A DNA stretch of 64,000 nt from Auanema rhodensis (lineage: Eukaryota; Animalia; Nematoda). The position numbers were made by a program, and so were the translations under genes. The DNA lies in contig OZ059900.1 in the NCBI GenBank assembly GCA_964057225.1, positions 21,266,001 through 21,330,000 of the forward strand, in the 5' to 3' direction. The notes under the pieces are model-generated. The model was not told where the DNA came from, did not search any database, and worked only from the letters and a program-made list of their open reading frames with translations. Below, one piece after another: positions 1 to 64,000 of this stretch. Every line of letters begins with the position of its first letter. Position 1 is the first letter of the stretch.

Positions 1-3000
1 ATTTCCTTAATTTTCTAACCCCTGTTTTTTTGTCGTGAAAGTGGAACTAGACGTTGTACGAACAATTTTGAGCTAGGTTTCATTGACATTGCATGAGTTT
101 GAACACATGAAATCGTAAGTCAAAACCTTGTTTACAGCGAAAATTCCAAAAACTGGTTTTCCAGCATAATAAAATATTTCTCATGGGAAATACTGTGTTT
201 TTGTATTTTTCTAGTGTTCAGCATGTAAAATGCTTCATTTTAGTATGTAACACGCTGAAATTCGTTGCATTTGACTACTCATATGAACAAAAATCGATTT
301 AATCAATATTAGCCATAAGGGGCGTGCCCTCAGAATATGCTAATTTCCTTAATTTTCTAACCCCTGTTTTTTTGTCGTGAAAGTGGAACTAGACGTTGTA
401 CAAACAATTTTGAGCTAGGTTTCATTGACATTGCATGAGTTTGAACACATGAAATCGTAAGTCAAAACCTTGTTTACAGCGAAATTTCCAAAAACTGGTT
501 TTCCAGCATAATAAAATATTTCTCATGAGAAATACTGTGTTTTTGTATTTTTCTAGTGTTCAGCATGTAAAATGCTTAATTTTAGTATGTAACACGATGA
601 AATTCGTTGCATTTGACGACTCATATGAACAAAAATCGATTTAATCAATATTAGCCATAAGGGGCGTGCCCTCAGAATATGCTAATTTCATTAATTTTCT
701 AACCCCTGTTTTTTTGTCGTGAAAGTGGAACTAGACGTTGTAGGAACAATTTTGAGCTAGGTTTCATTGACATTGCATGAGTTTGAACACATGAAATCGT
801 AAGTCAAAACCTTGTTTACAGCGAAATTTCCAAAAACTGGTTTTCCAGCATAATAAAATATTTCTCATGGGAAATACTGTGTTTTTGTATTTTTCTAGTG
901 TTCAGCATGTAAAATGCTTCATTTTAGTATGTAACACGCTGAAATTCGTTGCATTTGACGACTCATATGAACAAAAATCGATTTAATCAATATTAGCCAT
1001 AAGGGGCGTGCCCTCAGAATATGCTAATTTCCTTAATTTTCTAACCCCTGTTTTTTTGTCGTGAAAGTGGAACTAGACGTTGTACGAACAATTTTGAGCT
1101 AGGTTTCATTGACATTGCATGAGTTTGAACACATGAAATCGTAAGTCAAAACCTTGTTTACAGCGAAAATTCCAAAAACTGGTTTTCCAGCATAATAAAA
1201 TATTTCTCATGGGAAATACTGTGTTTTTGTATTTTTCTAGTGTTCAGCATGTAAAATACTTCATTTTAGTATGTAACACGCTGAAATTCGTTGCATTTGA
1301 CGACTCATATGAACAAAAATCGATTTAATCAATATTAGCCATAAGGGGCGTGCCCTCAGAATATGCTAATTTCCTAAATTTTCTAACCCCTGTTTTTTTG
1401 TCGTGAAAGTGGAACTAGACGTTGTACGAACAATTTTGAGCTAGGTTTCATTGACATTGCATGAGTTTGAACACATGAAATCGTAAGTCAAAACCTTGTT
1501 TACAGCGAAAATTCCAAAAACTGGTTTTCCAGCATAATAAAATATTTCTCATGGGAAATACTGTGTTTTTGTATTTTTCTAGTGTTCAGCATGTAAAATG
1601 CTTCATTTTAGTATGTAACACGCTGAAATTCGTTGCATTTGACTACTCATATGAACAAAAATCGATTTAATCAATATTAGCCATAAGGGGCGTGCCCTCA
1701 GAATATGCTAATTTCCTAAATTTTCTAACCCCTGTTTTTTTGTCGTGAAAGTGGAACTAGACGTTGTACGAACAATTTTGAGCTAGGTTTCATTGACATT
1801 GCATGAGTTTGAACACATGAAATCGTAAGTCAAAACCTTGTTTACAGCGAAAATTCCAAAAACTGGTTTTCCAGCATAATAAAATATTTCTCATGGGAAA
1901 TACTGTGTTTTTGTATTTTTCTAGTGTTCAGCATGTAAAATGCTTCATTTTAGTATGTAACACGCTGAAATTCGTTGCATTTGACTACTCATATGAACAA
2001 AAATCGATTTAATCAATATTAGCCATAAGGGGCGTGCCCTCAGAATATGCTAATTTCCTTAATTTTCTAACCCCTGTTTTTTTGTCGTGAAAGTGGAACT
2101 AGACGTTGTACAAACAATTTTGAGCTAGGTTTCATTGACATTGCATGAGTTTGAACACATGAAATCGTAAGTCAAAACCTTGTTTACAGCGAAATTTCCA
2201 AAAACTGGTTTTCCAGCATAATAAAATATTTCTCATGAGAAATACTGTGTTTTTGTATTTTTCTAGTGTTCAGCATGTAAAATGCTTCATTTTAGTATGT
2301 AACACGATGAAATTCGTTGCATTTGACGACTCATATGAACAAAAATCGATTTAATCAATATTAGCCATAAGGGGCGTGCCCTCAGAATATGCTAATTTCA
2401 TTAATTTTCTAACCCCTGTTTTTTTGTCGTGAAAGTGGAACTAGACGTTGTAGGAACAATTTTGAGCTAGGTTTCATTGACATTGCATGAGTTTGAACAC
2501 ATGAAATCGTAAGTCAAAACCTTGTTTACAGCGAAATTTCCAAAAACTGGTTTTCCAGCATAATAAAATATTTCTCATGGGAAATACTGTGTTTTTGTAT
2601 TTTTCTAGTGTTCAGCATGTAAAATGCTTCATTTTAGTATGTAACACGCTGAAATTCGTTGCATTTGACGACTCATATGAACAAAAATCGATTTAATCAA
2701 TATTAGCCATAAGGGGCGTGCCCTCAGAATATGCTAATTTCCTTAATTTTCTAACCCCTGTTTTTTGTCGTGAAAGTGGAACTAGACGTTGTAGGAACAA
2801 TTTTGAGCTAGGTTTCATTGACATTGCATGAGTTTGAACACATGAAATCGTAAGTCAAAACCTTGTTTACAGCGAAATTTCCAAAAACTGGTTTTCCAGC
2901 ATAATAAAATATTTCTCATGGGAAATACTGTGTTTTTGTATTTTTCTAGTGTTCAGCATGTGAAATGCTTCATTTTAGTATGTAACACGCTGAAATTCGT

Positions 3001-5699
3001 TGCATTTGACGACTCATATGAACAAAAATCGATTTAATCAATATTAGCCATAAGGGGCGTGCCCTCAGAATATGCTAATTTCCTTAATTTTCTAACCCCT
3101 GTTTTTTTGTCGTGAAAGTGGAACTAGACGTTGTACAAACAATTTTGAGCTAGGTTTCATTGACATTGCATGAGTTTGAACACATGGAATCGTAAGTCAA
3201 AACCTTGTTTACAGCGAAATTTCCAAAAACTGGTTTTCCAGCATAATAAAATATTTCTCATGGGAAATACTGTGTTTTTGTATTTTTCTAGTGTTCAGCA
3301 TGTAAAATACTTCATTTTAGTATGTAACACGCTGAAATTCGTTGCATTTGACGACTCATATGAACAAAAATCGATTTAATCAATATTAGCCATAAGGGGC
3401 GTGCCCTCAGAATATGCTAATTTCCTTAATTTTCTAACCCCTGTTTTTTTGTCGTGAAAGTGGAACTAGACGTTGTACGAACAATTTTGAGCTAGGTTTC
3501 ATTGACATTGCATGAGTTTGAACACATGAAATCGTAAGTCAAAACCTTGTTTACAGCGAAAATTCCAAAAACTGGTTTTCCAGCATAATAAAATATTTCT
3601 CATGGGAAATACTGTGTTTTTGTATTTTTCTAGTGTTCAGCATGTAAAATGCTTCATTTTAGTTTGTAACACGCTGAAATTCGTTGCATTTGACGACTCA
3701 TATGAACAAAAATCGATTTAATCAATATTAGCCATAAGGGGCGTGCCCTCAGAATATGCTAATTTCCTTAATTTTCTAACCCCTGTTTTTTTGTCGTGAA
3801 AGTGGAACTAGACGTTGTAGGAACAATTTTGAGCTAGGTTTCATTGACATTGCATGAGTTTGAACACATGAAATCGTAAGTCAAAACCTTGTTTACAGCG
3901 AAAATTCCAAAAACTGGTTTTCCAGCATAATAAAATATTTCTCATGGGAAATACTGTGTTTTTGTATTTTTCTAGTGTTCAGCATGTAAAATACTTCATT
4001 TTAGTATGTAACACGCTGAAATTCGTTGCATTTGACGACTCATATGAACAAAAATCGATTTAATCAATATTAGCCATAAGGGGCGTGCCCTCAGAATATG
4101 CTAATTTCCTAAATTTTCTAACCCCTGTTTTTTTGTCGTGAAAGTGGAACTAGACGTTGTACGAACAATTTTGAGCTAGGTTTCATTGACATTGCATGAG
4201 TTTGAACACATGAAATCGTAAGTCAAAACCTTGTTTACAGCGAAATTTCCAAAAACTGGTTTTCCAGCATAATAAAATATTTCTCATGGGAAATACTGTG
4301 TTTTTGTATTTTTCTAGTGTTCAGCATGTAAAATGCTTCATTTTAGTATGTAACACGCTGAAATTCGTTGCATTTGACGACTCATATGAACAAAAATCGA
4401 TTTAATCAATATTAGCCATAAGGGGCGTGCCCTCAGAATATGCTAATTTCCTTAATTTTCTAACCCCTGTTTTTTTGTCGTGAAAGTGGAACTAGACGTT
4501 GTACGAACAATTTTGAGCTAGGTTTCATTGACATTGCATGAGTTTGAACACATGAAATCGTAAGTCAAAACCTTGTTTACAGCGAAAATTCCAAAAACTG
4601 GTTTTCCAGCATAATAAAATATTTCTCATGGGAAATACTGTGTTTTTGTATTTTTCTAGTGTTCAGCATGTAAAATGCTTCATTTTAGTATGTAACACGC
4701 TGAAATTCGTTGCATTTGACTACTCATATGAACAAAAATCGATTTAATCAATATTAGCCATAAGGGGCGTGCCCTCAGAATATGCTAATTTCCTAAATTT
4801 TCTAACCCCTGTTTTTTTGTCGTGAAAGTGGAACTAGACGTTGTACGAACAATTTTGAGCTAGGTTTCATTGACATTGCATGAGTTTGAACACATGAAAT
4901 CGTAAGTCAAAACCTTGTTTACAGCGAAAATTCCAAAAACTGGTTTTCCAGCATAATAAAATATTTCTCATGGGAAATACTGTGTTTTTGTATTTTTCTA
5001 GTGTTCAGCATGTAAAATGCTTCATTTTAGTATGTAACACGCTGAAATTCGTTGCATTTGACTACTCATATGAACAAAAATCGATTTAATCAATATTAGC
5101 CATAAGGGGCGTGCCCTCAGAATATGCTAATTTCCTTAATTTTCTAACCCCTGTTTTTTTGTCGTGAAAGTGGAACTAGACGTTGTACAAACAATTTTGA
5201 GCTAGGTTTCATTGACATTGCATGAGTTTGAACACATGAAATCGTAAGTCAAAACCTTGTTTACAGCGAAATTTCCAAAAACTGGTTTTCCAGCATAATA
5301 AAATATTTCTCATGAGAAATACTGTGTTTTTGTATTTTTCTAGTGTTCAGCATGTAAAATGCTTCATTTTAGTATGTAACACGATGAAATTCGTTGCATT
5401 TGACGACTCATATGAACAAAAATCGATTTAATCAATATTAGCCATAAGGGGCGTGCCCTCAGAATATGCTAATTTCATTAATTTTCTAACCCCTGTTTTT
5501 TTGTCGTGAAAGTGGAACTAGACGTTGTAGGAACAATTTTGAGCTAGGTTTCATTGACATTGCATGAGTTTGAACACATGAAATCGTAAGTCAAAACCTT
5601 GTTTACAGCGAAATTTCCAAAAACTGGTTTTCCAGCATAATAAAATATTTCTCATGGGAAATACTGTGTTTTTGTATTTTTCTAGTGTTCAGCATGTAA

Positions 5700-8600
5700 A
5701 ATACTTCATTTTAGTATGTAACACGCTGAAATTCGTTGCATTTGACGACTCATATGAACAAAAATCGATTTAATCAATATTAGCCATAAGGGGCGTGCCC
5801 TCAGAATATGCTAATTTCCTAAATTTTCTAACCCCTGTTTTTTTGTCGTGAAAGTGGAACTAGACGTTGTACGAACAATTTTGAGCTAGGTTTCATTGAC
5901 ATTGCATGAGTTTGAACACATGAAATCGTAAGTCAAAACCTTGTTTACAGCGAAATTTCCAAAAACTGGTTTTCCAGCATAATAAAATATTTCTCATGGG
6001 AAATACTGTGTTTTTGTATTTTTCTAGTGTTCAGCATGTAAAATGCTTCATTTTAGTATGTAACACGCTGAAATTCGTTGCATTTGACGACTCATATGAA
6101 CAAAAATCGATTTAATCAATATTAGCCATAAGGGGCGTGCCCTCAGAATATGCTAATTTCCTTAATTTTCTAACCCCTGTTTTTTTGTCGTGAAAGTGGA
6201 ACTAGACGTTGTACGAACAATTTTGAGCTAGGTTTCATTGACATTGCATGAGTTTGAACACATGAAATCGTAAGTCAAAACCTTGTTTACAGCGAAAATT
6301 CCAAAAACTGGTTTTCCAGCATAATAAAATATTTCTCATGGGAAATACTGTGTTTTTGTATTTTTCTAGTGTTCAGCATGTAAAATGCTTCATTTTAGTA
6401 TGTAACACGCTGAAATTCGTTGCATTTGACTACTCATATGAACAAAAATCGATTTAATCAATATTAGCCATAAGGGGCGTGCCCTCAGAATATGCTAATT
6501 TCCTTAATTTTCTAACCCCTGTTTTTTTGTCGTGAAAGTGGAACTAGACGTTGTACAAACAATTTTGAGCTAGGTTTCATTGACATTGCATGAGTTTGAA
6601 CACATGAAATCGTAAGTCAAAACCTTGTTTACAGCGAAATTTCCAAAAACTGGTTTTCCAGCATAATAAAATATTTCTCATGAGAAATACTGTGTTTTTG
6701 TATTTTTCTAGTGTTCAGCATGTAAAATACTTCATTTTAGTATGTAACACGCTGAAATTCGTTGCATTTGACGACTCATATGAACAAAAATCGATTTAAT
6801 CAATATTAGCCATAAGGGGCGTGCCCTCAGAATATGCTAATTTCCTAAATTTTCTAACCCCTGTTTTTTTGTCGTGAAAGTGGAACTAGACGTTGTACGA
6901 ACAATTTTGAGCTAGGTTTCATTGACATTGCATGAGTTTGAACACATGAAATCGTAAGTCAAAACCTTGTTTACAGCGAAAATTCCAAAAACTGGTTTTC
7001 CAGCATAATAAAATATTTCTCATGGGAAATACTGTGTTTTTGTATTTTTCTAGTGTTCAGCATGTAAAATGCTTCATTTTAGTATGTAACACGCTGAAAT
7101 TCGTTGCATTTGACTACTCATATGAACAAAAATCGATTTAATCAATATTAGCCATAAGGGGCGTGCCCTCAGAATATGCTAATTTCCTTAATTTTCTAAC
7201 CCCTGTTTTTTTGTCGTGAAAGTGGAACTAGACGTTGTACAAACAATTTTGAGCTAGGTTTCATTGACATTGCATGAGTTTGAACACATGAAATCGTAAG
7301 TCAAAACCTTGTTTACAGCGAAATTTCCAAAAACTGGTTTTCCAGCATAATAAAATATTTCTCATGAGAAATACTGTGTTTTTGTATTTTTCTAGTGTTC
7401 AGCATGTAAAATGCTTCATTTTAGTATGTAACACGATGAAATTCGTTGCATTTGACGACTCATATGAACAAAAATCGATTTAATCAATATTAGCCATAAG
7501 GGGCGTGCCCTCAGAATATGCTAATTTCATTAATTTTCTAACCCCTGTTTTTTTGTCGTGAAAGTGGAACTAGACGTTGTAGGAACAATTTTGAGCTAGG
7601 TTTCATTGACATTGCATGAGTTTGAACACATGAAATCGTAAGTCAAAACCTTGTTTACAGCGAAATTTCCAAAAACTGGTTTTCCAGCATAATAAAATAT
7701 TTCTCATGGGAAATACTGTGTTTTTGTATTTTTCTAGTGTTCAGCATGTAAAATGCTTCATTTTAGTTTGTAACACGCTGAAATTCGTTGCATTTGACGA
7801 CTCATATGAACAAAAATCGATTTAATCAATATTAGCCATAAGGGGCGTGCCCTCAGAATATGCTAATTTCCTTAATTTTCTAACCCCTGTTTTTTTGTCG
7901 TGAAAGTGGAACTAGACGTTGTACGAACAATTTTGAGCTAGGTTTCATTGACATTGCATGAGTTTGAACACATGAAATCGTAAGTCAAAACCTTGTTTAC
8001 AGCGAAAATTCCAAAAACTGGTTTTCCAGCATAATAAAATATTTCTCATGGGAAATACTGTGTTTTTGTATTTTTCTAGTGTTCAGCATGTAAAATACTT
8101 CATTTTAGTATGTAACACGCTGAAATTCGTTGCATTTGACGACTCATATGAACAAAAATCGATTTAATCAATATTAGCCATAAGGGGCGTGCCCGCGTGC
8201 CCTCAGAATATGCTAATTTCCTAAATTTTCTAACCCCTGTTTTTTTGTCGTGAAAGTGGAACTAGACGTTGTACGAACAATTTTGAGCTAGGTTTCATTG
8301 ACATTGCATGAGTTTGAACACATGAAATCGTAAGTCAAAACCTTGTTTACAGCGAAAATTCCAAAAACTGGTTTTCCAGCATAATAAAATATTTCTCATG
8401 GGAAATACTGTGTTTTTGTATTTTTCTAGTGTTCAGCATGTAAAATGCTTCATTTTAGTATGTAACACGCTGAAATTCGTTGCATTTGACTACTCATATG
8501 AACAAAAATCGATTTAATCAATATTAGCCATAAGGGGCGTGCCCTCAGAATATGCTAATTTCCTTAATTTTCTAACCCCTGTTTTTTTGTCGTGAAAGTG

Positions 8601-11600
8601 GAACTAGACGTTGTACAAACAATTTTGAGCTAGGTTTCATTGACATTGCATGAGTTTGAACACATGGAATCGTAAGTCAAAACCTTGTTTACAGCGAAAT
8701 TTCCAAAAACTGGTTTTCCAGCATAATAAAATATTTCTCATGGGAAATACTGTGTTTTTGTATTTTTCTAGTGTTCAGCATGTAAAATGCTTCATTTTAG
8801 TATGTAACACGCTGAAATTCGTTGCATTTGACTACTCATATGAACAAAAATCGATTTAATCAATATTAGCCATAAGGGGCGTGCCCTCAGAATATGCTAA
8901 TTTCCTTAATTTTCTAACCCCTGTTTTTTTGTCGTGAAAGTGGAACTAGACGTTGTACGAACAATTTTGAGCTAGGTTTCATTGACATTGCATGAGTTTG
9001 AACACATGAAATCGTAAGTCAAAACCTTGTTTACAGCGAAAATTCCAAAAACTGGTTTTCCAGCATAATAAAATATTTCTCATGGGAAATACTGTGTTTT
9101 TGTATTTTTCTAGTGTTCAGCATGTAAAATACTTCATTTTAGTATGTAACACGCTGAAATTCGTTGCATTTGACGACTCATATGAACAAAAATCGATTTA
9201 ATCAATATTAGCCATAAGGGGCGTGCCCTCAGAATATGCTAATTTCCTAAATTTTCTAACCCCTGTTTTTTTGTCGTGAAAGTGGAACTAGACGTTGTAC
9301 GAACAATTTTGAGCTAGGTTTCATTGACATTGCATGAGTTTGAACACATGAAATCGTAAGTCAAAACCTTGTTTACAGCGAAATTTCCAAAAACTGGTTT
9401 TCCAGCATAATAAAATATTTCTCATGGGAAATACTGTGTTTTTGTATTTTTCTAGTGTTCAGCATGTAAAATGCTTCATTTTAGTATGTAACACGCTGAA
9501 ATTCGTTGCATTTGACGACTCATATGAACAAAAATCGATTTAATCAATATTAGCCATAAGGGGCGTGCCCTCAGAATATGCTAATTTCCTTAATTTTCTA
9601 ACCCCTGTTTTTTTGTCGTGAAAGTGGAACTAGACGTTGTACGAACAATTTTGAGCTAGGTTTCATTGACATTGCATGAGTTTGAACACATGAAATCGTA
9701 AGTCAAAACCTTGTTTACAGCGAAAATTCCAAAAACTGGTTTTCCAGCATAATAAAATATTTCTCATGGGAAATACTGTGTTTTTGTATTTTTCTAGTGT
9801 TCAGCATGTAAAATGCTTCATTTTAGTATGTAACACGCTGAAATTCGTTGCATTTGACTACTCATATGAACAAAAATCGATTTAATCAATATTAGCCATA
9901 AGGGGCGTGCCCTCAGAATATGCTAATTTCCTTAATTTTCTAACCCCTGTTTTTTTGTCGTGAAAGTGGAACTAGACGTTGTACAAACAATTTTGAGCTA
10001 GGTTTCATTGACATTGCATGAGTTTGAACACATGAAATCGTAAGTCAAAACCTTGTTTACAGCGAAATTTCCAAAAACTGGTTTTCCAGCATAATAAAAT
10101 ATTTCTCATGAGAAATACTGTGTTTTTGTATTTTTCTAGTGTTCAGCATGTAAAATACTTCATTTTAGTATGTAACACGCTGAAATTCGTTGCATTTGAC
10201 GACTCATATGAACAAAAATCGATTTAATCAATATTAGCCATAAGGGGCGTGCCCTCAGAATATGCTAATTTCCTAAATTTTCTAACCCCTGTTTTTTTGT
10301 CGTGAAAGTGGAACTAGACGTTGTACGAACAATTTTGAGCTAGGTTTCATTGACATTGCATGAGTTTGAACACATGAAATCGTAAGTCAAAACCTTGTTT
10401 ACAGCGAAAATTCCAAAAACTGGTTTTCCAGCATAATAAAATATTTCTCATGGGAAATACTGTGTTTTTGTATTTTTCTAGTGTTCAGCATGTAAAATGC
10501 TTCATTTTAGTATGTAACACGCTGAAATTCGTTGCATTTGACTACTCATATGAACAAAAATCGATTTAATCAATATTAGCCATAAGGGGCGTGCCCTCAG
10601 AATATGCTAATTTCCTTAATTTTCTAACCCCTGTTTTTTTGTCGTGAAAGTGGAACTAGACGTTGTACAAACAATTTTGAGCTAGGTTTCATTGACATTG
10701 CATGAGTTTGAACACATGAAATCGTAAGTCAAAACCTTGTTTACAGCGAAATTTCCAAAAACTGGTTTTCCAGCATAATAAAATATTTCTCATGAGAAAT
10801 ACTGTGTTTTTGTATTTTTCTAGTGTTCAGCATGTAAAATGCTTCATTTTAGTATGTAACACGATGAAATTCGTTGCATTTGACGACTCATATGAACAAA
10901 AATCGATTTAATCAATATTAGCCATAAGGGGCGTGCCCTCAGAATATGCTAATTTCATTAATTTTCTAACCCCTGTTTTTTTGTCGTGAAAGTGGAACTA
11001 GACGTTGTAGGAACAATTTTGAGCTAGGTTTCATTGACATTGCATGAGTTTGAACACATGAAATCGTAAGTCAAAACCTTGTTTACAGCGAAATTTCCAA
11101 AAACTGGTTTTCCAGCATAATAAAATATTTCTCATGGGAAATACTGTGTTTTTGTATTTTTCTAGTGTTCAGCATGTAAAATGCTTCATTTTAGTTTGTA
11201 ACACGCTGAAATTCGTTGCATTTGACGACTCATATGAACAAAAATCGATTTAATCAATATTAGCCATAAGGGGCGTGCCCTCAGAATATGCTAATTTCCT
11301 TAATTTTCTAACCCCTGTTTTTTTGTCGTGAAAGTGGAACTAGACGTTGTACGAACAATTTTGAGCTAGGTTTCATTGACATTGCATGAGTTTGAACACA
11401 TGAAATCGTAAGTCAAAACCTTGTTTACAGCGAAAATTCCAAAAACTGGTTTTCCAGCATAATAAAATATTTCTCATGGGAAATACTGTGTTTTTGTATT
11501 TTTCTAGTGTTCAGCATGTAAAATACTTCATTTTAGTATGTAACACGCTGAAATTCGTTGCATTTGACGACTCATATGAACAAAAATCGATTTAATCAAT

Positions 11601-12900
11601 ATTAGCCATAAGGGGCGTGCCCGCGTGCCCTCAGAATATGCTAATTTCCTAAATTTTCTAACCCCTGTTTTTTTGTCGTGAAAGTGGAACTAGACGTTGT
11701 ACGAACAATTTTGAGCTAGGTTTCATTGACATTGCATGAGTTTGAACACATGAAATCGTAAGTCAAAACCTTGTTTACAGCGAAAATTCCAAAAACTGGT
11801 TTTCCAGCATAATAAAATATTTCTCATGGGAAATACTGTGTTTTTGTATTTTTCTAGTGTTCAGCATGTAAAATGCTTCATTTTAGTATGTAACACGCTG
11901 AAATTCGTTGCATTTGACTACTCATATGAACAAAAATCGATTTAATCAATATTAGCCATAAGGGGCGTGCCCTCAGAATATGCTAATTTCCTTAATTTTC
12001 TAACCCCTGTTTTTTTGTTGTGAAAGTGGAACTAGACGTTGTACAAACAATTTTGAGCTAGGTTTCATTGACATTGCATGAGTTTGAACACATGGAATCG
12101 TAAGTCAAAACCTTGTTTACAGCGAAATTTCCAAAAACTGGTTTTCCAGCATAATAAAATATTTCTCATGGGAAATACTGTGTTTTTGTATTTTTCTAGT
12201 GTTCAGCATGTAAAATGCTTCATTTTAGTATGTAACACGCTGAAATTCGTTGCATTTGACTACTCATATGAACAAAAATCGATTTAATCAATATTAGCCA
12301 TAAGGGGCGTGCCCTCAGAATATGCTAATTTCCTTAATTTTCTAACCCCTGTTTTTTTGTCGTGAAAGTGGAACTAGACGTTGTACGAACAATTTTGAGC
12401 TAGGTTTCATTGACATTGCATGAGTTTGAACACATGAAATCGTAAGTCAAAACCTTGTTTACAGCGAAAATTCCAAAAACTGGTTTTCCAGCATAATAAA
12501 ATATTTCTCATGGGAAATACTGTGTTTTTGTATTTTTCTAGTGTTCAGCATGTAAAATACTTCATTTTAGTATGTAACACGCTGAAATTCGTTGCATTTG
12601 ACGACTCATATGAACAAAAATCGATTTAATCAATATTAGCCATAAGGGGCGTGCCCTCAGAATATGCTAATTTCCTAAATTTTCTAACCCCTGTTTTTTT
12701 GTCGTGAAAGTGGAACTAGACGTTGTACGAACAATTTTGAGCTAGGTTTCATTGACATTGCATGAGTTTGAACACATGAAATCGTAAGTCAAAACCTTGT
12801 TTACAGCGAAATTTCCAAAAACTGGTTTTCCAGCATAATAAAATATTTCTCATGGGAAATACTGTGTTTTTGTATTTTTCTAGTGTTCAGCATGTAAAAT
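5700..12900 (+). repeat. 10-monomer (3428-bp) tandem block duplication; boundaries approximate
   Basis: The 8-bp insertion (8187/11615), the TGA>TGG variant (ORFs 8650/12078) and the TAGTTTG variant all recur at offset 3428 = 10x342+8. Confidence 0.9.
8187..8202 (+). repeat. 8-bp tandem duplication GCGTGCCC x2 (second copy at 11615-11630)
   Basis: GGG-GCGTGCCC-GCGTGCCC-TCAG versus consensus GGG-GCGTGCCC-TCAG. Confidence 0.95.
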
Positions 12901-15900
12901 GCTTCATTTTAGTATGTAACACGCTGAAACTCGTTGCATTTGACTACTCATATGAACAAAAATCGATTTAATCAATATTAGCCATAAGGGGCGTGCCCTC
13001 AGAATATGCTAATTTCCTTAATTTTCTAACCCCTGTTTTTTTGTCGTGAAAGTGGAACTAGACGTTGTACGAACAATTTTGAGCTAGGTTTCATTGACAT
13101 TGCATGAGTTTGAACACATGAAATCGTAAGTCAAAACCTTGTTTACAGCGAAATTTCCAAAAACTGGTTTTCCAGCATAATAAAATATTTCTCATGAGAA
13201 ATACTGTGTTTTTGTATTTTTCTAGTGTTCAGCATGTAAAATGCTTCATTTTAGTATGTAACACGATGAAATTCGTTGCATTTGACGACTCATATGAACA
13301 AAAATCGATTTAATCAATATTAGCCATAAGGGGCGTGCCCTCAGAATATGCTAATTTCATTAATTTTCTAACCCCTGTTTTTTTGTCGTGAAAGTGGAAC
13401 TAGACGTTGTAGGAACAATTTTGAGCTAGGTTTCATTGACATTGCATGAGTTTGAACACATGAAATCGTAAGTCAAAACCTTGTTTACAGCGAAATTTCC
13501 AAAAACTGGTTTTCCAGCATAATAAAATATTTCTCATGGGAAATACTGTGTTTTTGTATTTTTCTAGTGTTCAGCATGTAAAATGCTTCATTTTAGTATG
13601 TAACACGCTGAAATTCGTTGCATTTGACGACTCATATGAACAAAAATCGATTTAATCAATATTAGCCATAAGGGGCGTGCCCTCAGAATATGCTAATTTC
13701 CTTAATTTTCTAACCCCTGTTTTTTTGTCGTGAAAGTGGAACTAGACGTTGTACGAACAATTTTGAGCTAGGTTTCATTGACATTGCATGAGTTTGAACA
13801 CATGAAATCGTAAGTCAAAACCTTGTTTACAGCGAAAATTCCAAAAACTGGTTTTCCAGCATAATAAAATATTTCTCATGGGAAATACTGTGTTTTTGTA
13901 TTTTTCTAGTGTTCAGCATGTAAAATACTTCATTTTAGTATGTAACACGCTGAAATTCGTTGCATTTGACGACTCATATGAACAAAAATCGATTTAATCA
14001 ATATTAGCCATAAGGGGCGTGCCCTCAGAATATGCTAATTTCCTAAATTTTCTAACCCCTGTTTTTTTGTCGTGAAAGTGGAACTAGACGTTGTACGAAC
14101 AATTTTGAGCTAGGTTTCATTGACATTGCATGAGTTTGAACACATGAAATCGTAAGTCAAAACCTTGTTTACAGCGAAATTTCCAAAAACTGGTTTTCCA
14201 GCATAATAAAATATTTCTCATGGGAAATACTGTGTTTTTGTATTTTTCTAGTGTTCAGCATGTAAAATGCTTCATTTTAGTATGTAACACGCTGAAACTC
14301 GTTGCATTTGACTACTCATATGAACAAAAATCGATTTAATCAATATTAGCCATAAGGGGCGTGCCCTCAGAATATGCTAATTTCCTTAATTTTCTAACCC
14401 CTGTTTTTTTGTCGTGAAAGTGGAACTAGACGTTGTACAAACAATTTTGAGCTAGGTTTCATTGACATTGCATGAGTTTGAACACATGGAATCGTAAGTC
14501 AAAACCTTGTTTACAGCGAAATTTCCAAAAACTGGTTTTCCAGCATAATAAAATATTTCTCATGGGAAATACTGTGTTTTTGTATTTTTCTAGTGTTCAG
14601 CATGTAAAATACTTCATTTTAGTATGTAACACGCTGAAATTCGTTGCATTTGACGACTCATATGAACAAAAATCGATTTAATCAATATTAGCCATAAGGG
14701 GCGTGCCCTCAGAATATGCTAATTTCCTTAATTTTCTAACCCCTGTTTTTTTGTCGTGAAAGTGGAACTAGACGTTGTACGAACAATTTTGAGCTAGGTT
14801 TCATTGACATTGCATGAGTTTGAACACATGAAATCGTAAGTCAAAACCTTGTTTACAGCGAAAATTCCAAAAACTGGTTTTCCAGCATAATAAAATATTT
14901 CTCATGGGAAATACTGTGTTTTTGTATTTTTCTAGTGTTCAGCATGTAAAATGCTTCATTTTAGTATGTAACACGCTGAAATTCGTTGCATTTGACGACT
15001 CATATGAACAAAAATCGATTTAATCAATATTAGCCATAAGGGGCGTGCCCTCAGAATATGCTAATTTCCTTAATTTTCTAACCCCTGTTTTTTTGTCGTG
15101 AAAGTGGAACTAGACGTTGTACGAACAATTTTGAGCTAGGTTTCATTGACATTGCATGAGTTTGAACACATGAAATCGTAAGTCAAAACCTTGTTTACAG
15201 CGAAATTTCCAAAAACTGGTTTTCCAGCATAATAAAATATTTCTCATGGGAAATACTGTGTTTTTGTATTTTTCTAGTGTTCAGCATGTAAAATGCTTCA
15301 TTTTAGTATGTAACACGCTGAAACTCGTTGCATTTGACTACTCATATGAACAAAAATCGATTTAATCAATATTAGCCATAAGGGGCGTGCCCTCAGAATA
15401 TGCTAATTTCCTTAATTTTCTAACCCCTGTTTTTTTGTCGTGAAAGTGGAACTAGACGTTGTACAAACAATTTTGAGCTAGGTTTCATTGACATTGCATG
15501 AGTTTGAACACATGGAATCGTAAGTCAAAACCTTGTTTACAGCGAAATTTCCAAAAACTGGTTTTCCAGCATAATAAAATATTTCTCATGGGAAATACTG
15601 TGTTTTTGTATTTTTCTAGTGTTCAGCATGTAAAATACTTCATTTTAGTATGTAACACGCTGAAATTCGTTGCATTTGACGACTCATATGAACAAAAATC
15701 GATTTAATCAATATTAGCCATAAGGGGCGTGCCCTCAGAATATGCTAATTTCCTTAATTTTCTAACCCCTGTTTTTTTGTCGTGAAAGTGGAACTAGACG
15801 TTGTACGAACAATTTTGAGCTAGGTTTCATTGACATTGCATGAGTTTGAACACATGAAATCGTAAGTCAAAACCTTGTTTACAGCGAAAATTCCAAAAAC

Positions 15901-18900
15901 TGGTTTTCCAGCATAATAAAATATTTCTCATGGGAAATACTGTGTTTTTGTATTTTTCTAGTGTTCAGCATGTAAAATGCTTCATTTTAGTATGTAACAC
16001 GCTGAAATTCGTTGCATTTGACGACTCATATGAACAAAAATCGATTTAATCAATATTAGCCATAAGGGGCGTGCCCTCAGAATATGCTAATTTCCTTAAT
16101 TTTCTAACCCCTGTTTTTTTGTCGTGAAAGTGGAACTAGACGTTGTACGAACAATTTTTAGCTAGGTTTCATTGACATTGCATGAGTTTGAACACATGAA
16201 ATCGTAAGTCAAAACCTTGTTTACAGCGAAAATTCCAAAAACTGGTTTTCCAGCATAATAAAATATTTCTCATGGGAAATACTGTGTTTTTGTATTTTTC
16301 TAGTGTTCAGCATGTAAAATGCTTCATTTTAGTATGTAACACGCTGAAATTCGTTGCATTTGACGACTCATATGAACAAAAATCGATTTAATCAATATTA
16401 GCCATAAGGGGCGTGCCCTCAGAATATGCTAATTTCCTTAATTTTCTAACCCCTGTTTTTTTGTCGTGAAAGTGGAGCTAGACGTTGTACAAACAATTTT
16501 GAGCTAGGTTTCATTGACATTGTATGAGTTTGAACACATGGAATCGTAAGTCAAAACCTTGTTTACAGCGAAATTTCCAAAAACTGGTTTTCCAGCATAA
16601 TAAAATATTTCTCATGGGAAATACTGTGTTTTTGTATTTTTCTAGTGTTCAGCATGTAAAATGCTTCATTTTAGTATGTAACACGCTGAAATTCGTTGCA
16701 TTTGACGACTCATATGAACAAAAATCGATTTAATCAATATTAGCCATAAGGGGCGTGCCCTCAGAATATGCTAATTTCCTTAATTTTCTAACCCCTGTTT
16801 TTTTGTCGTGAAAGTGGAACTAGACGTTGTACAAACAATTTTGAGCTAGGTTTCATTGACATTGCATGAGTTTGAACACATGAAATCGTAAGTCAAAACC
16901 TTGTTTACAGCGAAAATTCCAAAAACTGGTTTTCCAGCATAATAAAATATTTCTCATGAGAAATACTGTGTTTTTGTATTTTTCTAGTGTTCAGCATGTA
17001 AAATGCTTAATTTTAGTATGTAACACGATGAAATTCGTTGCATTTGACGACTCATATGAACAAAAATCGATTTAATCAATATTAGCCATAAGGGGCGTGC
17101 CCTCAGAATATGCTAATTTCATTAATTTTCTAACCCCTGTTTTTTTGTCGTGAAAGTGGAACTAGACGTTGTACAAACAATTTTGAGCTAGGTTTCATTG
17201 ACATTGCATGAGTTTGAACACATGAAATCGTAAGTCAAAACCTTGTTTACAGCGAAATTTCCAAAAACTGGTTTTCCAGCATAATAAAATATTTCTCATG
17301 GGAAATACTGTGTTTTTGTATTTTTCTAGTGTTCAGCATGTAAAATACTTCATTTTAGTATGTAACACGCTGAAATTCGTTGCATTTGACGACTCATATG
17401 AACAAAAATCGATTTAATCAATATTAGCCATAAGGGGCGTGCCCTCAGAATATGCTAATTTCCTTAATTTTCTAACCCCTGTTTTTTTGTCGTGAAAGTG
17501 GAACTAGACGTTGTACGAACAATTTTGAGCTAGGTTTCATTGACATTGCATGAGTTTGAACACATGAAATCGTAAGTCAAAACCTTGTTTACAGCGAAAA
17601 TTCCAAAAACTGGTTTTCCAGCATAATAAAATATTTCTCATGGGAAATACTGTGTTTTTGTATTTTTCTAGTGTTCAGCATGTAAAATGCTTCATTTTAG
17701 TATGTAACACGCTGAAATTCGTTGCATTTGACGACTCATATGAACAAAAATCGATTTAATCAATATTAGCCATAAGGGGCGTGCCCTCAGAATATGCTAA
17801 TTTCCTTAATTTTCTAACCCCTGTTTTTTTGTCGTGAAAGTGGAACTAGACGTTGTACCAACAATTTTGAGCTAGGTTTCATTGACATTGCATGAGTTTG
17901 AACACATGAAATCGTAAGTCAAAACCTTGTTTACAGCGAAAATTCCAAAAACTGGTTTTCCAGCATAATAAAATATTTCTCATGGGAAATACTGTGTTTT
18001 TGTATTTTTCTAGTGTTCAGCATGTAAAATGCTTCATTTTAGTATGTAACACGCTGAAATTCGTTGCATTTGACGACTCATATGAACAAAAATCGATTTA
18101 ATCAATATTAGCCATAAGGGGCGTGCCCTCAGAATATGCTAATTTCCTTAATTTTCTAACCCCTGTTTTTTTGTCGTGAAAGTGGAGCTAGACGTTGTAC
18201 AAACAATTTTGAGCTAGGTTTCATTGACATTGTATGAGTTTGAACACATGGAATCGTAAGTCAAAACCTTGTTTACAGCGAAATTTCCAAAAACTGGTTT
18301 TCCAGCATAATAAAATATTTCTCATGGGAAATACTGTGTTTTTGTATTTTTCTAGTGTTCAGCATGTAAAATGCTTCATTTTAGTATGTAACACGCTGAA
18401 ATTCGTTGCATTTGACGACTCATATGAACAAAAATCGATTTAATCAATATTAGCCATAAGGGGCGTGCCCTCAGAATATGCTAATTTCCTTAATTTTCTA
18501 ACCCCTGTTTTTTTGTCGTGAAAGTGGAACTAGACGTTGTACAAACAATTTTGAGCTAGGTTTCATTGACATTGCATGAGTTTGAACACATGAAATCGTA
18601 AGTCAAAACCTTGTTTACAGCGAAAATTCCAAAAACTGGTTTTCCAGCATAATAAAATATTTCTCATGAGAAATACTGTGTTTTTGTATTTTTCTAGTGT
18701 TCAGCATGTAAAATGCTTAATTTTAGTATGTAACACGATGAAATTCGTTGCATTTGACGACTCATATGAACAAAAATCGATTTAATCAATATTAGCCATA
18801 AGGGGCGTGCCCTCAGAATATGCTAATTTCATTAATTTTCTAACCCCTGTTTTTTTGTCGTGAAAGTGGAACTAGACGTTGTACAAACAATTTTGAGCTA

Positions 18901-21900
18901 GGTTTCATTGACATTGCATGAGTTTGAACACATGAAATCGTAAGTCAAAACCTTGTTTACAGCGAAATTTCCAAAAACTGGTTTTCCAGCATAATAAAAT
19001 ATTTCTCATGGGAAATACTGTGTTTTTGTATTTTTCTAGTGTTCAGCATGTAAAATACTTCATTTTAGTATGTAACACGCTGAAATTCGTTGCATTTGAC
19101 GACTCATATGAACAAAAATCGATTTAATCAATATTAGCCATAAGGGGCGTGCCCTCAGAATATGCTAATTTCCTTAATTTTCTAACCCCTGTTTTTTTGT
19201 CGTGAAAGTGGAACTAGACGTTGTACGAACAATTTTGAGCTAGGTTTCATTGACATTGCATGAGTTTGAACACATGAAATCGTAAGTCAAAACCTTGTTT
19301 ACAGCGAAAATTCCAAAAACTGGTTTTCCAGCATAATAAAATATTTCTCATGGGAAATACTGTGTTTTTGTATTTTTCTAGTGTTCAGCATGTAAAATGC
19401 TTCATTTTAGTATGTAACACGCTGAAATTCGTTGCATTTGACTACTCATATGAACAAAAATCGATTTAATCAATATTAGCCATAAGGGGCGTGCCCTCAG
19501 AATATGCTAATTTCCTTAATTTTCTAACCCCTGTTTTTTTGTCGTGAAAGTGGAACTAGACGTTGTACAAACAATTTTGAGCTAGGTTTCATTGACATTG
19601 CATGAGTTTGAACACATGAAATCGTAAGTCAAAACCTTGTTTACAGCGAAATTTCCAAAAACTGGTTTTCCAGCATAATAAAATATTTCTCATGAGAAAT
19701 ACTGTGTTTTTGTATTTTTCTAGTGTTCAGCATGTAAAATGCTTAATTTTAGTATGTAACACGATGAAATTCGTTGCATTTGACGACTCATATGAACAAA
19801 AATCGATTTAATCAATATTAGCCATAAGGGGCGTGCCCTCAGAATATGCTAATTTCATTAATTTTCTAACCCCTGTTTTTTTGTCGTGAAAGTGGAACTA
19901 GACGTTGTACAAACAATTTTGAGCTAGGTTTCATTGACATTGCATGAGTTTGAACACATGGAATCGTAAGTCAAAACCTTGTTTACAGCGAAATTTCCAA
20001 AAACTGGTTTTCCAGCATAATAAAATATTTCTCATGGGAAATACTGTGTTTTTGTATTTTTCTAGTGTTCAGCATGTAAAATACTTCATTTTAGTATGTA
20101 ACACGCTGAAATTCGTTGCATTTGACGACTCATATGAACAAAAATCGATTTAATCAATATTAGCCATAAGGGGCGTGCCCTCAGAATATGCTAATTTCCT
20201 TAATTTTCTAACCCCTGTTTTTTTGTCGTGAAAGTGGAACTAGACGTTGTACGAACAATTTTGAGCTAGGTTTCATTGACATTGCATGAGTTTGAACACA
20301 TGAAATCGTAAGTCAAAACCTTGTTTACAGCGAAAATTCCAAAAACTGGTTTTCCAGCATAATAAAATATTTCTCATGGGAAATACTGTGTTTTTGTATT
20401 TTTCTAGTGTTCAGCATGTAAAATACTTCATTTTAGTATGTAACACGCTGAAATTCGTTGCATTTGACGACTCATATGAACAAAAATCGATTTAATCAAT
20501 ATTAGCCATAAGGGGCGTGCCCTCAGAATATGCTAATTTCCTAAATTTTCTAACCCCTGTTTTTTTGTCGTGAAAGTGGAACTAGACGTTGTACGAACAA
20601 TTTTGAGCTAGGTTTCATTGACATTGCATGAGTTTGAACACATGAAATCGTAAGTCAAAACCTTGTTTACAGCGAAATTTCCAAAAACTGGTTTTCCAGC
20701 ATAATAAAATATTTCTCATGGGAAATACTGTGTTTTTGTATTTTTCTAGTGTTCAGCATGTAAAATGCTTCATTTTAGTATGTAACACGCTGAAATTCGT
20801 TGCATTTGACGACTCATATGAACAAAAATCGATTTAATCAATATTAGCCATAAGGGGCGTGCCCTCAGAATATGCTAATTTCCTTAATTTTCTAACCCCT
20901 GTTTTTTTGTCGTGAAAGTGGAACTAGACGTTGTACGAACAATTTTGAGCTAGGTTTCATTGACATTGCATGAGTTTGAACACATGAAATCGTAAGTCAA
21001 AACCTTGTTTACAGCGAAATTTCCAAAAACTGGTTTTCCAGCATAATAAAATATTTCTCATGGGAAATACTGTGTTTTTGTATTTTTCTAGTGTTCAGCA
21101 TGTAAAATGCTTCATTTTAGTATGTAACACGCTGAAATTCGTTGCATTTGACGACTCATATGAACAAAAATCGATTTAATCAATATTAGCCATAAGGGGC
21201 GTGCCCTCAGAATATGCTAATTTCCTTAATTTTCTAACCCCTGTTTTTTTGTCGTGAAAGTGGAACTAGACGTTGTACGAACAATTTTGAGCTAGGTTTC
21301 ATTGACATTGCATGAGTTTGAACACATGAAATCGTAAGTCAAAACCTTGTTTACAGCGAAAATTCCAAAAACTGGTTTTCCAGCATAATAAAATATTTCT
21401 CATGGGAAATACTGTGTTTTTGTATTTTTCTAGTGTTCAGCATGTAAAATGCTTCATTTTAGTATGTAACACGCTGAAATTCGTTGCATTTGACTACTCA
21501 TATGAACAAAAATCGATTTAATCAATATTAGCCATAAGGGGCGTGCCCTCAGAATATGCTAATTTCCTTAATTTTCTAACCCCTGTTTTTTTGTCGTGAA
21601 AGTGGAACTAGACGTTGTACAAACAATTTTGAGCTAGGTTTCATTGACATTGCATGAGTTTGAACACATGAAATCGTAAGTCAAAACCTTGTTTACAGCG
21701 AAATTTCCAAAAACTGGTTTTCCAGCATAATAAAATATTTCTCATGAGAAATACTGTGTTTTTGTATTTTTCTAGTGTTCAGCATGTAAAATGCTTAATT
21801 TTAGTATGTAACACGATGAAATTCGTTGCATTTGACGACTCATATGAACAAAAATCGATTTAATCAATATTAGCCATAAGGGGCGTGCCCTCAGAATATG

Positions 21901-22672
21901 CTAATTTCCTTAATTTTCTAACCCCTGTTTTTTTGTCGTGAAAGTGGAACTAGACGTTGTACGAACAATTTTGAGCTAGGTTTCATTGACATTGCATGAG
22001 TTTGAACACATGAAATCGTAAGTCAAAACCTTGTTTACAGCGAAAATTCCAAAAACTGGTTTTCCAGCATAATAAAATATTTCTCATGGGAAATACTGTG
22101 TTTTTGTATTTTTCTAGTGTTCAGCATGTAAGATACTTCATTTTAGTATGTAACACGCTGAAATTTGTTGCATTTGACGACTCATATGAACAAAAATCGA
22201 TTTAATCAATATTAGCCATAAGGGGCGTGCCCTCAGAATATGCTAATTTCCTAAATTTTCTAACCCCTGTTTTTTTGTCGTGAAAGTGGAACTAGACGTT
22301 GTACGAACAATTTTGAGCTAGGTTTCATTGACATTGCATGAGTTTGAACACATGAAATCGTAAGTCAAAACCTTGTTTACAGCGAAAATTCCAAAAACTG
22401 GTTTTCCAGCATAATAAAATATTTCTCATGGGAAATACTGTGTTTTTGTATTTTTCTAGTGTTCAGCATGTAAAATGGTTCATTTAAGTATGTAACACGC
22501 TGAAATTCGTTGCATTTGACTACTCATATGAACAAAAATCGATTTAATCAATATTAGCCATAAGGGGCGTGCCCTCAGAATATGCTAATTTCCTTAATTT
22601 TCTAACCCTTGTTTTTTTGTCGTGAAAGTGGAACTAGACGTTGTACAAACAATTTTGAGCTAGGTTTCATTG

Positions 22673-22703
22673 TGTGACATATGAACAAAAATCGATTTCA
22701 ATG
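22673..22703. other. Primary fold-back (inversion) junction of the array
   Basis: ...GGTTTCATTG|TGTGA|CATATGAACAAAAATCGATTT (monomer 280-300, forward)|CAATG|TGAGTCGTCAAATG... (reverse complement from monomer position 281 downward). Confidence 0.95.
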
Positions 22704-25700
22704 TGAGTCGTCAAATGCAACGAATTTCAGCGTGTTACATACTAAAATGAAGCATTTTACATGCTGAACACTAGAAAAATACAAAAACACAGTATTTCTC
22801 ATGAGAATTATTTTATTATGCTGGAAAACCAGTTTTTGGAAATTTCGCTGTAAACAAGGTTTTGACTTACGATTTCATGTGTTCAAACTCATGCAATGTC
22901 AATGAAACCTAGCTCAAAATTGTTCGTACAACGTCTAGTTCCACTTTCACGACAAAAAAACAGGGGTTAGAAAATTAAGGAAATTAGCATATTCTGAGGG
23001 CACGCCCCTTATGGCTAATATTGATTAAATCGATTTTTGTTCATATGAGTCGTCAAATGCAACGAATTTCAGCGTGTTACATACTAAAATGAAGCATTTT
23101 ACATGCTGAACACTAGAAAAATACAAAAACACAGTATTTCCCATGAGAAATATTTTATTATGCTGGAAAACCAGTTTTTGGAAATTTCGCTGTAAACAAG
23201 GTTTTGACTTACGATTTCATGTGTTCAAACTCATGCAATGTCAATGAAACCTAGCTCAAAATTGTTCGTACAACGTCTAGTTCCACTTTCACGACAAAAA
23301 AACAGGGGTTAGAAAATTAAGGAAATTAGCATATTCTGAGGGCACGCCCCTTATGGCTAATATTGATTAAATCGATTTTTGTTCATATGAGTCGTCAAAT
23401 GCGACGAATTTCAGCGTGTTACATACTAAAATGAAGCATTTCACATGCTGAACACTAGAAAAATACAAAAACACAGTATTTTCCATGAGAAATATTTTAT
23501 TATGCTGGAAAACCAGTTTTTGGAAATTTCGCTGTAAACAAGGTTTTGACTTACGATTTCATGTGTTCAAACTCATGCAATGTCAATGAAACCTAGCTCA
23601 AAATTGTTCGTACAACGTCTAGTTCCACTTTCACGACAAAAAAACAGGGGTTAGAAAATTAAGGAAATTAGCATATTCTGAGGGCACGCCCCTTATGGCT
23701 AATATTGATTAAATCGATTTTTGTTCATATGAGTCGTCAAATGCAACGAATTTCAGCGTGTTACATACTAAAATGAAGCATTTTACATGCTGAACACTAG
23801 AAAAATACAAAAACACAGTATTTCCCATGAGAAATATTTTATTATGCTGGAAAACCAGTTTTTGGAAATTTCGCTGTAAACAAGGTTTTGACTTATGATT
23901 TCATGTGTTAAAACTCATGCAATGTCAATGAAACCTGGCTCAAAATTGTTCGTACAACGTCTAGTTCCACTTTCACGACAAAAAAACAGGGGTTAGAAAA
24001 TTAAGGAAATTAGCATATTCTGAGGGCACGCCCCTTATGGCTAATATTGATTAAATCGATTTTTGTTCATATGAGTCGTCAAATGCAACGAATTTTAGCG
24101 TGTTACATACTAAAATGAAGCATTTTACATGCTGAACACTAGAAAAATACAAAAACACAGTATTTCCCATGAGAAATATTTTATTATGCTGGAAAACCAG
24201 TTTTTGGAAATTTCGCTGTAAACAAGGTTTTGACTTATGATTTCATGTGTTAAAACTCATGCAATGTCAATGAAACCTAGCTCAAAATTGTTCGTACAAC
24301 GTCCAGTTCCACTTTCACGACAAAAAACAGGGGTTAGAAAATTAAGGAAATTAGCATATTCTGAGGGCACGCCACTTATGGCTAATATTGATTAAATCGA
24401 TTTTTGTTCATATGAGTCGTCAAATGCAACGAATTTCAGCGTGTTACAAACTAAAATGAAGCATTTTACATGCTGAACACTAGAAAAATACAAAAACACA
24501 GTATTTCCCATGAGAAATATTTTATTATGCTGGAAAACCAGTTTTTGGAAATTTCGCTGTAAACAATGTTTTGACTTACGATTTCATGTGTTCAAACTCA
24601 TGCAATGTCAATGAAACCTGGCTCAAAATTGTTCGTACAACGTCTAGTTCCACTTTCACGACAAAAAAACAGGGGTTAGAAAATTAAGGAAATTAGCATA
24701 TTCTGAGGGCACGCCCCTTATGGCTAATATTGATTAAATCGATTTTTGTTCATATGAGTCGTCAAATGCAACGAATTTCAGCGTGTTACATACTAAAATG
24801 AATCATTTTACATGCTGAACACTAGAAAAATACAAAAACACAGTATTTCCCATGAGAAATATTTTATTATGCTGGAAAACCAGTTTTTGGAAATTTCGCT
24901 GTAAACAAGGTTTTGACTTACGATTTCATGTGTTCAAACTCATGCAATGTCAATGAAACCTAGCTGAAAATTGTTCGTACAACGTCTAGTTCCACTTTCA
25001 CGACAAAAAAACAGGGGTTAGAAAATTAAGGAAATTAGCATATTCTGAGGGCACGCCCCTTATGGCTAATATTGATTAAATCGATTTTTGTTCATATGAG
25101 TCGTCAAATTCAACGAATTTCAGCGTGTTACATACTAAAATGGATCATTTTACATGCTGAACACTAGAAAAATACAAAAACACAGTATTTCCCATGAGAA
25201 ATATTTTATTATGCTGGAAAACCAGTTTTTCGAAATTTCGCTGTAAACAAGGTTTTGACTTACGATTTCATGTGTTCAAACTCATGCAATGTCAATGAAA
25301 CCTAGTTCAAAATTGTTCGTACAACGTCTAGTTCCACTTTCACGACAAAAAAACAGGGGTTAGAAAATTAAGGAAATTAGCATATTCTGAGGGCACGCCC
25401 CTTATGGCTAATATTGATTAAATCGATTTTTGTTCATATGAGTCGTCAAATGCAACGAATTTCAGCGTGTTACATACTAAAATGAAGCATTTTACATGCT
25501 GAATACTTGAAAAATACAAAAACACAGTATTTCCCATGAGAAATATTTTATTATGCTGGAAAACCAGTTTTTGGAAATTTCGCTGTAAACAAGGTTTTGA
25601 CTTACGATTTCATGTGTTCAAACTCATGCAATGTCAATGAAACCTAGCTCAAAATTGTTCGTACAACGTCTAGTTCCACTTTCACGACAAAAAAACAGGG

Positions 25701-28700
25701 GTTAGAAAATTAAGGAAATTAGCATATTCTGAGGGCACGCCCCTTATGGCTAATATTGATTAAATCGATTTTTGTTCATATGAGTCGTCAAATGCAACGA
25801 ATTTCAGCGTGTTACATACTGAAATGAAGCATTTTACATGCTGAACACTAGAAAAATACAAAAACACAGTATTTCTCATGAGAAATATTTTATTATGCTG
25901 GAAAACCAGTTTTTGGAAATTTCGCTGTAAACAAGGTTTTGACTTACGATTTCATGTGTTCAAACTCATGCAATGTCAATGAAACCTAGCTCAAAATTGT
26001 TCGTACAACGTCTAGTTCCACTTTCACGACAAAAAAACAGGGGTTAGAAAATTAAGGAAATTAGCATATTCTGAGGGCACGCCCCTTATGGCTAATATTG
26101 ATTAAATCGATTTTTGTTCATATGAGTCGTCAAATGCAACGAATTTCAGCGTGTTACATACTAAAATGAAGCATTTTACATGCTGAACACTAGAAAAATA
26201 CAAAAACACAGTATTTCCCATGAGAAATATTTTATTATGCTGGAAAACCAGTTTTTGGAAATTTCGCTGTAAACAATGTTTTGACTTACGATTTCATGTG
26301 TTCAAACTCATGCAATGTCAATGAAACCTGGCTCAAAATTGTTCGTACAACGTCTAGTTCCACTTTCACGACAAAAAAACAGGGGTTAGAAAATTAAGGA
26401 AATTAGCATATTCTGAGGGCACGCCCCTTATGGCTAATATTGATTAAATCGATTTTTGTTCATATGAGTCGTCAAATGCAACGAATTTCAGCGTGTTACA
26501 TACTAAAATGAATCATTTTACATGCTGAACACTAGAAAAATACAAAAACACAGTATTTCCCATGAGAAATATTTTATTATGCTGGAAAACCAGTTTTTGG
26601 AAATTTCGCTGTAAACAAGGTTTTGACTTACGATTTCATGTGTTCAAACTCATGCAATGTCAATGAAACCTAGCTCAAAATTGTTTGTACAACGTCTAGT
26701 TCCACTTTCACGACAAAAAAACAAGGGTTAGAAAATTAAGGAAATTAGCATATTCTGAGGGCACGCCCCTTATGGCTAATATTGATTAAATCGATTTTTG
26801 TTCATATGAGTAGTCAAATGCAACGAATTTCAGCGTGTTACATACTAAAATGAACCATTTTACATGCTGAACACTAGAAAAATACAAAAACACAGTATTT
26901 CCCATGAGAAATATTTTATTATGCTGGAAAACCAGTTTTTGGAATTTTCGCTGTAAACAAGGTTTTGACTTACGATTTCATGTGTTCAAACTCATGCAAT
27001 GTCAATGAAACCTAGCTCAAAATTGTTCGTACAACGTCTAGTTCCACTTTCACGACAAAAAAACAGGGGTTAGAAAATTTAGGAAATTAGCATATTCTGA
27101 GGGCACGCCCCTTATGGCTAATATTGATTAAATCGATTTTTGTTCATATGAGTCGTCAAATGCAACGAATTTCAGCGTGTTACATACTAAAATGAAGCAT
27201 TTTACATGCTGAACACTAGAAAAATACAAAAACACAGTATTTCCCATGAGAAATATTTTATTATGCTGGAAAACCAGTTTTTGGAAATTTCGCTGTAAAC
27301 AAGGTTTTGACTTACGATTTCATGTGTTCAAACTCATGCAATGTCAATGAAACCTGGCTCAAAATTGTTCGTACAACGTCTAGTTCCACTTTCACGACAA
27401 AAAAACAGGGGTTAGAAAATTAAGGAAATTAGCATATTCTGAGGGCACGCCCCTTATGGCTAATATTGATTAAATCGATTTTTGTTCATATGAGTCGTCA
27501 AATGCAACGAATTTCAGCGTGTTACATACTAAAATGAATCATTTTACATGCTGAACACTAGAAAAATACAAAAACACAGTATTTCTCATGAGAAATATTT
27601 TATTATGCTGGAAAACCAGTTTTTGGAAATTTCGCTGTAAACAAGGTTTTGACTTACGATTTCATGTGTTCAAACTCATGCAATGTCAATGAAACCTAGC
27701 TCAAAATTGTTCGTACAACGTCTAGTTCCACTTTCACGACAAAAAAACAGGGGTTAGAAAATTAAGGAAATTAGCATATTCTGAGGGCACGCCCCTTATG
27801 GCTAATATTGATTAAATCGATTTTTGTTCATATGAGTCGTCAAATGCAACGAATTTCAGCGTGTTACATACTAAAATGAAGCATTTTACATGCTGAACAC
27901 TAGAAAAATACAAAAACACAGTATTTCCCATGAGAAATATTTTATTATGCTGGAAAACCAGTTTTTGGAAATTTCGCTGTAAACAATGTTTTGACTTACG
28001 ATTTCATGTGTTCAAACTCATGCAATGTCAATGAAACCTGGCTCAAAATTGTTCGTACAACGTCTAGTTCCACTTTCACGACAAAAAAACAGGGGTTAGA
28101 AAATTAAGGAAATTAGCATATTCTGAGGGCACGCCCCTTATGGCTAATATTGATTAAATCGATTTTTGTTCATATGAGTCGTCAAATGCAACGAATTTCA
28201 GCGTGTTACATACTAAAATGAATCATTTTACATGCTGAACACTAGAAAAATACAAAAACACAGTATTTCCCATGAGAAATATTTTATTATGCTGGAAAAC
28301 CAGTTTTTGGAAATTTCGCTGTAAACAAGGTTTTGACTTACGATTTCATGTGTTCAAACTCATGCAATGTCAATGAAACCTAGCTCAAAATTGTTTGTAC
28401 AACGTCTAGTTCCACTTTCACGACAAAAAAACAAGGGTTAGAAAATTAAGGAAATTAGCATATTCTGAGGGCACGCCCCTTATGGCTAATATTGATTAAA
28501 TCGATTTTTGTTCATATGAGTAGTCAAATGCAACGAATTTCAGCGTGTTACATACTAAAATGAACCATTTTACATGCTGAACACTAGAAAAATACAAAAA
28601 CACAGTATTTCCCATGAGAAATATTTTATTATGCTGGAAAACCAGTTTTTGGAATTTTCGCTGTAAACAAGGTTTTGACTTACGATTTCATGTGTTCAAA

Positions 28701-29829
28701 CTCATGCAATGTCAATGAAACCTAGCTCAAAATTGTTCGTACAACGTCTAGTTCCACTTTCACGACAAAAAAACAGGGGTTAGAAAATTTAGGAAATTAG
28801 CATATTCTGAGGGCACGCCCCTTATGGCTAATATTGATTAAATCGATTTTTGTTCATATGAGTCGTCAAATGCAACGAATTTCAGCGTGTTACATACTAA
28901 AATGAAGCATTTTACATGCTGAACACTAGAAAAATACAAAAACACAGTATTTCCCATGAGAAATATTTTATTATGCTGGAAAACCAGTTTTTGGAAATTT
29001 CGCTGTAAACAAGGTTTTGACTTACGATTTCATGTGTTCAAACTCATGCAATGTCAATGAAACCTAGCTCAAAATTGTTCCTACAACGTCTAGTTCCACT
29101 TTCACGACAAAAAAACAGGGGTTAGAAAATTAATGAAATTAGCATATTCTGAGGGCACGCCCCTTATGGCTAATATTGATTAAATCGATTTTTGTTCATA
29201 TGAGTCGTCAAATGCAACGAATTTCATCGTGTTACATACTAAAATTAAGCATTTTACATGCTGAACACTAGAAAAATACAAAAACACAGTATTTCTCATG
29301 AGAAATATTTTATTATGCTGGAAAACCAGTTTTTGGAAATTTCGCTGTAAACAAGGTTTTGACTTACGATTTCATGTGTTCAAACTCATGCAATGTCAAT
29401 GAAACCTAGCTCAAAATTGTTTGTACAACGTCTAGTTCCACTTTCACGACAAAAAAACAGGGGTTAGAAAATTAAGGAAATTAGCATATTCTGAGGGCAC
29501 GCCCCTTATGGCTAATATTGATTAAATCGATTTTTGTTCATATGAGTAGTCAAATGCAACGAATTTCAGCGTGTTACATACTAAAATGAAGCATTTTACA
29601 TGCTGAACACTAGAAAAATACAAAAACACAGTATTTCCCATGAGAAATATTTTATTATGCTGGAAAACCAGTTTTTGGAATTTTCGCTGTAAACAAGGTT
29701 TTGACTTACGATTTCATGTGTTCAAACTCATGCAATGTCAATGAAACCTAGCTCAAAATTGTTCGTACAACGTCTAGTTCCACTTTCACGACAAAAAAAC
29801 AGGGGTTAGAAAATTAAGGAAATTAGCAT
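22704..29829 (-). repeat. Reverse satellite block (~21 monomers): right-type variants grading into inverted left-type monomers
   Basis: Reverse-complement monomers with 342-bp period. Right-type variants (GCGACG, TTATGA, CCTGG, AATGTT, GAATC) run to ~26600; left-type markers (TTTGTAC, CAAGGG, GAGTAG, GAACC, ATTTAGG) appear from ~26685. Confidence 0.95.
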
Positions 29830-30273
29830 TTTTCTAGTGTTCAGCATGTAAAATGCTTCATTTTAGTATGTAACACGCTGAAATTCGTTGCATTTGACGA
29901 CTCATATGAACAAAAATCGATTTAATCAATATTAGCCATAAGGGGCGTGCCCTCAGAATATGCTAATTTCCTTAATTTTCTAACCCCTGTTTTTTTGTCG
30001 TGAAAGTGGAACTAGACGTTGTACGAACAATTTTGAGCTAGGTTTCATTGACATTGCATGAGTTTGAACACATGAAATCGTAAGTCAAAACCTTGTTTAC
30101 AGCGAAATTTCCAAAAACTGGTTTTCCAGCATAATAAAATAATTCTCATGAGAAATACTGTGTTTTTGTATTTTTCTAGTGTTCAGCATGTAAAATGCTT
30201 CATTTTAGTATGTAACACGCTGAAATTCGTTGCATTTGACGACTCACATTGAAATCGATTTTTGTTCATATGT
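29828..30273 (+). repeat. Forward island 1 (446 bp including junction-B cassette)
   Basis: Reverse complement of 22677-23122, including the AAATAATTCTC variant. Confidence 0.95.
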
Positions 30274-31896
30274 GTTACATACTAAAATGAAGCATTTTAC
30301 ATGCTGAACACTAGAAAAACACAAAAACACAGTATTTCTCATGAGAAATATTTTATTATGCTGGAAAACCAGTTTTTGGAAATTTCGCTGTAAACAAGGT
30401 TTTGACTTACGATTTCATGTGTTCAAACTCATGCAATGTCAATGAAACCTAGCTCAAAATTGTTTGTACAACGTCTAGTTCCACTTTCACGACAAAAAAA
30501 CAAGGGTTAGAAAATTAAGGAAATTAGCATATTCTGAGGGCACGCCCCTTATGGCTAATATTGATTAAATCGATTTTTGTTCATATGAGTAGTCAAATGC
30601 AACGAATTTCAGCGTGTTACATACTAAAATGAACCATTTTACATGCTGAACACTAGAAAAATACAAAAACACAGTATTTCCCATGAGAAATATTTTATTA
30701 TGCTGGAAAACCAGTTTTTGGAATTTTCGCTGTAAACAAGGTTTTGACTTACGATTTCATGTGTTCAAACTCATGCAATGTCAATGAAACCTAGCTCAAA
30801 ATTGTTCGTACAACGTCTAGTTCCACTTTCACGACAAAAAAACAGGGGTTAGAAAATTTAGGAAATTAGCATATTCTGAGGGCACGCCCCTTATGGCTAA
30901 TATTGATTAAATCGATTTTTGTTCATATGAGTCGTCAAATGCAACGAATTTCAGCGTGTTACATACTAAAATGAAGCATTTTACATGCTGAACACTAGAA
31001 AAATACAAAAACACAGTATTTCCCATGAGAAATATTTTATTATGCTGGAAAACCAGTTTTTGGAAATTTCGCTGTAAACAAGGTTTTGACTTACGATTTC
31101 ATGTGTTCAAACTCATGCAATGTCAATGAAACCTAGCTCAAAATTGTTCCTACAACGTCTAGTTCCACTTTCACGACAAAAAAACAGGGGTTAGAAAATT
31201 AATGAAATTAGCATATTCTGAGGGCACGCCCCTTATGGCTAATATTGATTAAATCGATTTTTGTTCATATGAGTCGTCAAATGCAACGAATTTCATCGTG
31301 TTACATACTAAAATTAAGCATTTTACATGCTGAACACTAGAAAAATACAAAAACACAGTATTTCTCATGAGAAATATTTTATTATGCTGGAAAACCAGTT
31401 TTTGGAAATTTCGCTGTAAACAAGGTTTTGACTTACGATTTCATGTGTTCAAACTCATGCAATGTCAATGAAACCTAGCTCAAAATTGTTTGTACAACGT
31501 CTAGTTCCACTTTCACGACAAAAAAACAGGGGTTAGAAAATTAAGGAAATTAGCATATTCTGAGGGCACGCCCCTTATGGCTAATATTGATTAAATCGAT
31601 TTTTGTTCATATGAGTAGTCAAATGCAACGAATTTCAGCGTGTTACATACTAAAATGAAGCATTTTACATGCTGAACACTAGAAAAATACAAAAACACAG
31701 TATTTCCCATGAGAAATATTTTATTATGCTGGAAAACCAGTTTTTGGAATTTTCGCTGTAAACAAGGTTTTGACTTACGATTTCATGTGTTCAAACTCAT
31801 GCAATGTCAATGAAACCTAGCTCAAAATTGTTCGTACAACGTCTAGTTCCACTTTCACGACAAAAAAACAGGGGTTAGAAAATTAAGGAAATTAGC

Positions 31897-32342
31897 ATTT
31901 TTCTAGTGTTCAGCATGTAAAATGCTTCATTTTAGTATGTAACACGCTGAAATTCGTTGCATTTGACGACTCATATGAACAAAAATCGATTTAATCAATA
32001 TTAGCCATAAGGGGCGTGCCCTCAGAATATGCTAATTTCCTTAATTTTCTAACCCCTGTTTTTTTGTCGTGAAAGTGGAACTAGACGTTGTACGAACAAT
32101 TTTGAGCTAGGTTTCATTGACATTGCATGAGTTTGAACACATGAAATCGTAAGTCAAAACCTTGTTTACAGCGAAATTTCCAAAAACTGGTTTTCCAGCA
32201 TAATAAAATAATTCTCATGAGAAATACTGTGTTTTTGTATTTTTCTAGTGTTCAGCATGTAAAATGCTTCATTTTAGTATGTAACACGCTGAAATTCGTT
32301 GCATTTGACGACTCACATTGAAATCGATTTTTGTTCATATGT
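31897..32342 (+). repeat. Forward island 2 (446 bp)
   Basis: Junction A at start; GACTCACATTGAAATCGATTTTTGTTCATATGT (junction B) at end. Confidence 0.95.
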
Positions 32343-33965
32343 GTTACATACTAAAATGAAGCATTTTACATGCTGAACACTAGAAAAATACAAAAACACA
32401 GTATTTCTCATGAGAAATATTTTATTATGCTGGAAAACCAGTTTTTGGAAATTTCGCTGTAAACAAGGTTTTGACTTACGATTTCATGTGTTCAAACTCA
32501 TGCAATGTCAATGAAACCTAGCTCAAAATTGTTTGTACAACGTCTAGTTCCACTTTCACGACAAAAAAACAAGGGTTAGAAAATTAAGGAAATTAGCATA
32601 TTCTGAGGGCACGCCCCTTATGGCTAATATTGATTAAATCGATTTTTGTTCATATGAGTAGTCAAATGCAACGAATTTCAGCGTGTTACATACTAAAATG
32701 AACCATTTTACATGCTGAACACTAGAAAATTACAAAAACACAGTATTTCCCATGAGAAATATTTTATTATGCTGGAAAACCAGTTTTTGGAATTTTCGCT
32801 GTAAACAAGGTTTTGACTTACGATTTCATGTGTTCAAACTCATGCAATGTCAATGAAACCTAGCTCAAAATTGTTCGTACAACGTCTAGTTCCACTTTCA
32901 CGACAAAAAAACAGGGGTTAGAAAATTTAGGAAATTAGCATATTCTGAGGGCACGCCCCTTATGGCTAATATTGATTAAATCGATTTTTGTTCATATGAG
33001 TCGTCAAATGCAACGAATTTCAGCGTGTTACATACTAAAATGAAGCATTTTACATGCTGAACACTAGAAAAATACAAAAACACAGTATTTCCCATGAGAA
33101 ATATTTTATTATGCTGGAAAACCAGTTTTTGGAAATTTCGCTGTAAACAAGGTTTTGACTTACGATTTCATGTGTTCAAACTCATGCAATGTCAATGAAA
33201 CCTAGCTCAAAATTGTTCCTACAACGTCTAGTTCCACTTTCACGACAAAAAAACAGGGGTTAGAAAATTAATGAAATTAGCATATTCTGAGGGCACGCCC
33301 CTTATGGCTAATATTGATTAAATCGATTTTTGTTCATATGAGTCGTCAAATGCAACGAATTTCATCGTGTTACATACTAAAATTAAGCATTTTACATGCT
33401 GAACACTAGAAAAATACAAAAACACAGTATTTCTCATGAGAAATATTTTATTATGCTGGAAAACCAGTTTTTGGAAATTTCGCTGTAAACAAGGTTTTGA
33501 CTTACGATTTCATGTGTTCAAACTCATGCAATGTCAATGAAACCTAGCTCAAAATTGTTTGTACAACGTCTAGTTCCACTTTCACGACAAAAAAACAGGG
33601 GTTAGAAAATTAAGGAAATTAGCATATTCTGAGGGCACGCCCCTTATGGCTAATATTGATTAAATCGATTTTTGTTCATATGAGTAGTCAAATGCAACGA
33701 ATTTCAGCGTGTTACATACTAAAATGAAGCATTTTACATGCTGAACACTAGAAAAATACAAAAACACAGTATTTCCCATGAGAAATATTTTATTATGCTG
33801 GAAAACCAGTTTTTGGAAATTTCGCTGTAAACAAGGTTTTGACTTACGATTTCATGTGTTCAAACTCATGCAATGTCAATGAAACCTAGCTCAAAATTGT
33901 TTGTACAACGTCTAGTTCCACTTTCACGACAAAAAAACAGGGGTTAGAAAATTAAGGAAATTAGC

Positions 33966-34069
33966 ATTTTTCTAGTGTTCAGCATGTAAAATGCTTCATT
34001 TTAGTATGTAACACGCTGAAATTCGTTGCATTTGACGACTCACATTGAAATCGATTTTTGTTCATATGT
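33966..34069 (+). repeat. Forward island 3 (104 bp)
   Basis: Same two junctions, one monomer shorter (446-342). Confidence 0.95.
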
Positions 34070-35692
34070 GTTACATACTAAAATGAAGCATTTTACATGC
34101 TGAACACTAGAAAAATACAAAAACACAGTATTTCTCATGAGAAATATTTTATTATGCTGGAAAACCAGTTTTTGGAAATTTCGCTGTAAACAAGGTTTTG
34201 ACTTACGATTTCATGTGTTCAAACTCATGCAATGTCAATGAAACCTAGCTCAAAATTGTTTCTACAACGTCTAGTTCCACTTTCACGACAAAAAAACAAG
34301 GGTTAGAAAATTAAGGAAATTAGCATATTCTGAGGGCACGCCCCTTATGGCTAATATTGATTAAATCGATTTTTGTTCATATGAGTAGTCAAATGCAACG
34401 AATTTCAGCGTGTTACATACTAAAATGAACCATTTTACATGCTGAACACTGGAAAAATACAAAAACACAGTATTTCCCATGAGAAATATTTTATTATGCT
34501 GGAAAACCAGTTTTTGGAATTTTCGCTGTAAACAAGGTTTTGACTTACGATTTCATGTGTTCAAACTCATGCAATGTCAATGAAACCTAGCTCAAAATTG
34601 TTCGTACAACGTCTAGTTCCACTTTCACGACAAAAAAACAGGGGTTAGAAAATTTAGGAAATTAGCATATTCTGAGGGCACGCCCCTTATGGCTAATATT
34701 GATTAAATCGATTTTTGTTCATATGAGTCGTCAAATGCAACGAATTTCAGCGTGTTACATACTAAAATGAAGCATTTTACATGCTGAACACTAGAAAAAT
34801 ACAAAAACACAGTATTTCCCATGAGAAATATTTTATTATGCTGGAAAACCAGTTTTTGGAAATTTCGCTGTAAACAAGGTTTTGACTTACGATTTCATGT
34901 GTTCAAACTCATGCAATGTCAATGAAACCTAGCTCAAAATTGTTCCTACAACGTCTAGTTCCACTTTCACGACAAAAAAACAGGGGTTAGAAAATTAATG
35001 AAATTAGCATATTCTGAGGGCACGCCCCTTATGGCTAATATTGATTAAATCGATTTTTGTTCATATGAGTCGTCAAATGCAACGAATTTCATCGTGTTAC
35101 ATACTAAAATTAAGCATTTTACATGCTGAACACTAGAAAAATACAAAAACACAGTATTTCTCATGAGAAATATTTTATTATGCTGGAAAACCAGTTTTTG
35201 GAAATTTCGCTGTAAACAAGGTTTTGACTTACGATTTCATGTGTTCAAACTCATGCAATGTCAATGAAACCTAGCTCAAAATTGTTTGTACAACGTCTAG
35301 TTCAACTTTCACGACAAAAAAACAGGGGTTAGAAAATTAAGGAAATTAGCATATTCTGAGGGCACGCCCCTTATGGCTAATATTGATTAAATCGATTTTT
35401 GTTCATATGAGTAGTCAAATGCAACGAATTTCAGCGTGTTACATACTAAAATGAAGCATTTTACATGCTGAACACTAGAAAAATACAAAAACACAGTATT
35501 TCCCATGAGAAATATTTTATTATGCTGGAAAACCAGTTTTTGGAATTTTCGCTGTAAACAAGGTTTTGACTTACGATTTCATGTGTTCAAACTCATGCAA
35601 TGTCAATGAAACCTAGCTCAAAATTGTTCGTACAACGTCTAGTTCCACTTTCACGACAAAAAAACAGGGGTTAGAAAATTAAGGAAATTATC

Positions 35693-36138
35693 ATTTTTCT
35701 AGTGTTCAGCATGTAAAATGCTTCATTTTAGTATGTAACACGCTGAAATTCGTTGCATTTGACGACTCATATGAACAAAAATCGATTTAATCAATATTAG
35801 CCATAAGGGGCGTGCCCTCAGAATATGCTAATTTCCTTAATTTTCTAACCCCTGTTTTTTTGTCGTGAAAGTGGAACTAGACGTTGTACGAACAATTTTG
35901 AGCTAGGTTTCATTGACATTGCATGAGTTTGAACACATGAAATCGTAAGTCAAAACCTTGTTTACAGCGAAATTTCCAAAAACTGGTTTTCCAGCATAAT
36001 AAAATAATTCTCATGAGAAATACTGTGTTTTTGTATTTTTCTAGTGTTCAGCATGTAAAATGCTTCATTTTAGTATGTAACACGCTGAAATTCGTTGCAT
36101 TTGACGACTCACATTGAAATCGATTTTTGTTCATATGT
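35693..36138 (+). repeat. Forward island 4 (446 bp)
   Basis: Same junctions; private G>T just upstream (ATTATCAT). Confidence 0.95.
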
Positions 36139-38103
36139 GTTACATACTAAAATGAAGCATTTTACATGCTGAACACTAGAAAAATACAAAAACACAGTAT
36201 TTCTCATGAGAAATATTTTATTATGCTGGAAAACCAGTTTTTGGAAATTTCGCTGTAAACAAGGTTTTGACTTACGATTTCATGTGTTCAAACTCATGCA
36301 ATGTCAATGAAACCTAGCTCAAAATTGTTTCTACAACGTCTAGTTCCACTTTCACGACAAAAAAACAAGGGTTAGAAAATTAAGGAAATTAGCATATTCT
36401 GAGGGCACGCCCCTTATGGCTAATATTGATTAAATCGATTTTTGTTCATATGAGTAGTCAAATGCAACGAATTTCAGCGTGTTACATACTAAAATGAACC
36501 ATTTTACATGCTGAACACTGGAAAAATACAAAAACACAGTATTTCCCATGAGAAATATTTTATTATGCTGGAAAACCAGTTTTTGGAATTTTCGCTGTAA
36601 ACAAGGTTTTGACTTACGATTTCATGTGTTCAAACTCATGCAATGTCAATGAAACCTAGCTCAAAATTGTTCGTACAACGTCTAGTTCCACTTTCACGAC
36701 AAAAAAACAGGGGTTAGAAAATTAAGGAAATTAGCATATTCTGAGGGCACGCCCCTTATGGCTAATATTGATTAAATCGATTTTTGTTCATATGAGTAGT
36801 CAAATGCAACGAATTTCAGCGTGTTACATACTAAAATGAACCATTTTACATGCTGAACACTAGAAAAATACAAAAACACAGTATTTCCCATGAGAAATAT
36901 TTTATTATGCTGGAAAACCAGTTTTTGGAATTTTCGCTGTAAACAAGGTTTTGACTTACGATTTCATGTGTTCAAACTCATGCAATGTCAATGAAACCTA
37001 GCTCAAAATTGTTCGTACAACGTCTAGTTCCACTTTCACGACAAAAAAACAGGGGTTAGAAAATTTAGGAAATTAGCATATTCTGAGGGCACGCCCCTTA
37101 TGGCTAATATTGATTAAATCGATTTTTGTTCATATGAGTCGTCAAATGCAACGAATTTCAGCGTGTTACATACTAAAATGAAGCATTTTACATGCTGAAC
37201 ACTAGAAAAATACAAAAACACAGTATTTCCCATGAGAAATATTTTATTATGCTGGAAAACCAGTTTTTGGAAATTTCGCTGTAAACAAGGTTTTGACTTA
37301 CGATTTCATGTGTTCAAACTCATGCAATGTCAATGAAACCTAGCTCAAAATTGTTCCTACAACGTCTAGTTCCACTTTCACGACAAAAAAACAGGGGTTA
37401 GAAAATTAATGAAATTAGCATATTCTGAGGGCACGCCCCTTATGGCTAATATTGATTAAATCGATTTTTGTTCATATGAGTCGTCAAATGCAACGAATTT
37501 CATCGTGTTACATACTAAAATTAAGCATTTTACATGCTGAACACTAGAAAAATACAAAAACACAGTATTTCTCATGAGAAATATTTTATTATGCTGGAAA
37601 ACCAGTTTTTGGAAATTTCGCTGTAAACAAGGTTTTGACTTACGATTTCATGTGTTCAAACTCATGCAATGTCAATGAAACCTAGCTCAAAATTGTTTGT
37701 ACAACGTCTAGTTCAACTTTCACGACAAAAAAACAGGGGTTAGAAAATTAAGGAAATTAGCATATTCTGAGGGCACGCCCCTTATGGCTAATATTGATTA
37801 AATCGATTTTTGTTCATATGAGTAGTCAAATGCAACGAATTTCAGCGTGTTACATACTAAAATGAAGCATTTTACATGCTGAACACTAGAAAAATACAAA
37901 AACACAGTATTTCCCATGAGAAATATTTTATTATGCTGGAAAACCAGTTTTTGGAATTTTCGCTGTAAACAAGGTTTTGACTTACGATTTCATGTGTTCA
38001 AACTCATGCAATGTCAATGAAACCTAGCTCAAAATTGTTCGTACAACGTCTAGTTCCACTTTCACGACAAAAAAACAGGGGTTAGAAAATTAAGGAAATT
38101 AGC

Positions 38104-38891
38104 ATTTTTCTAGTGTTCAGCATGTAAAATGCTTCATTTTAGTATGTAACACGCTGAAATTCGTTGCATTTGACGACTCATATGAACAAAAATCGATTTA
38201 ATCAATATTAGCCATAAGGGGCGTGCCCTCAGAATATGCTAATTTCCTTAATTTTCTAACCCCTGTTTTTTTGTCGTGAAAGTGGAACTAGACGTTGTAC
38301 GAACAATTTTGAGCTAGGTTTCATTGACATTGCATGAGTTTGAACACATGAAATCGTAAGTCAAAACCTTGTTTACAGCGAAATTTCCAAAAACTGGTTT
38401 TCCAGCATAATAAAATAATTCTCATGAGAAATACTGTGTTTTTGTATTTTTCTAGTGTTCAGCATGTAAAATGCTTCATTTTAGTATGTAACACGCTGAA
38501 ATTCGTTGCATTTGACGACTCATATGAACAAAAATCGATTTAATCAATATTAGCCATAAGGGGCGTGCCCTCAGAATATGCTAATTTCCTTAATTTTCTA
38601 ACCCCTGTTTTTTTGTCGTGAAAGTGGAACTAGACGTTGTACGAACAATTTTGAGCTAGGTTTCATTGACATTGCATGAGTTTGAACACATGAAATCGTA
38701 AGTCAAAACCTTGTTTACAGCGAAATTTCCAAAAACTGGTTTTCCAGCATAATAAAATAATTCTCATGAGAAATACTGTGTTTTTGTATTTTTCTAGTGT
38801 TCAGCATGTAAAATGCTTCATTTTAGTATGTAACACGCTGAAATTCGTTGCATTTGACGACTCACATTGAAATCGATTTTTGTTCATATGT
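38104..38891 (+). repeat. Forward island 5 (788 bp)
   Basis: Same junctions, one monomer longer (446+342); AAATAATTCTC variant present twice. Confidence 0.95.
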
Positions 38892-39146
38892 GTTACATAC
38901 TAAAATGAAGCATTTTACATGCTGAACACTAGAAAAATACAAAAACACAGTATTTCTCATGAGAAATATTTTATTATGCTGGAAAACCAGTTTTTGGAAT
39001 TTTCGCTGTAAACAAGGTTTTGACTTACGATTTCATGTGTTCAAACTCATGCAATGTCAATGAAACCTAGCTCAAAATTGTTCGTACAACGTCTAGTTCC
39101 ACTTTCACGACAAAAAAACAGGGGTTAGAAAATTAAGGAAATTAGC

Positions 39147-39250
39147 ATTTTTCTAGTGTTCAGCATGTAAAATGCTTCATTTTAGTATGTAACACGCTGA
39201 AATTCGTTGCATTTGACGACTCACATTGAAATCGATTTTTGTTCATATGT
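39147..39250 (+). repeat. Forward island 6 (104 bp)
   Basis: Junctions A and B. Confidence 0.95.
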
Positions 39251-40873
39251 GTTACATACTAAAATGAAGCATTTTACATGCTGAACACTAGAAAAATACA
39301 AAAACACAGTATTTCTCATGAGAAATATTTTATTATGCTGGAAAACCAGTTTTTGGAAATTTCGCTGTAAACAAGGTTTTGACTTACGATTTCATGTGTT
39401 CAAACTCATGCAATGTCAATGAAACCTAGCTCAAAATTGTTTGTACAACGTCTAGTTCCACTTTCACGACAAAAAAACAAGGGTTAGAAAATTAAGGAAA
39501 TTAGCATATTCTGAGGGCACGCCCCTTATGGCTAATATTGATTAAATCGATTTTTGTTCATATGAGTAGTCAAATGCAACGAATTTCAGCGTGTTACATA
39601 CTAAAATGAACCATTTTACATGCTGAACACTAGAAAAATACAAAAACACAGTATTTCCCATGAGAAATATTTTATTATGCTGGAAAACCAGTTTTTGGAA
39701 TTTTCGCTGTAAACAAGGTTTTGACTTACGATTTCATGTGTTCAAACTCATGCAATGTCAATGAAACCTAGCTCAAAATTGTTCGTACAACGTCTAGTTC
39801 CACTTTCACGACAAAAAAACAGGGGTTAGAAAATTTAGGAAATTAGCATATTCTGAGGGCACGCCCCTTATGGCTAATATTGATTAAATCGATTTTTGTT
39901 CATATGAGTCGTCAAATGCAACGAATTTCAGCGTGTTACATACTAAAATGAAGCATTTTACATGCTGAACACTAGAAAAATACAAAAACACAGTATTTCC
40001 CATGAGAAATATTTTATTATGCTGGAAAACCAGTTTTTGGAAATTTCGCTGTAAACAAGGTTTTGACTTACGATTTCATGTGTTCAAACTCATGCAATGT
40101 CAATGAAACCTAGCTCAAAATTGTTCCTACAACGTCTAGTTCCACTTTCACGACAAAAAAACAGGGGTTAGAAAATTAATGAAATTAGCATATTCTGAGG
40201 GCACGCCCCTTATGGCTAATATTGATTAAATCGATTTTTGTTCATATGAGTCGTCAAATGCAACGAATTTCATCGTGTTACATACTAAAATTAAGCATTT
40301 TACATGCTGAACACTAGAAAAATACAAAAACACAGTATTTCTCATGAGAAATATTTTATTATGCTGGAAAACCAGTTTTTGGAAATTTCGCTGTAAACAA
40401 GGTTTTGACTTACGATTTCATGTGTTCAAACTCATGCAATGTCAATGAAACCTAGCTCAAAATTGTTTGTACAACGTCTAGTTCCACTTTCACGACAAAA
40501 AAACAGGGGTTAGAAAATTAAGGAAATTAGCATATTCTGAGGGCACGCCCCTTATGGCTAATATTGATTAAATCGATTTTTGTTCATATGAGTAGTCAAA
40601 TGCAACGAATTTCAGCGTGTTACATACTAAAATGAAGCATTTTACATGCTGAACACTAGAAAAATACAAAAACACAGTATTTCCCATGAGAAATATTTTA
40701 TTATGCTGGAAAACCAGTTTTTGGAATTTTCGCTGTAAACAAGGTTTTGACTTACGATTTCATGTGTTCAAACTCATGCAATGTCAATGAAACCTAGCTC
40801 AAAATTGTTCGTACAACGTCTAGTTCCACTTTCACGACAAAAAAACAGGGGTTAGAAAATTAAGGAAATTAGC

Positions 40874-41319
40874 ATTTTTCTAGTGTTCAGCATGTAAAAT
40901 GCTTCATTTTAGTATGTAACACGCTGAAATTCGTTGCATTTGACGACTCATATGAACAAAAATCGATTTAATCAATATTAGCCATAAGGGGCGTGCCCTC
41001 AGAATATGCTAATTTCCTTAATTTTCTAACCCCTGTTTTTTTGTCGTGAAAGTGGAACTAGACGTTGTACGAACAATTTTGAGCTAGGTTTCATTGACAT
41101 TGCATGAGTTTGAACACATGAAATCGTAAGTCAAAACCTTGTTTACAGCGAAATTTCCAAAAACTGGTTTTCCAGCATAATAAAATAATTCTCATGAGAA
41201 ATACTGTGTTTTTGTATTTTTCTAGTGTTCAGCATGTAAAATGCTTCATTTTAGTATGTAACACGCTGAAATTCGTTGCATTTGACGACTCACATTGAAA
41301 TCGATTTTTGTTCATATGT
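40874..41319 (+). repeat. Forward island 7 (446 bp)
   Basis: Junctions A and B. Confidence 0.95.
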
Positions 41320-41574
41320 GTTACATACTAAAATGAAGCATTTTACATGCTGAACACTAGAAAAATACAAAAACACAGTATTTCTCATGAGAAATATTTT
41401 ATTATGCTGGAAAACCAGTTTTTGGAATTTTCGCTGTAAACAAGGTTTTGACTTACGATTTCATGTGTTCAAACTCATGCAATGTCAATGAAACCTAGCT
41501 CAAAATTGTTCGTACAACGTCTAGTTCCACTTTCACGACAAAAAAACAGGGGTTAGAAAATTAAGGAAATTAGC

Positions 41575-41678
41575 ATTTTTCTAGTGTTCAGCATGTAAAA
41601 TGCTTCATTTTAGTATGTAACACGCTGAAATTCGTTGCATTTGACGACTCACATTGAAATCGATTTTTGTTCATATGT
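41575..41678 (+). repeat. Forward island 8 (104 bp)
   Basis: Junctions A and B. Confidence 0.95.
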
Positions 41679-43301
41679 GTTACATACTAAAATGAAGCAT
41701 TTTACATGCTGAACACTAGAAAAATACAAAAACACAGTATTTCTCATGAGAAATATTTTATTATGCTGGAAAACCAGTTTTTGGAAATTTCGCTGTAAAC
41801 AAGGTTTTGACTTACGATTTCATGTGTTCAAACTCATGCAATGTCAATGAAACCTAGCTCAAAATTGTTTGTACAACGTCTAGTTCCACTTTCACGACAA
41901 AAAAACAAGGGTTAGAAAATTAAGGAAATTAGCATATTCTGAGGGCACGCCCCTTATGGCTAATATTGATTAAATCGATTTTTGTTCATATGAGTAGTCA
42001 AATGCAACGAATTTCAGCGTGTTACATACTAAAATGAACCATTTTACATGCTGAACACTAGAAAAATACAAAAACACAGTATTTCCCATGAGAAATATTT
42101 TATTATGCTGGAAAACCAGTTTTTGGAATTTTCGCTGTAAACAAGGTTTTGACTTACGATTTCATGTGTTCAAACTCATGCAATGTCAATGAAACCTAGC
42201 TCAAAATTGTTCGTACAACGTCTAGTTCCACTTTCACGACAAAAAAACAGGGGTTAGAAAATTTAGGAAATTAGCATATTCTGAGGGCACGCCCCTTATG
42301 GCTAATATTGATTAAATCGATTTTTGTTCATATGAGTCGTCAAATGCAACGAATTTCAGCGTGTTACATACTAAAATGAAGCATTTTACATGCTGAACAC
42401 TAGAAAAATACAAAAACACAGTATTTCCCATGAGAAATATTTTATTATGCTGGAAAACCAGTTTTTGGAAATTTCGCTGTAAACAAGGTTTTGACTTACG
42501 ATTTCATGTGTTCAAACTCATGCAATGTCAATGAAACCTAGCTCAAAATTGTTCCTACAACGTCTAGTTCCACTTTCACGACAAAAAAACAGGGGTTAGA
42601 AAATTAATGAAATTAGCATATTCTGAGGGCACGCCCCTTATGGCTAATATTGATTAAATCGATTTTTGTTCATATGAGTCGTCAAATGCAACGAATTTCA
42701 TCGTGTTACATACTAAAATTAAGCATTTTACATGCTGAACACTAGAAAAATACAAAAACACAGTATTTCTCATGAGAAATATTTTATTATGCTGGAAAAC
42801 CAGTTTTTGGAAATTTCGCTGTAAACAAGGTTTTGACTTACGATTTCATGTGTTCAAACTCATGCAATGTCAATGAAACCTAGCTCAAAATTGTTTGTAC
42901 AACGTCTAGTTCCACTTTCACGACAAAAAAACAGGGGTTAGAAAATTAAGGAAATTAGCATATTCTGAGGGCACGCCCCTTATGGCTAATATTGATTAAA
43001 TCGATTTTTGTTCATATGAGTAGTCAAATGCAACGAATTTCAGCGTGTTACATACTAAAATGAAGCATTTTACATGCTGAACACTAGAAAAATACAGAAA
43101 CACAGTATTTCCCATGAGAAATATTTTATTATGCTGGAAAACCAGTTTTTGGAATTTTCGCTGTAAACAAGGTTTTGACTTACGATTTCATGTGTTCAAA
43201 CTCATGCAATGTCAATGAAACCTAGCTCAAAATTGTTCGTACAACGTCTAGTTCCACTTTCACGACAAAAAAACAGGGGTTAGAAAATTAAGGAAATTAG
43301 C

Positions 43302-43405
43302 ATTTTTCTAGTGTTCAGCATGTAAAATGCTTCATTTTAGTATGTAACACGCTGAAATTCGTTGCATTTGACGACTCACATTGAAATCGATTTTTGTTCA
43401 TATGT
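43302..43405 (+). repeat. Forward island 9 (104 bp)
   Basis: Junctions A and B. Confidence 0.95.
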
Positions 43406-45028
43406 GTTACATACTAAAATGAAGCATTTTACATGCTGAACACTAGAAAAATACAAAAACACAGTATTTCTCATGAGAAATATTTTATTATGCTGGAAAA
43501 CCAGTTTTTGGAAATTTCGCTGTAAACAAGGTTTTGACTTACGATTTCATGTGTTCAAACTCATGCAATGTCAATGAAACCTAGCTCAAAATTGTTTGTA
43601 CAACGTCTAGTTCCACTTTCACGACAAAAAAACAAGGGTTAGAAAATTAAGGAAATTAGCATATTCTGAGGGCACGCCCCTTATGGCTAATATTGATTAA
43701 ATCGATTTTTGTTCATATGAGTAGTCAAATGCAACGAATTTCATCGTGTTACATACTAAAATGAACCATTTTACATGCTGAACACTAGAAAAATACAAAA
43801 ACACAGTATTTCCCATGAGAAATATTTTATTATGCTGGAAAACCAGTTTTTGGAATTTTCGCTGTAAACAAGGTTTTGACTTACGATTTCATGTGTTCAA
43901 ACTCATGCAATGTCAATGAAACCTAGCTCAAAATTGTTCGTACAACGTCTAGTTCCACTTTCACGACAAAAAAACAGGGGTTAGAAAATTTAGGAAATTA
44001 GCATATTCTGAGGGCACGCCCCTTATGGCTAATATTGATTAAATCGATTTTTGTTCATATGAGTCGTCAAATGCAACGAATTTCAGCGTGTTACATACTA
44101 AAATGAAGCATTTTACATGCTGAACACTAGAAAAATACAAAAACACAGTATTTCCCATGAGAAATATTTTATTATGCTGGAAAACCAGTTTTTGGAAATT
44201 TCGCTGTAAACAAGGTTTTGACTTACGATTTCATGTGTTCAAACTCATGCAATGTCAATGAAACCTAGCTCAAAATTGTTCCTACAACGTCTAGTTCCAC
44301 TTTCACGACAAAAAAACAGGGGTTAGAAAATTAATGAAATTAGCATATTCTGAGGGCACGCCCCTTATGGCTAATATTGATTAAATCGATTTTTGTTCAT
44401 ATGAGTCGTCAAATGCAACGAATTTCATCGTGTTACATACTAAAATTAAGCATTTTACATGCTGAACACTAGAAAAATACAAAAACACAGTATTTCTCAT
44501 GAGAAATATTTTATTATGCTGGAAAACCAGTTTTTGGAAATTTCGCTGTAAACAAGGTTTTGACTTACGATTTCATGTGTTCAAACTCATGCAATGTCAA
44601 TGAAACCTAGCTCAAAATTGTTTGTACAACGTCTAGTTCCACTTTCACGACAAAAAAACAGGGGTTAGAAAATTAAGGAAATTAGCATATTCTGAGGGCA
44701 CGCCCCTTATGGCTAATATTGATTAAATCGATTTTTGTTCATATGAGTAGTCAAATGCAACGAATTTCAGCGTGTTACATACTAAAATGAAGCATTTTAC
44801 ATGCTGAACACTAGAAAAATACAAAAACACAGTATTTCCCATGAGAAATATTTTATTATGCTGGAAAACCAGTTTTTGGAATTTTCGCTGTAAACAAGGT
44901 TTTGACTTACGATTTCATGTGTTCAAACTCATGCAATGTCAATGAAACCTAGCTCAAAATTGTTCGTACAACGTCTAGTTCCACTTTCACGACAAAAAAA
45001 CAGGGGTTAGAAAATTAAGGAAATTAGC

Positions 45029-45132
45029 ATTTTTCTAGTGTTCAGCATGTAAAATGCTTCATTTTAGTATGTAACACGCTGAAATTCGTTGCATTTGACG
45101 ACTCACATTGAAATCGATTTTTGTTCATATGT
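45029..45132 (+). repeat. Forward island 10 (104 bp)
   Basis: Junctions A and B. Confidence 0.95.
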
Positions 45133-46755
45133 GTTACATACTAAAATGAAGCATTTTACATGCTGAACACTAGAAAAATACAAAAACACAGTATTTCTCA
45201 TGAGAAATATTTTATTATGCTGGAAAACCAGTTTTTGGAAATTTCGCTGTAAACAAGGTTTTGACTTACGATTTCATGTGTTCAAACTCATGCAATGTCA
45301 ATGAAACCTAGCTCAAAATTGTTTGTACAACGTCTAGTTCCACTTTCACGACAAAAAAACAAGGGTTAGAAAATTAAGGAAATTAGCATATTCTGAGGGC
45401 ACGCCCCTTATGGCTAATATTGATTAAATCGATTTTTGTTCATATGAGTAGTCAAATGCAACGAATTTCAGCGTGTTACATACTAAAATGAACCATTTTA
45501 CATGCTGAACACTAGAAAAATACAAAAACACAGTATTTCCCATGAGAAATATTTTATTATGCTGGAAAACCAGTTTTTGGAATTTTCGCTGTAAACAAGG
45601 TTTTGACTTACGATTTCATGTGTTCAAACTCATGCAATGTCAATGAAACCTAGCTCAAAATTGTTCGTACAACGTCTAGTTCCACTTTCACGACAAAAAA
45701 ACAGGGGTTAGAAAATTTAGGAAATTAGCATATTCTGAGGGCACGCCCCTTATGGCTAATATTGATTAAATCGATTTTTGTTCATATGAGTCGTCAAATG
45801 CAACGAATTTCAGCGTGTTACATACTAAAATGAAGCATTTTACATGCTGAACACTAGAAAAATACAAAAACACAGTATTTCCCATGAGAAATATTTTATT
45901 ATGCTGGAAAACCAGTTTTTGGAAATTTCGCTGTAAACAAGGTTTTGACTTACGATTTCATGTGTTCAAACTCATGCAATGTCAATGAAACCTAGCTCAA
46001 AATTGTTCCTACAACGTCTAGTTCCACTTTCACGACAAAAAAACAGGGGTTAGAAAATTAATGAAATTAGCATATTCTGAGGGCACGCCCCTTATGGCTA
46101 ATATTGATTAAATCGATTTTTGTTCATATGAGTCGTCAAATGCAACGAATTTCATCGTGTTACATACTAAAATTAAGCATTTTACATGCTGAACACTAGA
46201 AAAATACAAAAACACAGTATTTCTCATGAGAAATATTTTATTATGCTGGAAAACCAGTTTTTGGAAATTTCGCTGTAAACAAGGTTTTGACTTACGATTT
46301 CATGTGTTCAAACTCATGCAATGTCAATGAAACCTAGCTCAAAATTGTTTGTACAACGTCTAGTTCCACTTTCACGACAAAAAAACAGGGGTTAGAAAAT
46401 TAAGGAAATTAGCATATTCTGAGGGCACGCCCCTTATGGCTAATATTGATTAAATCGATTTTTGTTCATATGAGTAGTCAAATGCAACGAATTTCAGCGT
46501 GTTACATACTAAAATGAAGCATTTTACATGCTGAACACTAGAAAAATACAAAAACACAGTATTTCCCATGAGAAATATTTTATTATGCTGGAAAACCAGT
46601 TTTTGGAATTTTCGCTGTAAACAAGGTTTTGACTTACGATTTCATGTGTTCAAACTCATGCAATGTCAATGAAACCTAGCTCAAAATTGTTCGTACAACG
46701 TCTAGTTCCACTTTCACGACAAAAAAACAGGGGTTAGAAAATTAAGGAAATTAGC

Positions 46756-47201
46756 ATTTTTCTAGTGTTCAGCATGTAAAATGCTTCATTTTAGTATGTA
46801 ACACGCTGAAATTCGTTGCATTTGACGACTCATATGAACAAAAATCGATTTAATCAATATTAGCCATAAGGGGCGTGCCCTCAGAATATGCTAATTTCCT
46901 TAATTTTCTAACCCCTGTTTTTTTGTCGTGAAAGTGGAACTAGACGTTGTACGAACAATTTTGAGCTAGGTTTCATTGACATTGCATGAGTTTGAACACA
47001 TGAAATCGTAAGTCAAAACCTTGTTTACAGCGAAATTTCCAAAAACTGGTTTTCCAGCATAATAAAATAATTCTCATGAGAAATACTGTGTTTTTGTATT
47101 TTTCTAGTGTTCAGCATGTAAAATGCTTCATTTTAGTATGTAACACGCTGAAATTCGTTGCATTTGACGACTCACATTGAAATCGATTTTTGTTCATATG
47201 T
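46756..47201 (+). repeat. Forward island 11 (446 bp)
   Basis: Junctions A and B. Confidence 0.95.
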
Positions 47202-48824
47202 GTTACATACTAAAATGAAGCATTTTACATGCTGAACACTAGAAAAATACAAAAACACAGTATTTCTCATGAGAAATATTTTATTATGCTGGAAAACCAG
47301 TTTTTGGAAATTTCGCTGTAAACAAGGTTTTGACTTACGATTTCATGTGTTCAAACTCATGCAATGTCAATGAAACCTAGCTCAAAATTGTTTGTACAAC
47401 GTCTAGTTCCACTTTCACGACAAAAAAACAAGGGTTAGAAAATTAAGGAAATTAGCATATTCTGAGGGCACGCCCCTTATGGCTAATATTGATTAAATCG
47501 ATTTTTGTTCATATGAGTAGTCAAATGCAACGAATTTCAGCGTGTTACATACTAAAATGAACCATTTTACATGCTGAACACTAGAAAAATACAAAAACAC
47601 AGTATTTCCCATGAGAAATATTTTATTATGCTGGAAAACCAGTTTTTGGAATTTTCGCTGTAAACAAGGTTTTGACTTACGATTTCATGTGTTCAAACTC
47701 ATGCAATGTCAATGAAACCTAGCTCAAAATTGTTCGTACAACGTCTAGTTCCACTTTCACGACAAAAAAACAGGGGTTAGAAAATTTAGGAAATTAGCAT
47801 ATTCTGAGGGCACGCCCCTTATGGCTAATATTGATTAAATCGATTTTTGTTCATATGAGTCGTCAAATGCAACGAATTTCAGCGTGTTACATACTAAAAT
47901 GAAGCATTTTACATGCTGAACACTAGAAAAATACAAAAACACAGTATTTCCCATGAGAAATATTTTATTATGCTGGAAAACCAGTTTTTGGAAATTTCGC
48001 TGTAAACAAGGTTTTGACTTACGATTTCATGTGTTCAAACTCATGCAATGTCAATGAAACCTAGCTCAAAATTGTTCCTACAACGTCTAGTTCCACTTTC
48101 ACGACAAAAAAACAGGGGTTAGAAAATTAATGAAATTAGCATATTCTGAGGGCACGCCCCTTATGGCTAATATTGATTAAATCGATTTTTGTTCATATGA
48201 GTCGTCAAATGCAACGAATTTCATCGTGTTACATACTAAAATTAAGCATTTTACATGCTGAACACTAGAAAAATACAAAAACACAGTATTTCTCATGAGA
48301 AATATTTTATTATGCTGGAAAACCAGTTTTTGGAAATTTCGCTGTAAACAAGGTTTTGACTTACGATTTCATGTGTTCAAACTCATGCAATGTCAATGAA
48401 ACCTAGCTCAAAATTGTTTGTACAACGTCTAGTTCCACTTTCACGACAAAAAAACAGGGGTTAGAAAATTAAGGAAATTAGCATATTCTGAGGGCACGCC
48501 CCTTATGGCTAATATTGATTAAATCGATTTTTGTTCATATGAGTAGTCAAATGCAACGAATTTCAGCGTGTTACATACTAAAATGAAGCATTTTACATGC
48601 TGAACACTAGAAAAATACAAAAACACAGTATTTCCCATGAGAAATATTTTATTATGCTGGAAAACCAGTTTTTGGAATTTTCGCTGTAAACAAGGTTTTG
48701 ACTTACGATTTCATGTGTTCAAACTCATGCAATGTCAATGAAACCTAGCTCAAAATTGTTCGTACAACGTCTAGTTCCACTTTCACGACAAAAAAACAGG
48801 GGTTAGAAAATTAAGGAAATTAGC

Positions 48825-49270
48825 ATTTTTCTAGTGTTCAGCATGTAAAATGCTTCATTTTAGTATGTAACACGCTGAAATTCGTTGCATTTGACGACTC
48901 ATATGAACAAAAATCGATTTAATCAATATTAGCCATAAGGGGCGTGCCCTCAGAATATGCTAATTTCCTTAATTTTCTAACCCCTGTTTTTTTGTCGTGA
49001 AAGTGGAACTAGACGTTGTACGAACAATTTTGAGCTAGGTTTCATTGACATTGCATGAGTTTGAACACATGAAATCGTAAGTCAAAACCTTGTTTACAGC
49101 GAAATTTCCAAAAACTGGTTTTCCAGCATAATAAAATAATTCTCATGAGAAATACTGTGTTTTTGTATTTTTCTAGTGTTCAGCATGTAAAATGCTTCAT
49201 TTTAGTATGTAACACGCTGAAATTCGTTGCATTTGACGACTCACATTGAAATCGATTTTTGTTCTTATGT
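48825..49270 (+). repeat. Forward island 12 (446 bp)
   Basis: Junctions A and B; private CATATG>CTTATG change in junction B. Confidence 0.95.
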
Positions 49271-52200
49271 GTTACATACTAAAATGAAGCATTTTACATG
49301 CTGAACACTAGAAAAATACAAAAACACAGTATTTCTCATGAGAAATATTTTATTATGCTGGAAAACCAGTTTTTGGAATTTTCGCTGTAAACAAGGTTTT
49401 GACTTACGATTTCATGTGTTCAAACTCATGCAATGTCAATGAAACCTAGCTCAAAATTGTTCGTACAACGTCTAGTTCCACTTTCACGACAAAAAAACAG
49501 GGGTTAGAAAATTAAGGAAATTAGCATATTCTGAGGGCACGCCCCTTATGGCTAATATTGATTAAATCGATTTTTGTTCATATGAGTCGTCAAATGCAAC
49601 GAATTTCAGCGTGTTACATACTAAAATGAACCATTTTACATGCTGAACACTAGAAAAATACAAAAACACAGTATTTCCCATGAGAAATATTTTATTATGC
49701 TGGAAAACCAGTTTTTGGAATTTTCGCTGTAAACAAGGTTTTGACTTACGATTTCATGTGTTCAAACTCATGCAATGTCAATGAAACCTAGCTGAAAATT
49801 GTTCGTACAACGTCTAGTTCCACTTTCACGACAAAAAAACAGGGGTTAGAAAATTTAGGAAATTAGCATATTCTGAGGGCACGCCCCTTATGGCTAATAT
49901 TGATTAAATCGATTTTTGTTCATATGAGTCGTCAAATGCGACGAATTTCAGCGTGTTACATACTAAAATGAAGCATTTCACATGCTGAACACTAGAAAAA
50001 TACAAAAACACAGTATTTTCCATGAGAAATATTTTATTATGCTGGAAAACCAGTTTTTGGAAATTTCGCTGTAAACAAGGTTTTGACTTACGATTTCATG
50101 TGTTCAAACTCATGCAATGTCAATGAAACCTAGCTCAAAATTGTTCGTACAACGTCTAGTTCCACTTTCACGACAAAAAAACAGGGGTTAGAAAATTAAG
50201 GAAATTAGCATATTCTGAGGGCACGCCCCTTATGGCTAATATTGATTAAATCGATTTTTGTTCATATGAGTCGTCAAATGCAACGAATTTCAGCGTGTTA
50301 CATACTAAAATGAAGCATTTTACATGCTGAACACTAGAAAAATACAAAAACACAGTATTTCCCATGAGAAATATTTTATTATGCTGGAAAACCAGTTTTT
50401 GGAAATTTCGCTGTAAACAAGGTTTTGACTTATGATTTCATGTGTTAAAACTCATGCAATGTCAATGAAACCTGGCTCAAAATTGTTCGTACAACGTCTA
50501 GTTCCACTTTCACGACAAAAAAACAGGGGTTAGAAAATTAAGGAAATTAGCATATTCTGAGGGCACGCCCCTTATGGCTAATATTGATTAAATCGATTTT
50601 TGTTCATATGAGTCGTCAAATGCAACGAATTTCAGCGTGTTACATACTAAAATGAAGCATTTTACATGCTGAACACTAGAAAAATACAAAAACACAGTAT
50701 TTCCCATGAGAAATATTTTATTATGCTGGAAAACCAGTTTTTGGAAATTTCGCTGTAAACAAGGTTTTGACTTATGATTTCATGTGTTAAAACTCATGCA
50801 ATGTCAATGAAACCTAGCTCAAAATTGTTCGTACAACGTCTAGTTCCACTTTCACGACAAAAAACAGGGGTTAGAAAATTAAGGAAATTAGCATATTCTG
50901 AGGGCACGCCACTTATGGCTAATATTGATTAAATCGATTTTTGTTCATATGAGTCGTCAAATGCAACGAATTTCAGCGTGTTACAAACTAAAATGAAGCA
51001 TTTTACATGCTGAACACTAGAAAAATACAAAAACACAGTATTTCCCATGAGAAATATTTTATTATGCTGGAAAACCAGTTTTTGGAAATTTCGCTGTAAA
51101 CAATGTTTTGACTTACGATTTCATGTGTTCAAACTCATGCAATGTCAATGAAACCTGGCTCAAAATTGTTCGTACAACGTCTAGTTCCACTTTCACGACA
51201 AAAAAACAGGGGTTAGAAAATTAAGGAAATTAGCATATTCTGAGGGCACGCCCCTTATGGCTAATATTGATTAAATCGATTTTTGTTCATATGAGTCGTC
51301 AAATGCAACGAATTTCAGCGTGTTACATACTAAAATGAATCATTTTACATGCTGAACACTAGAAAAATACAAAAACACAGTATTTCCCATGAGAAATATT
51401 TTATTATGCTGGAAAACCAGTTTTTGGAAATTTCGCTGTAAACAAGGTTTTGACTTTCGATTTCATGTGTTCAAACTCATGCAATGTCAATGAAACCTAG
51501 CTGAAAATTGTTCGTACAACGTCTAGTTCCACTTTCACGACAAAAAAACAGGGGTTAGAAAATTAAGGAAATTAGCATATTCTGAGGGCACGCCCCTTAT
51601 GGCTAATATTGATTAAATCGATTTTTGTTCATATGAGTCGTCAAATTCAACGAATTTCAGCGTGTTACATACTAAAATGAATCATTTTACATGCTGAACA
51701 CTAGAAAAATACAAAAACACAGTATTTCCCATGAGAAATATTTTATTATGCTGGAAAACCAGTTTTTCGAAATTTCGCTGTTAACAAGGTTTTGACTTAC
51801 GATTTCATGTGTTCAAACTCATGCAATGTCAATGAAACCTAGTTCAAAATTGTTCGTACAACGTCTAGTTCCACTTTCACGACAAAAAAACAGGGGTTAG
51901 AAAATTAAGGAAATTAGCATATTCTGAGGGCACGCCCCTTATGGCTAATATTGATTAAATCGATTTTTGTTCATATGAGTCGTCAAATGCAACAAATTTC
52001 AGCGTATTACATACTGAAATGAAGCATTTTACATGCTGAACACTAGAAAAATACAAAAACACAGTATTTCTCATGAGAAATATTTTATTATGCTGGAAAA
52101 CCAGTTTTTGGAAATTTCGCTGTAAACGAGGTTTTGACTTACGATTTCATGTGTTCAAACTCATGCAATGTCATTGAAACCTAGCTCAAAATTGTTCGTA

Positions 52201-55200
52201 CAACGTCTAGTTCCACTTTCACGACAAAAAAACAGGGGTTAGAAAATTAAGGAAATTAGCATATTCTGAGGGCACGCCCCTTATGGCTAATATTGATTAA
52301 ATCGATTTTTGTTCATATGAGTCGTCAAATGCAACGAATTTCAGCGTGTTACATACTAAAATGAAGCATTTTACATGCTGAACACTAGAAAAATACAAAA
52401 ACACAGTATTTCTCATGAGAAATATTTTATTATGCTGGAAAACCAGTTTTTGGAAATTTCGCTGTAAACAAGGTTTTGACTTACGATTTCATGTGTTCAA
52501 ACTCATGCAATGTCAATGAAACCTAGCTCAAAATTGTTCGTACAACGTCTAGTTCCACTTTCACGACAAAAAAACAGGGGTTAGAAAATTAAGGAAATTA
52601 GCATATTCTGAGGGCACGCCCCTTATGGCTAATATTGATTAAATCGATTTTTGTTCATGTGAGTCGTCAAATGCAACGAATTTCAGCGTGTTACATACTA
52701 AAATGAAGCATTTTACATGCTGAACACTAGAAAAATACAAAAACACAGTATTTCCCATGAGAAATATTTTATTATGCTGGAAAACTAGTTTTTGGAAATT
52801 TCGCTGTAAACAATGTTTTGACTTACGATTTCATGTGTTCAAACTCATGCAATGTCAATGAAACCTGGCTCAAAATTGTTCGTACAACGTCTAGTTCCAC
52901 TTTCACGACAAAAAAACAGGGGTTAGAAAATTAAGGAAATTAGCATATTCTGAGGGCACGCCCCTTATGGCTAATATTGATTAAATCGATTTTTGTTCAT
53001 ATGAGTCGTCAAATGCAACGAATTTCAGCGTGTTACATACTAAAATGAATCATTTTACATGCTGAACACTAGAAAAATACAAAAACACAGTATTTCCCAT
53101 GAGAAATATTTTATTATGCTGGAAAACCAGTTTTTGGAAATTTCGCTGTAAACAAGGTTTTGACTTACGATTTCATGTGTTCAAACTCATGCAATGTCAA
53201 TGAAACCTAGCTCAAAATTGTTCGTACAACGTCTAGTTCCACTTTCACGACAAAAAAACAGGGGTTAGAAAATTAAGGAAATTAGCATATTCTGAGGGCA
53301 CGCCCCTTATGGCTAATATTGATTAAATCGATTTTTGTTCATATGAGTCGTCAAATGCAACGAATTTCAGCGTGTTACATACTAAAATGAAGCATTTTAC
53401 ATGCTGAACACTAGAAAAATACAAAAACACAGTATTTCCCATGAGAAATATTTTATTATGCTGGAAAACCAGTTTTTGGAATTTTCGCTGTAAACAAGGT
53501 TTTGACTTACGATTTCATGTGTTCAAACTCATGCAATGTCAATGAAACCTAGCTCAAAATTGTTCGTACAACGTCTAGTTCCACTTTCACGACAAAAAAA
53601 CAGGGGTTAGAAAATTAAGGAAATTAGCATATTCTGAGGGCACGCCCCTTATGGCTAATATTGATTAAATCGATTTTTGTTCATATGAGTCGTCAAATGC
53701 AACGAATTTCAGCGTGTTACATACTAAAATGAAGCATTTTACATGCTGAATACTTGAAAAATACAAAAACACAGTATTTCCCATGAGAAATATTTTATTA
53801 TGCTGGAAAACCAGTTTTTGGAAAGTTCGCTGTAAACAAGGTTTTGACTTACGATTTCATGTGTTCAAACTCATGCAATGTCAATGAAACCTAGCTCAAA
53901 ATTGTTCGTACAACGTCTAGTTCCACTTTCACGACAAAAAAAACAGGGGTTAGAAAATTAAGGAAATTAGCATATTCTGAGGGCACGCCCCTTATGGCTA
54001 ATATTGATTAAATCGATTTTTGTTCATATGAGTCGTCAAATGCAACGAATTTCAGCGTGTTACATACTAAAATGAAGCATTTCACATGCTGAACACTAAA
54101 AAAATACAAAAACACAGTATTTCCCATGAGAAATATTTTATTATGCTGGAAAACCAGTTTTTGGAAATTTCGCTGTAAACAAGGTTTTGACTTACGATTT
54201 CATGTGTTCAAACTCATGCAATGTCAATGAAACCTAGCTCAAAATTGTTCGTACAACGTCTAGTTCCACTTTCACGACAAAAAAACAGGGGTTAGAAAAT
54301 TAAGGAAATTAGCATATTCTGAGGGCACGCCCCTTATGGCTAATATTGATTAAATCGATTTTTGTTCATATGAGTCGTCAAATGCAACGAATTTCAGCGT
54401 GTTACATACTAAAATGAAGCATTTTACATGCTGAACACTAGAAAAATACAAAAACACAGTATTTCTCATGAGAAATATTTTATTATGCTGGAAAACCAGT
54501 TTTTGGAAATTTCGCTGTAAACAAGGTTTTGACTTATGATTTCATGTGTTCAAACTCATGCAATGTCAATGAAACCTAGCTCAAAATTGTTCGTACAACG
54601 TCTAGTTCCACTTTCACGACAAAAAAACAGGGGTTAGAAAATTAAGGAAATTAGCATATTCTGAGGGCACGCCCCTTATGGCTAATATTGATTAAATCGA
54701 TTTTTGTTCATATGAGTCGTCAAATGCAACGAATTTCAGCGTGTTACATACTAAAATGAAACATTTTACATGCTGAACACTAGAAAAATACAAAAACACA
54801 GTATTTTCCATGAGAAATATTTTATTATGCTGGAAAACCAGTTTTTGGAAATTTCGCTGTAAACAAGGTTTTGACTTACGATTTCATGTGTTCAAACTCA
54901 TGCAATGTCAATGAAACCTAGCTCAAAATTGTTCGTACAACGTCTAGTTCCACTTTCACGACAAAAAAACAGGGGTTAGAAAATTAAGGAAATTAGCATA
55001 TTCTGAGGGCACGCCCCTTATGGCTAATATTGATTAAATCGATTTTTGTTCATATGAGTCGTCAAATGCGACGAATTTCAGCGTGTTACATACTAAAATG
55101 AAGCATTTCACATGCTGAACACTAGAAAAATACAAAAACACAGTATTTTCCATGAGAAATATTTTATTATGCTGGAAAACCAGTTTTTGGAAACTTCGCT

Positions 55201-58200
55201 GTAAACAAGGTTTTGACTTACGATTTCATGTGTTCAAACTCATGCAATGTCAATGAAACCTAGCTCAAAATTGTTCGTACAACGTCTAGTTCCACTTTCA
55301 CGACAAAAAAACAGGGGTTAGAAAATTAAGGAAATTAGCATATTCTGAGGGCACGCCCCTTATGGCTAATATTGATTAAATCGATTTTTGTTCATGTGAG
55401 TCGTCAAATGCAACGAATTTCAGCGTGTTACATACTAAAATGAAGCATTTCACATGCTGAACACTAAAAAAATACAAAAACACAGTATTTCCCATGAGAA
55501 ATATTTTATTATGCTGGAAAACCAGTTTTTGGAAATTTCGCTGTAAACAAGGTTTTGACTTACGATTTCATGTGTTCAAACTCATGCAATGTCAATGAAA
55601 CCTAGCTCAAAATTGTTCGTACAACGTCTAGTTCCACTTTCACGACAAAAAAACAGGGGTTAGAAAATTAAGGAAATTAGCATATTCTGAGGGCACGCCC
55701 CTTATGGCTAATATTGATTAAATCGATTTTTGTTCATGTGAGTCGTCAAATGCAACGAATTTCAGCGTGTTACATACTAAAATGAAGCATTTCACATGCT
55801 GAACACTAAAAAAATACAAAAACACAGTATTTCCCATGAGAAATATTTTATTATGCTGGAAAACCAGTTTTTGGAAATTTCGCTGTAAACAAGGTTTTGA
55901 CTTACGATTTCATGTGTTCAAACTCATGCAATGTCAATGAAACCTAGCTCAAAATTGTTCGTACAACGTCTAGTTCCACTTTCACGACAAAAAAACAGGG
56001 GTTAGAAAATTAAGGAAATTAGCATATTCTGAGGGCACGCCCCTTATGGCTAATATTGATTAAATCGATTTTTGTTCATATGAGTCGTCAAATGCAACGA
56101 ATTTCAGCGTGTTACATACTAAAATGAAGCATTTTACATGCTGAACACTAGAAAAATACAAAAACACAGTATTTCTCATGAGAAATATTTTATTATGCTG
56201 GAAAACCAGTTTTTGGAAATTTCGCTGTAAACAAGGTTTTGACTTATGATTTCATGTGTTCAAACTCATGCAATGTCAATGAAACCTAGCTCAAAATTGT
56301 TCGTACAACGTCTAGTTCCACTTTCACGACAAAAAAACAGGGGTTAGAAAATTAAGGAAATTAGCATATTCTGAGGGCACGCCCCTTATGGCTAATATTG
56401 ATTAAATCGATTTTTGTTCATATGAGTCGTCAAATGCAACGAATTTCAGCGTGTTACATACTAAAATGAAACATTTTACATGCTGAACACTAGAAAAATA
56501 CAAAAACACAGTATTTTCCATGAGAAATATTTTATTATGCTGGAAAACCAGTTTTTGGAAATTTCGCTGTAAACAAGGTTTTGACTTACGATTTCATGTG
56601 TTCAAACTCATGCAATGTCAATGAAACCTAGCTCAAAATTGTTCGTACAACGTCTAGTTCCACTTTCACGACAAAAAAACAGGGGTTAGAAAATTAAGGA
56701 AATTAGCATATTCTGAGGGCACGCCCCTTATGGCTAATATTGATTAAATCGATTTTTGTTCATATGAGTCGTCAAATGCGACGAATTTCAGCGTGTTACA
56801 TACTAAAATGAAGCATTTCACATGCTGAACACTAGAAAAATACAAAAACACAGTATTTTCCATGAGAAATATTTTATTATGCTGGAAAACCAGTTTTTGG
56901 AAACTTCGCTGTAAACAAGGTTTTGACTTACGATTTCATGTGTTCAAACTCATGCAATGTCAATGAAACCTAGCTCAAAATTGTTCGTACAACGTCTAGT
57001 TCCACTTTCACGACAAAAAAACAGGGGTTAGAAAATCAAGGAAATTAGCATATTCTGAGGGCACGCCCCTTATGGCTAATATTGATTAAATCGATTTTTG
57101 TTCATATGAGTCGTCAAATGCAACGAATTTCAGCGTGTTACATACTAAAATGAAGCATTTTACATGCTGAACACTAGAAAAATACAAAAACACAGTATTT
57201 CCCATGAGAAATATTTTATTATGCTGGAAAACCAGTTTTTGGAAATTTCGCTGTAAACAATGTTTTGACTTACGATTTCATGTGTTCAAACTCATGCAAT
57301 GTCAATGAAACCTGGCTCAAAATTGTTCGTACAACGTCTAGTTCCACTTTCACGACAAAAAAACAGGGGTTAGAAAATTAAGGAAATTAGCATATTCTGA
57401 GGGCACGCCACTTATGGCTAATATTGATTAAATCGATTTTTGTTCATATGAGTCGTCAAATGCAACGAATTTCAGCGTGTTACAAACTAAAATGAAGCAT
57501 TTTACATGCTGAACACTAGAAAAATACAAAAACACAGTATTTCCCATGAGAAATATTTTATTATGCTGGAAAACCAGTTTTTGGAAATTTCGCTGTAAAC
57601 AATGTTTTGACTTACGATTTCATGTGTTCAAACTCATGCAATGTCAATGAAACCTAGCTGAAAATTGTTCGTACAACGTCTAGTTCCACTTTCACGACAA
57701 AAAAACAGGGGTTAGAAAATTAAGGAAATTAGCATATTCTGAGGGCACGCCCCTTATGGCTAATATTGATTAAATCGATTTTTGTTCATATGAGTCGTCA
57801 AATTCAACGAATTTCAGCGTGTTACATACTAAAATGAATCATTTTACATGCTGAACACTAGAAAAATACAAAAACACAGTATTTCCCATGAGAAATATTT
57901 TATTATGCTGGAAAACCAGTTTTTCGAAATTTCGCTGTAAACAAGGTTTTGACTTACGATTTCATGTGTTCAAACTCATGCAATGTCAATGAAACCTAGC
58001 TCAAAATTGTTCGTACAACGTCTAGTTCCACTTTCACGACAAAAAAACAGGGGTTAGAAAATTAAGGAAATTAGCATATTCTGAGGGCACGCCCCTTATG
58101 GCTAATATTGATTAAATCGATTTTTGTTCATATGAGTCGTCAAATGCAACGAATTTCAGCGTGTTACATACTAAAATGAAGCATTTTACATGCTGAATAC

Positions 58201-61200
58201 TTGAAAAATACAAAAACACAGTATTTCCCATGAGAAATATTTTATTATGCTGGAAAACCAGTTTTTGGAAATTTCGCTGTAAACAAGGTTTTGACTTACG
58301 ATTTCATGTGTTCAAACTCATGCAATGTCAATGAAACCTAGCTCAAAATTGTTCGTACAACGTCTAGTTCCACTTTCACGACAAAAAAAACAGGGGTTAG
58401 AAAATTAAGGAAATTAGCATATTCTGAGGGCACGCCCCTTATGGCTAATATTGATTAAATCGATTTTTGTTCATATGAGTCGTCAAATGCAACAAATTTC
58501 AGCGTGTTACATACTGAAATGAAGCATTTTACATGCTGAACACTAGAAAAATACAAAAACACAGTATTTCTCATGAGAAATATTTTATTATGCTGGAAAA
58601 CCAGTTTTTGGAAATTTCGCTGTAAACAAGGTTTTGACTTACGATTTCATGTGTTCAAACTCATGCAATGTCAATGAAACCTAGCTCAAAATTGTTCGTA
58701 CAACGTCTAGTTCCACTTTCACGACAAAAAAACAGGGGTTAGAAAATTAAGGAAATTAGCATATTCTGAGGGCACGCCCCTTATGGCTAATATTGATTAA
58801 ATCGATTTTTGTTCATATGAGTCGTCAAATGCAACGAATTTCAGCGTGTTACATACTAAAATGAAGCATTTTACATGCTGAACACTAGAAAAATACAAAA
58901 ACACAGTATTTCTCATGAGAAATATTTTATTATGCTGGAAAACCAGTTTTTGGAAATTTCGCTGTAAACAAGGTTTTGACTTACGATTTCATGTGTTCAA
59001 ACTCATGCAATGTCAATGAAACCTAGCTCAAAATTGTTCGTACAACGTCTAGTTCCACTTTCACGACAAAAAAACAGGGGTTAGAAAATTAAGGAAATTA
59101 GCATATTCTGAGGGCACGCCCCTTATGGCTAATATTGATTAAATCGATTTTTGTTCATATGAGTCGTCAAATGCAACGAATTTCAGCGTGTTACATACTA
59201 AAATGAATCATTTTACATGCTGAACACTAGAAAAATACAAAAACACAGTATTTCCCATGAGAAATATTTTATTATGCTGGAAAACCAGTTTTTGGAAATT
59301 TCGCTGTAAACAAGGTTTTGACTTACGATTTCATGTGTTCAAACTCATGCAATGTCAATGAAACCTAGCTCAAAATTGTTCGTACAACGTCTAGTTCCAC
59401 TTTCACGACAAAAAAACAGGGGTTAGAAAATTAAGGAAATTAGCATATTCTGAGGGCACGCCCCTTATGGCTAATATTGATTAAATCGATTTTTGTTCAT
59501 ATGAGTCGTCAAATGCAACGAATTTCAGCGTGTTACATACTAAAATGAAGTATTTTACATGCTGAACACTAGAAAAATACAAAAACACAGTATTTCCCAT
59601 GAGAAATATTTTATTATGCTGGAAAACCAGTTTTTGGAATTTTCGCTGTAAACAAGGTTTTGACTTACGATTTCATGTGTTCAAACTCATGCAATGTCAA
59701 TGAAACCTAGCTCAAAATTGTTCGTACAACGTCTAGTTCCACTTTCACGACAAAAAAACAGGGGTTAGAAAATTAAGGAAATTAGCATATTCTGAGGGCA
59801 CGCCCCTTATGGCTAATATTGATTAAATCGATTTTTGTTCATATGAGTCGTCAAATGCAACGAATTTCAGCGTGTTACATACTAAAATGAAGCATTTTAC
59901 ATGCTGAATACTTGAAAAATACAAAAACACAGTATTTCCCATGAGAAATATTTTATTATGCTGGAAAACCAGTTTTTGGAAATTTCGCTGTAAACAAGGT
60001 TTTGACTTACGATTTCATGTGTTCAAACTCATGCAATGTCAATGAAACCTAGCTCAAAATTGTTCGTACAACGTCTAGTTCCACTTTCACGACAAAAAAA
60101 ACAGGGGTTAGAAAATTAAGGAAATTAGCATATTCTGAGGGCACGCCCCTTATGGCTAATATTGATTAAATCGATTTTTGTTCATATGAGTCGTCAAATG
60201 CAACGAATTTCAGCGTGTTACATACTAAAATGAAGCATTTCACATGCTGAACACTAAAAAAATACAAAAACACAGTATTTCCCATGAGAAATATTTTATT
60301 ATGCTGGAAAACCAGTTTTTGGAAATTTCGCTGTAAACAAGGTTTTGACTTACGATTTCATGTGTTCAAACTCATGCAATGTCAATGAAACCTAGCTCAA
60401 AATTGTTCGTACAACGTCTAGTTCCACTTTCACGACAAAAAAACAGGGGTTAGAAAATTAAGGAAATTAGCATATTCTGAGGGCACGCCCCTTATGGCTA
60501 ATATTGATTAAATCGATTTTTGTTCTTATGAGTCGTCAAATGCAACGAATTTCAGCGTGTTACATACTAAAATGAAGCATTTTACATGCTGAACACTAGA
60601 AAAATACAAAAACACAGTATTTCTCATGAGAAATATTTTATTATGCTGGAAAACCAGTTTTTGGAAATTTCGCTGTAAACAAGGTTTTGACTTACGATTT
60701 CATGTGTTCAAACTCATGCAATGTCAATGAAACCTAGCTCAAAATTGTTCGTACAACGTCTAGTTCCACTTTCACGACAAAAAAACAGGGGTTAGAAAAT
60801 TAAGGAAATTAGCATATTCTGAGGGCACGCCCCTTATGGCTAATATTGATTAAATCGATTTTTGTTCATATGAGTCGTCAAATGCAACGAATTTCAGCGT
60901 GTTACATACTAAAATGAAACATTTTACATGCTGAACACTAGAAAAATACAAAACCACAGTATTTCCCATGAGAAATATTTTATTATGCTGGAAAACCAGT
61001 TTTTGGAAATTTCGCGAATATTTTATTATGCTGGAAAACCAGTTTTTGGAAATTTCGCTGTAAACAAGGTTTTGACTTACGATTTCATGTGTTCAAACTC
61101 ATGCAATGTCAATGAAACCTAACTCAGAATTGTTCGTACAACGTCTAGTTCCACTTTCACGACAAAAAAACAGGGGTTAGAAAATTAAGGAAATTAGCAT

Positions 61201-64000
61201 ATTCTGAGGGCACGCCCCTTATGGCTAATATTGATTAAATCGATTTTTGTTCATATGAGTCGTCAAATGCAACGAATTTCAGCGTGTTACATACTAAAAT
61301 GAAGCATTTCACATGCTGAACACTAAAAAAATACAAAAACACAGTATTTCCCATGAGAAATATTTTATTATGCTGGAAAACCAGTTTTTGGAAATTTCGC
61401 TGTAAACAAGGTTTTGACTTACGATTTCATGTGTTCAAACTCATGCAATGTCAATGAAACCTAGCTCAAAATTGTTCGTACAACGTCTAGTTCCACTTTC
61501 ACGACAAAAAAACAGGGGTTAGAAAATTAAGGAAATTAGCATATTCTGAGGGCACGCCCCTTATGGCTAATATTGATTAAATCGATTTTTGTTCATATGA
61601 GTCGTCAAATGCAACGAATTTCAGCGTGTTACATACTAAAATGAAGCATTTCACATGCTGAACACTAGAAAAATACAAAAACACAGTATTTCCCATGAGA
61701 AATATTTTATTATGCTGGAAAACCAGTTTTTGAAAATTTCGCTGTAAACAAGGTTTTGACTTACGATTTCATGTGTTCAAACTCATGCAATGTCAATGAA
61801 ACCTAGCTCAAAATTGTTCGTACAACGTCTAGTTCCACTTTCACGACAAAAAAACAGGGGTTAGAAAATTAAGGAAATTAGCATATTCTGAGGGCACGCC
61901 CCTTATGGCTAATATTGATTAAATCGATTTTTGTTCATATGAGTCGTCAAATGCAACGAATTTCAGCGTGTTACATACTAAAATGAAGCATTTTACATGC
62001 TGAACACTAGAAAAATACAAAAACACAGTATTTCTCATGAGAAATATTTTATTATGCTGGAAAACCAGTTTTTGGAAATTTCGCTGTAAACAAGGTTTTG
62101 ACTTACGATTTCATGTGTTCAAACTCATGCAATGTCAATGAAACCTAGCTCAAAATTGTTCGTACAACGTCTAGTTCCACTTTCACGACAAAAAAACAGG
62201 GGTTAGAAAATTAAGGAAATTAGCATATTCTGAGGGCACGCCCCTTATGGCTAATATTGATTAAATCGATTTTTGTTCATATGAGTCGTCAAATGCAACG
62301 AATTTCAGCGTGTTACATACTAAAATGAAGCATTTTACATGCTGAACACTAGAAAAATACAAAAACACAGTATTTCCCATGAGAAATATTTTATTATGCT
62401 GGAAAACCAGTTTTTGGAAATTTCGCTGTAAACAAGGTTTTGACTTATGATTTCATGTGTTAAAACTCATGCAATGTCAATGAAACCTGGCTCAAAATTG
62501 TTCGTACAACGTCTAGTTCCACTTTCACGACAAAAAAAAGGGGTTAGAAAATTAAAAAAATTAGCATATTCTGAGGGCACGCCCCTTATGGCTAATATTG
62601 ATTAAATCGATTTTTGTTCATATGAGTCGTCAAATGCAACGAATTTCAGCGTGTTACATACTAAAATGAAACATTTTACATGCTGAACACTAGAAAAATA
62701 CAAAAACACAGTATTTCCCATGAGAAATATTTTATTATGCTGGAAAACCAGTTTTTGGAAATTTCGCTGTAAACAAGGTTTTGACTTATGATTTCATGTG
62801 TTAAAACTCATGCAATGTCAATGAAACCTAGCTCAAAATTGTTCGTACAACGTCTAGTTCCACTTTCACGACAAAAAACTGGGGTTAGAAAATCAAGGAA
62901 ATTAGCATATTCTGAGGGCACGCCCCTTATGGCTAATATTGATTAAATCGATTTTTGTTCATATGAGTCGTCAAATGCAACGAATTTCAGCGTGTTACAT
63001 ACTAAAATGAAGCATTTTACATGCTGAACACTAGAAAAATACAAAAACACAGTATTTCCCATGAGAAATATTTTATTATGCTGGAAAACCAGTTTTTGGA
63101 AATTTCGCTGTAAACAATGTTTTGACTTACGATTTCATGTGTTCAAACTCATGCAATGTCAATGAAACCTGGCTCAAAATTGTTCGTACAACGTCTAGTT
63201 CCACTTTCACGACAAAAAAACAGGGGTTAGAAAATTAAGGAAATTAGCATATTCTGAGGGCACGCCCCTTATGGCTAATATTGATTAAATCGATTTTTGT
63301 TCATATGAGTCGTCAAATGCAACGAATTTCAGCGTGTTACATACTAAAATGAATCATTTTACATGCTGAACACTAGAAAAATACAAAAACACAGTATTTC
63401 CCATGAGAAATATTTTATTATGCTGGAAAACCAGTTTTTGGAAATTTCGCTGTAAACAAGGTTTTGACTTACGATTTCATGTGTTCAAACTCATGCAATG
63501 TCAATGAAACCTAGCTCAAAATTGTTCGTACAACGTCTAGTTCCACTTTCACGACAAAAAAACAGGGGTTAGAAAATTAAGGAAATTAGCATATTCTGAG
63601 GGCACGCCCCTTATGGCTAATATTGATTAAATCGATTTTTGTTCATATGAGTCGTCAAATGCAACAAATTTCAGCGTGTTACATACTGAAATGAAGCATT
63701 TTACATGCTGAACACTAGAAAAATACAAAAACACAGTATTTCTCATGAGAAATATTTTATTATGCTGGAAAACCAGTTTTTGGAAATTTCGCTGTAAACA
63801 AGGTTTTGACTTACGATTTCATGTGTTCAAACTCATGCAATGTCAATGAAACCTAACTCAAAATTGTTCGTACAACGTCTAGTTCCACTTTCACGACAAA
63901 AAAACAGGGGTTAGAAAATTAAGGAAATTAGCATATTCTGAGGGCACGCCCCTTATGGCTAATATTGATTAAATCGATTTTTGTTCATATGAGTCGTCAA
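49269..64000 (-). repeat. Reverse satellite block (~43 monomers, right-type variants)
   Basis: Reverse-complement monomers, 342-bp period with occasional A-tract +/-1 changes and one 43-bp insertion; no further orientation switch. Confidence 0.96.
60974..61058. repeat. 42-bp tandem duplication plus one G inside a monomer (43-bp insertion)
   Basis: AATATTTTATTATGCTGGAAAACCAGTTTTTGGAAATTTCGC at 60974-61015 and 61017-61058. Confidence 0.95.

Follow-up and report, generated by a model that had tools for sequence, protein, structure and literature searches.

A strand-changing joint shared by an inversion breakpoint and a higher-order repeat in a satellite array of Auanema rhodensis

The satellite array and its main breakpoint

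The stretch of Auanema rhodensis DNA analysed here (the window, 64,000 nt) consists entirely of one satellite, with a monomer of 342 bp. Monomer decomposition separates a forward (F) array on the plus strand (1-22672) from a reverse (R) array on the minus strand (22689-64000), inside which short forward islands are found. The left block (1..22672, plus strand) comprises 66 monomers of 342 bp (TRF period 342, 98% matches) and displays, in the decomposition, its own multi-monomer patterns and L-type alleles. The alleles 21A, 74G, 75A, 251A, 270A, 291T and 23A are each present in 5-21 of 64 left-block monomers and in none of the 46 native R monomers of the right block. Rfam returned zero matches at E<=1 over 20800-24000 and no ORF of at least 80 aa was found, which rules out a structured-RNA or ribozyme (retrozyme-like) repeat. 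In the literature, neither '342 bp' satellites nor six monomer-derived 19-21-mers gave a relevant hit. The satellites listed in a paper on Caenorhabditis DNA elimination are of other lengths, none of them 342 bp.

The main change of strand takes place at a short palindrome, as in a fold-back: the F and R alignments overlap exactly the 10 bp of AAATCGATTT (22689..22698). This palindrome is intrinsic to the monomer, occurring once in nearly every one of them (187 copies in the window). It is directly followed by CAATG (22699-22703), which replaces 9 bp. On its left side lie the last 1.3 left monomers (22231..22672, plus strand), of types 29 and 30p[1-100], with the rare variants 248G, 37T and 75A. 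A TGTG filler (22673..22676) then connects monomer position 100 to a segment shared with the islands. This filler joint is specific to the main breakpoint, and the 16-nt word across it is unique in the window. No local fold is seen around the main joint (z -1). The arms of this turn are not mirror images in their variants, since the end of the left block matches the proximal right block at 98.45%, which is the background level; around the island turns, the two arms share just 201A. A plain fold-back of the arms now present, which stand at background identity, was thus ruled out for the main turn.

The proximal right block (P1', 23000..28128, minus strand) is made of native-type reverse monomers and is a specific paralogue of 49537-54666, the two being 99.26% identical across 5.1 kb (99.62% in the first 2.4 kb); any other register gives at most 98.95%. 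It is followed by monomers 42' and 43' (28129..28812, minus strand), which hold the right arm of a 442-bp inverted-repeat pair, 22231-22672 being the left arm. This left arm is identical to the reverse complement of 28371-28812 at 441 of 442 positions, with the mismatch at 22486, and likewise differs from that of 26661-27102 at 22486 alone. The sequence 27787-28812 is an exact copy of 26077-27102 (monomers 41, 42 and 43). Together with a 446/446 pair involving the islands, these are long near-identical inverted repeats of the kind that delimit invertible segments. The right edge of the island region (49269..53639, minus strand) comprises 62p, which is a partial monomer of mosaic make-up, monomer 63 and, beyond these, the distal block, whose monomers 2-12 parallel monomers 2-12 of P1'. 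In both blocks, the 99.6% paralogy begins one monomer after a turn.

The higher-order repeat and its joints

The islands belong to a tandem higher-order repeat (HOR) of 12 units (29828..49270, by monomer decomposition), starting at 29828, 31897, 33966, 35693, 38104, 39147, 40874, 41575, 43302, 45029, 46756 and 48825. The successive periods are 2069, 2069, 1727, 2411, 1043, 1727, 701, 1727, 1727, 1727 and 2069, and all of them (701-2411 bp, five lengths) follow 359+342n. Arms of different units differ at 0-8 positions per 1,624 bp, against 10-23 or more in other registers, so that units are mutually closer (99.5-100%) than monomers in other registers (98.5-99.4%). Variation is not star-like and private, as uniform rolling-circle units would show: units 3 and 4 have 74G, 58T and 227C in common, and units 5-6 and 7-8 both have the short arm 59p with a short island after it.

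Besides the turn, right-type sequence makes up 446 bp of the 2,069-bp unit and left-type sequence 1,623 bp. The first forward island (29828..30273, plus strand) reads F[220-342] and F[1-315], the latter bearing the CAATG lesion, followed by the turn. The islands come in a 446-bp form (six), a form lengthened by one monomer (a single island, 38104-38890) and a short form of 104 bp (five). In unit 1, the turn leads into R[305-295] and a 26-bp deletion joint (30262..30273, minus strand; positions 269-294 missing), then into the left-type reverse arm (30273..31896, minus strand; 49p[268-1], 43, 2, 1, 11[342-12]). A first left-type reverse arm (28471..29832, minus strand; 43, 2, 1, 11[12-342]) lies before the first island and is identical to the later HOR arms over 1,456 bp. 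Units are closed head to tail by a non-homologous joint, junction A (first copy at 29826..29829), where R position ~11 meets F position ~221. It is present as 11 exact copies and one variant. An apparent '9T>A variant' in the adjacent arm proved to be an alignment overlap at the joint, with no substitution. The 26-bp deletion joint is likewise found in 12 copies, the last with one substitution, and neither joint occurs elsewhere in the window, which speaks for a single origin of each. Microhomology amounts to 2 bp (AT) at junction A and to 1-2 bp at the 26-bp deletion; with the TGTG filler of the main joint, these are junctions of the microhomology or template-switch type. Junction A arose once. 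Each unit can form a ~410-bp near-perfect hairpin (29828-30700: dG -462 kcal/mol, z -60).

The strand-changing joint is present 13 times in the window, once at the main breakpoint and 12 times, flipped, in the ~2-kb HOR. The 24-nt motif made of the palindrome AAATCGATTT and CAATG has one hit on the plus strand, at 22689, and 12 on the minus strand, all in islands; within the window, the CAATG lesion beside AAATCGATTT is confined to these places. Because all 13 motifs are identical and none is expected by chance, the turn has a single origin, and all 13 turn joints are sister copies of one ancestral joint. As stated in a preliminary description of this DNA, the island 29828-30273 exactly reproduces 22677-23122 (plus strand; F[295-315], turn, R[315-1] with the CAATG lesion, R[342-220]) in reverse complement, CAATG included, with 446 matches out of 446 and no mismatch. 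On both sides of this match, ungapped identity drops abruptly to ~28%. Among the remaining full islands, five have no mismatch to the segment and the last has one. A variant reported at ~22807 and in the islands alone is also retrieved: AAATAATTCTC occurs once on the minus strand, at 22803, and 8 times on the plus strand, always in islands.

Rare variants flank the joint on both sides in the main switch and in the HOR alike: 37T/75A/248G on one flank and, on the other, the CAATG lesion with 192A/201A, together with a 123-bp part of the following monomer. Homology does not end with the 446 bp: in the left-type flank, 30p is exactly 49p[1-100], with the rare 37T and 75A. Types 29 and 43 differ at one site and both carry 248G; further along this flank, type 1 matches without any difference, and 46p is the same as type 11 once position 12 is reached. 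The description had placed CCCTTG (37C>T) and ATGGTTC (248C>G) solely in the last two monomers of the left block, which holds for that block (22604 and 22474), to which R-oriented copies located before the first island must be added (26719/26849 and 28429/28559). The main switch and the HOR thus share one junction of single origin.

The HOR reverse arm is composed of left-block monomer types, types 1 and 2 being exact left-block monomers. The left-type trimer noticed earlier at the start of the window is part of it, since 1-1033 and the reverse-complemented arm agree at every one of 1,033 bp, and the L-type alleles, found in 0/46 native R monomers, also group the arm with the left block, as had been proposed, and not with the right one. 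Over the comparable 1,456 bp, the arm differs at 7 positions from the end of the left block and at 7 from the window start (1-1452), so that the left-block end was discarded as unique best match. The case for it rests on the rare markers and on a model in which one monomer was gained and one lost. Among the three full monomers compared between the main joint and the HOR, one differs (type 28 versus type 2, 6 differences).

The preliminary description equated the reverse-complemented unit with left monomers, breakpoint and right monomers. The left-type arm, the shared joint and the end-to-end closure by junction A support this composition, but the unit is not collinear with 20900-23130, given the type 28/type 2 difference and the absence of monomer positions 101-294 from the main joint, where the HOR lacks only 269-294. 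The main breakpoint thus misses ~168-192 bp present in every HOR copy. Because it is more deleted than all of them, it cannot, on this comparison, have been the template of the HOR in its present form, contrary to what had been suggested. The HOR joint is likely older, and its copies would represent the fuller state; this stays short of proof because the main joint can be parsed in two ways, as nested in the 26-bp deletion or as an independent 192-bp deletion at a CAT microhomology. Monomers 42 and 49p are symmetric as to the direction of copying, since either can be read as a hybrid of the other.

Origin of the inverted arrangement

The best explanation, towards which we lean with slightly better than even confidence, would combine sister joints, stepwise unequal exchange and a homologous flip of 5.7 kb. 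The first unit would have been produced by a microhomology-mediated duplication or a template switch across the fold-back joint, and then multiplied stepwise through out-of-register homologous exchange between 342-bp monomers. The opposite orientations of the main breakpoint and the HOR would result from homologous recombination between inverted monomers, flipping 22673-28370. This 5.7-kb segment is bracketed by the 442-bp inverted repeats with their rare markers. When it is flipped in silico, in-phase forward monomers run from 1 to ~28358 as one seamless forward array, and the 13 turn motifs lie on one strand with spacings of 1907, 2069, 1727 and so on. Without the flip, a co-oriented tandem array would simply have the main breakpoint as its first unit; main and HOR joints would therefore be sisters, and excision with re-insertion would be superfluous. 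Periods of 359+342n and derived variants common to neighbouring units show repeated local unequal exchange, not one rolling-circle burst. The hairpin of each unit probably maintains the instability of the region. Several features do not favour this flip model. In the flipped form, the last unit would still be followed by native right-type, not left-type, monomers. The 99.6% paralogy between P1' and the distal block is not fully explained, as their mirror relation arises only in the hypothetical flip isomer. One inverted copying event is still required to put left-type sequence in reverse orientation.

A replicative template switch is a rather unlikely competitor, which sequence alone does not distinguish from the flip. 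A right-block fork would have moved to the opposite strand close to the main breakpoint and copied ~2 kb, turn included, before returning at junction A; unequal exchange would then have amplified the unit, with no flip, the parent being an undeleted ancestor of the main breakpoint. Such a switch agrees with the brevity of the microhomologies, of which junction A has 2 bp and the 26-bp deletion 1-2 bp, with the 4-bp filler of the main joint and with the fact that each long arm of the main breakpoint continues its own block type. With the CAATG lesion, the arm has the sequence CACATTGAAATCG. This resembles CACATGAAATCG, found ~175 bp further upstream in the monomer, and may point to a templated patch. 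However, at either edge the HOR array passes into its surroundings in register, through homologous sequence and with no novel joint, and this model would leave both the P1'/distal paralogy and the exact copy of monomers 41, 42 and 43 at 26077-27102 to a separate cause. Of the template switching with unequal exchange evoked in the preliminary description, the exchange part is borne out by the 359+342n series and the microhomology joints fit; the orientation would be accounted for by a flip.

The same description also proposed extrachromosomal circular DNA (eccDNA): a 2,069-bp breakpoint segment excised as a circle closed by junction A and amplified through rolling-circle replication, with the product returning to the right block in inverted orientation. 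Junction A is head to tail, as a circle joint would be, and plant satellite circles come in HOR-multiple sizes, with rolling-circle amplification and reintegration proposed (PMC2543021). Still, the homologous direct-repeat route of that study cannot make junction A, where sequences of opposite orientation meet, and the HOR contains sequence that is missing from the main breakpoint as it now stands. Moreover, the units are not uniform (five lengths, two island forms) and neighbours have derived variants in common, which indicates mostly local, stepwise exchange. No sequence feature demands a circle and nothing was found that specifically favours one, making this route quite improbable. Least probable of all is an assembly artefact, in which the main switch or the island array would stem from chimeric or fold-back reads, or from a mis-join in near-identical satellite. 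The single-copy main joint is indeed without independent read support, and perfect 446-bp inverted repeats may lead assemblers to the wrong path or isomer. Logan contigs over 22500-23250 are only ~60 nt long, none crossing the joints; Logan depth over the turn, at 0.3-1.5% of the flanking depth, is inseparable from edge effects; and a run search with main-junction words, of which only 2 were sampled, listed no run. Against an artefact stand three distinct novel joints, each with consistent flanks, 12 units whose private and shared variants and quantised lengths are not products of mis-assembly, and the presence of 95% of the sampled 29400-31000 words in two other runs.

Significance and comparison with known systems

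The locus is a clear, not an exceptional, case of satellite evolution. It offers a base-level record of a satellite array building a new higher-order repeat. Three non-homologous events account for the complex-looking 27-kb structure, namely the palindromic turn, a single joint at microhomology and a deletion that came later, and all else at the locus is attributable to homologous exchange. An inversion breakpoint can itself enter a repeat unit, and 'inverted copy' relations in satellites may be simple flips between oppositely oriented monomers. If the pattern recurs genome-wide, it would provide a testable model of satellite turnover in a holocentric animal. A more speculative and unlikely idea is that the palindrome AAATCGATTT acts as a recurrent fold-back hotspot, the resulting perfect 0.4-kb inverted repeats flipping kilobase array blocks back and forth. 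Arrays would then be isomer mixtures spawning new HORs around inversion joints, and the 410-bp hairpins could supply double-stranded RNA for satellite silencing or elimination.

As in the HORs of primate alpha-satellite and of plants, a multi-monomer unit is repeated in tandem, its length and copy number changing by unequal exchange in whole-monomer steps. The unit described here differs by its two orientation switches, its ~410-bp hairpin and its one non-homologous joint. Fold-back and template-switch rearrangements (FoSTeS/MMBIR; DUP-TRP/INV-DUP) are characterized by a palindromic turn, short microhomology, fillers and an inverted segment between direct copies. Here too, the turn is palindromic, the joints have small fillers and microhomology of 1-2 bp, and an inverted segment sits between direct copies, whereas the arms beside the main turn are no mirror images and the structure was then amplified in tandem. 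Segments flipping between inverted repeats by homologous recombination are known from plastid isomers and palindrome-flanked inversions. Two inverted-repeat pairs (446/446 and 441/442) similarly bracket 5.7-6.7-kb segments here, the flip being deduced in this case from the in-silico inversion. Strand switches in an otherwise homogeneous array also recall the inversions of centromeric satellites, where polymorphism may affect blocks bordered by monomers of opposite orientation (PMC11062924). Those are primate inversions in the megabase range, whereas the present one spans kilobases and its breakpoint has been copied 13 times as part of a repeat unit. Lastly, known satellite circles are formed by homologous recombination between direct repeats, their sizes following the HOR length (PMC2543021). 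The head-to-tail-closed unit could likewise circularise, but its junction A joins opposite orientations and its units are heterogeneous.

Satellite composition and the main switch

The entire 64 kb consists of a single AT-rich satellite (33.5% GC) with a 342-bp monomer. It was cut into monomers using window positions 20863-21204 as the reference monomer, and each distinct sequence was numbered. No ORF of at least 80 aa and no Rfam match were found in the satellite sequence searched, which thus looks like plain satellite DNA. The decomposition gives forward monomers at 1-22672 (the left block) and reverse monomers at 22689-64000, the latter run being interrupted between 29828 and 49270 by 12 short forward islands, which belong to the units of a higher-order repeat (HOR). 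Within the left block, two monomer boundaries separated by 3,428 bp (8193-8200 and 11621-11628) have the same 8-bp insertion, a duplicated GCGTGCCC, which marks a 10-monomer super-repeat (types 5 14 3 / 4 ...). On the reverse side, one monomer of 385 bp (60825-61209) has an internal stretch of 43 bp duplicated in tandem, following monomer position 151.

Words of 29400-31000 are present in 20 public runs, with up to 0.95 of the sampled words. For 22500-23250, Logan contigs of four runs (three studies, two organisms) give a summed satellite word depth of 0.3-2 million; the satellite is thus very abundant and common to related samples. These contigs are only ~60 nt long, and none of the pieces listed spans the joints. 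Depth over the turn, the strand switch at a 10-bp palindrome, is 0.3-1.5% of the satellite word depth in the four runs, a value inseparable from edge effects. A run search with two sampled words of the single-copy main joint returned no run among the matches listed, so that the joints are read here from the assembly sequence.

At this main switch, from forward to reverse monomers, the left block ends on the + strand with F[1-100] (22573-22672; F and R denote forward and reverse monomer positions). There follow TGTG (22673-22676), one A, F[295-315], R[315-1] and then more reverse monomers. Both the forward and the reverse alignment cover AAATCGATTT at 22689-22698, a 10-bp palindrome found once per monomer in almost all monomers (187 copies). 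In the adjoining reverse arm, CAATG stands instead of 9 bp. In the forward-strand reading, which is that of the islands, this lesion (22686-22712 and each island) turns the arm into CACATTGAAATCG, one base off CACATGAAATCG at monomer positions ~117-129. The CAATG, described earlier as filler, may thus be a templated patch copied from ~175 bp upstream.

The HOR unit and its left-type arm

In window orientation, each unit begins with its head-to-tail joint (junction A), where R position ~11 meets F position ~221 at an AT microhomology. The island comes next on the + strand, F[220-342] + F[1-315] with the CAATG lesion, measuring 446 bp, or 104 bp in a short form without one monomer. It is followed by the turn at the same AAATCGATTT palindrome, by R[315-295], and by a 26-bp deletion joint from which positions 269-294 are absent. 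The unit closes with the reverse arm on the - strand: R[268-1], three full reverse monomers and R[342-12]. The turn of the last island (49259-49268) shows one substitution relative to the other eleven, CATATG to CTTATG; the arm of this island (62p, 63, p being partial) combines HOR-type with native alleles as a mosaic, which shows where the HOR ends on the right.

The preliminary description regarded the HOR as an inverted copy of the main breakpoint, and the underlying observation is confirmed. Island 29828-30273 matches the reverse complement of 22677-23122 without a single mismatch (446/446), with identity dropping at once beyond both ends; five further full islands also match at 446/446, and the last full island has one substitution. 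The 24-nt motif combining palindrome and CAATG is confined to the main switch and the islands (13 copies, 1 on + and 12 on -, none being expected by chance), as is the AAATAATTCTC variant, present only at 22803 and in islands. In the left block, the rare markers CCCTTG (37C>T) and ATGGTTC (248C>G) occur at 22604 and 22474 only, as reported; both are additionally found in reverse orientation before the first island, at 26719/26849 and 28429/28559. Monomers 41 42 43 are present twice, as identical direct copies of 1,026 bp (26077-27102 and 27787-28812, 1,710 bp apart), a duplication that puts the "left-end" markers 37T, 75A and 248G within the native right block.

The left-type trimer of the window start was also correctly recognised in the HOR arm, since window 1-1033 is identical to it. 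Arm types 1 and 2 have exact counterparts in the left block (type 1 at 328, 19495 and 21547; type 2 at 670, 2380 and 13339). Seven alleles of the arm monomers, seen in 5-21 of 64 left monomers, are absent from all 46 native reverse monomers. The reverse monomers of the HOR thus group with the left block and not with the right block.

That the unit copies the left-block end plus the breakpoint holds only in part. Read forward, the HOR arm is 11[12-342], 1, 2, 43, 49p[1-268], and the left-block end is 11, 1, 28, 29, 30p[1-100]. The match is close for several members: 30p equals 49p[1-100] exactly, including two rare alleles, types 29 and 43 show one difference and both carry the rare 248G, type 1 is exact in both, and 46p equals 11. 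In contrast, types 28 and 2 differ at six sites, and the main joint is too deleted: it lacks positions 101-294, whereas only 269-294 are missing in every HOR copy, so that the present main breakpoint could not be the template. Over the comparable 1,456 bp of the HOR arm, the left-block end and the window start are tied, with 7 differences each. Judged by the left-block pattern "1 2 3 4", a "2" seems to have dropped out of the main copy and a "3" out of the HOR.

The main joint may be parsed as a further deletion nested in the 26-bp one (F100 + TGTG + the A of position 268 + F295), or as an independent 192-bp deletion at a CAT microhomology with a 4-bp insertion. Since the nested parse needs one event and the independent one two, the HOR likely, if not provenly, keeps the older state. 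The segment 29828-30700 is predicted to fold as a ~410-bp near-perfect hairpin (dG -462 kcal/mol, z -60), whereas the more deleted main joint gives no local fold (z -1), which is consistent with deletions near the palindrome centre being stabilising.

Orientation, amplification and origin

The rare markers are carried by an inverted pair of copies, forward at 22231-22672 and reverse at 28371-28812, with one differing site. In-silico inversion of the intervening 5.7 kb yields in-phase forward monomers from 1 to ~28358, and places all 13 turn motifs on one strand, with spacings of 1907, 2069, 1727, 2069 and so on. In this modelled isomer, the main breakpoint would simply stand first in a tandem array of co-oriented units, so that a single homologous flip would suffice for the "inverted copy", which would require neither excision nor re-insertion. 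One inverted copying event is still required somewhere, to put left-type sequence in reverse orientation. A second perfect inverted-repeat pair, 22677-23122 and each island, would allow further isomers.

The proximal right block (23000-28128) is a specific paralogue of the distal block (49537-54666): their first 2.4 kb are 99.62% identical, and no other register exceeds 98.9%. Each starts one monomer past a turn, monomers 2-12 are in register, and the differences per monomer are 4, 0, 0, 2, 0, 1, 2, 8, 1, 2, 2 and 3, then background. As assembled, these blocks form direct repeats on either side of the HOR. A flip isomer would turn them into mirror arms of a palindrome with the last island at its centre; this, if true, would be a classic fold-back footprint with that island as the primary joint. 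Since either of monomers 42 and 49p can be taken for the recombinant of the other, the window fits both arrangements.

The earlier interpretation is upheld in part. Excision of the segment and its re-insertion through eccDNA rolling-circle amplification, one of the routes previously proposed, is unlikely and not needed, given that one flip would be enough and that the units bear the marks of stepwise exchange. Their periods (2069, 2069, 1727, 2411, 1043, 1727, 701, 1727, 1727, 1727, 2069) all equal 359+342n, and derived variants are common to neighbouring units: units 3 and 4 have 74G, 58T and 227C in common, and units 5-6 and 7-8 each show a pair made of a short arm (59p) and a short island. 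Such features point to unequal exchange that was local and repeated, and not to a single burst from a circle. Arms differ between units by 0-8 per 1,624 bp. The favoured account, which seems on balance the probable one, would start from joints of single origin, with stepwise unequal exchange then multiplying the units and a homologous flip finally setting the opposite orientations.

The satellite circles on record are products of homologous recombination between direct repeats, and their sizes are multiples of the monomer or HOR (PMC2543021). This route cannot make junction A, because junction A joins opposite orientations; it also implies that an existing HOR would shed junction-A circles anyway. 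In primates, satellite arrays are known to contain inversions, some of which are polymorphic (PMC11062924).

Follow-up and report, generated by a model that had tools for sequence, protein, structure and literature searches.

The 342-bp satellite and its main orientation switch

The window, that is, the whole 64-kb stretch of Auanema rhodensis DNA that was analysed, is filled from end to end by a 342-bp satellite (TRF). Strand-aware BLAST with one monomer placed positions 1-22672 on '+' and positions 22689-64000 on '-', the latter interrupted by 12 '+' islands at 29828-49258. The '+' array (1-22672, 66 monomers; TRF, BLAST tiling and phase mapping) ends at monomer phase 85 according to phase mapping. 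The main orientation switch (22673-22731), delimited by phase mapping and a k-mer match, consists of the filler TGTGA(C), '+' phases 280-300 terminating in the palindrome AAATCGATTT, the motif CAATG, and a '-' monomer from phase 279. The switch k-mer CATTGTGTGACATATG is unique in the window, and the 10-nt palindrome is present in every monomer (187 copies in the window). The '-' sequence to the right of the switch (S, 22732-29827), which forms the left flank of the block described below, was characterised by comparison of variants and templates: the islands were templated by its first part, to which the right flank is also paralogous, and the long arms by its final monomers (types T A C B A).

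The satellite DNA of the window is non-coding; no ORFs of at least 45 aa were found in 38000-41000 and no Rfam families in 22000-32500. A literature search for a 342-bp nematode satellite gave no match. The monomer scored no better than shuffles, either as a dimer of 171-bp subrepeats or as a strongly self-complementary sequence. A recent fold-back at the main switch, in which the end of the '+' array would mirror the start of the '-' array, was rejected as well: the strings of monomer types lack mirrored order. Where the two sides could be aligned, their registers are alike, with 4-11 differences per monomer in an ungapped comparison that indels break after 0-4 monomers.

The mixed-orientation block and its junctions

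Between 29828 and 49268, 12 short '+' islands alternate with '-' arms, giving 24 strand switches in 19.4 kb; the claim of an earlier note on this DNA that these switches use two junction sequences only was confirmed by strand-aware BLAST and k-mer counts. Measured from one junction A to the next, units 1 (29828-31896) and 2 (31897-33965) are each 2069 nt long and are made up of a '+' island (29828-30271, 444 nt, with the B core at 30219-30271; 31897-32340) and a '-' arm (30272-31896, 1625 nt; 32341-33965). Unit 3 (33966-35692, 1727 nt) has an island of 102 nt (33966-34067) and an arm at 34068-35692. Unit 4 (35693-38103, 2411 nt), which is preceded by a variant of junction A (TATC), combines a 444-nt island (35693-36136) with an arm that holds one monomer extra (36137-38103, 1967 nt). 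In unit 5 (38104-39146, 1043 nt) an island of 786 nt (38104-38889) is followed by a short arm of 257 nt (38890-39146), and in unit 6 (39147-40873, 1727 nt) an island of 102 nt (39147-39248) by the arm 39249-40873. The layout of this two-unit block is repeated in units 7 (40874-41574, 701 nt; island 40874-41317, 444 nt; short arm 41318-41574, 257 nt) and 8 (41575-43301, 1727 nt; island 41575-41676; arm 41677-43301). Units 9 (43302-45028; island 43302-43403, arm 43404-45028) and 10 (45029-46755; island 45029-45130, arm 45131-46755) are both 1727 nt long, unit 10 being identical to unit 6. Unit 11 (46756-48824, 2069 nt; island 46756-47199, arm 47200-48824) is followed by the island of unit 12 (48825-49268, '+', 444 nt), the junction B of which contains the SNP variant TTGTTCTTAT.

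With non-overlapping boundaries, the islands thus measure 102, 444 or 786 nt and the arms 257, 1625 or 1967 nt. The whole-monomer steps reported earlier stand, but the lengths reported with them (104/446/788 and 259/1627/1969) do not, and the minimal arms of 104 and 259 add up to 363 rather than 359, the junction bases having been counted twice. All five A-to-A unit lengths equal 342n+17, the same series as the 359+342n proposed before. The 359-bp form, which had been described as unseen, is missing in the A-to-A frame only: in the B-to-B frame this spacing occurs twice (B k-mers at 38859/39218, B5-B6, and at 41287/41646, B7-B8), never in two successive units.

Each of the two junction types is identical in all 12 copies except for one SNP. 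The A k-mer matched 11 times on '+', the missing copy being the TATC variant at 35689-35692; the B k-mer matched 12 times on '+' in the window, and the B copy at 49258 carries its SNP. Junction A (first copy: TAGC at 29824-29827, then '+' phase 205) joins '-' phase 339 to '+' phase 205 with an overlap (AT.TT) of 2-5 nt, and lacks the palindrome in all 12 copies. The core of junction B is the reverse complement of the main switch from 22677 onward, and the reverse complement of the B k-mer occurs a single time, at the main switch (22686). B looks complex because it carries this old switch core in reverse; its new joint has a 2-nt GT overlap and a fold-back spacer of 53 nt. The same 4-nt indel patch and 27-nt gap were found in all 12 B junctions. 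Overlaps of 2-5 nt are so short that chance also yields them; chance is not an issue for the junctions as such, since two complex junctions of ~40 nt are each repeated 12 times. Judged from their sequence, the junction copies are identical by descent.

A palindrome is centred on each junction as well: around every B it has a loop of 53 nt and stems of 49-391 nt (0-7 mismatches), and around every A a loop of 208 nt. With a predicted DNA hairpin energy of -459.5 kcal/mol (z = -74), each unit is, by prediction, a strong hairpin or cruciform substrate.

Units differ from one another at 0-5 positions per 1727-2069 nt (99.75-100% identity), and monomers of one arm at 2-8 positions per 342 nt (0.6-2.3%). 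Classical higher-order repeats (HORs) run head-to-tail in one orientation and hold an integer number of monomers. The block shares with HORs a tandem multi-monomer unit (12 consecutive units, each bounded by junction A) and a unit identity above monomer identity; it departs from a constant period of integer head-to-tail monomers in its five lengths, its 17-nt remainder and its two orientations per unit. It is a 'complex' or irregular HOR rather than a regular one, and the view that it behaves as a young HOR is supported.

Probable founder rearrangement and its amplification

The stem of the islands (391 nt) has one perfect match outside the block, namely the reverse complement of 22732-23122; the next best match has 1 mismatch and all others have at least 2. 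Together with the core, the island matches the reverse complement of 22677-23140 perfectly over 464 nt, and the likeness stops just past the shared GT. The possibility that the island was folded back from the sequence directly to its left was rejected, since that sequence gives 5 mismatches in 413 nt and the start of S gives 0. The right '-' flank (S', 49269-53500) starts at monomer phase 253, immediately after the junction core, and is paralogous to 22732-26963 in the same register: over 4232 nt the two differ by 26 mismatches and no gap, compared with at least 53 mismatches in other registers; the satellite is 98-99% homogeneous, and such paralogy signals rest on few sites. The paralogy of S' and S is clear for ~3-4 kb, and beyond ~4 kb S is no longer the best match of the right flank. 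The first ~391 nt of S (phases 253..205) are hence found in three copies with the middle one inverted: 22732-23122 ('-'), the island ('+', 0 mismatches) and 49269-49659 ('-', 3 mismatches). The divergence between island and S (0.5%) and that between S' and S (0.6%) are alike and exceed that from unit to unit, as expected if both go back to one older event.

The founder looks like an inverted triplication with two short microhomology joints. Beside the pre-existing '+'/'-' switch at 22.7 kb, a direct-inverted-direct structure would have been formed by a replication-type rearrangement with two template switches, or by an equivalent break repair. The '-' array S would have run to 29827 and passed through junction A into an inverted copy of the initial ~446 nt of S, the old switch core included, which in turn would have led through the new joint in B into a second direct copy of S from phase 253. 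Placing the main switch before junction B in time is a choice made purely on parsimony, because B then requires just one simple new joint.

According to the variants, the first duplication was an unequal crossover that paired the partial monomer coming first to the right of B with the monomer located four monomers left of A, and by it a unit of 2069 bp was duplicated. The variants also show that further unequal exchanges (sister-chromatid or break-induced) raised the number to 12 units, with monomers of the same orientation as partners in the amplifying crossovers. Later in-register exchanges lengthened or shortened islands and arms by entire monomers and copied one two-unit block. In-register unequal exchange between monomers accounts both for the lengths of 342n+17 and for the unchanging junctions, and the earlier conclusions that arms gain or lose entire monomers between constant junctions, and that the breakpoint pair lies within the amplified unit, are borne out. 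No special process is needed: unequal exchange of this kind suffices, and its recombination footprints are visible. The long arms differ from the left flank before A1 at 2 positions in 1625 nt. At sites 20 and 67, the partial monomer with which they begin is like the right flank, and at sites 110, 193 and 231, which include rare variants (present in 4/59 and 5/59 other monomers), it resembles the left-flank monomer 28203; this monomer is a visible recombinant of both flanks. In units 5 and 7, the short arm has the T/C/G variants of the right flank, and private variants are common to the neighbouring units 3-4, 5/7 and 6/8. The island of 786 nt corresponds to the 444-nt form plus a second copy of that form's own monomer, which rules it out as a longer relic of the founder copy. 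One founder rearrangement followed by ordinary satellite dynamics probably explains the block.

The 12-unit copy number and the tandem order are taken from the assembly alone, and the window contains no single-copy calibrator. A single inverted segment or a chimeric read might have been expanded into 12 tandem copies during assembly, and a unit identity of 99.75-100% is the regime in which assemblers misjudge copy number. Public runs were searched with a query of 162 nt, 80 of the 132 words of which (61%) are junction-specific. The share of query words was 0.93 in run X2, 0.87 in X1, 0.73 in X5 (another study and organism label) and 0.60 in X4, X6 and X7, these being shares of the query words that the run index samples. 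A plateau at 0.20-0.33 is consistent with runs that contain nothing but generic satellite words. The earlier note had named absence of the junction words from raw reads as the outcome that would speak against the array; shares of 0.60-0.93 across 3 studies, an indirect measure, were found instead. Several independent public runs, under three organism labels, thus seem to contain junction-specific words, which would argue against an assembly chimera. The satellite is extremely abundant in the reads under three organism labels, and four runs mapped to 35500-39300 yielded collapsed contigs of 60-90 nt, each placed at one of many equal positions. The units are, moreover, not clones: their five lengths, the private SNPs shared by neighbours and the genealogically sensible recombinant monomers form a variant pattern that a collapsed or expanded repeat would not yield, and an artefact is considered unlikely.

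No more likely is an origin from an extrachromosomal circle of ~2.07 kb containing A and B, which would have been turned into a concatemer by rolling-circle replication and reintegrated, unequal exchange having altered the lengths only. Near-identical units suggest a burst, and a role of eccDNA in spreading inversion-bearing satellite arrays has been suggested for Tribolium freemani (PMC12581902), but the array lies exactly between both flanks, one in-situ crossover of which suffices to yield its arms, and the recurrence of right-flank-type partial monomers in units 5 and 7 points to exchanges with the array border rather than to a reinserted concatemer. Maintenance or amplification of the cassette for a chromatin function of the hairpin, cruciform or loop would be compatible with the founder mechanism; such a function has been hypothesised for the macro-dyad symmetries of Tribolium and would suit the strong predicted hairpins and the conserved junction cores. 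It is nevertheless judged very improbable, as the youth of the copies (0.25% divergence or less) fully accounts for the conservation, stem lengths vary freely and a single local array is known; function is not needed to explain the units. Recurrent site-directed inversion at AAATCGATTT, or via a nuclease or recombinase, with 12 independent cassettes, is hardly credible: the palindrome is in every monomer and central to both the main switch and junction B, but only 13 of the 187 copies lie at a switch, all 12 B junctions share the non-palindromic patch and the gap, the 12 A junctions, which lack the palindrome, are identical, and the shared private variants in the flanks indicate identity by descent.

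Relation to known systems

A mixed-orientation satellite repeat with a tandemly repeated inversion is of a kind already known from beetle satellites, so that the novelty implied earlier is not upheld: conserved inversion sites, or units of inverted subunits, have been described in Tribolium madens, T. freemani and T. brevicornis (PMC13081366; PMC12581902). As in the arrays of T. madens and T. freemani, orientation switches at few, highly conserved junctions (two types here), monomer numbers vary between these fixed points (in islands and arms alike), and the dyads are hairpin-capable (PMC13081366; PMC12581902). In Tribolium, by contrast, the copies number in the thousands and lie on several chromosomes, and an array usually consists of two subarrays of several kb. 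The A. rhodensis block is confined to one locus, where 12 copies follow in tandem at a regular period; its islands measure 0.1-0.8 kb, and the founding crossover has left visible footprints. The 1061-bp satellite of T. brevicornis and TmSat2 of T. madens (704 bp) likewise have units of two inverse segments of one ancestral sequence; those families are old, fixed, genome-wide and constant in unit length, in contrast to the young and local block, with its five unit lengths and its minimal 359-bp form seen twice.

With respect to the founder, both classes of mechanism are documented: iterative template switches that give inverted triplications (PMC11293582), and template switching by fold-back at short inverted repeats (PMC10766183). 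Like DUP-TRP/INV-DUP and ODIRA, the structure is direct-inverted-direct, with two cis junctions, one fold-back with a 53-nt spacer, and very short overlaps that are compatible with microhomology. Those rearrangements were described as de novo events at unique-sequence loci of humans and yeast (PMC11293582; PMC10766183), whereas the present event would have occurred within a homogeneous satellite, which blurs the duplicated extent, and would have been followed by tandem amplification. Primate alpha-satellite HORs share with the block a unit-to-unit identity far above that between monomers and monomer-quantised variants via out-of-register exchange; the block differs from classical HORs in the inversion within its unit and in the 17-nt remainder. 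That a new composite satellite with built-in dyad symmetry was born here and caught at 12 copies, its minimal form being the 359-bp B-to-B unit, and that fold-back inversion with amplification is a general and recurrent route of satellite diversification in the genome, reportedly that of a nematode with programmed DNA elimination in which long palindromes may be tolerated in germline-limited DNA, is regarded as unlikely.

Nothing in the block points to an element or a process of a new kind. It offers a worked example of how a mixed-orientation unit can originate, in which one event would give two fixed junctions and unequal crossing-over would do the rest, with the founding crossover still legible in the variants. 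It may thereby show a mechanistic step on the way to the old complex satellites with inverted subunits and to the conserved inversion sites of beetles, the origin of which is debated (eccDNA versus in-situ exchange). Provided that the assembly is correct, an animal germline genome would here carry 12 almost perfect palindromes in tandem, with stems of up to 391 nt and loops of 53 nt.

Layout of the alternating block and its junctions

The 64-kb window consists entirely of one AT-rich satellite (67%; TRF and base counts) with a 342-bp monomer. When one monomer was tiled over it by strand-aware BLAST, the orientation was '+' at 1-22672 and '-' from 22689 to the window end, with the exception of 12 short '+' islands in the assembly sequence at 29828-49258. 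No ORFs of at least 45 aa were found by ORF search of 38000-41000, no matches by Rfam search of 22000-32500, and no subrepeat was detected inside the monomer. Each unit is opened by a '-' to '+' switch (junction A) and comprises an island, closed by a '+' to '-' switch (junction B), and the '-' arm reaching to the next junction A. The block of alternating orientation with two fixed junctions proposed in an earlier note was confirmed by the 12 islands and by the junction k-mers, which occur 11 times for A and 12 times for B. The 12th A junction is a one-SNP variant (TATC for TAGC, 35689-35692), and one B junction (49258) carries a single SNP. The quantised unit lengths also held, the 11 A-to-A lengths (in order 2069, 2069, 1727, 2411, 1043, 1727, 701, 1727, 1727, 1727 and 2069) all being 342n+17. 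With boundaries set without overlap, islands measure 102, 444 or 786 nt and arms 257, 1625 or 1967 nt; the sizes noted earlier were each 2 nt too large because junction bases had been counted twice. The 359-bp form, previously described as not seen, is present twice as a B-to-B interval (38859/39218 and 41287/41646) composed of a 257-nt arm and a 102-nt island.

Phases were counted on the monomer at window positions 1-342. At junction A (k-mer AAATTAGCATTTTTCTAGTG), a '-' monomer runs past phase 1 to phase 339 (TAGC) and is followed by '+' phase 205, with a possible overlap of 2-5 nt (AT.TT). Junction B reads '+' to phase 279, CATTG, the palindrome AAATCGATTT, '-' 290-281, G, and '-' 253 onward; the 10-nt palindrome corresponds to phases 291-300 and is found in all 187 monomers. 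Palindromes are centred on every junction: at B the loop measures 53 nt and the stems 49-391 nt (0-7 mismatches), with a limit of 257 nt next to a short arm, and at A the loop measures 208 nt. Unit 1 as single-stranded DNA was predicted to form a single long hairpin (-459.5 kcal/mol, z = -74).

Further duplications were observed elsewhere in the arrays. Within the '+' array, at 4800-11620, a segment of 3428 nt (10 monomers plus 8 nt) is duplicated; the two copies show 7 mismatches over 3350 nt and share an 8-nt tandem duplication, GCGTGCCC (at ~8192 and ~11620). This local, HOR-like duplication has no relation to the inversion block. One '-' monomer contains a perfect tandem duplication of 43 nt at 60974-61058 (TRF, sequence checked). 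In the left half of the '+' array (1-22672), monomer types follow the order A-B-C many times over; its mirrored form, A-C-B-A, is seen where the left '-' flank ends (27800-29827) and in every long arm. Recent variants are thus common to the two orientations, even though the arrays do not mirror each other in register.

The main orientation switch and a proposed founder rearrangement

The single main change of orientation (22673-22731, k-mer CATTGTGTGACATATG) reads '+' phase 85, TGTGA, '+' 280-300, CAATG, and '-' 279 onward. It is itself a patchwork of a 5-6-nt filler, a 21-nt '+' snippet ending in the same palindrome, CAATG, and a '-' monomer having a patch 4 nt shorter; CAATG also reads, in reverse complement, as the final 5 nt of the '+' array. 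The switch resembles a scar left by templated insertion or template switching.

The B core is the exact reverse complement of the main switch from 22677 onward, so the apparent complexity of junction B was probably inherited from it. Island 5 plus core is identical to the reverse complement of 22677-23140 over 464 nt, and the similarity ends directly after a shared GT. The sole new joint in junction B (k-mer TTGTTCATATGTGTTAC) would lie at this GT, where the old switch core passes into '-' phase 253, located on the opposite strand at a distance of 53 nt.

The part of the island able to pair with the following arm (391 nt) has one perfect match outside the block, the reverse complement of 22732-23122 directly after the main switch; among ~165 candidate positions, the next best had 1 mismatch and the others at least 2. 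The right flank, from 49269, is paralogous in register to the sequence from 22732 (4232 nt aligned without a gap and with 26 mismatches, as against at least 53 mismatches in any other register), a relation that is clear for 3-4 kb and fades beyond. From these two matches it follows that ~391 nt are present three times, as direct, inverted and direct copies. The other two copies diverge similarly from the first (0.5% and 0.6%), and by more than the units do among themselves. The same direct-inverted-direct layout is found in inverted triplications (DUP-TRP/INV-DUP, ODIRA), which arise by two template switches in replication or break-induced repair (PMC11293582, PMC10766183). We infer that the founder was an inverted-triplication-like rearrangement at the pre-existing orientation switch; this falls short of proof, given microhomologies of no more than 2-5 nt and a satellite homogeneity of 98-99%.

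Amplification of the units and probable presence of the junctions in reads

The founder cassette would then have been amplified by unequal crossing-over, a history that rests on variants and is the best-supported step. Each long arm begins with a partial monomer (phases 253-1), continues with four monomers of types A-C-B-A, and shows 2 differences from the 1625 nt preceding the first junction A. This partial monomer is a recombinant: its sites 20 and 67 agree with the right flank, and its sites 110, 193 and 231 agree with the monomer at 28203 in the left flank, two of the variants shared with the latter being rare elsewhere (4/59 and 5/59). Exactly this recombinant, and a duplication of exactly 2069 nt, would result from one unequal crossover that paired the monomer immediately right of B with the one four places left of A. 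The short arms of units 5 and 7 carry the right-flank states T/C/G instead, which shows that internal units later exchanged sequence with the border of the array. The two-unit layout of units 5-6 recurs in units 7-8, the 786-nt island corresponds to the 444-nt form after duplication of the latter's own monomer, and private SNPs are common to neighbouring units; equal-length units differ by 0-5 nt and monomers within one arm by 2-8 nt. When homologous exchange in a satellite stays in register, lengths must change by whole monomers while junctions remain fixed, and no special mechanism is needed.

Over-expansion by the assembler as the source of the 12-copy block is improbable, as a genealogy with five unit lengths, recombinant monomers and shared private SNPs is unlike its product. 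Read placement gave only collapsed 60-90-nt contigs, each fitting many places and placed once, and was uninformative on the junctions and their number; it showed an extreme abundance of the satellite in the four runs, which carry three organism labels. Runs were also searched with a 162-nt query (A, 102-nt island and B), 80 of whose 132 words are junction-only, the words searched being an undisclosed sample. Sampled-word shares reached 0.93 and 0.87 in a pair of runs from one study and 0.73 in a run from another study and organism label; three further runs, a third study among them, gave 0.60, against a plateau of 0.20-0.33 that fits runs with generic satellite words only. The shares of 0.60-0.93 are indirect evidence for the existence of both junction sequences in independent data sets, which speaks against the artefact but bears on presence, not on copy number.

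For 35500-39300, the satellite reaches a very high summed word depth (1e5-1e6) in runs under three different organism labels, and 83-96% of the sampled 31-mers of a 2.8-kb stretch are shared, so the array family would be nearly identical across these close relatives.

Relation to known satellites

Judged from its sequence, the block is probably a complex (irregular) HOR that arose from one inverted-triplication-like seed and was amplified by unequal crossing-over. The earlier premise that satellite inversions are usually isolated and HORs usually head-to-tail in one orientation is outdated. Tribolium madens has thousands of inversion sites of few types, 98-99% conserved, and "cassettes" with fixed inversion and transition points and variable repeat numbers (PMC13081366); T. 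freemani has six conserved inversion types (PMC12581902), and the T. brevicornis satellite and TmSat2 have fixed monomers built from inverted subunits (PMC13081366). The present block is of this already known kind and represents no new category: it is a young, local, tandem version in a different animal, and is of moderate interest as a readable intermediate.
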